DNA of 64,000 nt. Origin: an uncultured Planctomycetota bacterium (GTDB lineage Bacteria > Planctomycetota > Planctomycetia > Isosphaerales > Isosphaeraceae). Shown piece by piece: positions 1-64,000 of this stretch. The stretch is from NCBI GenBank assembly GCA_963823665.1, contig CAWGMQ010000005.1, positions 960,001-1,024,000 on the forward strand, read 5' to 3'. The translations under genes were made by a program, and so were the position numbers. The notes under the pieces are model-generated. The model was given only the letters and a program-made list of their open reading frames with translations, made no database searches and had not been told where the DNA came from. Each line of letters opens with the position of its first letter. Position 1 is the first letter of the stretch.

Positions 1-700
1 CGCCGCTTGCACCGAATCGGCGCTGGTGTTGAAGTCGAGCGGATACGTGACCTCGGTCGTGCCGCTCGCGACGGCGGAGATCGTGAACGTTCCCGCGGTG
101 GCGTCGTTGAATAACTCCAAGGCCCCGGCGGGCTCGGCTTGCTGCGTGCTCTGGTAGGACAAACCGGCGTCGTTGGTGGCGAGGTTGGAAACGCCGGTGC
201 CGATGATGACCCAGGGGTTCACCGCGGTGCCCGCGCCGGTCACCGTGACCTGGACGCCGGCCAGCGTGTTGAGGGCCGTCTGCACGGCGCCCGAATCGGC
301 ATTGTAAGCCAGGGTGCCGGTGGTCTCGGCCGTCCCATTGACGGTCGCGGTGATCGTGAACATGCCGCCACTGGCCGTATTCCACAGCCGCTGCTCTCCG
401 TCTGCGACGGTTCCCACGGTGCCGCTGCCCCCCTCGAGTCCCTGATCGTTGGCGGTAAGCCCCGACACGCCGCTGATCAGCCAGGGGTCAGTCGCCGTGC
501 CCACGCCGGTCACAGTGGCCTGCACGCCCGGGAGGGCATCGAGAGCAGCTTGGAGCTCGGGCGCGGTGGCGTTATAGGCCAGCGGGCCAGCCGTCTCGAT
601 CTGGCCATTCACGGTTACCAAGAGCGTGAAGGTGCCGCCGGTCGCGCGATTCCAGAGCTGCTGCGCGCCGGCCGGCACAGCTTGAACTGTGCTGCTGCCC
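1..700 (-). repeat. About 3 copies of a ~90-aa coding repeat (QQLWNxAxGGxFT...AYNA...VQxAL...VTVTGxGTxxxPW) in the giant protein
   Basis: Minus-strand translation shows repeated QQLWN/GGTFT/AYNA/VTGxGT..PW motifs; the last copy runs off the window. Confidence 0.65.
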
Positions 701-3700
701 CCCGTCGCCTTGAGCGTCAGGTCGTTCGAAACCAGGGAAGCGCCCGCAAGATTCGTGATGCTCCCCTGCGCGGTGATCGTCGTCGTGCCGTTGGGGTTGA
801 CGATCGCGCCGGACAAGATGACCGGAGCGTTCGAGTTGATCGTGACGTTGCCGCTGGTCAATCCGGAGAAATTAATGCCGATGGGATTGTCGGCCTTGAC
901 CGAGTTGGTGAGGGTGATCGACGCGCTGTCGAAGTAACTGTAGTACCAGGGATCGACAACCCCACCACTGTCGGAGAACGACGGGTTGTATGGTGCAAAT
1001 CCATAGTCCCCGTCGTGGTAGTAGACGAGTTGGGTGTACGAGGCCGACGCCGACCCGGATATCGTTTCGTAGAAGTCGTCGGACTCCAGGGAAGGGTCGT
1101 TGGAGTCGTTGACGATGCTGCCGGTCGGGGTGCTCACGCCACTGATAACGGCGGTGGGGTTGCCATTCGCATCGAGGTACGCCCACGGGTCGTTCGCATT
1201 CAGCTCGCCTGCAGGGGTCGAGAACACCCAGTTGCCGGGCGAGATGCCGTCGATCTCGCTTTTTGAATTGTAGCTAATTCCGAGGTCGCGCGTGAGATTG
1301 GCCTCGAGCGTCCACTGAAAGCGGTAGCCGCTCGCGGGAGAGTAGCTCGCCGTCGTCCCGGGCGTAGGCACGACGGAAGAGCCCGCCATCAGATCGGCCT
1401 CGGTCTCTCCCGCCGTGCCTCGGTATGTGGAAATGCCCACCCCGGGTTGGTAGACGTAAAGGCTCTGCTGGGTGGCATACGGTTGGTTGGTGTCGATGAT
1501 ATCGACCTTACTCGATACGATTGAGCTCAGGGAGTTGGTGCCGGCCGACACGTTCTGCACCACCACCGGGATGCCCGTTTCATTGTCGATCGTCACCGCG
1601 CCCAAGCCGCCGTTGACGTGAATATTGCCCAGAGTATTGGTGCTGATCACGGCGCCGTCCATGGCGAACGACCCGCCTCCGGACGAGGCGCTCACGTTAT
1701 TGAGGACGATCTGGTTCGTGGCCGCGTTGTATTGCGCGGTGATCGTGGAGTCGGAGGCGACCACCGGCGCCACCGGCAGGCCGAACAGCGGATTGCCGCC
1801 GACTTCGTCGTAGTATGTCCGTATTGCTGCAATGTAGGCCGTGAGCACCGCGGGCAGATCGACCGACCAGGCGTTGGGCTGGCCGACGGTGATCGCGCTG
1901 TCGAGGTCGATGATATTGGCGTTGATCAGAATCTGCGCCGCGTGGAGGGCGCTCGCACTGCCGCCCATCAGGTTGGCCTGACTGTACGACGCCGTCTCGG
2001 TGAGCGACTCGGCGGGGACATCGGGAAAATAGCCCTCGTTGCCGCCGGCCGAGCCCGAGATCGCGTGGGCCTGGCCGATCGGGCTGTCCTGATCGGCCGT
2101 TCCCAAGCTGCCATTGTGCGTGATACTTCCGACCCAGGGCATGTCGCCGCCGTAGAAGACCTCGCTCGTCGTGTAGGCCGCATCGCCGGCATCGCCGATG
2201 AGGGCCACGGTGAAGTCGGAGGTTGTGTACTGGCCGCTTGAGTTAAATGCCGCGTTGGCCGCGTAGGCGACGGCGTCGTTCCCGTTGGGCGCGGGGTTAG
2301 TGGACGTGGCCGAGGTGGGGTTCCCGCCCGGCCACAGGATCACGTTAGCCCACTCGTCGTAGGGCGCCGAGCCGGTGATTTCGACGCCGTTGGAGGGGCT
2401 GATGACGTAGATGCCGTTCGGGGAGGTGATGCTCGCTTGCTCGGCGTTGATCGCGCCCAGTTGCGCAATCGACCCGTCGACGTTGGTGATGGCAACGCCT
2501 CCGCCCAGGTTGTTGATATCGCCGTTCAAGTACACCGCCGGGCCTGGGCCGGGCGTGGTCGCGGAAGTGCCCACCGAGTTCGGGTAGTTTTCGTTGATCG
2601 TGACGACCGCGCCCGAGCCTTGCCCGTTCGGCGTGACTGTGATTCCGGCCTTTTTAGCTGCCGTCTGGCCCGCCGCCCCCGTGAAGAGCACTTCCCCGCC
2701 CGGCAAGAACGGGATGGTGATCACGTCAAAGACGAGATAGTCGGGGCTTGCATTCGTAACGGAGATGGTGGGCCCGCCAAAGGCGGTGATCGACCCGCCG
2801 CCCGTAAGGGTGTCCGCGTTGACCGTCACGATGCCTCCCGCGGCGTAGAGCGGGCTGAAGATAAGCGCGCCGACCGGCGAGGTCGACGTGTCTGCGTCAA
2901 ACGCGGTGGCGTCGTCTTGCGAGCTGAAATAGGGGTCCTCGCTCGATGGGCTGAAGCTCGAGTCGAACATCACCGTGAAGGGCGCGTACAGGATTCCGTC
3001 GCTGGCATTCACCTCGATCGGGCTGCCATTCACCTCGATCGGCGTGGTGTCGGTGTAAATGCCCGCGTCCTTGTCATCGGGGATGACGATATCCAGCTCG
3101 TGGTAGATGCCGGCGGTGATGGTGCCGTTCTGGGTCACGCTCGACGACGTCGATTCGGTGGGTGTGCTCGAGCTGGCCGAGGTGGATAAGGCAGACGTGT
3201 CGTAATACGCGGTGCCGTTGGCCGAGGGACTGCGCGCGCCCGGGAAGGCGCCGATGGAGACGTTCTGCCCGCTGCTCACCACAGCGCCAGAGTCGATGGT
3301 CAGAGAAGCGTTCGAAGCCAAGGTGGTCACGGCCGTGGCCTGGGGAACGGCGATGAGGCCGATGAAGTAACTCTGGGCGTTCGAGAGCCCGGTCATGGTG
3401 GTGTTGAACAACCCCGTGGGCTCGTTCCCGGCTGTGAGATTGACATTGCCGAAGGCGGAGATGGTGGTGTTCGTGCCCACAGTGACCGACTGGTTCGTGG
3501 TCACGCCGGTGGTCGCGTAGGCGATGCCCACGGCGGCCAGCCCGTAGGTGTTCACCTCCGAATTGGTCTGGGCATCCACCGTGGTATAGGTGCCCAGGCC
3601 GATATTGCCGCTAGAGGTCAAGTTGTCGTCGGTGCCGGTGGTAACCGAGTTGGTGAGCGTGGCGTCAAGATTCGAATTGGTGCCGGCGCCCTCGATGGCA

Positions 3701-6700
3701 CCGCCGGCGGTAAGCGTGACTGTGTCGTCGGTATTGAGGGTGCTCGAAGCGGCGATATCGATGCCGCCGGGGTTGGTGTTGGGATCGGTCCCCGAGGTGA
3801 TGCTGACAAGGTTCCCCAGGTTCACACTCGAAGTGCCCACGAGGGTGTCTTTGGAAAGAACGGCCGAGCCGTTGGCCACCCCGCCCGCCCCGCCGGCGGC
3901 GCCGCTGCCCGAAGGTTCGACGAACTGGTTTTGCGCCGTTGCCGTCACCGTGCCCGAGGCGATGATGGCGGTGCTGTCCCCGGTGGTGTCGCCGATATTC
4001 ACGGTCGCACTCACAGGCGACGGCGATCCGGACTGCGTGGTGTCCGTGGCGGTTGCCTTGGCGCCGCTGCCGCCCAAGGCGGCGGCGAGGGTCGAGTTGG
4101 CGCTGGGGGCGTAATTGTCGGCGTTCGTGGCACTCACCGTGACGGTGCCGGCGTAGATGATACTGCCGCCGCCGATGCCCGCGCAGGCGGTCGAGGTGTC
4201 GTTGCTGTTGGCGGTTGCCGCATCGCCGGCCAGAACGCCGCCGCTGCCGGCCGTGCTCGAGGCGGTGTTCGTGTCCGAGCCCGACGCCGTGACGGAAAGC
4301 GCCCCGGTCCGGCCTGCGTTGGTATTGTTGTTGGTTCCCAGGTTGGCCGTGGTCGTGACGCCGGAACTGGCCGTGGCCGTGCTCGAGCCCACGCCGACCA
4401 AGCCCGCCGCGCCGGCGGTGGCATTGGCCGATTGGGCGGTCTGGTTCGTGGCCTCGATCGTCACATCCCCATCGGGAAGCGTGACGCCAGGGCCGGTGTA
4501 GGCCTTGATCGAACCCTGATTGGACGCGGTGGCGACCGTGGCTTCCACGCCCAGAAGGATGCCGCCGGCACCCCCCACCGAGGAGGCATAAGCCGTCGGA
4601 TCGGTGTTGCCCTCTTGGCCCTGGCCGGCCATCACGGTCAGACTTCCGGCGGTGATAGTGGCGGCGCTTGGGCTGTTGGCGCTGTCGGACGGGTTGGCCA
4701 CTCCCACAAAGGCAGAAACACTGGGTGCAACCACGGCACTCGTGACCGACGCGCCGATGCCCGCGCCTTCCGCGACGGCCACGCCGAATGCCTTGGCCGT
4801 GGCCGTGGGGGTCACCGTCGCCTGCACCATCATGGCGTTCGTGACCGTGAGTGGATTCGTGCCCGTCGAAGCCTGCACGTTGGGCGACGTCGTGGCGCTC
4901 GCGCCGGCGCCTTCGCCGGAGACGACGCCGCCGGCGAAGGCAGTGGCTTCGGCATCCGACGAATCGGTCGCCGTGGTCTGGACCGTCAGATTTTCGCAGC
5001 CGGTGATCACGCCATCCATGTACGAATTCGCCGAGCCATTGGCCAAGGCGGTCGTGGTGCTCGAGCCGATAGCGAGGGAGCCGCCGGCAATGCCATAGGT
5101 CATGGTCGTGGCGCCGTTGGTCGTCGTGGCGGTGATGGAGATATTGCCGGCGGCGTGCACGGTGGCCCCGCTACCCGCATAGGCTGTCACGCTGGGGCTG
5201 ACGTCGGCGATGGCATTGCCGCCGGCGAGGGCGCCGCCCGATGTGGCCGCTATCGACGTGGCCACCGACAGCGTGATCACCGAATCGTTCGAGCTGGCGC
5301 CGATCGAAATCTGGCCTCCGGAGGAGGTGATCTTCGCGTTATCGACGTAAGCGGTGATGCTGCTCTCCACGGTGTTATCGGCCGTGGAGACGCCGATCGA
5401 GCCGCCAATGTCGGCGCCTGCCCCGGCCCCGGCCCCGACTTCCGAGGTAATAGGGGCATTTTCCGCGGCGTCGAGCGTGATGTCGCCCTTCGCCGTGATC
5501 TTGCTCGGGGCGCTGGCGGAAGCGCCTTCGATATAGCTGGCGATCGTGTTTTTCACCATGTTGGTGGAGCTAGCGCCCGCGCCGGAGAAGGCCGCGCCCA
5601 GCGGCGAAGCGGCGACCGCGACGGTGGCCGCGACGGAGGTGGCCTGGATATCGGCCGTCGTGGGCACGATGGCGCTGAGCATGATCTGGCCCGCCGAGTT
5701 GATGGTCGAGGCGTCACTGTAGGCCTCGACCGTGTCGTCGACGCTGTTATCGGCGATGGCCGCGCCGATGGCAAAAGTCGCGGCCACCGCACCGGCGGCG
5801 AACGACACGCTTGCGGCGACGGTTTTGGCTGTGAGGTTGGGCGAATCCGTCGCCGTCAGGGTGACATCCCCGCTCGTTGTGGTGGTCACGGAAGCGCCGT
5901 CGGCGAGGTAGGCCTCGACGGTATTCTGGAGACTGTTGGTGGAATTACCACCGGCACCGGCGGCAGCACCGGCGGAGTCGCCGGCGCCGATGGCCACCGC
6001 GCCGCCGACGGTCACCGCAAAGATGGTCGTGTTCTCGGCCGCGGCCAGAGTCACACTGTATCCCGATGCGCTACAGGTGGAGTCGTCGACGTAGGCCAGG
6101 ACCGAATTGTCAATGTTGTTGGTGGCGACGGCAAAGCCAACGGCGGCCGCGAGGCCGGCACCGATGCCACCGACACCCACGGCCAGGCCGCCGCCGCCGG
6201 CGGTGATCGAGGAAGTGTCGGTCGCATCGATCGAGAGGCTGCCTCCACTCGCGGTCACCGTGCTCTTGCCCGAGACATAGGCATCAACATTGTTCTCGAT
6301 GGTGTTGCTCGAATCCGAACCGGCCACGGCCAACCCGGTGCCCTCAAAGCCGCCGACGCCCGCCGCGACGGCCCCACCGACCGTCACCGTCATGATGGTC
6401 GCGTTTTCGGTCGCGCTCAATTCCACGGCGCCCGCCGACTTCACGACCGCGTCATTTATATACGCCTTGACTGTGTTCTCGATGTCGTTGTTGGCCGCGG
6501 CCGCTCCCAGCGAGGCGCCGGTCCCGTCGCCGGCACCGACGCCGACGCCGATGCCCAGCCCGCCGGCGATCGCCTCGATGGAAGAGGTATCGAGGGCCGT
6601 CACGATCACGTCTCCGCCGCCGAAGGTCATGACCTCGCTGTTGCCCTGGATGTCGGCATCCACGTTGTTCATGACCGTGTTGCCGGACCCGGCGCCCGCG

Positions 6701-9700
6701 CCGCCCAAGCCGACGCCGTCGGCGCCGCCGCTTTGTCCGACACCCACGGCACCGCCGATCGTCCAGGCATCGATCGTTGCCGTCTCGGCCGCGATCACGA
6801 CCACGTCCCCGCCGGTCGTGTTCACCGTGGAGTTGTTGATATAAGCCTGGACCGTGTCCTGGACGTCGTTGATGGCCACCGAGATGCCGACGGAAGCACC
6901 GACACCACCGATCAAACCGCTGCCCACCCCCACACTCAGGGACCCGGCGACGGTCTCGATGGTGGGCTCATCCCCGGCGCCGATGCTGATCACGCCCGAG
7001 TCGGAAGTAACGCTGCTGTTGTTGATATAGGAAAGAACCCGATTCTCCACCGTGTCGCCGGAGCCGGCGCCGGCCCCGGAGCCGCCGATGCCGCCGAGTC
7101 CGCCCGTAGTCGTGGCGACGGAGACACCGATTGAGAGAGCCTTGATCGTCGGCTGCGACGTGGCGAGCAGGAGGACGTTGCCCGCGGAAACAACGTGGGA
7201 GCTGTTCACGTAGGCTTCGGTGGTGTTCTCGATCTCGTTGGAGGCCACCGACACCCCGGCGGCCAGCCCAAGGCCGGTCGTGGCAATGGCGACGCCGACG
7301 CCGCCGGCCAGCGCCTCGATGGTTGAGGTGTCCTGCGCGGTCACGGCTAGACTGCCCGAGCCGGAGGCCGTGGTGGAGACCTCAGGCGAGCCGGAGATAT
7401 GGGCGTCGGTGGTGTTGCGGATGATGTTTATCGAGACCGCCCCGCCGAGCGAGGCTTTGAGGAGACCTTTGCCCACCGCGGCCGAACCCGCGACGGTGAT
7501 GTTAAAGATCTGGCCGGTGTACGTGGCGCTCACGTCGATCTGACTGGCTTTCAAGCTGCCGGCGACGTTCTCGATGGCGGCGCGGACGACGTTGTTTTTG
7601 GTCGAAGTCGGATCGCTGGGATCGCCGCCCAGGTAGTTGAACGAGACCGAGGCGCCAACGGCGCCGAGGCCCCCTTGCGCCAACGCCGGCAATCGCTATC
7701 GCGCCGGCCAAGGACTCGATCGTCGAGGCGTCGCTCGCGGTCACGCTGAGTATGCCGCCGGCATGAATGGACTGGGAGGTGGCGATGTTCGACACCGCGG
7801 CTTCGACCGTGTTGTCGACCCAGTTGAGCGACAACGAGCCGGCAAAGGCGCCCGCGGCGGCGCCCGAACCGCTGACGGACATGGCGGCGATCTGCGCGTC
7901 AAGGCCCGGCGGCAACGTCGTGGACCTGGCGAACGTGGCACTTACCGTCATGGCGCCGCCTGATGAAGCGGCCGAGTCGTCGATCGTTGCGGTGTCGGTG
8001 TCCGCGATGTCGTTGACGGCCACGGCAGCGGCCCCGGCGCCGCTGCCGCCCAAGCTGGCGCCGATGTTGCCCGCCAGGGTGGCGATCGACGCCGTATCGG
8101 TAGCCATTACCGACAGCGCGCCGGCAGCGGTCACCAGCGACGGCGTGCCGCCGTTGCCGACACCCCCGCTCGCGGCGATAAAGGCGTCCACCGTGTTGGT
8201 GATAAAGTTGATGGCGAAAGAACCGCCGAAGGCGCTGCCGGTACTGGAACCGGCGCCGCCGACCACGACGTTGATGTCCTGCGCCGTCTCGGCGGCGGTG
8301 ATGTTGACGGCACCGCCGGACGCGACGGTTGATCCCTCCACATAGGCTTTCACACTGTTCGAGATATCGTTCACGCCGACGGAGGCGTTGACGGCGAAAC
8401 CTCCGCCGACCGAGATTGCCACAGAGACGGTGCCGGAGCCGATCTCCGAGGTGTCGCTCGACTCGACGTCCACATCGCCCCCGGCCTGGACGTCCGAGTC
8501 GTTGGAGATGTGAGCATCAACATTCATGCGGACGAAGTTCAGATTCACCGCGCCGGCGCCGGCTTTGTTCGTGCCTCCCGCCCCGGCGGCCGTGACGCTG
8601 ACCAACTGGCCGCTGATGGGAACGGGCAATGGCACCGTCACGTCCCCCAGGTCGAACTGAGTGGGTTTGACCACCAGGCTCTGGTTCGACCCGGTCCCGG
8701 GCGAGGTCAGAAACACCGGCTCGTTGTTGACGGCGTTATTGAACGTCGCCGCCAGCTTGATATGCGTGGGGTCAACCACGATGACGTAATAGGTTTGGCC
8801 GTCGGTCAGGCCGCCGATGCTCGTGCCTCCGCCGTTGTCATAAAAGACGGCATCGCCGGTGGCCAGGTCGGGGCTGCTGGCGAAGCTGATCTCGTCGGCC
8901 GCGGGGTTCGTGGTCGTCACGTCCGAGGCGGCGAAGGGCAGCGCCGAGCCGGGCAGGACCGGAGTGAAGCTTTGCCCATCGCCGCTGCCTGAGGAAGTGA
9001 GCGTGATCGGGGTCGGATCCGCGGCTGTGGCGTTGGCCAGGGACGATGCCAACTGGATGGTAAAGTCATTGACCCTGATGACGTAATACGCCATGCCGCT
9101 CGTCAGGCCGCCGATGCTGGTGCCGCCGCCGTTGTCGTAGACCACCTCCTGACCGGTCGAGAAGCCGGGGGCGGCGGAGAACGTGATCGCGCTCGTGACG
9201 GACCCAATGGCGGCGCGGATCTCCTTCTGGACTTCCGCGGCCAGCGAGTCGGCCGTGTATGTCGCGGGGGCCAGCGTGACCGTGATCGGCGTGCCGTTCG
9301 CCGTCAGGTCCAGAGTGTCGTTGCTGCCGGTCGTGATGGTGAGGTTGGCGGCCGCGGACCCCGTGATCGAGTCGCCGTTCGTGGTGGGAGCAGCGCCGAG
9401 CAAGCCAAATTCCGCGTCGCCCCCGGTCACGATGAAGTTCGCGTCGTTCGAGCTGATGGTCAGCACGCCCAGGTTCTGGGTAACGTCGACTGTGACGATC
9501 GGGACCGTGCTGCCCGGCAGTGTGACGCTCTGGGCGGATGGACTGAAGAATGCGGTCTCGGCGGTGTCGAGCGGAGCGATGGTTTGGCTCGAGCTCGTGC
9601 CGGAGGAGCTCAAGGGGATCGCTGTATACGATGTGGGCACCGTGAAGGAGCCGGTGCCGGCCGAGGTCAAGGTGATGGCGGTGCCGTTATTGGCGTCGTT

Positions 9701-12700
9701 GAGCGAGTCGGCCAGCATGATGTCCGTCGCGTCAACGCTGATCACGTAGTAGGTCGTGCCGTCGGTGAGCCCGCCGATGGGGGTGCCATTGCCGACGTTA
9801 TAAAGAACGGCCTCTCCGGTGTACAAGGCGGGACTGCCCGAGGGGAGCGAGATCTCGTTGGTCGAAGTGTTCACTCCGGCCACGTTGACCTGGATGGGGG
9901 TTCCAGAAACCGCGTCATCGTAGGTCGCGGCCAGCTTGATCGTGTAGGGATCAAGCACGATGACGTAATACGACTGACCGTTGGTCAGCCCGCCGATGCT
10001 CGAGCCGCCGCCGTTGTTGTAGACGACCTCCTGCCCCGTCGTCAGGCCATCGGGGGTGGCGAAGTGAATGGCGTCGCCGCTGACCGTGACATTCGAGCTG
10101 GGGTTGATATCCAGGGTGGTCGAGTCGGGGAGTGTGGTCGGGCTATTGAAGCCGGAGAGGACGAGGACCCGGCCGCCGGCGGTCACGCTTGAACTGTCGA
10201 TATAGGCCGTGACGTTGCTCGTTGGCTCGGGCACCGTGAAGGTTCCCGTGCCGGTCGAGGAGGTCAGGGGGATGATCTCGGTGGGGCTCGAGCTCGTGGC
10301 GTCACTGAGAGAGGGGTCGAGCTCAATGTCGGTCGAATCGACGGAAACGACGTAATAGGTGGTCCCGTCCTTGAGGCCACCGATGTCGGTGCCGCCGTTG
10401 CTGTGGTAGGTAACCGGCGCGCCCGTGTAGAAGCCGGGATCGCTGGCGAAGCTGAGCTCGTCGCCGTCGGTGATGACGGCGTTCACATCGGAGGGGCCGA
10501 ACGTGGCAGCCGGCGAGGCCATTAACGGGGTGAAAGTGTGCCCCGTGCCGCTGCCCAAATTAGGGCCGAGGGTGACGGGGATGGTGGGCGTGGAGAGGGC
10601 GTTTGCCTGGCTGGCGGCGAGCTCAATCCCGTTGTCGGGGGCCAGGATAATGTAGGAGCTGGCCCCCTCGGTCAGGCCATCGATGCTGGTGCCGCCGGCG
10701 TTGTCGTAGACCAGCTCTTCGCCGCTCGAGAGGCCGTCCGCGGCGAAGATGGCGCCGTTCAGTTCCTTTTGTAGCTCGGCGGCCAGGCCGGCGATGGTAT
10801 ACGTCCCCGGAGCCAGCGTGATCTCGAGCGCCGTGCCGTCCACGTTCACCACGAGGGTGTCGTTGCTGCTGGAAATCGTGGTGGAATTGGCGGCGGCGCT
10901 CGAGCCGGTGATCGAGGTGCTCGTGGTTGAAGGCGAGCTGCCGAAGAGCGCGGTCAAAGCGGATCCGCTCACCTCGATGTCGGGGGCCGAGCCAGGCAGT
11001 GGGACATTGTAATTCACAAGCAGCGTGCCGCTGCTCTGCGTGACGCTGAAGAGGTAAATCTCGTTCCCGGAGATCGAGGAATTCGTGGGATTGAACGTCA
11101 CGGCCGGCGTGGATTGCAGATTCGTAAGCGTGAAGGTTTGGCCCGAGCTCGTGCTGCCGGTCGAGGACAGGGCGATCGCCGTGCCGGCCGCGGCGTTCGC
11201 GCTGCTCGAGGCGAGCTGGATGTGGTTGGGAACAATGACGATGACGTAATACGTCTGGCCATCGACCAGGCCGGCAATGGGGCTACCGCCGCCGGCATGA
11301 TAGACGACCGCGTCCCCGGTCGAAAAACCATGGTTGGGTAAATCGATTTCGGTATCGACGGGAACCGGGTTATCCGCGGTCACGCTGACGGTCGTGCTGC
11401 CCGGGAGGATGCCGTCGCTGTACGACAGAACGTTGGGATCAAGCGGCGACAAGCCGCCCAGGTAGTTGTACGCGATCGAGGCGCCGATCGCGCTGCCGGC
11501 GGCGGTCCCGGCGATGCCCAGGGCGACCACGTACTCCGAGGCCGCCTCGCTCGAGTTCACCGTCACATCGCCGCCAGGAGCCGTCACGGTCGAGTCAATC
11601 ACGTGCGCGTCTACTGTATTGGCGATGGAGTTGATGGTCAGCGTGCCGGCGCCGGCAATGCTCGTGCTGCTGCCGGCCCCTTCGGCGCCCACCGCCACCA
11701 GGAGCGGGCTCGACGTAGCCGACAAGCTGACGGAACCACCGGACTCAACTGTGGAATCGGCGATGTAGGCGGTGATGGCGTTGCTGATTCGGTTGTAGCT
11801 GATTGAGACGCCGCCGGCCTTGCCGCTCAAGGAGACCGCCACCCCGCCGGCGATGGCGACGATGAGCGAATCGTCGCTGGCGCTTGAAGACAGCGCCGCC
11901 AGCCGTGACCTGCGAGCCGTCGTCGATCAGAGCACCGATCGCATCGACGATCTGGTTGACGCTGATGGAGCCCGCCGCCGCCCAGCCTGAGCCGAGACCG
12001 GCGGCGATGCCGACGTTCACGCCGCCGATCTGCGCGGTGGACTGAGACTTGACCGTCACCGCCCCGCCGACGTTCACTTTGACGTCATCGAGATAGGACT
12101 CGATGGTGGACTGGATGTCGTTGTACCCGATCGCTGCACCCAGGTTTTTGCCCGTACCGTTGCCGCCCGCGACTGCAAAGCCGATGGCCACGATGCCGGA
12201 GGTGTCGTTGGTCTCGAGGTCCAGGCTCACCGGGCCGGTGGAGGTCATTCCGGCGGGAGGCGCCACCTCGGTGACGGTCGAGTCCTGGATGTAGGCTTCG
12301 GTTTCGTTCTTGATCACGTTGACCGAGACCATGCCGGCGCCGGCCGTCGGCCCGTTGCCGAGCCCGACGAACCCGGTGATGGTGATGATCCGCGGGTCGG
12401 AGGTGCTGTTCTCATTCTGCGCCGAGACCTTGAGCGTGCCGCCGGTCATGTTGACCGTCGAGCCGGTGATGTACGCATCGGTCGTGGCGGGCTGGTTGGG
12501 GATGATCTGGACCTGGTTCGAGAAGCCGATCAGGTTCACGGCGATCGCGGCCCCGTAGCCCCCCGCTCCGCCGTAGGTGCCCGCGCCGGCCACGGACCAG
12601 ATCAGCGACGAGTCGGCGGCGGAGACGTGCGAGTCGTCCGCGAGATCGAGGGTTGAGTTCGTGACGTAGGCGTCGGTATTCGGCAGCAGGATGTTGATCG

Positions 12701-15700
12701 ACACCGAGCCGGCGATCGCCGTCCCGGTTGCTTTGGGTGCGCCGGAGCCTCCTGCGGTGATCGCGCCGATGAAACCGCCGCGGTCCGAATCCATGGCGAG
12801 TTGGTCGGCCTGGATGAATCCGCCCGAGATATAGGCCTTGGTGGTGCTGATCACGGCGTTGACGCCGAGCGAGCCGGCGAAGCCCGTGGATTTGACGGTC
12901 TGGGTATCGGAGGCCGCGGAGCCCGTCACCGACACGTCCTGGGAGTCGTTGGTGGCCTTGACGGTCAGGTGGTCGGCGCTGGTAATGGTCGGCGTGGTGC
13001 TGGCCGGCTCGTTGATCGCGGCGATCGTCGTGTCGCTTACGTAGTCGACCACGACGTCGCCGGCCACCGAGATGCTGGTCGTGGGCGGTGTCGGCGTGGG
13101 CGATGGTGTCGGTGTATTGGCGGCCGGGGGCTCCACGGATTGCCCGTCCGGCAGATCGATGCCCTCGACGTCGTCCCCCGCGAAGGCATCCTCATCCGGG
13201 TCCTCGCCGAGGAAATCCGAGAGTGACTGGACGACCTCGCTCGGGTCCTCCGATTGTGACTGCGCCTGGCTCTGTCCTCCGCCGCCGCCGGCCGGCGGCG
13301 CGCCCGAGGCCGGCTGCGGGCCCGGGTTGACGATGGAGCCCGCCAGGGCCAGGCCGATATTGAGACCCGAGTTCTGGGCTTCCACGGTGACGTCGCCGGC
13401 GGCGTCGATCACGGCGGGTGCGCCGGTGGGCGTGGTGCCGTCGGGCGCGCCGATGTAGGCGCTGGTGTCTCGCTCGATGACGTTGACACCGACCGAGACG
13501 CCGATGCCGTCGTTGCTCCCCGAGAGGGCGCTGCCCGCCACGGTGACGTTCACCAGGCTGTCGGCGGCGCTGACGCTTACATCGCCCCCCGCGTCGACCG
13601 TTGCCCCATCGGCGATGTCGCCGGTCGTGGTGTTCTCGACGACCACGACCGTCGCCGAGCCGTCGATCGCCGTCCGTCCAGCCTTCCCCGAGGCGGCGCC
13701 GATGGCGACGTCGAGGATATTCGTCGTGGCATCCACGCTGACGTTATGACCCCGGACTAGGGCGTCGCCGGCGATCGACGCCTCGGTCGTGTCCAGATAG
13801 GCGAGGCCGAGCAAGGCGCCGCCGACTCCGGTCCCGCTCCCAGTTGCGCCGTTGGGGGAAGCTGGGATTGAACCTCGTGACGTTCTGGAAGAGCACCGGG
13901 AGGACCCCGGAAACATTCAGGGTCTCAACATCCGTCTCGGCCTTTACGCTCACGTTTTGCGCAGCGGAGCTCTGGGCCTCGTCCTGGTTGATCTCGGCCC
14001 CCGAGCCGATGGTGGCTTCCGTCGTGTTGCTGAGGACGTAAACGTCCACCGAGAACGCGACCCCGTTGTTCGTCCAGTTGGCGGCCGACTGCGACCAGGT
14101 CGTGAAGTACGACTCAACGCCGAGATCGTTAGTCAAAAGGGTCGCCACACTCTCTTTGGCGAAAGCCTCGAAATTGGCGAGACTGGAGAACGCGTTCTGA
14201 GCCTGCTCCACCTGCGGAGAGATCGGGATCGTGGTCGTCGCATCGATCATCACGCACCCCGCTGCGTTGATGACGGCCATCGGATCGACGGTGGCCTCCG
14301 AGTCGTTGGTGAGGTAGGAGAACTGAATCGCGACGGCGCCGGCATTCTTCTTGCTCAACGACTGGGAAGCCTGGTAATCCCCCCAGCTTGGACTGGTAAA
14401 GGCGCCCACGTTGGCTAGATTGAGAACCTCGCCGGCCGCACTGGCGGTCAGGGCATCGGTGACCGACGACTTGACGGAGACGTTCCCGCCCGCATCGATC
14501 ACGGCGGTCCCCTCGATCGTGGCGAGCGCCGTGTTGGTGTCGATCGCCACGGCCACGGCGCCGGAAAACCCGCTCTTGGCCTTGTTCGTGGCTCCCGCCG
14601 CGGCCTGCTGCTCCTGCTTGGTGGCCCTCGCCTGGGCCGACTTGCCTATCTTTTGATAAAGTTCGCTCGACGACTGGGAGTACTCGGCCGCCGCGCTCGT
14701 GAGCGCGTTGTATGACCGGATCTGGTTGGCAGCGAGCGTGGGGGTGCCGACGAACCCGTCGCCGATGATGGAGGCGGCGGAGGTCGCATCCCCCGGTGTC
14801 GTCCCAGAGGCTGTCGGATTCGCGGTCGCCGAGACCGTGATGCCCTGGGCGGCGTCGATGGTCCCGGCGACGTCGGTTTCGGCGTCGGTGGACGAGACCG
14901 TCAGCGCGAGCACCAGGTCGAACGTGTCGAACCCGCCCCCTCCGAACGACGAGTTGTTGATGTCCCGGCTCGCCGTAGAGGTTACCGACACGCTGCCGTC
15001 CAGTGAATCGATCGTGGCGCCCTGATCCACGCTCGTATGCGCGGTCGCGCTCGAGACGACGACGACGACGACGAAATCCAGCCCTAATACCACCTGTGCC
15101 GCTGAGGAGATCGAGAGGTTGGTCGTATCGACCGTCATCGTGTTGGTGGCCGCGCTGCTGATGGTGACGTTGCCGCCCGCCTCGATGGTCACCCCCGAGC
15201 CGATGTCGACGGTGGAGCCCGACGTGGCCTGCGCGACCGACAGGGCGATTAACGCGGGGCTGAAAGTGTGGATGGCGACCCCCGAAACCGATTGACCCTG
15301 GATCGTCACCGTCCCCGACGCGATGATGGTCGTGTTCCCATCGATGTTGATGTTGGTGGTCTGCGTGGTATTCGCCTCTCCGCCGACGATCGAGATCGAG
15401 TTCAGGAATTCCAACACGGACTGGCCGAAAGGCGATGCTTTCGAGAGAGAATTATTGCTCCCGGTATTGGCGTTGTTGGCTGTGGCCTGGATCGTGACGT
15501 TGTCGCCCTCCAGGACCGTCGGATCCGCGGCCGTGCCGCTGATGTCGATCGAGGCGCTCTGGCTCTGAGGTTGGATCCCCGTGAAATAAAAGTCAGGTGT
15601 GAACGCCTCGACGTCGGCAGTGAGACTGATGTCGCCCGTCGTGTAGACGCTATGGGATAAGTTGATATTCTGCTCGTCGAGAGAGAACGTCGAACTGCCG

Positions 15701-18700
15701 AGGTTGACGCTCTGACTGATCGTGAAGTCACCCCCCTCGAACGAGAGAGCGGCCCTGAGCGAGGGGTCGACGGAAACGAGGGTCAGGTCGTCCGAGTCGA
15801 TCGTCAGCGACGTGGCGGGGTCCGGGACCGTGATGGTGTTGCCATCCTGGGCCATGATCTGCATGGTCCCCGACACGGATCCCGCCTGGAGTGACACGTT
15901 CCCCGACACGACGATCGTGGGCGTGGCGTCGGCGGCACCGCCGGTCGTGCCCTCGATCGTGTCGTTGCCGAAGTCGGCGGGGAAGACATAGGTGTCGTTG
16001 CCGCCGCCGCCGACCAGTGAATCGTTGCCCTTACCGGCGATGAGGATGTTGTCCTCGGTGTTGCCGGTCAGCGTGTCGTTGCCGCCGCCGCCGACAACGT
16101 TCTCGATCGTGTTGCTGGGCTCGAGCGTCAGCGTGATTCCTGTGGCGATGGTCTGCGGCGTCGTGAGCGCGAGGCTCACGTCGATGCTTGTTGTCTGCGT
16201 GGTCGAGAAGTCCAGGGTGGCCGGCCCTTCGCCACTAACGCCGTAGATCACTTCAGTGCCGTGATCGTCGTCGGCATTAAAAGCGAATGTATCCAGGCCC
16301 GCTCCGCCCGTGATCGTATTGTTGCCGGTGCCGGCGGTGATCGCGTTGTTGAGGTTATTGTTGGCGATGATCGTATTATCGCCGCCGCCGCCCTTCACGT
16401 TCGAGATCAGGCTCGCCGAGGCCAGCGTCAGCGTCAGGTTGGAGTCGACGACCTGCGCAGTCGCCAGCCCGATATTGATGGAGACCGGCTCGGTTTGCGT
16501 GCCCGAGAAGTCCAGGGTGTCGACGCCGTCCCCCTGGTTGTCGGTGATCGTGACGCTACCCAGCGGATTGTCGGCATCGAAGGCGAAGGAATTGTTGCCA
16601 CCGCCGCCGTCGATCGTGTCGCCGCCGGGGCCCGCGGTGATCGTGTCGTTGGCCGCGCCGCCGATGAAGCTGTTGACCGCGGTGCCCAGCGTCAGCGACA
16701 GCCCCGAGGCGATCGTCTGCTGGGAGGTCAGACCGAGGTTGACATCCAGGTTGGCCTTCTGCGCCGCCGAGAAGTTGGGCGTCACTGCCCCGCCGGATCC
16801 AGCCTCGACCACGTCGCTCCCCTGGTCGGTGTCGGCGTCGATGAGAAACGTCACGGCGCCGCTGCCGGGGATCAGGGTATTGTTGCTGGTCCCGGCGGTG
16901 AACGTGTCGGCCTGCCCGTTGCCCGTGACCGTGCTCGCGCCTCCGCCGCCAATCACGCCGTTCACATCGTTGCCGGCCGCCAGGGTCAGCGACAGGTTCG
17001 GCGTGACCTGCTGCGCCGCGGTCGACGCCAGGCTGACCGTGACGGCCGAGTTCTTCGAGGACGAGAAGTCGAGGGTCGTGGTCCCACCGGAGGCGGTCGG
17101 GGCATTGATGAGGTCCGTGCCGTCGGCCATGTCGGCGTCGATGGCAAAGGTGTCGTTGCCCGATCCGGGCGTGAATGTATTGTTGCCCGGTCCGGCGGTG
17201 AAGACGTCGTTCTGCCCGTTGCCCGTGACCGTGTTGGGGCCTCCGCCGCCAATCACGCCGACCACATTGTTGCCGGCCGCCAGGGTCAGCGACAGGTTCG
17301 GCGTGACCTGTTGCGCCGCGGTCGACGCCAGACTGACCGTGACGGCCGAATTCTTCGTGGACGAGAAGTCAAGGGTCGTGGTTCCACCGGAGGCGGTCGG
17401 GGCATTGATGAGGTCCGTGCCGCTGGCCGTGTCGGCGTTGATGGCGACGGTGTCGTTGCCCGTTCCGGGGGTGAACGTGTTCTGACCCGGGCCGGTGGTG
17501 AAGACGTTATTGAGCGAATCGCCCGTGACGGTGTTGGCCGCCTGGCCGCCGATCACGTCGGTGATTCCACCGGCCGGCTTAAGGTAGAGGCTGAAGTTGG
17601 AGGTGATGGTCTGGGGATTCACCTGCGAGAGGTCAACGGTCACCGGCGTATTCTCTGTAGGCGCGAAATCGAGCGTGTCGACTGCCCCTTCCGTGGTCTC
17701 GATCGTGACGTCGCCGAGCGAATTGTCAGCATCCAGGACGTAGGTGTTGGTCCCAGTCCCTCCCTGGAGCACGTCATTCGCGTCGTTGGGCGTGAACGTA
17801 TTGGCACCCCCGCCGCCGATCACCTGGTCGACCGTGTTGCCGGGCTCGAGCGTCAGTTTGAGCTTCGGGGTGACGTCCTGGACCCCCGTGTTCGAGAGGT
17901 CGACGGTGACCGCCGTGCTCTGGGTGGGCGAAAAGTCGAGGGTCGCCATCTGGGCGTTCGCGTTGCCGTAGATCTGGGTGCTGCCGTTGTCGTCGTCGGC
18001 GTCGAAGGCGAACGTGTCCAGTCCGGTGCCCTCGTACAGCACGTTGTCGCCGGTCCCGGCCGTGATGTCGTCGTCGGCGGAGTTGGCCGTGATCTTATTG
18101 GTGGCCGCGCCCCCGATGACGTCGTTGACCGTACTGCCGGACTCGAGCGTGATCGAGAGGTTCGGCGTGACTTGCTGGGCCGCCGTGCTCGAGAGATCGA
18201 CGGTGACCGGCGTCTGCTGGGTGGGCGAGAAGTCGAGCGTAGCCGTTGAGGCATTGGCCCCGGCGTAGATCTGGGTGCTGCCGTTGTCGAGGTCGGCGTT
18301 GAAGACGAAGTCATCCAGCCCCGAGCCGGCCGTGAGGACGTTATCGCCGGGCCCGGCGGTGATGGTGTTGTTCTCGGAGTCGCCGGTGATCGTGTTGAGC
18401 CCTGCGCCGCCGATGACGTTGATGATGCCGGGCACCGAGGCGAGGTCGGTGGCCGTCGCCGCGGAGAGGTCGACGGTCACGGGAGCGGTGTACGCGCTGT
18501 AGTCGAGCGTGGCGTTGTCGCCCAGCCCGGAGCTGATATTCATGTCGCTGCCGGAGCCTTGCATCCCGGCACCCATGACGAAGTTGTCCGTCCCATAGCC
18601 ACCGTTCAAGTTCGTGACCCCCGCGAAGCTGACCTGACCGTCGAGTGTGCCGGCCCCGGCGCTGGTGAGGTCCCAGGTTTGGGTGGGGTCCGCGGCGCTC

Positions 18701-19116
18701 GAGAGCGACGCCAGCGTGTTCTGACTCGTGCCGCCGGCGTCCTGAACCGTGATGTTGTCCGTCGATAGGACATCGCTGAGCGTGGGTGCGATGTTCAGCG
18801 TGTCGTTGCCGGTGCCCAGGTGCACGACAATCGCGCTTAAGTCGGTCAACGACGCATACTGGGTGTAACTCACTCCGTCGCTGCTGTACTCGATGTCGCC
18901 CGAGCTCACCGCCAACGTCAAGTTGTCGTTGAGATTGGCCGAGTCGGTGAAAGTGAGCGTCCGCGTCGTGGGGTTGAATGAGGGCGTGATCGAGAGGAGC
19001 CGCCGCGGCTCGAGCGACTCGACGCCGAGTTCGGCCCACCAGCCCCTCCGGCCGGGGCGCCGAGTCTTCCGGTTGGACCGCGGGCCCTTTCCCCACTTCC
19101 CAAGATGCTGATTCAT
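1..19116 (-). CDS. Giant LEPRxLL-leader filamentous surface protein/adhesin (>6,300 aa; 3' end outside window; three apparent +1 frameshifts near 13855, 11890 and 7670)
   Basis: ATG at 19116 with GGAG RBS. The N-terminus is a basic leader ending in VESLEPRRLLS. ORFs 13744-19116, 11745-13916 and 7502-11842 continue each other in sequence style. The next frame reads as coding and stop-free where I translated it (1-60, 3181-3420) and runs to the window edge (e.g. ...TTEVTYPLDFNTSADSVQAA). Contains TLDFS/GGxGxxT Ca-binding-like repeats, long Gly/Ala/Ser/Val beta-helix-like repeats (AIGASxAxNxIxNTVxAYI) and FCCH-like repeats. Confidence 0.88.
8690..11345 (-). repeat. Seven FCCH-like (E1 FCCH/phage structural-type) beta-domain repeats in the giant protein
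   Basis: Seven copies of xGxxTGxxVxYxxxGGxxIxGLxxGxxYYVI...IxLA, e.g. [31 protein letters not shown] and [31 protein letters not shown]. Confidence 0.75.
16890..17490 (-). repeat. Near-identical 300-bp tandem duplication within the giant gene
   Basis: The sequence from 16912 recurs at 17212 (offset exactly 300) with few substitutions; it encodes DLINAPTASGGTTTLDFSSxKNSAVTVSLASTAAQQVTPNLSLTLAAGN twice. Confidence 0.9.
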
Positions 19117-19149
19117 CGGTGGACTCCACGCGTCGAGGACATGAGAGGT

Positions 19150-19311
19150 TCAATATGGGTGCGGGCTCAAAGTGAACGCGAGCAGCGTGCGGTCTTCGAG
19201 CGCTTCCGGGAGCGGCCCGGTCCACCTCGTGAGCTTCGGCTTTTGGCCAAGAGCGCGCCGGGAGTGCTTCACCCGGCTTTCGGCCGGGGATCTGCGCCAG
19301 AACCTCGCCAT
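19150..19311 (-). CDS. 53-aa small ORF consisting almost entirely of a planctomycete LEPRxLL-type leader (possible remnant)
   Basis: Manual translation: MARFWRRSPAESRVKHSRRALGQKPKLTRWTGPLPEALEDRTLLAFTLSPHPY*. RBS GAGGT lies 7 nt before the ATG. It is absent from the ORF track, whose shortest entries are 60 aa. Confidence 0.7.
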   Translation of the reverse strand: MARFWRRSPAESRVKHSRRALGQKPKLTRWTGPLPEALEDRTLLAFTLSPHPY

Positions 19312-19350
19312 GGTTGTGACCTCAACAAGTTCGAGATGTCAGCCGGTCGT

Positions 19351-19539
19351 CTAAGCGACGACCAACAAGGTGCGGAGCATCGCCAGATCGCCGGCCTGGT
19401 AGGGCGTCACCAGCACGGCGATGCCGAGTTCCTGCAGGACCGCGGAGAAGTTGCTAGTATGGACGCTGTGCCAGGGCGGCGAGTCTACATTCGTCGGGGA
19501 GCGAGGCTCCGGAGCATGGCAGGCGATCGCCCCAGGCAT
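19351..19539 (-). pseudogene. N-terminal fragment of a TIGR03032 (DUF4915) family protein
   Basis: PWHSVHTSNFSAVLQELGIAVLVTPYQAGDLAMLR matches the family N-terminus as I recall it (LRSVHTSNFxxLLxxLGISLxVTTYQAGKL); the ORF stops a few codons later. Confidence 0.65.
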
Positions 19540-19760
19540 GTTAGAGACATCTTCGCGACCCTTTGGCTTGGTCGCTTCCGTCGTCGAGCAGGCGGAGGTA
19601 CCCGGCACGGCCGTCTTCTTCGAGTGCGCCCCAAGGGCGCCGAAGCAGGTCGGACCGGTTTCATCCCCACGATTACAGAAAACGGTGGCCAGGAGAAAAC
19701 CTTACATCGGTCGCAGCAAAAAGCTCTCAGCGTCCAGTCCGAGGAGGGTAAAATGGCGCA

Positions 19761-20343
19761 ATGAACGAGACCCGGCAAAGCCTGCTGCTCCGTGCCCAGA
19801 CCGGCGAAACAGATGCCTGGAAGGACCTGACGGACCTCTATCGTCCTCTGGTCCTAGGTTGGCTCAATCGCCAGGGCGTGCCGGCGGGCGATCTCGAGGA
19901 CCTGAGCCAGGACGTCCTGCTCAGCGTGGTCACGCACCTGCCCGGCTTTCGGCACTCAGGCCAGCGCGGGGCCTTCCGCGCCTGGCTGCGCACCATCGTC
20001 TGTAGCCGCACAGCCGACTACTGGCGGGCGATTGACGCGGGCACCCAGGCCAGCGGCGGCAGCGGCGCCACCGCCGCCCTCCAGCAGATTGCCGACCCCG
20101 ACAGCGAACTGAATCGCCAATGGGATGAGGAACACGATCGCTACGTGCTGCACTGCCTGCTGGACCTGATCGAAGAGGCGTTCGAGCCAATCACGCTGCG
20201 AGCCTTCCGGCGCCTGGCCCTCGACGGCGCCAGCGGCGCGGAGGTGGCCCAGGAAGCTGGGGCTGTCCGTGGCGGCCGTCTACGTGGCGAAGTCGCGCGT
20301 GCTTGCGCGCATCCGTCAGGAGGCGGAAGGACTAATCGATTGA
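19761..20343 (+). CDS. ECF RNA polymerase sigma factor (planctomycete kinase-associated type), +1 frameshift near 20256
   Basis: ETRQSLLLR...AWKDLTDLYRPLV...DLEDLSQDV...GAFRAWLRTI (sigma region 2). The shifted frame gives region 4, LGLSVAAVYVAKSRVLARIRQEAEGLID*, ending at 20343. GAGG RBS upstream. Confidence 0.9.
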
Positions 20344-20410
20344 CGGCTGTAAGGTTTTCCGTCCGGTTGCGTTTCTTTTCTGCATCGTGGCGTTGTCGTT
20401 TGGCCATCCG

Positions 20411-23400
20411 ATGAACCCAGACAGGCTTGTCATAACCGAGGCCGCATTGAACCATCCGGATGACGACGCGCTGCGTGCGCTGTCCTCAGGCGAGCTCACC
20501 GAGGCGGAGCTGGCCCACGTCTCCGAGCACCTCGGGGACTGTCCGGCGTGTTGCCACCGCATCGATCAACTGGCTAGCGACGATCGGCTGCTGGCGCGGC
20601 TCCAGCAAACCGCTGCCAGCCGGGCAGAGGTGCTTGTCACCCCGGCCCAGCGCCGCTCGGCGGTTCGCGCCTTGCGCCAGTCGCGCGAACCCAGGTCTGA
20701 CACAGGTACAAAAGACCCGGAAGCCGCGCCGGTGATTCTCCCCGCCCCCAGGCAGGTCGGAGACTACGACATCCTGGCCGAGGTCGGGCGCGGGGGCATG
20801 GGGGTGGTGTACAAGGCGCGGCACCGGGGCCTGCACCGGCTGGCGGCCCTGAAGATGGTGCTGGCGGGCGAGTTCGCGTCCCCATCCCAGGAGCTCCGGT
20901 TCCGGCTCGAGGCGGAGCTGGCGGCGCGGGTGCAGCACCCCAACATCGTACAGGTCTATGAGATCGGCAGCTACGAAGGCCGGCCATTCCTCGCGATGGA
21001 GTGGGTCGAGGGCGACAGTCTGGCGAGCCGGCTCGACGGTAAGCCCTGGCCGCCGGGCGAGGCCGCCGCGCTCATCGAAACCCTGGCCCGTGCCGTCGAC
21101 GTGGCGCACGGCGAAGGAGTCGTCCACCGGGACCTGAAACCAGCGAATATCTTGCTGTCCGTTGCCCGTGGTCCGCTGTCCGTTGTCGAAGAAGAGAAGC
21201 CAGCCTCGCCGGGCCTGGCAACCGACAACGGACAATTGACAACGATGCCCAAAATCGTTGATTTTGGCCTCGCCCAGCCGATCGAAGGCGGCCAGACGCT
21301 GACGCAGAACGGTTTCCTGGTCGGCACGCCGGGCTACATGTCCCCAGAGCAAGCCAGCGGGAAGCGCGCCCTCGTGGGGCCGGCGACGGACATCCACGCC
21401 TTGGGCGTGATGCTTTATCAGCTTCTTACGGGGCAACTGCCGTTCCAGCACGACAGCACCCTGGAGCTGCTGCGGGCGGTGACGTTCGACGAGCCGGCCC
21501 GGCCGCGCCGCCTGCAGCCCCGCACGCCGCGCGACCTGGAGGCCATCACCCTCCAGTGCCTGGAGAAGGAGCCCGGCGGTCGCTACCCCAGCGCCCTGGC
21601 GCTGGCCGAAGACCTGAGGCGGTTCCTGGCCGACGAGCCGATTCGGGCCCGCCGGGCGAGCGCCGTCGAGCGAAACTGGCGATCGCCGTGCTCGGAGGTA
21701 TTCTCGTCGGGGTGCTGGTTCTTGCCACGGCGTTCTCGCTGTGGCTTGCCGGCACGCGTGAGACAGCACGGAAGGGGGCTGAGCTCGCACGGTCGCAGGA
21801 GGCCGCGGCCCGCCGCAAGACCGACCAAGCCAACGTCGCCCTCCGCGCCAGGGACGAGCAACTGCGCCGGAACGTGTACGCCGCCCGCACCAGCCTCGCC
21901 CTGGCCGCCTGGGACAATAACGAGGTCGGGCGGCTTCGCAGTCTCCTCGACCTCCTGCGGCCGGATCCGGGCGAGCCCGACCTCCGGGGCTGGGAGTGGC
22001 GATATCTCTGGCAGCTCGACCGCGAGGATCGGCTCACACTCCGGGCCGGCGAGAGCCGGTTCAGCGACGTGGTGTTCAATCCCGACGGGCAGACCAGCAG
22101 CTCCAACTCCGGCCTCAGCTATGGGTTCAGCGACGTGGTGTTCAGTCCCAGCGGGCAGACCCTCGCCGGCCTCGAGCGGAACGGCCGCGTACACTTTTGG
22201 GACCGCCGCACCGGGCAATCACGGCGGACAACAGAGGTCACGACCAGAGACGAACATCCGGATCTGAGCCCGACGAGCGGCGCACACGCCCTCGCCTTCA
22301 GCCACGACGGCCGCCGTCTCGCAGGACCCGGGCCGGACGCGAGCCTCGTGCTCTACGCCGTCGAAACCGCCCGACCCATCCTCCGCTTCGAGGGTCCACC
22401 GGAAGCGATTCTCAGCCTGGCCTGGAGCCCCGATGGCCGGACCCTCGTCGCCGCCGTCTCGAGGCATGTCATGCGGGTCTGGGACGCCAGCGACGGCCAT
22501 CTGATCCACAGGAATTTCGGCACACACAAAGGCCCGGTTGCCTCCGTCGCCTTCAGCCCCGACGGCCGCACCATCGCATCGGCCAGCTATGATCGCACGG
22601 TCAAGCTCTGGAGCCTGGAGGAGCCACGGCGCCCGCGGGCCGTCCTCGAGGGGCACACCGACGAAGTCAGCGCCGTGGCCTTCAGCCCCGACGGTCGTTG
22701 GATCGCCTCCGCCAGCATGGACCGGACGCTCCGCATCTGGGATGCCAGGTCGGGGCGCAGGTCGCGGTGATCCGCGGGCACACCAGTTCGGTGACGTCGC
22801 TGGCCTACTTACCCGGCAGCGAGCAGGTCGTCACGGGCTCCGCCGATGAGACGGTCCGCGTCTGGGACACGGCCACGGGGCAGGAGCTTCGCTGTTTCAA
22901 GGCGCACACCGACACCGTCGCTCAAGTCGCCGTGAGCCCGGACGGCCGCGACATTGCCTCGGCGAGCCGCGACCGGACGGTGCGGGTCTGGGACGTCGGC
23001 AGCCAGCCCCGCCCCCGCACGCTCCGGAGTCCCTCGGTCCTTACTTACGGCGGGGCCGTGGAATGTCTCGCATTCAGCCCCGACGGCCGCCGGCTGATCT
23101 CGGGCCACGACGACCAGGCCGTGCGCGTTTGGGATCTTCTGTCAGACCGGCCGCCCCAGGTGCTCAAGGGGCACACAGAGTCCATCCGGAGCGTCGCCTT
23201 GAGCCCCGATGGCCGCACCATCGCCTCTGGCGGCGACGACAGCACGGCGCGGCTCTGGGACGCCGCCAGCGGCGAGCTCCGACTCACATTCACCGGTCAC
23301 AGCGACGTGGTCCGCGGGCTGGGCTTCACTCCCGATGGCCGAACTGTGCTTTCGGGCGGCCGTGACCGCACGATCCAGGCCTGGGACCCCGCAACCGGGG

Positions 23401-23962
23401 CCGTCCGGTACGTCCTGCGAGGCTACTCCGACTGGGTACACGACCTGGCACTCAGCCCCGATGGCCGGACCCTCGCTTCCGCGAGCTACGACAAGACGTG
23501 CATCCTCTGGGACCTGACCGCCAGGCAGCCCCGCGTGACGCTCCGGGGACATACCAACCGGCTTAACACTGTCGTTTTCAGCCCGGACGGCCGGATCGTC
23601 GCGACGGCGTCCGACGACAACACGGTACGGCTGTGGGACGCCGCCGCCGGCTCGCCTGGAGGTGTCCTCGTCGGGCACATCGAGCGGGTCGAAGGCCTCG
23701 CATTCTGCCCCGACGGCCGGCTGGCCTCATCCGCTGGGAACGGACCATCCGGCTCTGGGATCCAGCCAGCGGGCAGACTCTGCTGATCCTCAAAGGACAC
23801 GCGGGGCTGATCCGGTGCATTAAGTTCAGCCCCGACGGCCGGACCCTCGCCTCGGCCAGCTACGACCGAACCGTGAAGCTCTGGGAAGCCGCCCCCGCGG
23901 CCGCCGGCAACGAGGCTGCGCCGGACAGCAATACCGAGGCGGCCAGCGCATCCATCCCTTAG
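20411..23962 (+). pseudogene. Zinc-finger (ZAS) / Ser-Thr protein kinase / TM / WD40 protein, copy 1, interrupted near 21680, 22755 and 23735
   Basis: HLGDCPAC (HxxxCxxC); kinase motifs GRGGMGVVY, HRDLKPANILL, DFG, GTPGYMSPE; TM IAVLGGILVGVLVLATAFSLWL; RGWEWRYL followed by many GH...FSPDG...WD repeats across four reading frames. The true start may be TTG at 20447 (GAGG RBS). Confidence 0.85.
21156..21244. repeat. In-frame palindromic heptamer element (TGTCCGT)n...(ACAACGG)n in kinase 1
   Basis: Left arm tgtccgt-tgcccgt-ggtccgc-tgtccgt-tgtc. The right-arm gacaacggaca (21224-21234) is the exact reverse complement of 21177-21187. The element lies between HRDLKPANILL and DFG. Confidence 0.75.
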
Positions 23963-24749
23963 GCGATTCTTTTTTGGGACGCGGCGGCGGCGTACGGCCG
24001 CCCGATGAACCGAGACAGGCTTGTCATAACCGAGGCCCCATTGAACCATCTCGATGATAAAGCGTTGCGTGCGCTCTCCTCAGGCCAACTCACCGAGGCG
24101 GAGCTGGCTCATGTCTCCGCCCACCTGGGAGAGTGTCCGGATTGCTGTAGCTGCATCGACCAGATATCCACCGACGATCGGCTGCTGGCGCGGCTCCAGC
24201 AAACCGCTGCCAGCCGGGCAGAGGTGCTTGTCACCCCGGCCCAGCGCCGCTCGGCGGTTCGCGCCTTGCGCCAGGCGAGCGAATCCGCGTCTGCCACACG
24301 TCTAAAAGACCGGGAGGCCGCGCCGGTGATTCTCGCCGCCCCCACGCAGGTCGGGGACTACGACATCCTGGCCGAAGTCGGGCGCGGGGGCATGGGGGTG
24401 GTGTACAAGGCGCGACACCGGGGCCTCCACCGGCTGGCCGCCCTGAAAATGGTGCTGGCGGGCGAGTTCGCCTCCCCCACCCAGGAGCTGCGGTTCCGGC
24501 TCGAGGCCGAGCTGGCGGCGCGGGTGCAGCACCCCAACATCGTGCAGGTCTACGAGATCGGCAGCTACGCTGGCCGGACTTTCCTGGCCCTGGAGTGGGT
24601 CGAAGGCGACAGTCTGGCGAACCGGCTGGATGGTAAGCCCTGGCCGCCGGGCGAGGCGGCCGCACTCATCGAGACCCTGGCCCGTGCCGTTAACGTGGCG
24701 CACGGCGAAGGAGTCGTCCACCGGGACCTGAAACCGGCGAACATCTTGT

Positions 24750-24830
24750 TGTCCACTGTCCGTGATCCGTTGTCCGTTGTCCAAGACGAAAAGGCAGCCT
24801 CCTCCGGTCTGTTCACTGAAAACGGACAAC
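24750..24830. repeat. In-frame palindromic heptamer element in kinase 2
   Basis: tgtccac-tgtccgt-gatccgt-tgtccgt-tgtccaa ... aacggacaac, at the same position as in kinase 1. Confidence 0.7.
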
Positions 24831-25372
24831 TCGCATCGATTCCCAAGCTCACCGACTTTGGCCTTGCCCAGCCGATTGAAGGCGGCCAGACGCTGACGCA
24901 GAGTGGTTTTCTGGTCGGCACGCCGGGGTACATGGCCCCCGAGCAGGCCAGCGGCAAGCGCGCCCTCGTGGGGCCGGCGACGGACATCTACGCCCTGGGC
25001 GTGATGCTCTATCAGCTCCTCACTGGGCAACTGCCGTTTCAGCGCGACAGCACCCTCGAGCTGCTGCGGGCGGTGACGTTTGACGAGCCGACCCGGCCGC
25101 GCCACCTCGAGCCCGGCTTACCGCGCGACCTGAAAGCGATCACGCTGCACTGTCTCGAGAAGGAGCCCAGCCGCCGTTACCCCAGCGCCCTGGCGCTGGC
25201 CGAAGACCTGGAGCGCTTCCGGGAGGGGAAGCAAGTCTTGGCGCGGCCGGTGGGGGCGGTCGCGCGGCTGGCCCGTGCGTGCCGGCGCCGGCCGCTCGTC
25301 GCGCTGTTGCTCGCCCTTCTCGCCGTCTCCCTTTCGGGAGGACTCGCTGGGGTTACCTGGAAATGGCTGGAT

Positions 25373-25435
25373 GCGAACGAACAACGGGACCTGGCGAACA
25401 AACAACGGGACCTGGCGAACGAACAACGGGACCTG
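25373..25435 (+). repeat. 21-bp tandem repeat x3 encoding ANEQRDL/ANKQRDL/ANEQRDL
   Basis: gcgaac(g/a)aacaacgggacctg three times in tandem. Confidence 0.92.
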
Positions 25436-27834
25436 GCAAGCGACCACGCGCGGCGAGCGGACGCCGAGAAACAGGCGGCCCAGTACCAGGCCTACCGGGC
25501 CTCCCTGGCCGCCGCCAGCGCGGCGCTGGAGAACCACGACGTGGCCGACGCTGGCCGACACCTCACAGGAGCGCCGGAGGCTCTGCAGGGTTGGGAATGG
25601 CGGCATCTGCGCAGCCGGCTCGATGACAGCTCTGCGGTGGTGCCGTTGCCCGCCGGGGGGAATGCCTTCCTGATCGCCACCCCGGATCAGCTCCGGATCG
25701 GGGTCTTGACCAGCGCCGGCTTGCGCATCACCGACCTGGGGGCGCGAGCAGAGGACAGTGCCGATAGGCCCCGAACGCAGGCGTGGTGTAAGCGTCGCCC
25801 AGACCCGCCGCGGCCTTCGGGTCGCCGCCTGGGTCGATGACGCGACCTTTGACTTGCTCGACGAGGCCGGGCAGGTCCTTTGTCGCGTGGTCAGGCCGGA
25901 CGCCGACGGAGGGCCGGTTGGCGTCGTCGTGAGCCCAGACGGCACCCGGCTGGCGTGTTTGACTGGGGAGGGAGGGACGCAGCTCTCAGTGTTTGACGCG
26001 ACCTCGGGGAAGCTAACGGCCATTTGCAAGCGCCGCCTCGCCGGTGTCTGGACTTACGCCTTCAGCCCGGACGGCACGCGGCTTACCTCGGGCAGCGAAG
26101 ATGGAACAGCGTGTGTGTGGGAAGCGGCCACCGGCAACCTGCTGGCCACCTGCCGGGGCCACACCAGCACGGTCCAGAGCGCCACTTTCAGCCCCGATGG
26201 CACACGCCTGTTGACGGCTTCGGCAGACGGGACGGTGCGGCAGTGGGACGCCCGGACGGGCCAGTTGCTCGAGCCGCCTTACGACCGCCATGGCGTCAAT
26301 CTCTACTCAGCCGTCTACAGCCCGGACGGGCAGTGGATTGCCTCCTCGGGTGAGGACCGTACCATCCGGGTGTGGCGGTCGCGGGACCGGCAGGACGTGG
26401 CGGTCCTGCACGGCCACACGGGGACCGTTTGCGAGGTAGCGTTCGCCCCGGGCGGGCGCCGGCTCGCCTCCCGTAGCATCCGGTTCGGGCCTATCACTCG
26501 GTGGGACGACTCAGTGCGGGTCTGGGACGTGGACCCCGACGCGACCCTGCCAGTGCTTCGCGGCCACACCAAAGCACGTCTACCCGGTGGCCTAGAGCCC
26601 GGACGGCCGCTGGCTGGCCTCGGGGAGCTGGGACAGAACTGTGCGCTTGTGGGACGCGGCGACCGGCGAGCGCTGCGCGATCTTGTCCCACCCTTCCTCC
26701 GTATCCGGGTTGGGCTTCGGGCCCGATGGAACCTGGCTGGCGACGGCCTGCCGGTCGGATGACCGGCTGCGAATCTGGGACGTGGCGACCGCTCGGCGTC
26801 GCAAAGAAATCCCCGTCCACGGCGGGAACGTCCGCTTCCACTCGCTGAGGGTCAGTCCGGACGGAACAAGAGTGGCTGCGACGGCGGAGGACGGAGGGTA
26901 CGAAAATCTTCGCCTGACCGTGTGCGACATCGCGACCGACAAGCCGCTCTTCTCGAGCAAAGGCCTGGCTCTGGCGTACAGCCCGGACGGCCGTTGGCTG
27001 GCCGTCTGGGCGCCGGATGAGAAGACGGTGCTGCTCCTGGACGCGCGGACGCACGCGACGGTCGCTCGATTCAGCGGTCACGAGAACCTGGTCCTTCAGG
27101 CCGCTTTCAGTCCCGACAGCCGGCTTCTCGCCTCGTGCAGCGAAGATCGTACTGTCCGCTTATGGCAGATCGACAGCGGCGAGTGCCGCGTGCTGCACGG
27201 TCACACCGACGTTGTCTACGCGGTTGCTTTCCACCCCGACGGCACGCGCCTGGCCACCTCCGCCCGTGACGGGGCGGTCTGGCTGTGGGACCTGGCGCAG
27301 GCCGAGGAGGTGGTGCGGCTGCGCGGGCACATGAGCTTCGTCTGGTCGCTGGCCTTCAGCCCTGATGGCGCGACGCTGGCGTCCGGCTCCGGGGACGAAA
27401 CGATCCGCCTGTGGGATACAGCGCCCTTGAAGACGCGCTACCAGGCCCGGCTCGAGGCCGCCGCCTTGCGAGGGGAGGCCGAACGCCTGGTCGAGCAGTT
27501 GTGGCGCGAGAAGAACGACCCGGCCGAGGTCGTGAAAGCAATCCGGGGCGACCGAGTTCCGAGCGAGGCGCTGCGCCACGCGGCCTTGCGCGCCGTGCTG
27601 CGGCGGGCGCAATCGCCGGAAGCCGCCCCGGGTCATGCCCATGATCCGCCCTGACTTCCCTGGACAGGCGGGTAAGAAGCACAATGCCCTGGCCGGACGT
27701 GCCGATGAGCTGATTCATTCGCTCCGCGCGGCATGCTGTTTTTCCCACGCTCGCTGTAACGCCAAAGCAATAACTATAATATGCTGGCCTCACGCCCGCG
27801 TCACGCATCACAAACGGGGAAAGGCCTCTTATGC

Positions 27835-27982
27835 CTCGGAGCGGCTGCGTGGCCACACCGACTACGTCCACGCCGTCGACTGGAGCCCGGACGGCACCCG
27901 GCTGGTGTCCGGATCGGGCGACTTCACGGTGCGCATCCGGGACTCGCTGTCGCCGGCCGACCGGGCCAAAGAAAGTAAGTGA
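27835..27982 (+). pseudogene. Orphan C-terminal WD40 fragment (remnant of a further kinase-WD40 gene)
   Basis: LRGHTDYVHAVDWSPDGTRLVSGSGDFTVRIRDS...* is a single terminal WD repeat preceded by unrelated, more AT-rich sequence. Confidence 0.7.
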
Positions 27983-28039
27983 TAGTGTCTACATTCATTA
28001 CATCCCCTGCTCTGTCCCTGGCCGTCTCGCGGCCAAGAA

Positions 28040-28113
28040 TCGGGACGGCCGGATTCGAACCGGCGATCTCCTGCTCCCAAGGCAGGCGGATTACCAGACT
28101 TTCCTACATCCCG
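28040..28113 (-). tRNA. tRNA-Pro(TGG), no encoded CCA
   Basis: CGGGATG-TA-GGAAAGTCTGGTAATCCG-CCTGC-CTTGGGA-GCAGG-AGATC-GCCGG-TTCGAAT-CCGGC-CGTCCCG-A cloverleaf. Confidence 0.92.
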
Positions 28114-28148
28114 ATCGACTCGGATCAAATCAAATCAACTCAACTCAG

Positions 28149-28222
28149 CAGCCCGTGAGGGAGTCGAACCCTCCTCCTCGCCTTGAAAGGGCGGAATCCT
28201 CAAACCGATAGACGAACGGGCC
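28149..28222 (-). tRNA. tRNA-Glu(TTC), no encoded CCA
   Basis: GGCCCGT...CCGCC-CTTTCAA-GGCGA...GAGGG-TTCGACT-CCCTC-ACGGGCT-G; one mismatch at the top of the anticodon stem. Confidence 0.88.
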
Positions 28223-28231
28223 GAATGGTAG

Positions 28232-28303
28232 TGGGCCGGGTGGCGCTCGAATCCACGTCTGCGGTATTTCAAACCGCTGCTAGACCATCTCAGCTACCGA
28301 CCC
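28232..28303 (-). tRNA. tRNA-Phe(GAA) with atypical T-arm, no encoded CCA
   Basis: GGGTCGG-TA-GCTG-AGATGGTC-TAGC-A-GCGGT-TTGAAAT-ACCGC-AGAC-GTGGA-TTCGAGC-GCCAC-CCGGCCC-A. Confidence 0.8.
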
Positions 28304-28408
28304 ATCGAGTGGTCGCGTCCTGCATTCTCACAGACGCACGGACACGGCATCGTGTTCGCGCGCTTTGCATTTTCTTGGAATCGCACTGCCCATTAGCACC
28401 TGGGCCGC

Positions 28409-29689
28409 TCAGGGCTGCGCCGGGCGGTCCAGCATGCGCGCTTCGCCGCCGACGCGAAGCCACGCCACCTTGAGATAGGCGCCCTCCAGAGCATCGATCG
28501 CCACCGGATGGTCGGGCGCTGCTCCTGTGAGCGCCAGAAGCTGCACTTCGCGCTCGGCATTGCGCGCGGCGGCGCCCAGGAGAGGCAGGAACTCTTCCAG
28601 GCCGAGCAGGCCCGAGCACGAGCAGCTTACGAGCAAGCCACCTTTCTCAACGAGCTTCATCGCCAGCACGTTGAGGTCGAAGTACTTTCGCTTGCCCGCG
28701 GAAATCTCCTCACGAGAGAGAATCAGCTTGGGAGGATCGAGCACCACAACGCCGTAGCTCTTGCCATTTTGCCCCATCTGGCGAGCATATCCGAATGCGT
28801 CAGCGTGAACGACGTCGAGACGCACGTTGTTGGCGTTGCCGTTCTCGCGGGCCAGAGCCACGGCTTTTTCGTCGAGGTCGACGCATGTGACTTCGCGGGC
28901 CGCCCCGCGGATCAATGCGTTCAAGCCGAATCCGCCGGTGTAACAGCACAGGTCGAGCACCGAGGCTCCGGCGCAGAAGTGGGCGATCTCCTTCCGGCTG
29001 TCGCGCTGGTCGCAGAAGAAGCCCGTCTTGTGGCCGCCGTCAAAATGAATGCGATAGCGGATTCCGTGCTCCTGCACCGTCACGCGGGGCGGCAGCCGCG
29101 GGCTGGCCAGCGGACGGCCTGAAAAGTCCTCTTGCTGCGCGACCCGTTCGTCGACGCCGACGCGGTAGTGCTTCGTGCCAAGCGCATCGGCACACAAGGC
29201 AAGGATCGGGCCGATCCGCTGATAGATCCCCAGGCTGAACACCTCGACTGAAAGGACGTCGTCAAAGCGGTCGACGATCAAGCCGGAGAGTCGATCCCCT
29301 TCGGCGTGGACGACACGGTAGGCGTTGGTTTCGCGCTCGAGATCGAGGACCTTCGTTCGCAGCGCGACAGCGTCGGCTATGCGGCCGCTCCAGAATTCCG
29401 GTCCGGGAGGCGTGGCCTGCCGCGACAAGAACCTGAGACTGATCTGCGAACGGCCGTTCCAGAGAGCGTAACCGAGCGGCACTCCGTGCCGGTCGACGAC
29501 GCGCACGATATCGCCGTGACTGGGAGCGGCGGCTCCGAGGGGGCCATCGAGCATCTTGCGATAAACGAATTGATGGGTTCCCGCCGCGCGGATCGCCATC
29601 GTTGGGGGCGGGTCGTCCGCCGCCAGACTCCGGTCAGGCACCGATTGGGGCGAGTCGACCGCCGAGCGGCGATACTTCGGGCGCGCCAT
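28409..29689 (-). CDS. rlmI: Class I SAM-dependent rRNA methyltransferase (RlmI/m5C1962 family)
   Basis: RVVHAEGDRLSGLIVDRF, GHKTGFFCDQR, VLDLCCYTGGFG, VVLDPPK, SCSCS, YLK. Confidence 0.85.
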   Translation of the reverse strand: MARPKYRRSAVDSPQSVPDRSLAADDPPPTMAIRAAGTHQFVYRKMLDGPLGAAAPSHGDIVRVVDRHGVPLGYALWNGRSQISLRFLSRQATPPGPEFWSGRIADAVALRTKVLDLERETNAYRVVHAEGDRLSGLIVDRFDDVLSVEVFSLGIYQRIGPILALCADALGTKHYRVGVDERVAQQEDFSGRPLASPRLPPRVTVQEHGIRYRIHFDGGHKTGFFCDQRDSRKEIAHFCAGASVLDLCCYTGGFGLNALIRGAAREVTCVDLDEKAVALARENGNANNVRLDVVHADAFGYARQMGQNGKSYGVVVLDPPKLILSREEISAGKRKYFDLNVLAMKLVEKGGLLVSCSCSGLLGLEEFLPLLGAAARNAEREVQLLALTGAAPDHPVAIDALEGAYLKVAWLRVGGEARMLDRPAQP

Positions 29690-29695
29690 GCCGGG

Positions 29696-30043
29696 TCAAT
29701 CCTCGCTGTCGTCGCCGCCAAGATCGTCGTCGTCATCAATGTCGACGGAATCGGTCGTTCCTTGCCGCTTGAGCCGGCGCAGGCGGACGAGCAAAGCGGT
29801 CGCGTAACGGCCCACGGCGAGCTGCTTGGTGAGAACGTTGTCATCGAGCGCGCCCTGTGGAATCGCCGCCATCAACCGGTAGGCTCCGGTCAAACTTTCC
29901 CAACCGAAGGCGAACGCTCGATCGAGAGATTGCTGGTTGCCTCTGGTCTCTTTCAGAAGCCCGCGAGCTTTCTTCATGACGGCCTGAGCCTTCTGAAGGT
30001 CTCGGAGCGCCGCACCTGGGCTCATCTCGGCCATCGTTTCCAC
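29696..30043 (-). CDS. Hypothetical helical protein with acidic tail
   Basis: Compact ORF ending 6 nt before the rlmI-like start on the same strand; plausible protein composition. Confidence 0.7.
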   Translation of the reverse strand: METMAEMSPGAALRDLQKAQAVMKKARGLLKETRGNQQSLDRAFAFGWESLTGAYRLMAAIPQGALDDNVLTKQLAVGRYATALLVRLRRLKRQGTTDSVDIDDDDDLGGDDSED

Positions 30044-30156
30044 CTGTCCGGCCTCGTCAAGAGAAAGGTTCGGAATTCACTTTGTGTTCCGCAAGTCAAG
30101 GATATAGATTAGAAGGAAGTGGGAATTCGTACAATCACCTCCGGGAGCTGCGCGAG

Positions 30157-30501
30157 ATGGCCGGTGAGCAATATGCAACCGCGACTGTGGTCGAGCCCGA
30201 GGTTACGACCGAACAGAAAACCCGCCGTTTGCCGCCGTACAACGTGATCATCCTGGACGACCAGGATCACACGTTTCCCTACGTGATCGAGATGCTGATC
30301 AAACTCTTCCGGCACGACCATGCCAAGGCCGAAGAGCTGACCTGGCGTATTCACAACACCGGCAGGGCCGTCGTGTACACCACGCACAAAGAACTCGCGG
30401 AGATGAAGCGCGATCAGGTTATCGCTTTCGGCGCCGATCCGCTCAGCGCGACGTCGAAGGGCCCGATGCGGTGCTACGTTGAGCCGGCACCCCAGGAATG
30501 A
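30157..30501 (+). CDS. clpS: ATP-dependent Clp protease adaptor ClpS
   Basis: PPYNVIILDDQDHTFPYVIEMLIKLF...IHNTGRAVV...AE; GGAG upstream of ATG 30157. Confidence 0.9.
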   Translation: MAGEQYATATVVEPEVTTEQKTRRLPPYNVIILDDQDHTFPYVIEMLIKLFRHDHAKAEELTWRIHNTGRAVVYTTHKELAEMKRDQVIAFGADPLSATSKGPMRCYVEPAPQE

Positions 30502-30535
30502 TCGAAAGCGGCGCCGAAACACCCGGCGCGCCATC

Positions 30536-31402
30536 TCAACTGATTGACGCGGGCAGGCCGGTTGTGATGTCCGGGTAAATCAGCGTGACTCCAAGCCCGG
30601 CCTTCATTCGATGATTGGCGACGCGCTTGCTGGTTGCGTCCCGGCCATCGTCGAGGCTGCCGGCTCCGGGCGGCGCGAACGTGGGAGCCTGCGCATTGAG
30701 AAGGGTCGCCAGGAGTGAATAATACTCGAGCCGCGTAACGGGCCGGTCGTCACTGACGAGATAGACAGGGTCGGGCGAGGCAACCGAGAGCCCCTTGAGT
30801 GCCGCCGCCGCGGCATCTTCGATGTGGATTAGATTGAACATCTTGAGCGGGTCACCGGGAATAGGCTCGCCCCGTTCGATGAGCGCGCGTCTCACAACCC
30901 GCCCCGGACCATACAGGCCGGCGAAGCGCAGGGTCACGGCGGTGATGGTGCCGCCACGATTGAAGGTCCAGTCGCGCAGCCGTTCCTCCGCATCCAGACA
31001 AATCCTGCCGGATTCGGTGCGGGGAGAGGGTAGCGTGCGCTCGTCGACCCACTCGCCCTCCGATTGTCCGTAGACTCCCGTCGAGCTTGCGTAGACCAGT
31101 CGCGTGACCTGGCGTGGCAGGTGATCAAGTACGCTCAAGAGTCCGTCGACATAGACGGCCCGCATCAAAGGCCCCGCGGAGCGGTCGTATCCCACGCAGT
31201 AGAACACGCGATCGACGGCGGGCAGATTGCCCAGGGAGCCCGGGTTGAGCACGTCCACGATCAACGGCTCGACTCCCTGCGCCCGAAGCTCGGCGGCTCG
31301 GGCTTGCGAACGCACGGTGCCGTACACGGGCTCGCCGGCGTGTCGGAGCAACGCGCCCAGGCGTCCGCCGAGATAGCCACAGCCGATGATGAGCGTGGTC
31401 AC
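30536..31402 (-). CDS. Atypical SDR / NAD-dependent epimerase (YeeZ-like)
   Basis: IIGCGYLG, YASSTGVYG, LRFAGLYGPGR, NLIHIEDAA. Confidence 0.88.
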   Translation of the reverse strand: MTTLIIGCGYLGGRLGALLRHAGEPVYGTVRSQARAAELRAQGVEPLIVDVLNPGSLGNLPAVDRVFYCVGYDRSAGPLMRAVYVDGLLSVLDHLPRQVTRLVYASSTGVYGQSEGEWVDERTLPSPRTESGRICLDAEERLRDWTFNRGGTITAVTLRFAGLYGPGRVVRRALIERGEPIPGDPLKMFNLIHIEDAAAAALKGLSVASPDPVYLVSDDRPVTRLEYYSLLATLLNAQAPTFAPPGAGSLDDGRDATSKRVANHRMKAGLGVTLIYPDITTGLPASIS

Positions 31403-31866
31403 GATGGGTTCTCATCCTGATCGGCCAGCGGTGCCGGCGCGGTCTCTTTCACGGGGCAGCCGGCATCCAGGAAGCCTTGAAGCATGATCTGTGCGGCGAG
31501 CTTATCGAGTCGCGCTTTCCGTTTCTTTTTGGTCAGCCCTGTGCCCAGCAGAGCGTGCTCGGCTTCGACCGACGAGTAACGCTCGTCGAAAAAGAACACA
31601 GGCCGGCCGGTGGTCGCGGCCAGCCACTCGCCGAACTCGCGGGCGCGAATGGCGATCGCACTTTCGCGTCCGCTCGTGTGCAATGGAAGACCGACCACAA
31701 TTCGCTCGACCTCGTTTTCGCGAACGAGCTCGCGATAGTAGCGCGCGTCGGCCACGGTACCGCGAGGCTCGTGGACTTCAACCGGGAACGCCATGGTCCG
31801 GCCGGGGTCCGAAAGGGCGATTCCAATTCGCCGCGTGCCGAAGTCGACGCCGAGGATTCGTGTCAT
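31399..31866 (-). CDS. ruvX: YqgF/RuvX family nuclease (pre-16S rRNA maturation)
   Basis: MTRILGVDFGTRRIGIALSD, IVVGLP, DERYSS, DKLAAQIMLQ. Confidence 0.93.
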   Translation of the reverse strand: MTRILGVDFGTRRIGIALSDPGRTMAFPVEVHEPRGTVADARYYRELVRENEVERIVVGLPLHTSGRESAIAIRAREFGEWLAATTGRPVFFFDERYSSVEAEHALLGTGLTKKKRKARLDKLAAQIMLQGFLDAGCPVKETAPAPLADQDENPS

Positions 31867-32019
31867 GGACGCGTGAGCGATGAGTGCCACCGGCAGGTTG
31901 ATTTTCCTTGAAAGGCTATCGCCACCGGGCGATCAACCACATCATAGCGTTGCCACGCCCATTTCGCTGAAAGTTTCCGCAAGCCGCAAATCGTGCGCAG
32001 GTAGCCGAAGGAGCCGGAA

Positions 32020-32361
32020 GTGTCTGCCGTGTTTCACTGCGAGACGACATTCACGATACCCAGCCGGTGTCTCTTCGTCCTCTCCGGTCGAATCCAAGAA
32101 GGGCGCGTCGGGCCCGGCATGAAGATCGGTATCCCGACGCCGTCGGGCGTTCTTCGTTTTTGCCTGATCAACTCGATCGAGCACGTGTCGAAGAGCCAGG
32201 AGCACGATTTCCTCGGCCTGACCGTTTTGTGCGCCGACAAGGATGAGATGACGACGCTAGAGGCCATGGCGATCCGTGACATCGATTGCGTCGTCTGCGC
32301 TTTAGAGTCACTGATCACGGGCTCACAGAGCAAGAACAATCCAGAAAGTCTTTCAAGCTAA
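32020..32361 (+). CDS. Hypothetical small beta-barrel protein
   Basis: GTG start with AAGGAG RBS; TFTIPSRCLFVLSGRIQEGRVGPGMKI resembles a translation-factor domain II pattern. Confidence 0.6.
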   Translation: MSAVFHCETTFTIPSRCLFVLSGRIQEGRVGPGMKIGIPTPSGVLRFCLINSIEHVSKSQEHDFLGLTVLCADKDEMTTLEAMAIRDIDCVVCALESLITGSQSKNNPESLSS

Positions 32362-32644
32362 GTCCTTACGGCCACAATGCATCGATGCTTAGTCGCACGC
32401 GATCCAGTTGCGGTGGCGTGAGTCGGCCTGAATCTACCATGTGGCCGCCGGCGGTAAGCGGGTTCACCTCATCCGATTATGGCCAAGAAAATGCGCAGGA
32501 ACTCTTGCCGCTTACGCGTCCCGTTGATGTTGCGTAGGGGTGGGGCGTGTTCACGGTTCCGGTCCTCTGCTGGTCGCCCCGAGAAGGCCACTTCTGCCCG
32601 GGGCGAGGCGACAGGGACCCAGGCGACAATCCACTGGTACCACC

Positions 32645-34762
32645 ATGACGGAAGAAGTGATCGATCCAGGTTTGCTCGAGCAAACGAAGAATCAAATCCG
32701 AAAGCTGGTCGCCGAGATCGCCGACCTGGCGGAATCGGACATTCAACCCAACGAATTCTACGTTGAGTTCCTGAACCGGGCCGTGGCGGCGGTGGCCGCC
32801 AGCGGCGGTGCGTTCTGGATGCTGGACGGCCGGGGCGGCTTGAGACTGCAGTATCAGGTCGAGTTCGCCATTACCGGAATGATGGACGGCCGCGTCAAGA
32901 CCGCGCCACACGATGCACTGCTCGGGGCCATGCTCCAGGCGACACAGGCCCAGAACATCCCGCCCAACGCGGTGATCGAGGGTATGCCACAGGCGTTCAA
33001 CCCGACCGACCTGGCTCTCATCATCGCCCCGCTCATGGTGGACAAGCAGGTTGTCGGCCTGCTCGAGATCTTGATGGACCCCACCCGGCGTGCTGCGCAG
33101 CAGAAGAGCACGCTTCGGTTTGTCAGCGACCTGTGCGACCTGGCGGCAACCTATTTGAAGAACCGCCAGATGCGGCAGATGATGTCGCAGCAGCGGCTCT
33201 GGAATCAGCTTGAAGGGTTCACCCACCAGATCCACGGCTCGCTCGATCTCAAGGAGACGTCGTACTCGGTGGTCAACGACGGCAAGCGGCTGGTCGGGTG
33301 CGACCGGCTTTCGGTCGCGCTGAAGATCTCCGGCAGGACGATGGTCGAGGCCATCAGCGGCCAGGAAATCGTCGAGCAGCGATCCAATCTGATCCGCGAG
33401 CTGACCAGGCTTTGCAAGGTCGTGATTCGATCGGGAGAAGACCTGGTCTACACCGGCAACACCGAAGGTTGTGCGCCTGATATCCGCGACGCACTGGAGA
33501 TGTACGTCGACGAGTCGGGCTCCAAGGTCGTGGTGATCACGCTTTTGCACAAGCCCGATGAGGATAAGGAAAAGGGGACCGACAACAAGAGTCGTGAAAA
33601 GATTCCCTTCGGCTGCCTGGTCTCCGAGCAGATCGGCGACGAGCTGGCGCCGACGGACATGCACGCTCGCACCGAGGTGGTTTCAAGGCACGCGTCGACC
33701 GCGCTCTGGAACGCACAGGAACATCACAAGATCTTCATGAAGCCCGTGTTGAAAGCCATGGGCTCGCCCTGGCGGATGTTTCGCGGCCGCACGCTGGCCA
33801 AGATCGGCGCCGTGCTCGGGGCCATTCTGGTGTTCGTGATGTGCATGGCATTCATTCCGTGCACGCTCACGATCGAGGGCCATGGCTCGCTGCTGCCGGA
33901 AGACCGGCACAAGATCTACGCGCCGGTGGCCGGGATCGTTGCCGCGGTGCCCCTGGACCACGACGAGCGAGTGCACAAGGGAGACATCGTCGTCAAACTC
34001 GACAGCAAGGACCTGCAGAAAGAGCTGAACGGCTTGATCGGCGAGCGGCAGAAGGCCGAGAGCCAGATCGGGTCTCTGAGCCAGCAGGTCCAGAAGCTGC
34101 GGTCGGGCCAGGACTCCGCGGATTTGATTCAAGTGCAGGCGCAACTGGCCGAGGCCAAGATCACGGCCAAGAGCACCAAGGCGCGCATCGAGATCGTGGA
34201 GGAGCAGCTCGAGTCGATGAACGTTCGCTCGCCGCAGGACGGAATCATCACGACGTGGGAAGCGCGTAAGAACTTGATGGGCCGCCCGGTCGAGATCGGC
34301 ACCGAGGTGCTCCAGATTGCCGCGACCGACGGCGAGTGGATCCTCGAAGTCGAAGTTCCGGACGACGACATGGGCCCGGTCCTGGCCGCCCAGAGCGATC
34401 TCGAGGCCGATATCCGAGAGAACCGAAAGAAGCCGGGAACGACATTGCCGGCCTTTTTCGTGACGATGACCGACCCCGAGCATCGCTACCAGGGTTACGT
34501 GATCCGGGTCGCGCCCAGCGCCGAGACGATGGCGGAATCAGAGCAATACAAGAACCGGCACATCGTCAAGGTGACCGTCGGCTTCAGCGAGGCCGTGCGG
34601 CAAGACTATCTGGCGCGCAACAACATCAAAGAGATGCGTCCGGGTGCGGAAGTCCGGGCGCGGGTCAATTGCGGACGGACCAACCTGGCTTACTACCTCC
34701 TCCGCAAGCCGATCCAGGTCTTCTACGAGTCTGTCCTGTTCCGCTGGCCGTTCCTGAGCTGA
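32645..34762 (+). CDS. GAF-domain / HlyD-family membrane fusion protein
   Basis: N-terminal GAF-like regions (LIIAPLMVDKQVVGLLEI; GCDRLSV), one TM, biotinyl-lipoyl halves IYAPVAGIV...VHKGD and VRSPQDGII around a coiled coil. Confidence 0.88.
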   Translation: MTEEVIDPGLLEQTKNQIRKLVAEIADLAESDIQPNEFYVEFLNRAVAAVAASGGAFWMLDGRGGLRLQYQVEFAITGMMDGRVKTAPHDALLGAMLQATQAQNIPPNAVIEGMPQAFNPTDLALIIAPLMVDKQVVGLLEILMDPTRRAAQQKSTLRFVSDLCDLAATYLKNRQMRQMMSQQRLWNQLEGFTHQIHGSLDLKETSYSVVNDGKRLVGCDRLSVALKISGRTMVEAISGQEIVEQRSNLIRELTRLCKVVIRSGEDLVYTGNTEGCAPDIRDALEMYVDESGSKVVVITLLHKPDEDKEKGTDNKSREKIPFGCLVSEQIGDELAPTDMHARTEVVSRHASTALWNAQEHHKIFMKPVLKAMGSPWRMFRGRTLAKIGAVLGAILVFVMCMAFIPCTLTIEGHGSLLPEDRHKIYAPVAGIVAAVPLDHDERVHKGDIVVKLDSKDLQKELNGLIGERQKAESQIGSLSQQVQKLRSGQDSADLIQVQAQLAEAKITAKSTKARIEIVEEQLESMNVRSPQDGIITTWEARKNLMGRPVEIGTEVLQIAATDGEWILEVEVPDDDMGPVLAAQSDLEADIRENRKKPGTTLPAFFVTMTDPEHRYQGYVIRVAPSAETMAESEQYKNRHIVKVTVGFSEAVRQDYLARNNIKEMRPGAEVRARVNCGRTNLAYYLLRKPIQVFYESVLFRWPFLS

Positions 34763-34883
34763 GCCGCGCGGGTCTGTTCTGTCTGCTCAACCCAGCCGGG
34801 CGGCCGGATTCGAATATCGTGTTGACCAAAGAAGCCGGGCGCGGCCCGGCAACCAATCGAAGGCGAGGAGGCTCGTTACCACA

Positions 34884-35844
34884 ATGATTATCCCCAAAAC
34901 GATCGCCGCCATGGGCGCCGGCTGCCTGATTTTATTGGGCGCCGTCGCACTGGCCCAGACCGGCGGAGACGACCCGCGCCGAAACGGGAACGTGCAGCCG
35001 CTGGTCCTCGAGGAGCTGGCGCGAATTGACTGGATCGAGAAATCGAGCGTCGCCGCTCTGCGCGAGGGCGTGATCGAGAGCATGGAGCTTCAGATCGGCA
35101 TGCCGGTCAAAAAGAACGGTGTCATCGGCGTCTTGCATCATGAAATCGCCGAGCTCACTGTGAAGAAGAATGCCCTTCAGGCCAAGGCCATCGCGCCGGA
35201 AGAAAAGGCGCGGGCTCAAAAGGAAGTGGCCATCTCAGTCGTCGCTCGCAACACCCGGCTCAACGATCGACAGCCCGGCATGGTCTCGGCTGAAGATGTG
35301 GCCAAAGCCGAGGGCGACTTGAAAGTTGCCGAAGCCCAGATCAAGGAAGCCCAGGAGAACCGCGCGATCGCCGGGGCCGAGCTCGAGCCTCGCCAAGCGG
35401 ACGCTGGACGAGCACACGATGGTGGCGCCCTTCGACGGAATCGTCTTGAGCCGCAAGAAGAATCCCGGCGAAAGCGTGCGGGCCAACGACACGGTGATCG
35501 AGCTGGGCGACCTGCGCCGACTGGTAGCCGAAGCTTATGTGCCGCTTGACTACGCCTTCCGCGTGAAGGAAGGCCAGGTCGTCGAGATCCAGCCGCGGCT
35601 TCGCTCCTCCGGACGCGGAGAGCCGCTGCCGATCGAGAAGAAGCGATTCCGAGGCAAGATCACGTACGTTGACCCCCAGATCCAGCCCGTGGCCGAGAAC
35701 GCCGTGCGGATTCGCGCGGAATTCGAGAACCCTGGCGACCTGCGTCCGGGACTGATGGTTCAGATGACCATCTACCTGGCGCCGGCGGTTGCCGGCAATG
35801 CTCCCGCGGAGAACCCGCCGACCCGGACGGCGCGCGCCCAGTAA
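34884..35844 (+). CDS. HlyD/RND periplasmic adaptor with signal peptide, +1 frameshift near 35388
   Basis: Signal peptide, VAALREGVIE, coiled coil; the shifted frame gives LAKRTLDEHTMVAPFDGIV...GKITYVDP...LRPGLMV. Confidence 0.85.
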
Positions 35845-35932
35845 TTAATCACGGCGAAGAGGGGGGAGAGGCCCTCGGGTTTTTCGGCCCCCCGCCATTC
35901 GATTGGAACAGAATCAATAGGGTTGTCGATCC

Positions 35933-38116
35933 ATGAGTGCTGCTCCCACCCTGGCCCCCACGCTCCCCTTCGGGCAGGCCGCCGAACATCTGGTGGTCAA
36001 GCTCCGACCCGATCTGGTCGTGCAGCCCCAGTTCTATGAGGGCATGACCCACTACGTGGTCAAGGACCCACTGGCGCTCAAGTACTTTCGATTCAAGATC
36101 GAGGAGTACTACCTGCTCGAGCAGTTCGACGGCAAGCTCACGCTTCAGGAGGTGAAGAAGGCCTTCGAGCGGAAGTATCGCCCCCAGACGATCTCGATCG
36201 AAGACTTGACACGGTTCGTCGCGCAGCTTCACGAAGCGGGCATCGTGCAGATCGACAGCGGCGAGCAGGCCAAGGTGCTGATTCGCCGCCGCAAGAAGAA
36301 CCGCTGGCGGAAGGTCTGGGCGTTCCTGGCGAACATCCTCTTCATCAAGATCCCGATCATCGATCCCGAGCGTCTGCTGACGAAGATGTACCCGTACTTC
36401 CGCTGGATCTTCACGCGGACGTTCGTCACGCTCAGCACGTGTTCGATGCTGCTGGCGCTTGGCCTGGTCGTCAGCCAGTGGAAGACGTTCTACGACAAGC
36501 TGCCGGATTTCCAGAGCTTCTTCAACTGGTGGACCATCATGAGCTTCTGGGTCTGCCTGGCCTGCGTGAAGATCATTCACGAATTCGGCCATGGGCTGAC
36601 CGCCAAGCATTTCGGGGGCGAGGTCCACGAGATGGGGATCCTGTTCCTGGTGCTCACCCCCGCGCTTTATTGCGACGTCACCGATAGCTGGCTCTTGCCC
36701 AACAAGTGGAAGCGAATCTGGATCTCGGCGGCGGGCATCTACGTTGAGTGCTTTCTGGCGAGCATCGCGACCTTTGTCTGGTGGTACAGCACACCCGGGC
36801 TCTTGAACAGTCTCGCGATGGCGACGATGTTCATCTGCTCGGTGAATACCATCATGTTCAACGCTAATCCCCTGCTCCGGTATGACGGCTACTACGTGAT
36901 GGCCGATTGGCTCGAGATTCCCAACCTGCGGATCAAGAGCACGCAGTTCTTCGCCTACTTGATTCAGGAGAAGGTGCTGGGACTGGAAATTCCCGTGCAG
37001 AGCTACATGCCCAAGTCGCGGCGGCTCTTGTTCGTCACGTACTCGGTGGCCAGCTACATCTATCGCTGGTTCGTCACCTTCGCCATTCTGTGGTTCCTGT
37101 CGCAGGTCTTGAAGCCATACAAGCTCGAATCGGTCAGCTACTTACTTGCAACCGGCGCACTCGTACCCTTGTTGGGCATGCCGGTTTATCAGATCGGCAA
37201 GTTCCTTCGAACGCCCGGGAGGTTGCGCAAAGTGAAAAAGGCACGTGCGGCCGCCTATGCGGCGGCGGCGATCGCACTCGTCGTCGGGATCCTCTTGATC
37301 CCGACACCACTACGAATCGACGGCACGCTGGTGCTCAAGCTCGAGAAACCTGAAGAGATCTACGCCGAAGTCGAGGGCCAGCTCATGGAGCTGAAGATCC
37401 GCGACGGCGAGTGGATCGAGAAAGACGGGCTGATCGCGAAGCTCAAGAATCCGGCCAAGGAGAAGGAGCTGCACGAGCGTCAGCAGGACCACGACATTGC
37501 ATGGAGCAAGGCGCAGTGGTACCGCACGAGCCCCGAGCGCGAGAATCGCGCTCAGGCCGTAACGCAGGAAGAATTCGCCGCCAAGATGGAGACCACGATC
37601 GAAAAAATCAACCAGCAGCTCGGCAAGCTGACCTTGATAAGCAATCGAGGCGGCCGGGTGGTGGGCTTACCGCACAGGGAAACGGTCGGGCAGTGGGTCA
37701 AGCCGGGCAAGCCGTTCTGCGAGGTCGGCGACCTTCAGAAGCTGGAAGCTCACCTGATCGTGGACCAGTCGGACATCCACCTGATCAAGCCCGGCGACAC
37801 CGCCTGGATCAAGATCTACGGCCGTGCCGAGCGGACGATCAAGAGCAAGGTTTCCGCAATCGCCAAGCGCAGCAGCGACGAGGTGCCGACCGAGCTCTCG
37901 AATCTCGCCAACGGCGAAGTGGCCTCCAAGCCGGACCCGAAGACCGGCACCGCCCATCCGCTGACGGCGGTTTACGAAGTGATCATTCCGGTCGACAACG
38001 CCGACATGAAGTTCGAGCCCGGCCTCCGCGGCCATGCCAAGATCCACGGCGGCCACTACACGCTGGCCTGGTGGCTGGTGCGCTGGTGGAACAAGATGTT
38101 TAACTTCCAGCTCTAG
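35933..38116 (+). CDS. PqqD/RRE-like + M50 (site-2) metalloprotease + HlyD-like fusion protein
   Basis: N-terminal YVVKDP...YFRF...LLEQFDGKLTLQEV winged-helix pattern; HEFGH zinc motif; NANPLLRYDG; multiple TMs; C-terminal adaptor (IYAEVEGQL...DGEWIEKD...FEPGLRG). Confidence 0.9.
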   Translation: MSAAPTLAPTLPFGQAAEHLVVKLRPDLVVQPQFYEGMTHYVVKDPLALKYFRFKIEEYYLLEQFDGKLTLQEVKKAFERKYRPQTISIEDLTRFVAQLHEAGIVQIDSGEQAKVLIRRRKKNRWRKVWAFLANILFIKIPIIDPERLLTKMYPYFRWIFTRTFVTLSTCSMLLALGLVVSQWKTFYDKLPDFQSFFNWWTIMSFWVCLACVKIIHEFGHGLTAKHFGGEVHEMGILFLVLTPALYCDVTDSWLLPNKWKRIWISAAGIYVECFLASIATFVWWYSTPGLLNSLAMATMFICSVNTIMFNANPLLRYDGYYVMADWLEIPNLRIKSTQFFAYLIQEKVLGLEIPVQSYMPKSRRLLFVTYSVASYIYRWFVTFAILWFLSQVLKPYKLESVSYLLATGALVPLLGMPVYQIGKFLRTPGRLRKVKKARAAAYAAAAIALVVGILLIPTPLRIDGTLVLKLEKPEEIYAEVEGQLMELKIRDGEWIEKDGLIAKLKNPAKEKELHERQQDHDIAWSKAQWYRTSPERENRAQAVTQEEFAAKMETTIEKINQQLGKLTLISNRGGRVVGLPHRETVGQWVKPGKPFCEVGDLQKLEAHLIVDQSDIHLIKPGDTAWIKIYGRAERTIKSKVSAIAKRSSDEVPTELSNLANGEVASKPDPKTGTAHPLTAVYEVIIPVDNADMKFEPGLRGHAKIHGGHYTLAWWLVRWWNKMFNFQL

Positions 38117-39729
38117 GCCGACAGCGCGGTCAAAAGCTTGTTGCCGTCAACGGCGCCGAGCCCGGTGCAGGCATCCCAGCCGGGGCCGGCGGAGTAGGCG
38201 CCGTTGTTTCCGCTCGTGATGTCGCGAAAGACTCCGCCGGCGGGCGGCAGGGCGTAGAGCGTGGGATTCAAGAAGCCGGCGGGCTTGGACAGGGCCTGGT
38301 TCAAGCAGGCGACCAGACCCGCCCACAACGGAGCGACTGCGCTCGTGCCGCCGATCACCGTGTCTTCGCCGTCGACACGCACTGAGTAGCCTGTCGCCGG
38401 ATCGGCGTCGGCAGCCACATCGGGAACGCCTCGGCCGACGTTTTTGCTCGGGTTGGCCGAGGGCGGCACGCCGGCGCTCTCCTGGTAGGTTGGCAGCGGG
38501 AATGAATCGCTGATGCCGCCGCCGGTTGCGCCGTCACCGGGCTCGTTCCAGACGACCTCGCTCGAGATTTCCGTCAGGCTGGCGTTCAATCGGGTGCCGC
38601 CGCAGGCGAGCACGTTGGGGCTTGAGGCGGGGAAGTCGACGTGCGCCTGGCCGTCGTCAACGCCATCGCTTGAGCCGTTGTCACCGGCCGCGACGGTAAC
38701 GGTGATGCCGAGCGCCGCGGCGGCCTGAAACGCTTGATCGAACTGCTCGATTGCCTGGGCGGTCCAGGTTGATTCCGGCCCGCCCCAACTGATCGAGATG
38801 ACCGACGGCTTGTTCACCGTATCGTGCACGGCCTGGGTGACCGCATCCAGGAAACCTTGCGACGTGTTGGGCGTAAAATAGACGACGATCTTCGCCCCGG
38901 GCGCAACGGCGCCGGCGACTTCGATGTCGAGCATCACCTCGCCATCGGGCCCGTCCGCGCTTCGCGTCGGCGTGTTTCTCGCGTGGTCAACGGAAACGCT
39001 CGTAACCGTGGGAGCAGAAGCCAGTCCCAGAGAAGAGAAGTAGTCGGCGAGATCGGATGTGGTGAAGCCGCCCCCGAGCTCGATGATCGCGATGCATTGG
39101 CCGGTTCCGTTCAGATTGGCTGGGAAATCGTAGAGCTTGGCGAGCTGGATTGGGGTGAACTGGGAGTTGGCGGACGGGGCAGCGGCGGCGGCGCCCGGGG
39201 CGGGGCTCGCTGCGAGGGGGCGGCGCACGCGGAAATGCGGCTTGGCCTGGGGACGGTTGTCGAGACCAAACACGCCGACGACGATGCCTTCGAGCTCGGA
39301 CGGGATCATGATCGGTCCGGTGCGGCCGCGGTAGGTGCCGCCGCTTGGATGGTCATATTCCGCGAGCTCCACACCGAAGGCCTCGCTCAGCGTCTGAACC
39401 GTTCCCGAAAGCCAAACGCTACGGCGGGCCGGGCTCGATTGCAGCATCACGAGGTCGTGGGCCTGCGCGAATTCGGCGACCTTGGCGATATCTTCGGCCG
39501 AAGCGCCGTGGTTTGTCACGTATTCGTCGTGCGTCAAGTAGCGGCGATTCTTGTGGGAAAGGGGGATCGTCGCTTCCGCGTGAGTTTCGGGGGAGATTCC
39601 CGTACGGGGACGCAGCCGAAGCGTCACCTCGATTTGCTGGTCGGGATGCACCGCTCCGAGCCTCCGCGAGCCGCGGATGGCGAGACGATGACTTCCTTGA
39701 AGGGGAACTCGTTGCGTTTGCGTTGGCAT
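38113..39729 (-). CDS. S53 family (kumamolisin/sedolisin) serine peptidase with prodomain
   Basis: DGEVMLDIEV (ExxxD), SISWG, AAGDNG, GRGVPDVAA, GGTSAVAP, GWDACTGLG. Confidence 0.95.
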   Translation of the reverse strand: MPTQTQRVPLQGSHRLAIRGSRRLGAVHPDQQIEVTLRLRPRTGISPETHAEATIPLSHKNRRYLTHDEYVTNHGASAEDIAKVAEFAQAHDLVMLQSSPARRSVWLSGTVQTLSEAFGVELAEYDHPSGGTYRGRTGPIMIPSELEGIVVGVFGLDNRPQAKPHFRVRRPLAASPAPGAAAAAPSANSQFTPIQLAKLYDFPANLNGTGQCIAIIELGGGFTTSDLADYFSSLGLASAPTVTSVSVDHARNTPTRSADGPDGEVMLDIEVAGAVAPGAKIVVYFTPNTSQGFLDAVTQAVHDTVNKPSVISISWGGPESTWTAQAIEQFDQAFQAAAALGITVTVAAGDNGSSDGVDDGQAHVDFPASSPNVLACGGTRLNASLTEISSEVVWNEPGDGATGGGISDSFPLPTYQESAGVPPSANPSKNVGRGVPDVAADADPATGYSVRVDGEDTVIGGTSAVAPLWAGLVACLNQALSKPAGFLNPTLYALPPAGGVFRDITSGNNGAYSAGPGWDACTGLGAVDGNKLLTALSA

Positions 39730-39897
39730 GAATTGGCTCCTCTCTGGGATTGGGGCGTCAGTTTACATCGGACGAACGTCCCGGCCAAGGAGGTGGCCGG
39801 AGCAAGATCTCGGCGGGGGAAAAAGGCTTGACGATCCGAGGCAGGGCTCACACGATGAGACCGCTTCTCCACCGTCGACTAAAGGAAAGGCCGCAGA

Positions 39898-40941
39898 TTG
39901 GATCAGCCAGCTCACGAGACGCCCGCCGCGACGGCGCACGGCAGCCGCGTTCTGGTTACCGGGGCGACTGGTTTGCTCGGCAGCCATCTGGCGGAACGGC
40001 TGATCGCCTCGGGCGATCACGTCCGGGCACTTGTTCGCACGGGGAGCCGGACGGATTTTCTTGATGCGCTGGGGGTTGAAATCGTGCGCGGTGATCTGAC
40101 CGATCCCGCGGCGTGCGCGAGTGCTCTGGCCGGAGCGGAGCTCGTTTTCCATTGCGCAGCGAAGGTTGGCGATTGGGGTGCGTGGCGCGAGTTTCAGACG
40201 GGCTGCCTGGATGCGACCGAAACGCTCGCCCGGGCTGCCATGGGCGCGGGGGCCGGCCGCTTTCTTCATATCAGCTCAACCAGCGCGTATGGCCACCCTG
40301 CGCCGGGCCCTGCACCGATTGATGAAACGGCGCCACTCGGCGAGAACATCTGGATTCTCGACCATTACACGCGCAGCAAGGTCGAATGCGAGCGTTTGCT
40401 CTGGCGAATGGCCGAGCGAGAAGGGCTGCCACTGACCGTGATTCGTCCGAGCTGGCTCTTTGGTGAGCGGGATCGCACGACCGTGCCGCGATTTCTCCGC
40501 GAATTTCGACGAGGGCGCATGTTGATCGTGGGCAAAGGCGACAATCCTCTCAGTGCCGTCTACGCTGGAGTCGTCGCGGAGGCGGCGATCCTGGCGGCGC
40601 GCGACGCGGGGTCGCGCGGCGAAGCTTACAACATCACGAGCCAGGGGCGCATCACCCAGCAGGAATTCATCGACATGTTTGCCGATGCGCTCGGGTTTCC
40701 GCGAGTGACCCGGCACGTCCCTTACGCATTCGCTTATGCAGGGGGATTCGTGCTCGAAGCGCAGGGACGGTTGCTGCGTCGCGCGCGACCGCCGCGAGTG
40801 ACGCGCTATGGGGCGTGGCTCCTGGGACGTTATCTCGAGTACAGCACGGAGAAAGCGCGCACGCGGCTGGGGTGGAGCGCCTCGATCGGGTATGCGGAGG
40901 GTATCGAGCGGACCATTCGCTGGTTCTTGGCGGAGCCCTAG
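39898..40941 (+). CDS. NAD-dependent epimerase/dehydratase (3-beta-HSD-like extended SDR)
   Basis: VLVTGATGLLG, FHCAAKV, HISSTSAYG, YTRSK. Confidence 0.9.
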   Translation: MDQPAHETPAATAHGSRVLVTGATGLLGSHLAERLIASGDHVRALVRTGSRTDFLDALGVEIVRGDLTDPAACASALAGAELVFHCAAKVGDWGAWREFQTGCLDATETLARAAMGAGAGRFLHISSTSAYGHPAPGPAPIDETAPLGENIWILDHYTRSKVECERLLWRMAEREGLPLTVIRPSWLFGERDRTTVPRFLREFRRGRMLIVGKGDNPLSAVYAGVVAEAAILAARDAGSRGEAYNITSQGRITQQEFIDMFADALGFPRVTRHVPYAFAYAGGFVLEAQGRLLRRARPPRVTRYGAWLLGRYLEYSTEKARTRLGWSASIGYAEGIERTIRWFLAEP

Positions 40942-42668
40942 AACGGCACCGGCGATTGACCGGGGCGATTGGGGGCGGGGGCGCCTTGCGGCTGTCCGGG
41001 CGTGGCACCGGTTGGCGGGGCGCCCTTGGGGCCTTCGACGGAGAGCACGCAGCGGAAGCCGACGTGCGCCAGGCGTTTCTCGTAGGGAATACCTTCGCGG
41101 TAGGACAGGGTCCAGGATTTTGATCCGCCTTTGACGACGACGGGTAGCTCTTTCGAGCGGGGGCGGGTGCTGGGCCCGACCGGGTTCTCGACCGCGGACT
41201 TGGCGATCTGCTGAAAGTACTTCGAGTCATACCAATCCTTCGTCCATTCCTGAGCATTGCCGGCCATGTCGAAAACGCCGTAGGCGGAGACGTCTTCGGG
41301 AAAGGACATCACTTCATCGATCTGACGGACCGTTCGCGGGCGCGACCATTTGGCCGGCCCGTCGCCCCAGGGGGTGCGCCGGCTTTCGATGGATCGACCG
41401 GCCATCTCCCACTGCGCCTCGGTGGGGAGCTGCTTGCCGGCCCAGCGTGCGTAGGCGTCGGCGTCGTGAAAGTTGACGTGCGTGACGGGGAGTGTCTCGG
41501 CCTCGGCCCTTGCCTTGTCGTCGGTCAGCCATTTTCCTGCAGGTTGGCCACGGTACTGCGCTTCCTTCAGGAAAATACGGAACTGGCGGTTGGTTACTTC
41601 GTGCTGGTCGATGTAATAGGTCGAAAGCCGCACCTCGTGAGCGGGCCGTTCGGGGGGCAGGCCCTCGTTGTTGCCCATGGTGAATGGGCCGCCGGGAACG
41701 AGGACCATCGCGGCGCCGTCGCGATCGCAGGTGATCACCAGCGGCCAGCCCGACTCGTGGACACCGGCCTGAAGATTGGGCTGAAATCCGGCCGGAACAG
41801 GCCGGGCGGCGATGGCGGCTCCGGCGGGTGCAGCTCGATCGCGGACCGACGGTGGAACCACGACCATCTCCGGGGCGTTGGCCGGCAGCACGAGGGCGGC
41901 CTGCCCCTTGGCGGCCTGGCCGTCGTTCGGTTTCGCCTCGACGACCGCCTCAGGCGGAGGCGCGCTCGGGGTGGGAGCGGGAGCTTTCTTTTCGGGCACG
42001 GCGACCACGATCGGACCGGTTGCGAACAGTGGCAAGTCCTTTTCCGAGCGGTCGAGGGCGGCCAAGGCTTCGTCGGCTGTTGCCGTGCCTTTGTAGGCCG
42101 TGACGACCTTGTTCAGCATGGCGATGGCCTGATCGCTGCGCCCGTTCTTGTAAAGCTCCTCGGCCCGGTTGAACATGAAGCGGGCCTCTCCGTCCTTTGA
42201 AGGTTTGGGCTCAGGGGCACCCTGGTAGGCCGTGGAGGGGTCATCGAATGGAATGTCGATCGAGCTCGGGTCGTACAAGAACGTGCGATAGCCGATCCAG
42301 AGGACCAGGATCACACAGGTCGCCGACAATCCGCCCATGAGGAGCCGGGCCCGACGGCGCGATTCGTAAGTATCGAGGGAGGGGGTCTCTTCGCGGAGCA
42401 CCTTCTTCGAATCGGATTTCTCGCCGCTCGCCGCCGGCTCCTTCGCTGTCTTCCTTTTCTTCTTGCCGCCGGATGCTCCGGTCGTGCTCGATGCCTGCGC
42501 CGGGGCGGCGTCACTTCCTTTCTTCGAGCTTTTGGAGGAGTGACTGTCGGCCGGCTGGCCAGGAATGTCGTCTTCAGACTCGTCTGATTCGGACTTCCAG
42601 AGACGAGGCAGCGGTTTGACGGGGTTGCGCGCGGGTTTCGATGAGTCGGGTTCCTCGATCTGGGACAT
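40938..42668 (-). CDS. Membrane-anchored TPR + FGE-sulfatase (SUMF1) domain protein
   Basis: TM LLMGGLSATCVILVLWIG; TPR-like helix pair; MVLVPGGPFTMG, PAHEV, HEVTNRQF, LPTEAQWE, DMAGNAQEW, VGFRC. Confidence 0.88.
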   Translation of the reverse strand: MSQIEEPDSSKPARNPVKPLPRLWKSESDESEDDIPGQPADSHSSKSSKKGSDAAPAQASSTTGASGGKKKRKTAKEPAASGEKSDSKKVLREETPSLDTYESRRRARLLMGGLSATCVILVLWIGYRTFLYDPSSIDIPFDDPSTAYQGAPEPKPSKDGEARFMFNRAEELYKNGRSDQAIAMLNKVVTAYKGTATADEALAALDRSEKDLPLFATGPIVVAVPEKKAPAPTPSAPPPEAVVEAKPNDGQAAKGQAALVLPANAPEMVVVPPSVRDRAAPAGAAIAARPVPAGFQPNLQAGVHESGWPLVITCDRDGAAMVLVPGGPFTMGNNEGLPPERPAHEVRLSTYYIDQHEVTNRQFRIFLKEAQYRGQPAGKWLTDDKARAEAETLPVTHVNFHDADAYARWAGKQLPTEAQWEMAGRSIESRRTPWGDGPAKWSRPRTVRQIDEVMSFPEDVSAYGVFDMAGNAQEWTKDWYDSKYFQQIAKSAVENPVGPSTRPRSKELPVVVKGGSKSWTLSYREGIPYEKRLAHVGFRCVLSVEGPKGAPPTGATPGQPQGAPAPNRPGQSPVPF

Positions 42669-42833
42669 GGGGCGCACTCCCCTTTGACGAGTCAACTCGG
42701 GAACTGGAGAGATCCTCTGCCTGATCTTTCGTTTGTTCGGGCCGGGTGAGTTTAGCCTAACCCGATTACCTGATGATCGGCAAGTCGAACCCGCCGGCAC
42801 GATGAGAGTCAGAAGCAGGCAAAAATCGGGCCG

Positions 42834-43637
42834 TCAGACCTTGCGGAACGGGGTGGTCACAGCCTGTCCGCCTTCGGGCAGGTCGATCAGGCTGTAATCG
42901 CCAAAGAGGTTCGGGGCTTCCTGCTGCATCAGCTTGCAAACGGCGACGGCCAGGCGCCGAATTTCGACATCGGCGGCCTGGTCGCCTCGCATCTCGATGA
43001 AATGGCGGAGCGCGCGGGCGTTGGCTGTGACGAAAATCTTCGTTTCGGTTGCATTCGGCAGCACGCTCCGCGCGGCCTCTCTTGCCTTCTTGCGCCTGAG
43101 GGTGCGGTCGTCCAGGTCCTTGAATTTCTCGGTGAGCCGATCCGCGAGCGCTCGATAGGCAATCTGGCTGGCCCGCACCGATTCAACCCAGAGCTGATGC
43201 AGCTCCGGATCCTGCGCGATCACTTCAGGCTCGACGAACGAACATTTGGACTCGTCGACGAACCGCTGGCTCAACTGCGAGAAACCGAAGCCCGCCCGAT
43301 GGCGCACCAGCTCGTGGGTCAAGCTCCGGCTCACGCCGGTGAAGAGCAAGTTAAAGACGGCATGCTCGAGCACCGAGCCATGGCCAACCTCGAGCAGGTG
43401 GTGGATATACGCGTGATTGCCCCCCGGCCGTGGGCGCTGAAACGACATGTAACACACGCGCCCGGCAGTCTCGATGAGCTTCTCGCCGGCGACCTGGGTG
43501 TCGGTCGTCCAGTGCTTCACCTCATGGCCGGAGAGGAACTCGGCGAGGGCCTCTTCATCGATCTCCTGGCGGCCAAGAAGAAAGACGCTGGGCTCTGCGA
43601 TGATTTCCAGTTCAGGTTGCGTTTCGACGTTGGTCAT
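42834..43637 (-). CDS. thyX: FAD-dependent thymidylate synthase
   Basis: GHGSVLEH, SRSLTHELVRHRAGFGFSQLSQR, AREAARSVLP, NARALRHF, EIR. Confidence 0.96.
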   Translation of the reverse strand: MTNVETQPELEIIAEPSVFLLGRQEIDEEALAEFLSGHEVKHWTTDTQVAGEKLIETAGRVCYMSFQRPRPGGNHAYIHHLLEVGHGSVLEHAVFNLLFTGVSRSLTHELVRHRAGFGFSQLSQRFVDESKCSFVEPEVIAQDPELHQLWVESVRASQIAYRALADRLTEKFKDLDDRTLRRKKAREAARSVLPNATETKIFVTANARALRHFIEMRGDQAADVEIRRLAVAVCKLMQQEAPNLFGDYSLIDLPEGGQAVTTPFRKV

Positions 43638-43796
43638 GCCACTCCCTTTTCGTCGCGAACCGCGGATCGTTTTCCATTTGGTGGATTATCGTAGCGTTTT
43701 GCCGCGCAGGGGAATACCGAGCAGCCGTGTTTGGTGGAGCTGACGCGGTAAGCGCTTGCGAGCCTTTGGGTTCGGCACGGCCACTGCCGTAGCGCC

Positions 43797-44561
43797 TTAC
43801 GGTTGGCTTCCTCGGGGGCGGTTCAGCAGTTCGGCACGGATCCAGGCACAGAGCCGACGCTTCCAGGTCGAGCGATCGCTTCTGCTCTCCTTGAGCACCC
43901 AGCGCGCGACCTCATCGAATCTTACCGGCAGAAACACGCTGGACTGCGCGACCGTGTACGTGCCGTCATCATTGAGTCGCTCGATGACAACACTGGAAGT
44001 GTCGAAGCGCCAAACTTCGGTCACACGCATCGCGGCGTAGATCCCGGGACGATCGACTTTGGACGGCGACAAATCGATCTCGATCGCCAAGTCGGGTGCG
44101 GGATAGTCATTGACGTCGCTGGAATTCCGCGCCAGAGATGCGGTGGCGAGAGCGAGCTTGTCGGGTCGGAAGTAAAAGCACTGATCGGCCGCGATCCCGC
44201 GCTCGATTTCCGGCCGATTCCAGGTCGTCGACGCCAGGTTGATGGAATCAATAGCGAGCTCTTCGGCGACCAGGTCAACGAATTTTCCCGCATAGACCTT
44301 GGCATTCTCATGCACCGGGCTCGGTGACATAATCTCCAAATCCTTCCCGTCATAGGCAAGCCGAAGTCCGCCGTGCTCTCCCACGGTCTCGAGGAGCTTC
44401 ATGTAAAAGGCCCAGCCAACGCTCCGGATGACCGCCGGGTTGTCTTGAGCCGCCATGCGGTGCAACGCGTCGAGCGAGGGGACGAGAGGCGTTGTGACGT
44501 CAGCGGGCAACCCGTTTGGCGGCACCGACGGCGAGCTCGCAGGAATCTTTCGCATCGTCAT
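43797..44561 (-). CDS. Uma2 family endonuclease
   Basis: LAYDGKDLEIMSPSPVHE, ADQCFYF, PAPDLAIEIDLS, IYAAMRVTEVWRFD. Confidence 0.9.
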   Translation of the reverse strand: MTMRKIPASSPSVPPNGLPADVTTPLVPSLDALHRMAAQDNPAVIRSVGWAFYMKLLETVGEHGGLRLAYDGKDLEIMSPSPVHENAKVYAGKFVDLVAEELAIDSINLASTTWNRPEIERGIAADQCFYFRPDKLALATASLARNSSDVNDYPAPDLAIEIDLSPSKVDRPGIYAAMRVTEVWRFDTSSVVIERLNDDGTYTVAQSSVFLPVRFDEVARWVLKESRSDRSTWKRRLCAWIRAELLNRPRGSQP

Positions 44562-44673
44562 CTGAAACGTCCTGAGACGCCCTCCAGAGGTCTGCGAGTA
44601 TCACTACTAACTACAATCCAGTTTACCGGAACGCAGCGAATTCGTCAGGCAGCGTCGGCTCGGATTGGTTGAC

Positions 44674-45273
44674 TCAAAGCTTGATCGGCCCGCCGAGGTG
44701 TTCGAGCAGCTCGAACCGGCGTCGCGTGACGAATGCTCGGCTGCGTGGACCCAGGGTATCGAGCTTGTCCCAGAGATCGGTTAGCAAGGTCGGGCTCTTC
44801 GAGGCCTGGATTGCGGCTGTGAATTCCTGATTGGTGCGACGCACCGCCTGGGTGTCGGCTTCGTTCTCGCTCTCGAGGTAGGCGAGGAATGTCAACCAAA
44901 CGGCGCTTGACCACTCAAACGCGTCGGTGTCAGGTGGAGGACAATGCTGCAAGGACTTGATCGTTTCTCTGCCGGCCTCCAGCACTTCTCTGCGCTCCCG
45001 GGCCTTTTTCCCCTCGAACCAGTGATATTTGTTCGCCAGAAGAGCGACAGGCAAGATGGGCAGGCCGACGGTGAAAATGATGAGGCCCTGCAGGAGATTC
45101 CAAGCGGTGCGTAGATTGCGGCTGATACGGCCTTTCGCGGTGTCGACGGCAGGCGATTGGTCCTCATCGTTGCCACACGTGACATAGGGTGGCGGCAAGT
45201 CCAGCGTCCGTTTTAGCACGCGGCTTGCCGCCTCGCGGACCGCTGAAGAGGCGACCCAGCTCAGAGTCGCCAT
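44674..45273 (-). CDS. Hypothetical membrane protein (start uncertain)
   Basis: One hydrophobic segment (LLQGLIIFTVGLPILPVALLA) followed by a helical domain; ATG at 45273 chosen. Confidence 0.5.
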   Translation of the reverse strand: MATLSWVASSAVREAASRVLKRTLDLPPPYVTCGNDEDQSPAVDTAKGRISRNLRTAWNLLQGLIIFTVGLPILPVALLANKYHWFEGKKARERREVLEAGRETIKSLQHCPPPDTDAFEWSSAVWLTFLAYLESENEADTQAVRRTNQEFTAAIQASKSPTLLTDLWDKLDTLGPRSRAFVTRRRFELLEHLGGPIKL

Positions 45274-45700
45274 GGTATCCGTTGCGGCTCCCGTGATTGC
45301 GACATCAACCACGACGGTGTGCTGTTCGATGATGAGCCCAAACCGACCATGAAGCGGGTTTCGATCCCTGGCATCGGCGAGCGTGGTCGCTAACCTGGTG
45401 ATTCCGCGCATGAGCGATCCCGGCAGCGGGATTGGAGAAAAGTCCGTGCCCTGCTCGCCGGCGATCATTCGTCGATGACGCGAGCCCCACGTCAGAGAGC
45501 TGTGGCCTTCGAAGGAGGCGAGAAGCAGTAGATTGGATAGAAAACGGTCGTATAAAGAATTCGTTTTCAGAGGATCAAGGCAATTCATCGGCATCGTGGG
45601 CCTGAGTACCGTGTTACACCGATGTTCCGGTTCTGGATTGTTACAATATAACGTCATTCGTCGAGCGGAGCGTGCGATGCAACATCGGAGACGTCTCGTC

Positions 45701-47680
45701 ATGGCAGGTCAAACGGCTTTCAAGATCATCTGTGCCTTGCTCGTCATTGTTGTTGCACCGTCAGCATATCCGGCACGCGCGGCAGATCAGGGTCCGGCTG
45801 CGAGACCGCGGCCGTTTCGGATCCAGGTGGTTGAAGCGGGGACCGGCCGGGGCGTGCCGTTGGTCGAGCTCAAGACGGTCAACCAGATCCGCTATTACAC
45901 CGACAGCAACGGGATCGTGGCGTTCGACGAGCCCGGGTTATTCAATCAGAAGATCTATTTCTCGATCCGCAGTCACGGCTATGAAGCTGAGAAAGACGGC
46001 CTCGGATATCGAGGTGCGTCTTTTGTGATCACCGAGGGGGGCACAGCGCAGGTGGTGATCCACCGGCTGAACGTTGCGCGCCGGCTGTATCGAGTGACCG
46101 GCGAGGGAATCTATCGTGACAGCGTGCTCACGGGCGACAAGGTGCCGATCCGGGAGCCTTGGCTGAACGGTCAGGTCTTCGGCCAGGACAGTGTGGTGAA
46201 CGCGGTGTTTCAAGGGAAGATCCACTGGTTCTGGGGCGATACGAATCGCCCGGATTATCCCCTGGGTAATTTTCACGTCCCGGGCGCGACGTCGGAACTG
46301 CCGGGACGGGGTGGTCTCGAGCCCGAGGAGGGGGTGAATCTCTCGTACTTCGTCGACGAGAAGGGCTTCGCACGGCCGACGGCCCCGATGCCAGGCGAGG
46401 GGCCGACCTGGATCTCGGGCCTGACCGTGCTCACGGACGATCAGGGCCGTGAGCGAATGTTTGCGTTCTACGCCAAGATCCGGAAGGTGCTCGAGGTCTA
46501 CGAGCGCGGGCTCGTCGAGTTCAATTCCCGGACACAGCGGTTCGACAAGGTCACTCAGTTCCCCGAAGCGTCGCAGTACTCCGGCGAGCACCCGGACGGG
46601 CACGCCTTCTTGCACCAGGCCTATGGAATCAACTACATCTATTATGCAAACCCCTATCCTCTTTTGCGCGTGCGGGCCCACCCGGACCTGCTCAAGGAGC
46701 CCGCGGCGTGTGAGGCTTACACGTGCCTGGTGCCGGGCACGCGGGTGGGCCAGCAGCAGCTCGACCGCGGCCCGGATAAGCGGCTGCGCTACGCCTGGAA
46801 GATCAAGACGCAGCTCCTGCGGCACGATCAGCAGGCCAAGCTGATCGCTTCGCGACGGATCACCGCGGAGGAGTCGCTGCTCAACCTGCGCGACATTGAC
46901 TCAGGCAAGACCGTGGTGGCCCACGGCGGGTCGGTCTACTGGAACAACTATCGCAACCGGTGGGTGATGATCACCGTCGAGTCGTACGGCAGCCCGTCTC
47001 TGCTGGGCGAGGTCTGGTACGCCGAAGGCGACTCGCCGCTGGGGCCATGGGTCTATGCGCGCAAGGTGGTCACGCACGAGAAGTACAGCTTCTACAATCC
47101 CAAACAGCACCCGATGTTCGACAAGGACCGCGGCCGGATCATCTTCTTCGAGGGAACGTACACCACGACCTTCTCGGGCAACCAGGATCCGACACCCCGC
47201 TACGACTACAACCAGGTGATGTACCAGCTTGATCTTTCTGATCCCCGGCTGGCGCTTCCCGTGGCGATCTACCTGTCGCCGGCGAGTGCACGAGCGGCGG
47301 CTCGGCTGGCGCCGTCGGCGGCGCCCAAGGAACGGGAGCCGTCCGGGGGTCGCCGAGTGGCTTTCTTCGCGCCGGATCGTCCTGGAATCGCGACGTTGCC
47401 GGTCTACGAGGAGTACGACATCAAAACCGGCCAAACGCTGCGGGTGGGCACGAGTGGCCAGCCGGGTGAGCCCGGCGGGCCGCAGCCACTATTCTTCTTG
47501 CTTCCGGCGGATTTGAAGGACTATACATCAGCAACCGCGCCGCTTCATGAATGGAGCGCCGAGGGAAGCACGGCTCGCGTTTATTCGACGGACACTCGCA
47601 GCCCGCAAGCGGGCGGCCGATGGACGTCGAAGGTGCTGGGACGGGTTTGGAAGAATCCGTCGAGTTTGCTGGTTTGGTGA
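45701..47680 (+). CDS. Secreted hypothetical protein, probable beta-propeller
   Basis: Signal peptide (KIICALLVIVVAPSAYPARA), Ig-like start (GRGVPLVEL...TDSNG), WFWGDT, aromatic-rich repeats, YNPKQHP. Confidence 0.8.
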   Translation: MAGQTAFKIICALLVIVVAPSAYPARAADQGPAARPRPFRIQVVEAGTGRGVPLVELKTVNQIRYYTDSNGIVAFDEPGLFNQKIYFSIRSHGYEAEKDGLGYRGASFVITEGGTAQVVIHRLNVARRLYRVTGEGIYRDSVLTGDKVPIREPWLNGQVFGQDSVVNAVFQGKIHWFWGDTNRPDYPLGNFHVPGATSELPGRGGLEPEEGVNLSYFVDEKGFARPTAPMPGEGPTWISGLTVLTDDQGRERMFAFYAKIRKVLEVYERGLVEFNSRTQRFDKVTQFPEASQYSGEHPDGHAFLHQAYGINYIYYANPYPLLRVRAHPDLLKEPAACEAYTCLVPGTRVGQQQLDRGPDKRLRYAWKIKTQLLRHDQQAKLIASRRITAEESLLNLRDIDSGKTVVAHGGSVYWNNYRNRWVMITVESYGSPSLLGEVWYAEGDSPLGPWVYARKVVTHEKYSFYNPKQHPMFDKDRGRIIFFEGTYTTTFSGNQDPTPRYDYNQVMYQLDLSDPRLALPVAIYLSPASARAAARLAPSAAPKEREPSGGRRVAFFAPDRPGIATLPVYEEYDIKTGQTLRVGTSGQPGEPGGPQPLFFLLPADLKDYTSATAPLHEWSAEGSTARVYSTDTRSPQAGGRWTSKVLGRVWKNPSSLLVW

Positions 47681-47894
47681 GGCTGCCCCCCGAGGAGTAC
47701 TGCTCAAAAGTCACGTGAAAGCAGGCCTGCTTGGCGTTTGATCAGGCCGTTCCACGTGGGTTTGACGCTTATTGAACAAGAGGGTTCGGTTGCGCGCCTC
47801 TATTTGTTGCGGGCGGCGTGTGGGCCGAGGGGTTTGATCCGGTCAATAGGTGAATCCGAATGCGAGTTCACGGCGGGGCGAGGAGGCTCTCTCG

Positions 47895-49373
47895 ATGAGT
47901 TGGCTCGGGCGCAGATTATTCAATCGCTGGATGGGTGCAATCGTCGCGATGCTCGCTCTATCTTCTTTTCTAATTGTGAGTTATGCCAAAGGGAACATAC
48001 CGTGGCTCGATCGCCGGCCGATGCGCGAGCGTTACCGAGTGTACGAAGCATTCCGGACCGATCTCGCCCCGGTCTTGAATGCTCCCGGGAACCTTGAGAG
48101 TGCGAAACGGACGATGATCCGATGCGAGCTGGAAAACATTGCCGGCCTGACAACCGGCGGCGCGTCGACGATGCTGTCGGTGATACCGGAAGGGTCGGTC
48201 GTCAAGAAAGGGGACGTGCTGGCGACGTTCGATAAGTCCAACTACGAAGAAATGCTGCGTCAGCAAGAGATCACGGTTGAACAGGCGAAAGCCAGCCGGT
48301 TGCAAGCCAAGCTCGATCTTGAAATTGCGCAGTTGGCGGTGAAAGAGTATCGCGAAGGGATTGTCGAAGAGACGGTGAAGGGAATGGAAGGGTCACTGGC
48401 TTTAGCACGCTCGAACCTGTCGTTGGCGGCCGATCATCTGAGCTGGACGGCGAAGATGAAGGAAAAGGGTTACTCGTCGATCGCCGCCATTGTGTCTGAA
48501 AAGATCAGCATGTCGCAGATGCAATTCACGGTCAACAAGCAGCTCTGGGCGATGGACCTCTACCAGCGGTTCACGCAACCAAAGACCGAGAGAACGCTGG
48601 AAAGACAGGTGACTGCCGCCGAGACCACGCTCGCGAATGAAGATCTTCGTTTGCAGCGACAACTTGATCGGCTGAAGGCGCTTACGAAGCAAGTTGCGTT
48701 TTGCACGGTTCGCGCGCCTCACGATGGTGTCTTGTTTTATTACAAGGATCCCAGGTTGCGCGGGCGGAATCAGGTCGTCGTTGAAGAAGGGATGAGCGTG
48801 CGACAGCGGCAGGAGCTGTTTTACCTACCCGACCTGACCGAGCTTGAAGTGCTGATGGCACTCAACGAGTCTGTCGTGAACCGTGTGAGGCTCGGGATGA
48901 AGACGAAGATTCGATTCGAAGCCCTGCCCGAACTGGAGCTGGATGGTGAAGTTGTGTCCATCAGTCAATTTCCTGCCGCCCCAGGTCGAGACGGCGAAGA
49001 CTTTCGCTATTTCATCAGTCGCGTGAAGATCGACAAAAGCGCTCCCGGCCTCACGCCCGGGATGAGCACCAGAATCGACATTTTACTCACCGGACGGCGA
49101 AACGTCGTTGCCGTACCTCTGCAAGCAATCCGGTCGCTCGCAGGTAAGAAGATCTGCTATGTTGTGCACGAGCGCAGCCTGGAGCCGCGGTTGGTCGAAC
49201 TTGGCCAGGACACGACGAGCTTGGTCGAGATCAAGTCCGGGCTGAAGGAGGGCGAGCTCGTTGTGCTCAACCCACCGGCGGCTGATTCGAATGTGGATTC
49301 ATTCTGGAAATCTGTCGATCAAACTAAAGAACGAACCGCCAAGCCTGACACGGTTGCCTCGTCCCGGCACTGA
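47895..49373 (+). CDS. Efflux RND/HlyD periplasmic adaptor subunit
   Basis: N-terminal TM, IPEGSVVKKGDVL, long coiled coil, VRAPHDGV, LPDL, PGMS, GLKEGELV. Confidence 0.9.
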   Translation: MSWLGRRLFNRWMGAIVAMLALSSFLIVSYAKGNIPWLDRRPMRERYRVYEAFRTDLAPVLNAPGNLESAKRTMIRCELENIAGLTTGGASTMLSVIPEGSVVKKGDVLATFDKSNYEEMLRQQEITVEQAKASRLQAKLDLEIAQLAVKEYREGIVEETVKGMEGSLALARSNLSLAADHLSWTAKMKEKGYSSIAAIVSEKISMSQMQFTVNKQLWAMDLYQRFTQPKTERTLERQVTAAETTLANEDLRLQRQLDRLKALTKQVAFCTVRAPHDGVLFYYKDPRLRGRNQVVVEEGMSVRQRQELFYLPDLTELEVLMALNESVVNRVRLGMKTKIRFEALPELELDGEVVSISQFPAAPGRDGEDFRYFISRVKIDKSAPGLTPGMSTRIDILLTGRRNVVAVPLQAIRSLAGKKICYVVHERSLEPRLVELGQDTTSLVEIKSGLKEGELVVLNPPAADSNVDSFWKSVDQTKERTAKPDTVASSRH

Positions 49374-49722
49374 CCCCGACCGAGCAGATCCCAGGGAGAC
49401 GTCCGTTCAACATTGCCGTTGTCTTACCTCTGTTTTACAATTTTGACGATTGGATTGGGGCTTGTCTCGCAAGCCTCTGGTCGAATCTAAAGAATGGTGT
49501 CTCGATCGCTCACCCTACGAATTGCGGAGGGTCGCCGCAACGGCAGATGGACGACCGAGGACATCGTTTCCCACCCCCTCAATGCCTACCCGCTCAACGA
49601 TGTGAATGAGAATCTCACCGATCCCCTTGCCGGGAGCAGGACAGCACCGGACGCGCAGCTTCTCGTGCCGGAATGAAGTAAGAGGATGCGCCGGTCGCAT
49701 GTGAGCAGCCGGAGGCGTCAAC

Positions 49723-49766
49723 TTTGACTTGAGACGTGTCCTAATTTGACTTGAGACGTGTCCTAA
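49723..49766. repeat. Perfect 22-bp tandem direct repeat (TTTGACTTGAGACGTGTCCTAA x2), intergenic
   Basis: 49723-49744 and 49745-49766 are identical. Confidence 0.95.
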
Positions 49767-49832
49767 GCTGACGTGAACAGGATCCCTTGCAAAGGCCTCC
49801 ATCGGAGCATGGCGACGCGAGGAATTATTCGT

Positions 49833-51311
49833 ATGCTGAAGAGAGCGAAATCCACAGGGATTCGAGGTCTATTCCTTTTCGCTATTGTCAGTTGTGCGGT
49901 GATCGCCGCCGGCGCTCTCGTTTTGGTGCGGGTGCGCACTCATGGACGAACGTCTCCGGTGGAACGGTATTTGACGACCAGCGTACGTCGGGCAGATCTG
50001 TTTCCGACGCTGACGGCGAGTGGGCGAGTGGAAAGCTCGAAGCGAACGGTCATCGAGTGCGATCTCGAGAATGTGGCCGTCGGCGTGCGGGGCCAAAGAC
50101 TTGCTGCTGGAGGAGCTGCGATCCTGCTGAGCGTTGTGCCCGAAGGGACGACCGTCAAGCGCGGCGACGTGCTGGCCGTCATCGACTCTTCCGATTACGA
50201 GGAGTTGCTGCGGATTCAAGAAATGGCGGTCGAGCGTTCCGCGGCGGATCATGTCCAGTGCACCCTCGACCTGGAAGTCGCGAAGCTGGCGGTGCGCGAG
50301 TTCGAGAACGGGACCTTGCAGGAGACGATCGAAGACTTCGAGGGGAGGATCATGCTGGCCAGGTCCGACCTGGAACGCGCCAAGGACCGCGTCGCCTGGG
50401 TGCGCCGCATGAAAGAGAAAGGATACATACCGGCCGCGTCGGCGACCGCTGAGGACTTCAAGAGGGAGCAATCGGCGCTGGCGCTTTTCCAGCAGGAATC
50501 GGCTTACGAGCTGTTCACCAAATTCACGGCACCAAAGACAATGAAGGTGCTCCGAGGATCGGTGGCGGCGGCCGACTTGAACCTGAGCTACCAGACGCTC
50601 CGGCTCTCGCGCCATCGAGATCGGTATGCGCTCTTGAAGAAGCAGGTCGACCATTGCACCATCCGTGCGCCACACGATGGGTTCGTGATTTACGCCAACA
50701 ACGCCGATCGTCAGGTGTTTATCGAGCCAGGGATGTCGGTGCGGCAGCGACAGCAGCTTTTCTTTCTGCCCGACCTGACACAGATGGAAGTCGTGGCCCA
50801 GATTCATGAGTCGATTGTCGAGCGGGTCAGGCCTTCGATGCGGGCTCACGTGCAATTTGAGGGCATCGCCAACCAATCGGTCGAAGGCCACGTCACCTCG
50901 ATTGCGCCGATGACCGTGTTCAACTGGCGATCGGACGTGGGGTATTTCCAGGGGATCGTCAAGCTCGACAACGTGCCGCCGGGGCTCAAGCCCGGGATGA
51001 GTGCGGAGGTTGAGATAGCGATGCCACGCCGGGAAAATGTGCTGGCAATTCCGACCGAGGCGATCCTGATCGATCACGGCTACGACGTTTGTTTCGTCGT
51101 GCACGAAGATTCACTCGAGCGCCGGCAGGTGAAGCTGGGAAACACCACGAGCGATCTGGTTGAAGTGACCCAGGGGCTGGAGGCCGGCGAAGAAGTGGTG
51201 CTGAACCCGCAGCCTGATGATCCGGAGCTCGAGCTGCTTTCCCACCACGGAGATTCCGAGTCGGCAACGAACCCCTCGTCGTTCACGGGCTCAGTCGCCG
51301 CATCGCATTGA
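49833..51311 (+). CDS. Efflux RND/HlyD periplasmic adaptor subunit (paralog of the upstream gene)
   Basis: TM, VPEGTTVKRGDVL, IRAPHDGF, LPDL, KPGMSAEV, GLEAGEEV; alternative start at 49809. Confidence 0.9.
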   Translation: MLKRAKSTGIRGLFLFAIVSCAVIAAGALVLVRVRTHGRTSPVERYLTTSVRRADLFPTLTASGRVESSKRTVIECDLENVAVGVRGQRLAAGGAAILLSVVPEGTTVKRGDVLAVIDSSDYEELLRIQEMAVERSAADHVQCTLDLEVAKLAVREFENGTLQETIEDFEGRIMLARSDLERAKDRVAWVRRMKEKGYIPAASATAEDFKREQSALALFQQESAYELFTKFTAPKTMKVLRGSVAAADLNLSYQTLRLSRHRDRYALLKKQVDHCTIRAPHDGFVIYANNADRQVFIEPGMSVRQRQQLFFLPDLTQMEVVAQIHESIVERVRPSMRAHVQFEGIANQSVEGHVTSIAPMTVFNWRSDVGYFQGIVKLDNVPPGLKPGMSAEVEIAMPRRENVLAIPTEAILIDHGYDVCFVVHEDSLERRQVKLGNTTSDLVEVTQGLEAGEEVVLNPQPDDPELELLSHHGDSESATNPSSFTGSVAASH

Positions 51312-51334
51312 TCGGTGTGATGTGATCGGATCGG

Positions 51335-53636
51335 TCACGGCTGGACGCGCAAACTCGCGAGGTATTTCCTGGCCTCCTCGTCGCCCTGGGCGGACGCTTT
51401 GCGGAACCATGCGACTGCCTGGTCGTGATTCGCCGGAACACCCCAGCCATGCTCATACATCACGCCCAGTGCATGCTGACCGAGGGCTGAGTTCTGGTCG
51501 GCTGCGAGACGGAACCACCCCAGGGCCGTTGCGTAGTCTCGCTGGACGCCGTTGCCTTCGACACACATGTAGCCCAGGTTGACCTGGCCGAGGGCCGAGT
51601 GCTTCTTGGCGGCTTCGTGATAGCACTTGACCGCTTCGCTATAGTCTTGGGCCGCGCCTTGACCGGTTTCGAACATTTCACCCAAGGTCGCGAGCGCGTC
51701 AATTTCGCCTTCCGCGGCGGCTTCGCGGAGCAATTTCACTGCCTCCCCGGGTTTCGGCTCGGCAACAACGCCGTCTGCATACATGATCGCTAGATTGTGC
51801 TTTGCGGCTGGCTCGCCACGTTCGGCCGCCAAGCGGTAGCAACTGACCGCTTTTGCGAGATCGCGATTGATTCCGCTGCCGTTCTGGTAGGCCCAGCCGA
51901 GATTATGGAGTCCCTGGGCGTTCCCACGGTCGGCCGCCTTGAGATACCACTTGACAGCCTGGGCGTCGTTTTCCTTGACTCCGGTGCCGGCGGCATACAA
52001 GTTTCCGAGCGCCACCTGGGCTGGAGCGTAGCCCTTGGCGGCCGCCAATTTGTACCAGCGGAAGGCCAGCGACGCGTTGCGCAACGCCTTGCCCGTCGAG
52101 ATAGGAGTCGCCGAGGTTGGTCTGGCCCTCGGTGTCACCTTGTACGGCAGCTTTGTAATACCAGGCGACCGCTTGCGCCTCGTCTCTGGCAACACCGCGG
52201 CCTTCGTGATAGACGTCGCCGAGCTCGACCTGGGCCCACGCTTCGCCCTTTTGAGCGAGGGCGGGCAGCTTGGGATCAGTTTCGGAGTCGGGTGGTGTCG
52301 CGACGACTCTCACACGCGCCTGCCTGCGCTCGTTTCCACGGAGGAAGACAACGCGCATCTGCTCGCCCGGCGCCTTCCCGGCCAGGCAGCGGTCATAATC
52401 CCTCAGGTTCGCGACCGGTTTGCCGCCGATCTTGGTGATGATGTCCGCTTGTTTCAGTCCGGCCCGGTCGGCGGGCTCGCCCGGCCAGAGGCCGACGATC
52501 CGGACGCCCAGAGGGCGGATCAGCCCTTGCGAATCCGGCTTGCTGGCGAATTCGTCTTCGAGGCTGATTCCCATCCAAACTGGGCCTGGCGCTGCGGTTC
52601 CAGCCGCGACTGCCGCAGGCGGTGATTTGGCGGCGCCGGGGCGCGTATCCTTGACAACGAGGTTGTCAAAGTACGCGGCCCCCGGCGCGGTCGACATCGA
52701 CACGATACAGAGACCCAGGGCACCCGGCCCTGAAACTGTGTCATCATCGAATTCGCATGCGAGGCTTTTATTGAGGAACACGCGGATATGCGCACCCAAG
52801 ACTGCGATGCGCAGTTGATTGGCACGTTCGGGGATGAAAGACCCGGCCTTGAGCGGTGTCTCCTTGGCCGCGGCCCATTGCCCGGCGTGCCAGCAGTTGA
52901 GTGCGATGGTCTGCCGGCTGGGCTGGACGAGCAGCATGTCGTAGTCGGCCTTGCCGTCGAGCGCGGGGGTGCCGCGGAAGACGAGTCCGTAACCGCTATC
53001 ATCCGTAACGGTCGGGATGCGGAGAGAGAACTCGGCGATGAAGTCCTTGACTGGCTCGGGATAAACGGCAGACAGGACCCCCGTCGTGGCCCCGGTCAAG
53101 ACCCCTTCACCATTCAAGTTGGTAAAGGACATCGAGGCCGGGCCGACTTGTGGCACGGCGCGCGCCGTGGGCCCCTCGAAGTCGTCTCTCAAGATCGGCG
53201 GCGCGGCAGCGCCGGGTTTAGGCGTGGAAGCGCCGGAGGGAGTGCGCGCGGCGGAGGGGCTGGCAGTCGCGCGCGGAGGGCTCGCAGAGATGATTCGCGC
53301 GCGCTGTCCGGGGGTCACGGTCGCGGTGGCTCGATCGACGGCGGCCCACACGGTTGTTCCCGTGAATCGGGAGACTCGCCCCGTGGCGACGGAGGCTTCC
53401 TCCTGGACTTCGGGCAAGACCTGGTAAAACACGACGCGATCGCCAGGCGCCGGGGTGCCCGGCGCCTCGATCAGGATCTTCGCCGCATTGCCGCTCACTG
53501 ACTGGACCGTTCCCCTGATTTCGCCCGCGGCGACCCGCCGCCACGGAGCCCACGCGGCACACACGGCGAAGGCCAGGACCAAGAGCCTACGACGACGGCG
53601 AGGGGGGCGAGCGGCATTCGCGTTATATCCGAACAT
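51335..53636 (-). CDS. Exported multidomain protein: beta-sandwich (LamG/DUF1080-like) + PDZ + Sel1 repeats; frameshift near 52080
   Basis: GAGGT RBS, signal peptide, WMGISL...GEPADRAGLKQADIITKIGG (PDZ). Sel1 repeats (AQVELG..Y..GRGV..D...A..WY.KAA.QG) continue in ORF 51335-52195. Confidence 0.85.
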
Positions 53637-53708
53637 AGTTGCACCTCATCAAGTAATTGGATTGCTTTCAGGGCCACGCTGGAACGAGACGAAGACACGT
53701 GTGATCGG

Positions 53709-56700
53709 TTAGCTGCGGAGTGTGTTTGACACGCGCGCCGCGCCATCGGGACAGTCGCCGGCATCTCCGCCGCCGCCGGAGTCGTATCCACCATCGTCCT
53801 GCCCGCCGCCGGGACAATTCCCGGTGTCGCCGGTCATGCCGGCCGGGCAGTCGTCGTCGTTACCAAACATGCCAGGCGGGCAGTCGTCGTCGTTACCAGA
53901 CATGCCAGGCGGGCAGTCGTCGTCGTCGTTACCAGACATGCCAGGCGGGCAGTCGTCGTCGTCGTTACCAGACATGCCAGGCGGGCAGTCGTCGTCGTCG
54001 TTACCAGACATGCCAGGTGGGCAGTCGTCGTCGTCGTTACCAGACATGCCAGGTGGGCAGTCGTCGTCGTCGTTACCAGACATGCCAGGCGGGCAGTCGT
54101 CGTCGTCGTTACCAGACATGCCAGGTGGGCAGTCGTCGTCGTCGTTACCAGACATGCCAGGCGGGCAGTCGTCGTCGTTACCAGACATGCCAGGCGGGCA
54201 GTCGTCGTCGTCGCTACCAGACATGCCAGGCGGGCAGTCGTCGTCGTCGCTACCAGACATGCCAGGCGGGCAGTCGTCGTCGCTACCAGACATGCCAGGC
54301 GGGCAGTCGTCGTCGTCTCTACCAGACATGCCAGGCGGGCAGTCGTCGTCGTCGCTACCAGACATGCCAGGCGGGCAGTCGTCGTCGTTACCAGACATGC
54401 CAGGCGGGCAGTCGTCGTCGTTACCAGGCATGCCAGGCGGGCACTCGTCCTTACCGGGCATGGTAACGGACGACGGATTGCGGTTGAAGTACCGCTCACG
54501 TATGCCGGACGGGGAGGCATCATTCGGGCAGTCCGGGCAGTCGCCGTTACCGGGCATGGTAGCTGGGGCGTAGCTCGGCGGAGGAGCGGGCGTGTCAGTT
54601 GGGGCCATTCCTGGAACACTTGCCACGGTACCCAGGGGAATCTCTGACCCACTCGTCTCGATACCCGGAAGAGTTCCTGCATGAGTGGGCGTGGTCCGAC
54701 CCGGGCCGACGGGCGGACGTGGACTATTTTCAGAAGAACCGCCCGAACGGACGGTCCCCCCTACATGGCGTGTAACCCCGCCGGAACCCGGAAGACGGCG
54801 CCGCTGCGCTTGTTGGCCATCCGAACGGCCGGGCTGCGCTGACCGGGTGTAGACCGGTCGTTTGATGTCGACGGCCACGTCGCGCCTCAGGTTCCGCCAT
54901 GCTGACTCGGCGCTGGAGGGAGGGTGGGTTAACTTGGGCGGCGGGGATGACGGACGGGTCCGAGGATCCGGCGTCAATACTGGAGTTCCGTCGGTGGTGG
55001 TGCTGGCCGGTTGACTGGCTGTAGGTCCCGTAACGCGTTCAGGCGGCAAGTAAATCGGCCCTCCCGCGGTTGGTAGATGTTGCAGGAATTCGAGTATCCA
55101 GCCGCCCGCGTAAGAACCGAGCAGCGATCCAAGTAGGCCGCCCACCGGACCCAAGAGGGCAGTGCCGATAATGCTCCCTCCTATCCCGCCCCCCCATCCG
55201 GCGAGCTCCTCTTTTAAGGTTTGCCCAGGATTTGGGGACATGATGATGCGCCTGAGTGACATCACGATTGCGGCTGTCAAGGCGGCCTTGCCAAGAGTCC
55301 GGAGAGCAGGTCCGAATCGTGGTCCGGGAAGCGGCGGCGGGACGCTCGCCGGCGACAGGCCCATTGCATTGCGCAGAGCCGCGCCGACGCCTCCGCGTTG
55401 GGTCCCCTTCATCTGCTCGAGGCGAGCAATCATTTCTTCAAGGCGCTTGATTATGGCCTCGGTGTACTGCGGGCGGTGGGTAGGTACCTGCGGTAAAGTT
55501 ATGCGTACGTTCTGAAATTCCAGCAAGGTCTTGTAAGTATCGAGCTGTTGCTTGATGCCGCTCAGCACTTTTTCGATGGACCTGCCACCGGTCTCTATCT
55601 CTTGTACGACGGCTTCCGCGTAGGTCGTGCCCAGTTCCTCCGGTGTGGGTACGGGCAAATTGGAGTACCGGCCGATACCCGGAGTCGGCTCGGAAGCTCC
55701 AGGCACCGGCGTGCCGGGCTTGGTCGGTATGTTTTCCTGCGGAGGGATTACGCGCGCTCCGGGAGCCGCAGCGGGCGGCCCAGCGCCCCCTAGAAAACCG
55801 CTCGATGGCGGGCTAGACGGATACTGGGGGGAAGACGACGGCGGCGGCCCAGAGCCTGCGGGCACGTTCACGCCCGGAACAGAGGGCGTGATACCGGAGT
55901 TGGAAGGCTCGACGGACTCGAGCCCCATCCCGTCCACGTATCGAATCGGGTTATTGCGAGCGTACGCATAGGCATTCAATGCGAGTGCGTCGGCCCCGCG
56001 GGCGGGCGCAGGGTCCTTCGTCAGAAAGCGGCCCAAGGCCGGGTCGTAGTACCGGGCGCGGTAGTAATAGAGTCCGGTCGCCTGGTCGAGCTCGCGGGCC
56101 GTGAACTGGAACGGGCTCCGCTGCGTGCCCTGTTGCGCCACCATCTGACCGAACGAATCATATTCGTACGACGCGGCCAACGCGCCGCTCGCGTCAGTCA
56201 GCCGACGGATCGTGCCGACCCAATCGGAATGGAAGTAGTAGCTGCCGCCGTCGCGATCCATCATCAAGGGCCGGTCGATACCCGCGCCGTGCAAGTAGGA
56301 CGCCTGCGGTTTGAGGTCCTTGTCAAGCTCGGCCAGCAGATTCAAGCCATCGCTCACGAAGTATGTCAGTCCCTTCGCGTCGCGACGCCAGATTCTCTGG
56401 CCGGTGGCCGCATAGCCGTAGGTGACCTCTTCACCGGAGGACAGCACGACCTTCGTGAGCCGGTTCTCGACGTCGTGCACGAAGCGCGTCACGCCACGCG
56501 GGCCCCGGCGCTCGAGTAAGTTGCCATTGGAGTCGTAGGCAAACGTCTCGTCGCCCGACTCAACGAGACGACCGGCTTCGTCATAACGGGAACGGATCGT
56601 CTGGCCCGCGTGTTCCTTTGACCCGCGATTGCCGCCCGGAAGATAGCCGTACTTGACTGTATCGTTCCCGCCGGCATTCTCCTCGATCAACTGGCGCGCT

Positions 56701-59700
56701 GGGTCGTAGAGGAAGCGAAGAGTCCGGTTTTCCGCATCGACGATCTGGACCCGGTTGCCCGCGGCGTCGTTGGTGAACGACCAGCTCCCAATGGTCTTGC
56801 CCCCTTCTCCGGTGTACTTCATCCCGAGCGGCCGGTCGTCCGCGTCGTACTGCCAGGTCCCAAGAACACCGTTGGGGTACTGAATCGAGCTCAACCGGCT
56901 CTTGGGGTCGTACGTGAAGCGGAACGCCTGGCTGTCGTTCAATTTGATGACGACGAGCCGATCGGCGGAGTCGTATTCGTAGTCGACGGCACGGCCCAGC
57001 GAATCGGTGAACCGGGACCGCAAGCCCGCCGCGTTGTAGGCATAGCTCAGGCTTTGCTTGATCGCCGGGTATTCGATGCGCACGACGCGGTCGTGGTCGT
57101 CGGACGTGTAGCGAATCGGGAAGGCGCCGTCGTCCACGCTGCTCAAGTTGCCCCGGTCGTCGTATTCATAGGCGACCACCTTGCCGTCGGCAAGCTGCTT
57201 CTTCCGCAGCCGGCCGGCCTGGTCGTACGTGAACGTCGTGGTCTGGCCCTTGGCGTCGGTCTCGCTCATGAGCCGGCCGGCGGAATCGTACGACGAGCGG
57301 GTCTTTTGCCCGAGCGGGTTTGTCGAGCCCACCGGTGCGCCAAGGGCGTTGTAGTCGTACGTGGTGCGGCCGGCACCCGGACGGCTGACCGAGGCCAGCA
57401 TACCCGCCCGGTCATAGTCAAACCTGGCCGTGTCGCCGTTCGGCTCGACCACTTCGGTCACCTCGCCCGCCGCATTCCAGGCACGCCGTTTCACGTCACC
57501 GAGCGGACCGGTTGTCTCCAGCAGGTTCCCCACCGGGTCGTACTTGTACCTGGTTGTCGCTCCCGCTGAATTGTGCGTGGCGATCATCCGGCCGACCGCG
57601 TCGTACTCGAACTGACCACGGCCGCCAAGATTATCCTGCCAGGCGACCAGGTGTCCCTCCGCGTCGTAGCGGTACGTGAGCTCCAAGCCCGTGCTTCGCT
57701 TCTCCTTCGCGCAGCGCCTGAGCACGTCGTATTCGTACGTGACGACCGTATCATTCCCGCGGCGGATGCGCGTGAGGCTTCCCGCGCTGTCGTAATTATA
57801 TTCGAGGGCAGCTCCTTCCGGCGGAATGACCCTGGCGAGCAGCCCTGAAGCGGTGTACTCGTAACGCGTGATCTTCTTGCCGTCGTCGGTTGTGGAGGTC
57901 ACTCGACCCTGGCTGTCGTAGGTGCACTGTCGCTTGCGACCGTCGGTGTCCGTCAAACTCACCGGCAATCCGACCGCCGAGTATGCGACGCGGGCGGCTG
58001 TGCCGGTGGGACCGGCCACCCTCGTCATGTGGCCCAAGGCGTCGTAATCGATCGTGGAAGCGCCGCCTTCGGGATTGACCGTCCGCACCATCTGGCCGGC
58101 CAGGTCATAATCAAACTGGTAGGCTTGGGCCAACGCATTCTCGAGGCGCGTCAGTTGGCCAGCCGCGTCGTAGCTGAGATACGTCGCCCGGCCTGCCGGA
58201 CCTTGTTCGGACACCAGTCGACCCTGCACGTCGAAGGTGTAGCGGGACACATTCTTCCTGGCGTCGGTGATCGTGATGACCTGGCCGGAACCGCTGTTGG
58301 CGTACTCGTAGTTCGTCGTGGCGCCGGACGCATCGGTCAAGCTGGTCAATCGGTTGTGCTCGTCGTAGACCCGCGTAGCGATTCCGCCGCGAGCATCGAT
58401 CTGCCTGATCACATTGCCGAACGCGTCATACTCGGACCGCGAAACGTTGCCCGCGCCATCGGTGACGCTATTGCGACGGCCCGCGGCATCGTAGGTAAAC
58501 GTATGCCGCTCGCCATCGCCTCGTTGCACGGCCTCGACGAACCCTCGCGAATCGTAAGTGAGCGTGAGATCGAGCGCGTGGTTCTGGGAGACGGTCAGGT
58601 GCAGCAGATTGAGGTGCTCGTCGTACTCGAACGAGCACCAGTCACCGCTGGCCTCGACGATGGCCCGGGGCATCCCGCTGTTGCCGAGGTATTGAAGGCG
58701 AGTCAATCCGGTGATCGGATTCTCAACGCTGCTGGTCCGGCCCAGGGCGTCGTAGGTGTAGCGGGCCTTCAGTCCGGTCGGACCGGCGATGACGAGCGGA
58801 CGCCCCGCCTCGTTGTTCTGGATGATGATCTTGCCACCTGAGGCATCGTGCAGCTCGACGCGGCGATAGTCCGGGCTCCAGGTCGTGGTCGTGACCCTTC
58901 CCAGCGGGTCGATATGGCGCCGGCTGTTATTGGCGTCGTCGTGCTCGAATCGCTCGACGGAGCCGTCGGAAAACCGGCGGCTTGTGACTCGGGACCTGGC
59001 GTCGTAGGTGATCCACAGCTCACCCTGCTGGGGGCGCCGCATTCGCACGAGCGCGCCGGAGGCATCATAGCCGTAGTCGACGCACCACTCGTCCGCGGAG
59101 CGATCCGGGGACGGCGGCTGCGGTCCGTATAAATACTCGACTCGGTCTCCCGAGGAGCTTTCGGCTCTGGTCAAGCTGCCGGTGGAGTCGACCGTGAACC
59201 GCACGAAACTCTGGTCTGGTCCATCAATTCGCGACAGTACGCCGCGCGAATCGTAGTTGAGCGCGATCCGGTTGTTGTTGGGCTCGAGCCGCTCGATCAA
59301 CCTTCCCCGGCGATCAAAGATCTCCCGGCGGCCATCGGGCATGACCCGAACCGATCGATTGGCTTCGAACACGACGTACTCGCCCGACGCGGCGACGTAC
59401 TGCTCGGTCGACTCATCCAGGGTGAAGTAGACGGTCTGATCTGCCTCGCGAATGAAAGCTCGCCGGCCCGATTGCGACAGGGTCGATTCCCAGTTGAGCT
59501 TCCAGCGGGTGCCGAGCATGCCTGGCTTTCCCGCTTCGAGCTGAAGCGTACGCCGGAGTTCCAACTTCACACGCCCGGCCGGCACGACCAGGTCCGTCGC
59601 CGTGACGAGGAGTCGCGCCGAGCGGGGATCGATGGTCTCGTCGTGCCGGACCAGGGCGCGGGCAGGCCGGACGCGTGAAAGCTGGCCAAGCATGCTCGGC

Positions 59701-60308
59701 TTGGCCTGGCCCGCGGCCGCGCCGGGACGGGTGGAAATCGTGACCTTCACCGCGGCGCCGCGACGAACCGGTGCGCCAGACTTCGGCTCCTGGGCGTAAA
59801 CCGTGAGCGCATCGGTGCCGGGCCCGGCTTCGGTACCGAGCTGGAATTTCGGCACCAACCCGGCGGCAACCAACGCCGCTTTCGCTTGCTCCGAGCTTTT
59901 CCCCATGAGCGACGGCACCCGAACGGGTGAGCCGCCCTTGGGCCCCGCCGCTGTGCGAACGACGGGAGTGTTGCGCCCGGATTCAGCCGGCCGGGGCACC
60001 CGGGCATGGACAGTGGCCGTTACCGCGGTGCCTCGGGCAGCGCCCGAGCCCGCCGGGGGGTCTTGCTCATAAACCTTCAGCGCGTTTTCAGGTGACGGCG
60101 CCTGCTGTCCTATCTGGAACCGGACCACCAGCCCTGCTGACTGGAGCGCCGACTTCGCATCCTTCGGCGACAGACCGACGACCGACGGGACAACGCCGGA
60201 GCCGGCCGGCACGTCTTGCCCGCTCGCGGCAACGGCCGCACTCAACCCCGCGACGACCGCCGAAAGCAACAGGCCCCGGACCCACGCGATGCGACCGATG
60301 CAAACCAT
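53709..60308 (-). CDS. RHS/YD-repeat protein with signal peptide, two N-terminal PASTA domains and a long C-terminal extension
   Basis: AAGGAG RBS before ATG 60308; signal peptide; VPSVVGLS...QDPPAG and VPSLMGKS...QEPKSG (PASTA); DUF6531-like segment (LGTRWKLNWES); many YD repeats; core YYYRARYYDPALGRFLTKDP...NNPIRYVDGMGL. Confidence 0.93.
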   Translation of the reverse strand: MVCIGRIAWVRGLLLSAVVAGLSAAVAASGQDVPAGSGVVPSVVGLSPKDAKSALQSAGLVVRFQIGQQAPSPENALKVYEQDPPAGSGAARGTAVTATVHARVPRPAESGRNTPVVRTAAGPKGGSPVRVPSLMGKSSEQAKAALVAAGLVPKFQLGTEAGPGTDALTVYAQEPKSGAPVRRGAAVKVTISTRPGAAAGQAKPSMLGQLSRVRPARALVRHDETIDPRSARLLVTATDLVVPAGRVKLELRRTLQLEAGKPGMLGTRWKLNWESTLSQSGRRAFIREADQTVYFTLDESTEQYVAASGEYVVFEANRSVRVMPDGRREIFDRRGRLIERLEPNNNRIALNYDSRGVLSRIDGPDQSFVRFTVDSTGSLTRAESSSGDRVEYLYGPQPPSPDRSADEWCVDYGYDASGALVRMRRPQQGELWITYDARSRVTSRRFSDGSVERFEHDDANNSRRHIDPLGRVTTTTWSPDYRRVELHDASGGKIIIQNNEAGRPLVIAGPTGLKARYTYDALGRTSSVENPITGLTRLQYLGNSGMPRAIVEASGDWCSFEYDEHLNLLHLTVSQNHALDLTLTYDSRGFVEAVQRGDGERHTFTYDAAGRRNSVTDGAGNVSRSEYDAFGNVIRQIDARGGIATRVYDEHNRLTSLTDASGATTNYEYANSGSGQVITITDARKNVSRYTFDVQGRLVSEQGPAGRATYLSYDAAGQLTRLENALAQAYQFDYDLAGQMVRTVNPEGGASTIDYDALGHMTRVAGPTGTAARVAYSAVGLPVSLTDTDGRKRQCTYDSQGRVTSTTDDGKKITRYEYTASGLLARVIPPEGAALEYNYDSAGSLTRIRRGNDTVVTYEYDVLRRCAKEKRSTGLELTYRYDAEGHLVAWQDNLGGRGQFEYDAVGRMIATHNSAGATTRYKYDPVGNLLETTGPLGDVKRRAWNAAGEVTEVVEPNGDTARFDYDRAGMLASVSRPGAGRTTYDYNALGAPVGSTNPLGQKTRSSYDSAGRLMSETDAKGQTTTFTYDQAGRLRKKQLADGKVVAYEYDDRGNLSSVDDGAFPIRYTSDDHDRVVRIEYPAIKQSLSYAYNAAGLRSRFTDSLGRAVDYEYDSADRLVVIKLNDSQAFRFTYDPKSRLSSIQYPNGVLGTWQYDADDRPLGMKYTGEGGKTIGSWSFTNDAAGNRVQIVDAENRTLRFLYDPARQLIEENAGGNDTVKYGYLPGGNRGSKEHAGQTIRSRYDEAGRLVESGDETFAYDSNGNLLERRGPRGVTRFVHDVENRLTKVVLSSGEEVTYGYAATGQRIWRRDAKGLTYFVSDGLNLLAELDKDLKPQASYLHGAGIDRPLMMDRDGGSYYFHSDWVGTIRRLTDASGALAASYEYDSFGQMVAQQGTQRSPFQFTARELDQATGLYYYRARYYDPALGRFLTKDPAPARGADALALNAYAYARNNPIRYVDGMGLESVEPSNSGITPSVPGVNVPAGSGPPPSSSPQYPSSPPSSGFLGGAGPPAAAPGARVIPPQENIPTKPGTPVPGASEPTPGIGRYSNLPVPTPEELGTTYAEAVVQEIETGGRSIEKVLSGIKQQLDTYKTLLEFQNVRITLPQVPTHRPQYTEAIIKRLEEMIARLEQMKGTQRGGVGAALRNAMGLSPASVPPPLPGPRFGPALRTLGKAALTAAIVMSLRRIIMSPNPGQTLKEELAGWGGGIGGSIIGTALLGPVGGLLGSLLGSYAGGWILEFLQHLPTAGGPIYLPPERVTGPTASQPASTTTDGTPVLTPDPRTRPSSPPPKLTHPPSSAESAWRNLRRDVAVDIKRPVYTRSAQPGRSDGQQAQRRRLPGSGGVTRHVGGTVRSGGSSENSPRPPVGPGRTTPTHAGTLPGIETSGSEIPLGTVASVPGMAPTDTPAPPPSYAPATMPGNGDCPDCPNDASPSGIRERYFNRNPSSVTMPGKDECPPGMPGNDDDCPPGMSGNDDDCPPGMSGSDDDDCPPGMSGRDDDDCPPGMSGSDDDCPPGMSGSDDDDCPPGMSGSDDDDCPPGMSGNDDDCPPGMSGNDDDDCPPGMSGNDDDDCPPGMSGNDDDDCPPGMSGNDDDDCPPGMSGNDDDDCPPGMSGNDDDDCPPGMSGNDDDDCPPGMSGNDDDCPPGMFGNDDDCPAGMTGDTGNCPGGGQDDGGYDSGGGGDAGDCPDGAARVSNTLRS
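53830..54460 (-). repeat. Coding tandem repeat, ~18 units of 33/36 bp encoding D(3-4)CPPGMSG(N/S)
   Basis: The + strand unit gggcagtcgtcgtc(gtc)g(t/c)taccagacatgccagg(c/t) is repeated contiguously; units differ mainly in GAC copy number. Confidence 0.97.
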
Positions 60309-60708
60309 GTTCTTGCTCCTTAATCGACACGGCGGTTTAGCCTTATGGCGGAAACGGTGGTCCGTCGAGCCTGACAAACCGAGCGCCCGACACCCCGAAC
60401 GCCTGAGACTGAACCGGCTGTTCTACCGGTCTATCGCGGAATGCCGGCACACCGGACGGACAACCGGCAGAACTCTCGGATGATTGCCGCATTCAGACCG
60501 GTGGTCGGATCAGGGTGCTCATGGCAGATGCACTATCTAAAGCGGTAAGCCCTCGAGATTTCCGGTGATTCGGCTCAACCCGGCAGCTCGGCCTGCCGAA
60601 AGAACGAATGGAACCGTTATGTCCGGGAGCGGTGCCGGACCGACGCGGTGGTGGAAAAACGCAGCACGCAACCGGCGACCGACCGCTGAGCACAAAGAAC
60701 TGACAACC

Positions 60709-61212
60709 ATGGCAAAGACACACACATCCGCCGCAAATCCCGCAGTGGCCAATGCGATCCTGGTCGGAGCCGCTTTGATCTGGGGCGGTGTTCTGCTCTT
60801 TCATCGAGGCCGGCTGACGTGGCCGCCGTACGAGCTGCTGGCCAGTCTTTCCACACTGGCGGGGTGCCTGGCGCTCGTCGGGCCGGTGATTCTGGCACGC
60901 TCGGGCGAGGTTGAGGGGAGCCTGGGAGAGCTGATGTGGCTGGTCGCGGGCTTGCTGGTCTGGATCTTCGACGTCGAAGGGGTGTTGCAAGGGCGGTGGC
61001 GGACGATGCACTGGGCAACGCCGCTCACGGATCGGGCGATGGGGCTGACGATGCTCGCGGTGCTGGTGGCGGGCTGGAAGTGCGGCCTGGCAGACAGAAA
61101 CTGGTCGTGGACGAACGTGACCGGCTGGCTTCTGAGCGCGTTCTGGGTCGGCATGGCGTTCGGCTCGTGGTTTCTCAGTCCGGTGTCGCGGGCCAGTCTC
61201 GCCGTGCGGTGA
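60709..61212 (+). CDS. Hypothetical multi-pass membrane protein
   Basis: About five hydrophobic segments; ATG at 60709. Confidence 0.75.
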   Translation: MAKTHTSAANPAVANAILVGAALIWGGVLLFHRGRLTWPPYELLASLSTLAGCLALVGPVILARSGEVEGSLGELMWLVAGLLVWIFDVEGVLQGRWRTMHWATPLTDRAMGLTMLAVLVAGWKCGLADRNWSWTNVTGWLLSAFWVGMAFGSWFLSPVSRASLAVR

Positions 61213-61351
61213 TCCTTGACGGCTCGGGCGGTGATCTGTAGCTTCGAAGGATACGTACCGGGCCCTGCCCGGTTCGCCGATCGAAACGCAATCGTCAATC
61301 CGTTATTCGCAATCATCCCGGCCGACACCGCGCGGCGGGAGGAGTACATCA

Positions 61352-62188
61352 GTGGCCGTTCAACAGAAAACCAGCACGATCGATGCGGAGCAGGTCGCAT
61401 CCGCTCCAGTGATCGAGAATGAGATACCGACTTACCGAGCGATCAGCGCCCGCGCCATCTTCAGCGTGGCGTTCGGCGTCTTGTCGGGGTGCAGCTTCGC
61501 TCATTGGATCTTCTACGTCTTTGCGGTCCTGGCAATCGTGTTCGGCATCTGGGCGCACCTGAAGATCCAGCAGCTTCCTGACATCCTCACCGGCAAGGGC
61601 CTGGCCAACTTCGGTATCGGTCTGGGCCTGGTTTTCGGTCTGGCGTCGGGGACGGTCAGCACCGTCGAATACATGGTGCGAATGAGACAGGCGACCTTGT
61701 TTGCCAACACGTTTGCCGCTGTGCTCGAACGGGCCGACCGAGCTGAAATGCTCTGGTACAACGCTCATCCCGACATGAGAAAGGGGAAGACGGCCGCGCA
61801 GGTGGCGGAAGATCTGGACTCCAAGCCAAACGAGAGGAAGATGATGGAAATGAGCATGGGCCCGCTTGCCCAGATGGTCAAGCTGCAAAAACGGCTCGCT
61901 TCAACAAAGGGACAGGAGGTCAAATTCGTCAAGATCGTGGCGATCGGAGACGAGGCGGGGCTGGGCACGGACTTGAAGATATACGCTCTGGCGCTTTACC
62001 GGATTGAAGGGGCACCGAGCAAGGATTCTCCGCTAGACCATGAGTACACGCTCGCCGTGATGAAAGCCAGGCCCGTGGGTCGCGTGTACGAGTGGTGGGT
62101 TCACGAGGTCATGTATCCGTACACGAATCAGACGTACGTTCCTGCCGAGGAGCCCGTTGGTCACGGCGAAGACGGGCATGGGCATTAA
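61352..62188 (+). CDS. DUF4190-like membrane protein
   Basis: YRAISARAIFSVAFG...AIVFGIWAHLKI...LTGKGLANFGIGLG; GGAG RBS before the GTG; His-rich end. Confidence 0.78.
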   Translation: MAVQQKTSTIDAEQVASAPVIENEIPTYRAISARAIFSVAFGVLSGCSFAHWIFYVFAVLAIVFGIWAHLKIQQLPDILTGKGLANFGIGLGLVFGLASGTVSTVEYMVRMRQATLFANTFAAVLERADRAEMLWYNAHPDMRKGKTAAQVAEDLDSKPNERKMMEMSMGPLAQMVKLQKRLASTKGQEVKFVKIVAIGDEAGLGTDLKIYALALYRIEGAPSKDSPLDHEYTLAVMKARPVGRVYEWWVHEVMYPYTNQTYVPAEEPVGHGEDGHGH

Positions 62189-62245
62189 GTTTGCTGGAAC
62201 GTCGGGCAAGAGTGCCGGACCCACACGACCGTCGTGCGGTTCGCT

Positions 62246-62653
62246 TCATGTTCTTGATGTGTACGTTGAGAAGCAATGCTCGGTTTCCCAGAGCACGACC
62301 TCGACGACCGGGAGCCCTGCCCGGGCGGTTTGCTCGTGAATCAGCCGGGCGATGTTCTCGGCGGTCGGGTTGCAATCCATCACGAAGACGCGCTCGCCGC
62401 GCTCCTTGAGCACCGGCAAGATCGGATCGTCGCGGCAGAGCAGCATGTTGTGATCCAGGTTGTCGTCGATCCATTGCTGCACAGACTTCTTGATATCGCC
62501 GAAGTCGATGAGCATGCCGCGTGAATCGAGCTCGTGGCCCTCGAGTGTGATCACGGCACGGCCGTTGTGCCCGTGCAGGTGCCGGCACTTGCCTTCGTAG
62601 TTCAGCAGGCGATGGCCGTAACAGAATTCGATCTCGCGTGTGACTCGAAACAT
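62246..62653 (-). CDS. queD: 6-carboxytetrahydropterin synthase (QueD/PTPS)
   Basis: FCYGHRL, KCRHLHGHN, GMLIDF, LDH, NPTAENIA, WET. Confidence 0.93.
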   Translation of the reverse strand: MFRVTREIEFCYGHRLLNYEGKCRHLHGHNGRAVITLEGHELDSRGMLIDFGDIKKSVQQWIDDNLDHNMLLCRDDPILPVLKERGERVFVMDCNPTAENIARLIHEQTARAGLPVVEVVLWETEHCFSTYTSRT

Positions 62654-62719
62654 GGTGTCTGGGAATCTCGCTGGAAGACGGGAGGTCATGGTCCATGGGG
62701 TGCGGTGATCGAGAAGAAA

Positions 62720-62780
62720 GGTCCGCGACGGCGGACCCTACGGGAGATAGAAAAGACTGGCCCGCAATGGCGGACCCTAC
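62720..62780 (-). repeat. Two GTAG-family REP-like palindromes
   Basis: Minus strand GTAGGGTCCGCCATTGCGGGCC (62780-62759) and GTAGGGTCCGCCGTCGCGGACC (62741-62720): GTAG followed by a GGTCCGC/GCGGACC hairpin. Confidence 0.8.
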
Positions 62781-63457
62781 GGGGCAGCGCGGTCATTTTG
62801 GTACGGTGTCAGGTCGGGGATTCCGGCGGCGGCGAAGCCGTTTTTCCGCTCGGCACATTTGTTGCAAACTCCGCAGTGGCGGTCCTGGATCGGGTTGATG
62901 CAGGAGAAGGTCAAGTGCAGGGGCAAATCTCTTCCGCGGCGCACAACGTCAATCTTGTGCAAGTGGTCAAAGGGCCGAATCAGCTTCAAGCTGCCGTCCA
63001 TCGCACTGTTCAAGAGGCTTTCGAGATCGTGAAAGAAGGAAGGCGTGCTGTCGGGAAACGGGTTTGATCCCAGACTGCCCAGGGCCAAGGCATTGATTTT
63101 GCGCAGCCGGCACCAGACGGCCGCCTTGGTCGTCAGCAGGAGGTTGCGGCCGGGAAGGTAGACGGCGGAGTCCGGCGTTTCCGAGCCGGGAACGCTCGAG
63201 CCGTTTGTGCTCCAGTGGTCGCCGTAGACATCGGCGATCGGCTCTTCGAGGACGACCAGCTTGTCGAGGCCGGGCCGCTCAACAGCCGCGAGGAATCGGC
63301 GTAGCGACGCGAGCTCGGCGCTTTCCCAGCGCAGACCGCTGCGGATATAAAGCGGGACGACCCGGCGAAAGTCATGCAGCATTTCCACGCAGAGAACGGC
63401 GCTGTCGAGGCCGCCGCTGATCAGAACGCCCGAGCCATCGCGCGGTGATTCCGGCAA
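62777..63457 (-). CDS. queC: 7-cyano-7-deazaguanine synthase
   Basis: SGGLDS, YLPGRNLLL, FPDS, TFSC...HCGVCNKCAER. Confidence 0.92.
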   Translation of the reverse strand: MPESPRDGSGVLISGGLDSAVLCVEMLHDFRRVVPLYIRSGLRWESAELASLRRFLAAVERPGLDKLVVLEEPIADVYGDHWSTNGSSVPGSETPDSAVYLPGRNLLLTTKAAVWCRLRKINALALGSLGSNPFPDSTPSFFHDLESLLNSAMDGSLKLIRPFDHLHKIDVVRRGRDLPLHLTFSCINPIQDRHCGVCNKCAERKNGFAAAGIPDLTPYQNDRAAP

Positions 63458-63460
63458 GAG

Positions 63461-64000
63461 TCAGCCTTTCTGCGCCCGATCGGGCCCGGTTGCTGTTTCG
63501 GCGGATGCGTCGTCAGCGAGCCGGCGCTCGACCCACTCGAGCGCCTCGCGTTTGTTGTGGATCACTCCCTCGAGCTGAGCATCGCGAAGCTGCTCGAGCA
63601 AGGCCGCAAAACGAGGGCCGGGCTCGAGGCCGTGGCGCACCAGGTCGTGGCCGTTCAAGAGCGGGGGCGGGTTGATCGGACCGGTTGGCTGCGATTCGAC
63701 ATAGCGCCGGCAGTAATCAACTTCTTCGCTGTTGCCGAACGACGCGAGCGCGTCGGCCTCGTGGAGGGCGAGAAGCTCTTCGATTCCGGGCGCGGCGAGG
63801 ATTCGCTTGAGCTTGGACTCGCGAAGGCTGCGGGCCTCTCCCAGATACTGGTGATGGGAAACAAGCCAATGAATCCGCTCGCGTTCGGCGTTGGCGAGCT
63901 TGAGCGAACGACAAAGCCGCTCGGCGATCCGGGCGCCGGCCTGCTCGTGGTGATGGAACGAGTAGCGGCCGCGATGGAGCGCTTTCGTTGTCGGTTTGCC
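63461..64000 (-). CDS. CCA tRNA nucleotidyltransferase / HD-domain protein, C-terminal part (5' end outside window)
   Basis: Open frame from the window edge: GKPTT...FHHHEQAGARIAERLCRSLKL...PPLLNGHDLVRHGLEPGPRF...QLEG. Confidence 0.85.
   Translation of the reverse strand, partial: GKPTTKALHRGRYSFHHHEQAGARIAERLCRSLKLANAERERIHWLVSHHQYLGEARSLRESKLKRILAAPGIEELLALHEADALASFGNSEEVDYCRRYVESQPTGPINPPPLLNGHDLVRHGLEPGPRFAALLEQLRDAQLEGVIHNKREALEWVERRLADDASAETATGPDRAQKG

Follow-up and report, generated by a model that had tools for sequence, protein, structure and literature searches.

Type I secretion systems, including those built around peptidase-containing ABC transporters, combine an adaptor with TolC and cut an N-terminal leader at the inner membrane. 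The peptidase of the peptidase-containing transporters is a cysteine peptidase (C39), and their substrates carry a double-glycine leader. Another pairing of leader and peptidase is found in the daptide pathway, where, in the protein MpaP/DapP (NF041824), an N-terminal RRE precedes an intramembrane M50 protease on one fused chain (Ren et al., 2023, 10.1101/2023.03.08.531785). In the accessible parts of that paper, the alanine scan concerns the RRE of MpaB, and the Discussion names MpaP as the protein that removes the leader, with no direct assay of this among those parts. A type I-related locus with a secondary SecA_DEAD protein and an unnamed substrate was predicted by Kamneva, Poudel and Ward (Kamneva et al., 2015, PMC4452313). 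According to its main text, in which the term PqqD does not occur, the M50 protein may be the pore, which is a function prediction only, and the secondary SecA can sit elsewhere in the genome. The same paper lists Methylobacterium extorquens AM1 among the carriers of the operon.

The planctomycete export signal RRLxxExLExRxLLA (PF07595), or LEPR-XLL (NF012209), is described by Seeger et al. (2021, PMC8567305), who trace it as a presumed signal back to Studholme (2004). In Tuwongella immobilis it heads the products of 52 genes, of which 20 were detected by proteomics, including 8 of the 10 longest proteins; HlyD, SecA and type I secretion do not occur in the accessible text of that paper. A 2026 preprint on Chlorochromatium (10.64898/2026.03.19.712371) reports giants of 20,000–36,000 residues, among the largest bacterial proteins, which are headed by the LEPRxLL tag and are without known transport signals; SapC, TolC and one HlyD protein are proposed for them, and "M50" does not appear in the accessible text. 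In the openly accessible main texts searched, no paper links this module to the leader. That literature thus holds a tag with no named machine to read it and a locus from 2015 with no cargo, which the link proposed here would join.

The locus lies in a window of 64,000 nucleotides, the whole stretch of DNA that was analysed, and consists of three genes on the forward strand. Gene 1 (32645..34762, +) encodes a protein of 705 residues with a cytoplasmic GAF region (PF01590, E 8.9e-7), a membrane anchor formed by its single strong hydrophobic segment (residues 387–405), and a periplasmic HlyD adaptor (HlyD_3/HlyD_D23), both Pfam matches being above cut-off. Gene 2 (34884..35844, +) encodes an HlyD-type adaptor of about 319 residues with a signal-peptide-like N-terminus, and is spread over two frames in the assembly, where three relatives lack one base that is present here near 35399. 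A short-read contig with 216 identical letters differs solely by a one-base gap across this site, and the two halves form one open reading frame in 65 of the 67 related loci that hold both. These comparisons make an assembly error the very likely cause of the split. Gene 3 (35933..38116, +) encodes 727 residues that join an RRE, an M50 (site-2) zinc protease (PF02163, E 2.8e-9, above cut-off) and a periplasmic HlyD adaptor, also matched by Pfam, with a predicted structure of mean pLDDT 91.4. It is the one M50-HlyD match in a genome-wide search, and matches to the MacA/MexA-like adaptor fold reach E values of about 1e-11. The order of the genes is conserved: among 80 related loci, gene 1 stands upstream of the protease gene in 73, and 67 contain gene 2 in both its halves, the exceptions being short contigs or distant Pirellulaceae loci.

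The initial annotation had described three co-oriented genes with HlyD-type domains, an M50 protein with the motifs HEFGH and NPLLRYDG, and the absence of an ABC ATPase, TolC or RND pump from operon and window. The Pfam matches confirm the adaptors in all three genes, both motifs are present in gene 3, a six-frame search of the 64,000 nucleotides finds neither Walker-A nor LSGG[QE] patterns, and no TolC or RND-pump family occurs among the window's reading frames that were scanned, a subset of the total. Elsewhere in the window, at 47850–51311, two more orphan RND adaptors are encoded. Scans for promoters (1 promoter-like site, 1.1 expected) and terminators (10 terminator-like sites, 5.3 expected, sd 2.3) are uninformative. 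At 85% identity or higher, contigs from three RNA libraries of a single study cover 28–29 of 30 bins; they stem from relatives and are not proof of transcription here.

The N-terminal domain of gene 3 (35975..36238, +; residues 15–102) folds into a three-stranded sheet followed by three helices, as in solved RREs. Although its Pfam match to PqqD is weak (E 0.038, below cut-off), profile comparison retrieves TfuB1 (E 4.4e-4) and PqqD (E 0.0024), and structure comparison aligns 82 residues with TbiB1 (Z 10.8, rmsd 2.5), in a fold comparison where non-RiPP winged-helix domains also reach Z 8–10. With Foldseek alone, TbiB1 ranks first but no RRE reaches an E value below 0.001. The profile and fold matches bear out the PqqD/RRE-like assignment made from the sequence at the outset. 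Within the protease domain lie the HExxH zinc motif (36578..36592, +; residues 216–220) and the NPxxxxDG motif (36866..36889, +; residues 312–319), in which D318 is likely to be the third zinc ligand. All 136 homologues in the alignment, most of them at 28–45% identity, keep N312, P313 and D318. Because H216, E217 and H220 are equally invariant in this set, gene 3 is likely to encode an active protease.

The leader in question is a basic segment of 42 residues (18991..19116, −), beginning MNQ and ending VESLEPRRLLS, at the start of a giant gene 13.5 kb from gene 1. A profile search of the genome, in which 150 of 1,600 candidates were scored, finds at least 121 matches to such leaders, and in 18 of 20 inspected matches the leader is near a start. 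Just upstream of the giant, a 53-codon reading frame (19150..19311, −) consists of little more than a second leader, PEALEDRTLLA, and is likely to be a gene remnant. The nearness of the giant was rejected as evidence for a link to the operon: a leader gene falls within 13.5 kb by chance with p about 0.18 or more, and a single M50-HlyD match faces the 121 or more leader matches to which the giant belongs, which makes its position uninformative. The first suggestion that this giant is the substrate is supported for its leader class, and the giant is not a privileged client.

In a sample of 221 Planctomycetota genomes, each at least 90% complete, the protease is found in 63, two weak partial matches having been dropped. 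It is present in 32 of the 35 genomes with an NF012209 leader match, a count that includes non-independent kin, and such matches occur in 3 of the 158 genomes without it; shuffling within families gives a mean of 25.7, and about 1 in 10,000 shuffles reaches 32. A custom leader profile, trained partly on genomes from the same sample, gives 38 of 42. Eleven of 12 matches inspected in protease-negative genomes are not N-terminal leaders, and one such genome (91% complete, 6% contamination) has a true leader gene, on a 6-kb contig. Conversely, the custom profile finds no leader in 25 of the 63 protease-positive genomes, where 29 candidates per genome were scored; in some of these, divergent leaders stand beside the module (MEERIVLD, and a small LEERIAP peptide). 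Leader and protease lie within 20 kb of each other in 12 of 39 genomes (1.9 expected). PF07595 was also tried as a marker and set aside as noisy, with the protease in 11 of 21 genomes and the matches in protease-negative ones mostly internal and in non-gene frames. Other phyla were sampled through plasmids, by inspecting 8 proteobacterial loci from 65 records. In all eight a gene for 3,300–16,200 residues stands directly upstream of the module, seven have an LExR-type leader and six have a TolC.

The predicted complex of gene 3 with the leader scores 0.69, and the best of three controls, none of them a scrambled or foreign leader, scores 0.01. Among solved complexes 116 of 157 attain this mark, and among mismatched pairs 2 of 215 do so. 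The runs agree on at least 70% of contacts, with a partner pLDDT of at least 53. In the model, V32 and L35 of the leader lie on strand 3 and helix 3 of the RRE, and residues up to 44 enter the HExxH site; interface columns are more conserved than the remainder (0.71 vs. 0.52). RREs take up a leader as an extra strand between strand 3 and helix 3. The model predicts leader binding by the RRE, with a score that may stem from likeness to solved RRE-leader structures.

Export of LEPRxLL proteins by an RRE-M50-adaptor module had been the central proposal of the initial annotation, which suggested phylogenetic profiling, gene neighbourhoods across phyla and complex prediction as checks; all three turned out in its favour and, with the RRE fold, lend it support. 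A cytoplasmic input through the GAF domains, also put forward there, is a putative role. On these computational grounds, the link between the operon and the LExLExRxLL leader is well supported. The preferred reading, with a probability of roughly 0.6, is that an ABC-less secretion machine exports the entire set of LExLExRxLL-leader proteins encoded in the genome, and that the three genes supply the half of it that lies in the inner membrane and periplasm. In this reading the RRE of gene 3 would bind the leader and the fused zinc protease would cut it, perhaps just after the near-invariant arginine (R38) if the register with daptide leaders is any guide. The adaptors of genes 1–3 would connect to a TolC whose gene lies elsewhere. 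A search for OEP domains gives 39 matches in the genome, and its best match to one module-adjacent TolC (C11:242348-244357, 27% identity) belongs to a family with several paralogues; the TolC candidates are on other contigs than the operon. The favoured guess for the inner-membrane pore is that gene 1 and gene 3 provide it through their membrane helices, with SecYEG as the alternative.

Export would be driven from the cytoplasm by a truncated SecA, a component missing from the initial parts list. It lies on contig C10 (C10:2030507-2032485), following murB-like and ftsQ-like genes, frameshifted in the assembly and a single frame of 652 residues in a congener; it is present in 11 of 12 family members. 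In a quick tree it groups with module-adjacent paralogues of the same class, apart from canonical SecA (support 94). At least two SecA_DEAD matches occur in 43 genomes, and the protease is present in 39 of them. Since a single strong SecA match is all that 24 of the 63 protease-positive genomes show, and five of the eight plasmid loci have no SecA-like gene, the truncated SecA is a likely motor here and not a universal part of the module. The SecA found near the module in relatives was considered as a paralogue and rejected, as it is canonical SecA.

The tracking of the truncated SecA with the module would also suit a two-step route, in which the module reads and cuts the leader, SecYEG with the truncated or the ordinary SecA carries the protein across the inner membrane, and the adaptor-TolC path is entered from the periplasm. 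The canonical secA in the retrieved flank of 21 of the 80 related loci fits this as well, although the linkage is synteny of one family, and giant LEPRxLL proteins of Chlorobium are reported to be periplasmic when no partner cell is present (10.64898/2026.03.19.712371). Against it, there is no hydrophobic core in the leaders (the highest hydropathy over 10 residues is below 1.4 in 48 of 49), and the truncated SecA stops about 650 residues in, with no SecA_SW match. This route is unlikely.

A conventional type I system, in which the gene for the ABC transporter lies at another place in the genome and the three genes serve only as adaptors and leader peptidase, is quite improbable. The giant gene, a candidate client (1..19116, −; in pieces in the assembly, extending about 7.4 kb past the window start to a total of about 8,800 codons), has RTX-like nonapeptides in its first piece, followed by LktA-type tandem repeats in the next two; the nonapeptides and the 39 OEP domain matches of the genome speak for such a system. 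The nonapeptides, however, sit in the N-terminal piece and not at the C-terminus; an ABC ATPase pattern occurs in 3 of 80 close and 1 of 20 diverse loci, and the compact plasmid loci with giant, TolC and three adaptors list no ABC exporter in their incomplete gene tables.

Somewhat less probable again is that the operon serves signalling and not export, with a regulatory site-2 protease or small peptide signals and GAF as the sensor. The GAF domains of gene 1 invite this reading, Kamneva et al. (PMC4452313) put the GAF protein forward as a possible sensor in the accessible text, and at one related locus a gene for an 83-residue LEERIAP peptide stands directly upstream of the protease; however, no small leader-peptide gene was found near the operon, large repeat proteins carry the leader, and in other phyla the module is bordered by genes for TolC and giants. 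A reading in which the operon serves solely the giant 13 kb away is very improbable, although module and giant adjoin in other bacteria, as a single module faces so many leaders, housekeeping and kinase genes intervene, an integrase gene flanks the giant's far end, and in those relatives where a leader gene adjoins the module (about 23 of 80) it encodes a different protein of 1,300–1,600 residues.

Compared with known systems, the operon type is already published: like the locus of Kamneva et al. (2015), as described in the accessible text, it has three HlyD-domain proteins (M50, secretion and GAF) with no ABC transporter, sometimes TolC, and a secondary SecA that lacks most of SecA_SW and sits elsewhere in the genome, here on C10. 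The leader has the same motif as PF07595/NF012209. With type I secretion and peptidase-containing transporters, the system shares a MacA/MexA-like adaptor fold and an N-terminal leader; unlike them, it has no ABC ATPase or ABC membrane domain in the operon, a zinc M50 protease, three different adaptors and an LExLExRxLL leader. If the preferred reading is true, it would add an N-terminal-leader, ABC-less route through TolC to known secretion, and one gene with one catalytic glutamate would control the processing and display of more than 100 proteins in this genome.

The closest characterised relative of the gene 3 protease is MpaP, which likewise has an N-terminal RRE on an intramembrane M50 protease; the family profile of gene 3 matches an annotated daptide MpaP at E 2e-56, reaching the adaptor start, and gene 3 itself scores 174 bits with NF041824, below the cut-off of 300. 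The daptide leader ELExMEAP has two hydrophobic residues three apart, as V32 and L35 are here, and Streptomyces precursors read LEALEAP or LEVLEAP against [LVI]ExLExR, a likeness that spans five positions and is worth under 1 bit by the custom leader profile. Unlike MpaP, gene 3 carries a full HlyD adaptor and lacks accompanying tailoring enzymes, no mpaB/C/D/M-like gene occurring among the window reading frames scanned. If the preferred reading is true, the system would also connect protein secretion with RiPP leader peptidases in evolution. The chances are about even that it is a distinct, RiPP-derived secretion system, in which an MpaP-related RRE-site-2-protease-adaptor reads and cuts the LExLExR tag and threads cargo of 80 to 16,000 residues through a membrane ring of its own and through TolC, with no ABC pump involved, serving in Isosphaeraceae as a single general pathway for more than 100 surface proteins with scattered motor and outer channel.

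The initial annotation had described three co-oriented genes, and all of them are present on the plus strand of the window at the coordinates it gave: gene 1 (32645-34762, 705 aa), gene 2 (34884-35844) and gene 3 (35933-38116, 727 aa). Within the 64-kb window, a pattern search returned no ABC ATPase, as the initial annotation had claimed. Domain searches assign GAF and HlyD domains to the first, an HlyD domain to the second, and M50 and HlyD domains with a sub-threshold PqqD match to the third. Gene 2 is broken by one surplus base near 35399, which is very likely an assembly error, because the sole departure of a short-read contig, otherwise identical across 216 letters, is a one-base gap at this point and the gene is a single ORF in 65 of the 67 related loci holding both halves; frameshifts also occur in other genes of this assembly. 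Gene 1 keeps its place in the gene order in 73 of the 80 related loci, and the closest relatives are labeled mostly as Isosphaeraceae or Planctomycetota.

In the AlphaFold model of gene 3 (mean pLDDT 91.4, alignment of 136 sequences), an N-terminal domain of three strands and three helices is joined to a helical part in the membrane and to an adaptor that matches MacA/MexA. The profile of the N-terminal domain matches TfuB1, a lasso-peptide RRE (E 4.4e-4), and PqqD (E 0.0024). The best structural alignment of the domain model is to TbiB1 (Z 10.8, rmsd 2.5, 82 residues), followed by TfuB1 (Z 10.6), with Z 8-10 also reached by some non-RiPP domains; the proposed RRE-like character is supported by these matches. 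Residues H216, E217, H220, and D318 are invariant in 136/136 homologues, a conservation that speaks for an active protease rather than a simple pore.

Co-occurrence was profiled in one set of 221 Planctomycetota genomes with a completeness of 90% or more, to which every marker was applied. Protease matches came from 65 genomes, or 63 after two weak partial matches were dropped. The leader profile NF012209 matched 35 genomes, and the expected association was found, with 32 of them protease-positive; within-family shuffling gave a mean of 25.7, and about 1 in 10,000 shuffles reached 32. PF07595 proved noisy as a marker (11/21 protease-positive). Twelve leader matches of protease-negative genomes were inspected, of which 11 are not N-terminal leaders and one is genuine (G205, 91% complete, in which no M50 region was picked up by a profile search). 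Our own leader profile (49 rows, trained partly on the same sample) matched 42 genomes, 38 of them protease-positive; with few candidates scored per genome, it had no match in 25 of the 63 protease-positive genomes, some of which have a divergent leader or a small LEERIAP peptide next to the protease. At L149:9452 (plus strand), in genome G201, an 83-aa peptide gene starting MKSRFNIVKLEERIAP is directly upstream of an RRE-M50-HlyD gene, by which no GAF partner was detected; this is a small-cargo form of the leader-module pairing.

In 12 of 39 genomes, the protease has a leader match no more than 20 kb away, where 1.9 such genomes would be expected. A leader gene is found in the flank of 31/80 related loci, about 23 of these representing one orthologous family and hence a single event. 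The neighborhood association extends beyond Planctomycetota: among 65 plasmid records, eight were inspected, picked for taxonomic spread, and all have a gene of 3,300-16,200 aa directly upstream, with an LExR-type leader in seven, TolC in six, and a SecA-like gene in three (two by motif, one by size, place, and annotation). One form, carried by the E. coli plasmid NZ_CP081687.1 (L196) and its relatives, lacks SecA and combines a 4,459-aa Ig-like gene with TolC and three adaptors; 17-18 plasmid records from Escherichia and 8 from Citrobacter match the protease query. A conserved leader-bearing protein of 1,300-1,600 aa (L032:12911-16996, with homologues in about 27 of the 80 loci) has EF-hand matches and subtilase-like motifs seen by eye, with no Pfam match for the latter; its gene and the module converge, and kdtA and then canonical secA come next, an order that is likely ancestral in the family.

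A complex of gene 3 residues 10-455, zinc, and leader residues 19-52 of the giant protein whose gene starts at 19116 (minus strand) was predicted with a score of 0.69, the best of three controls, none with a scrambled leader, reaching 0.01, so that the suggested modeling of the RRE domain with the leader gave a pass. Of 157 solved complexes, 116 score at least this high, as do 2 of 215 mismatched pairs, counts that apply only roughly to a prediction using own alignments and a ligand. Contacts agreed between runs to at least 70%, with a partner pLDDT of at least 53; resemblance to solved RRE-leader complexes may account for the pass. In the model, leader V32 and L35 touch RRE strand 3 (50-54) and helix 3 (95-99), R38 touches residues 249-253 as well as 321, and the stretch of leader residues 29-44 as a whole contacts H216, E217, H220, and D318. 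In the daptide leader motif ELExMEAP, L(-7) and M(-4) are reported as essential for MpaB-dependent modification (10.1101/2023.03.08.531785). V32 and L35 are spaced as these two residues are, so that the cut would by analogy fall after R38; the similarity spans five positions and its profile score is not significant.

The source genome has a single match to gene 3 and two SecA_DEAD genes, the canonical secA on contig C5 and, on C10, a short gene that has no SecA_SW match. Of 12 family members searched, 11 have the short gene, and a quick tree places it with the module-adjacent paralogues. It lies (L006:10508-14645; C10, about 2030500-2034600) directly after murB-like and ftsQ-like genes, the latter a weak POTRA match, a placement recalling that of E. 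coli canonical secA after the division cluster. In the profiling sample, 39 of 43 genomes with at least two SecA matches are protease-positive. A single match was found in 24/63 protease-positive genomes, which may hold further sub-threshold paralogues; one module-adjacent paralogue (L146:11157-13106) is strongly diverged (SecA_DEAD E 9e-23) and below the counting threshold. The source genome also has three DUF3467 genes and 39 OEP domain matches; the best match to one module-adjacent TolC, on C11, has 27% identity and does not single out the partner.

The reading we favor, with a probability of about 0.62, is that the RRE of gene 3 would capture the leader, its M50 domain would cut it, and the three adaptors would assemble into a passage that delivers the cargo to a TolC; transport in this lineage would likely be powered by the truncated SecA. 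The main rival, two-step export via SecYEG, would fit the reported periplasmic pool of Chlorobium giants (10.64898/2026.03.19.712371), but a hydrophobic core is missing from 48 of 49 leaders and we regard this route as unlikely. An ABC partner acting in trans seems improbable. A signaling role for the module is slightly less credible still, and dedication to the one nearby giant hardly credible. That giant, earlier proposed as the substrate, stands as a plausible client, one among others, and loses any privileged position: the source genome has at least 121 leader-profile matches, so its nearness, 13.5 kb from gene 1, is expected by chance (p about 0.18 or more).

Just upstream of the giant gene (19150-19500 region, minus strand) lies a 53-codon ORF that is almost wholly a second leader. 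Ahead of it, a short frame reads TSNFSAVLQELGIAVLVTPYQAGDLAMLR and resembles the start of what is probably a DUF4915/TIGR03032 protein; both look like remnants. Genes for a tyrosine integrase and for a TraG/TrwB-like coupling protein, located past the distal end of the giant gene (L008:1650-9465), suggest an integrated mobile element. The window further encodes an ECF sigma factor followed by two tandem Ser/Thr kinase-WD40 genes, both frameshifted in the assembly (19761-27654, plus strand), two tandem RND-type adaptors of 507 and 512 aa with no adjoining pump or TolC (47850-51311, plus strand), and a 2,222-aa RHS protein with N-terminal PASTA domains and about 20 C-terminal DDDCPPGMSGN-type repeats (53709-60377, minus strand).

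The operon is the locus of Kamneva et al. (2015), whose account of it gives three HlyD proteins and a secondary SecA without an ABC transporter, leaving the substrate unnamed and the function without experiment (PMC4452313). The leader has been presented as a presumed planctomycete export signal (PMC8567305), and our literature search found no paper joining the two. The module is a real, conserved, dispersed variant of this predicted secretion locus, and good computational support exists for the LExLExRxLL leader as its predicted address tag. Because the pattern search shows no ABC transporter in the operon or window, the module is not a type I secretion system by membership. The top NCBIfam match of gene 3 is the daptide intramembrane protease (E 4e-51), and its family profile matches the annotated Streptomyces MpaP (E 2e-56) in an alignment reaching the first adaptor strands; gene 3 is not a daptide protease, because it scores 174 bits against a cut-off of 300 and no daptide cluster was seen among the window ORFs scanned. 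The module likely works partly like each of these two systems.
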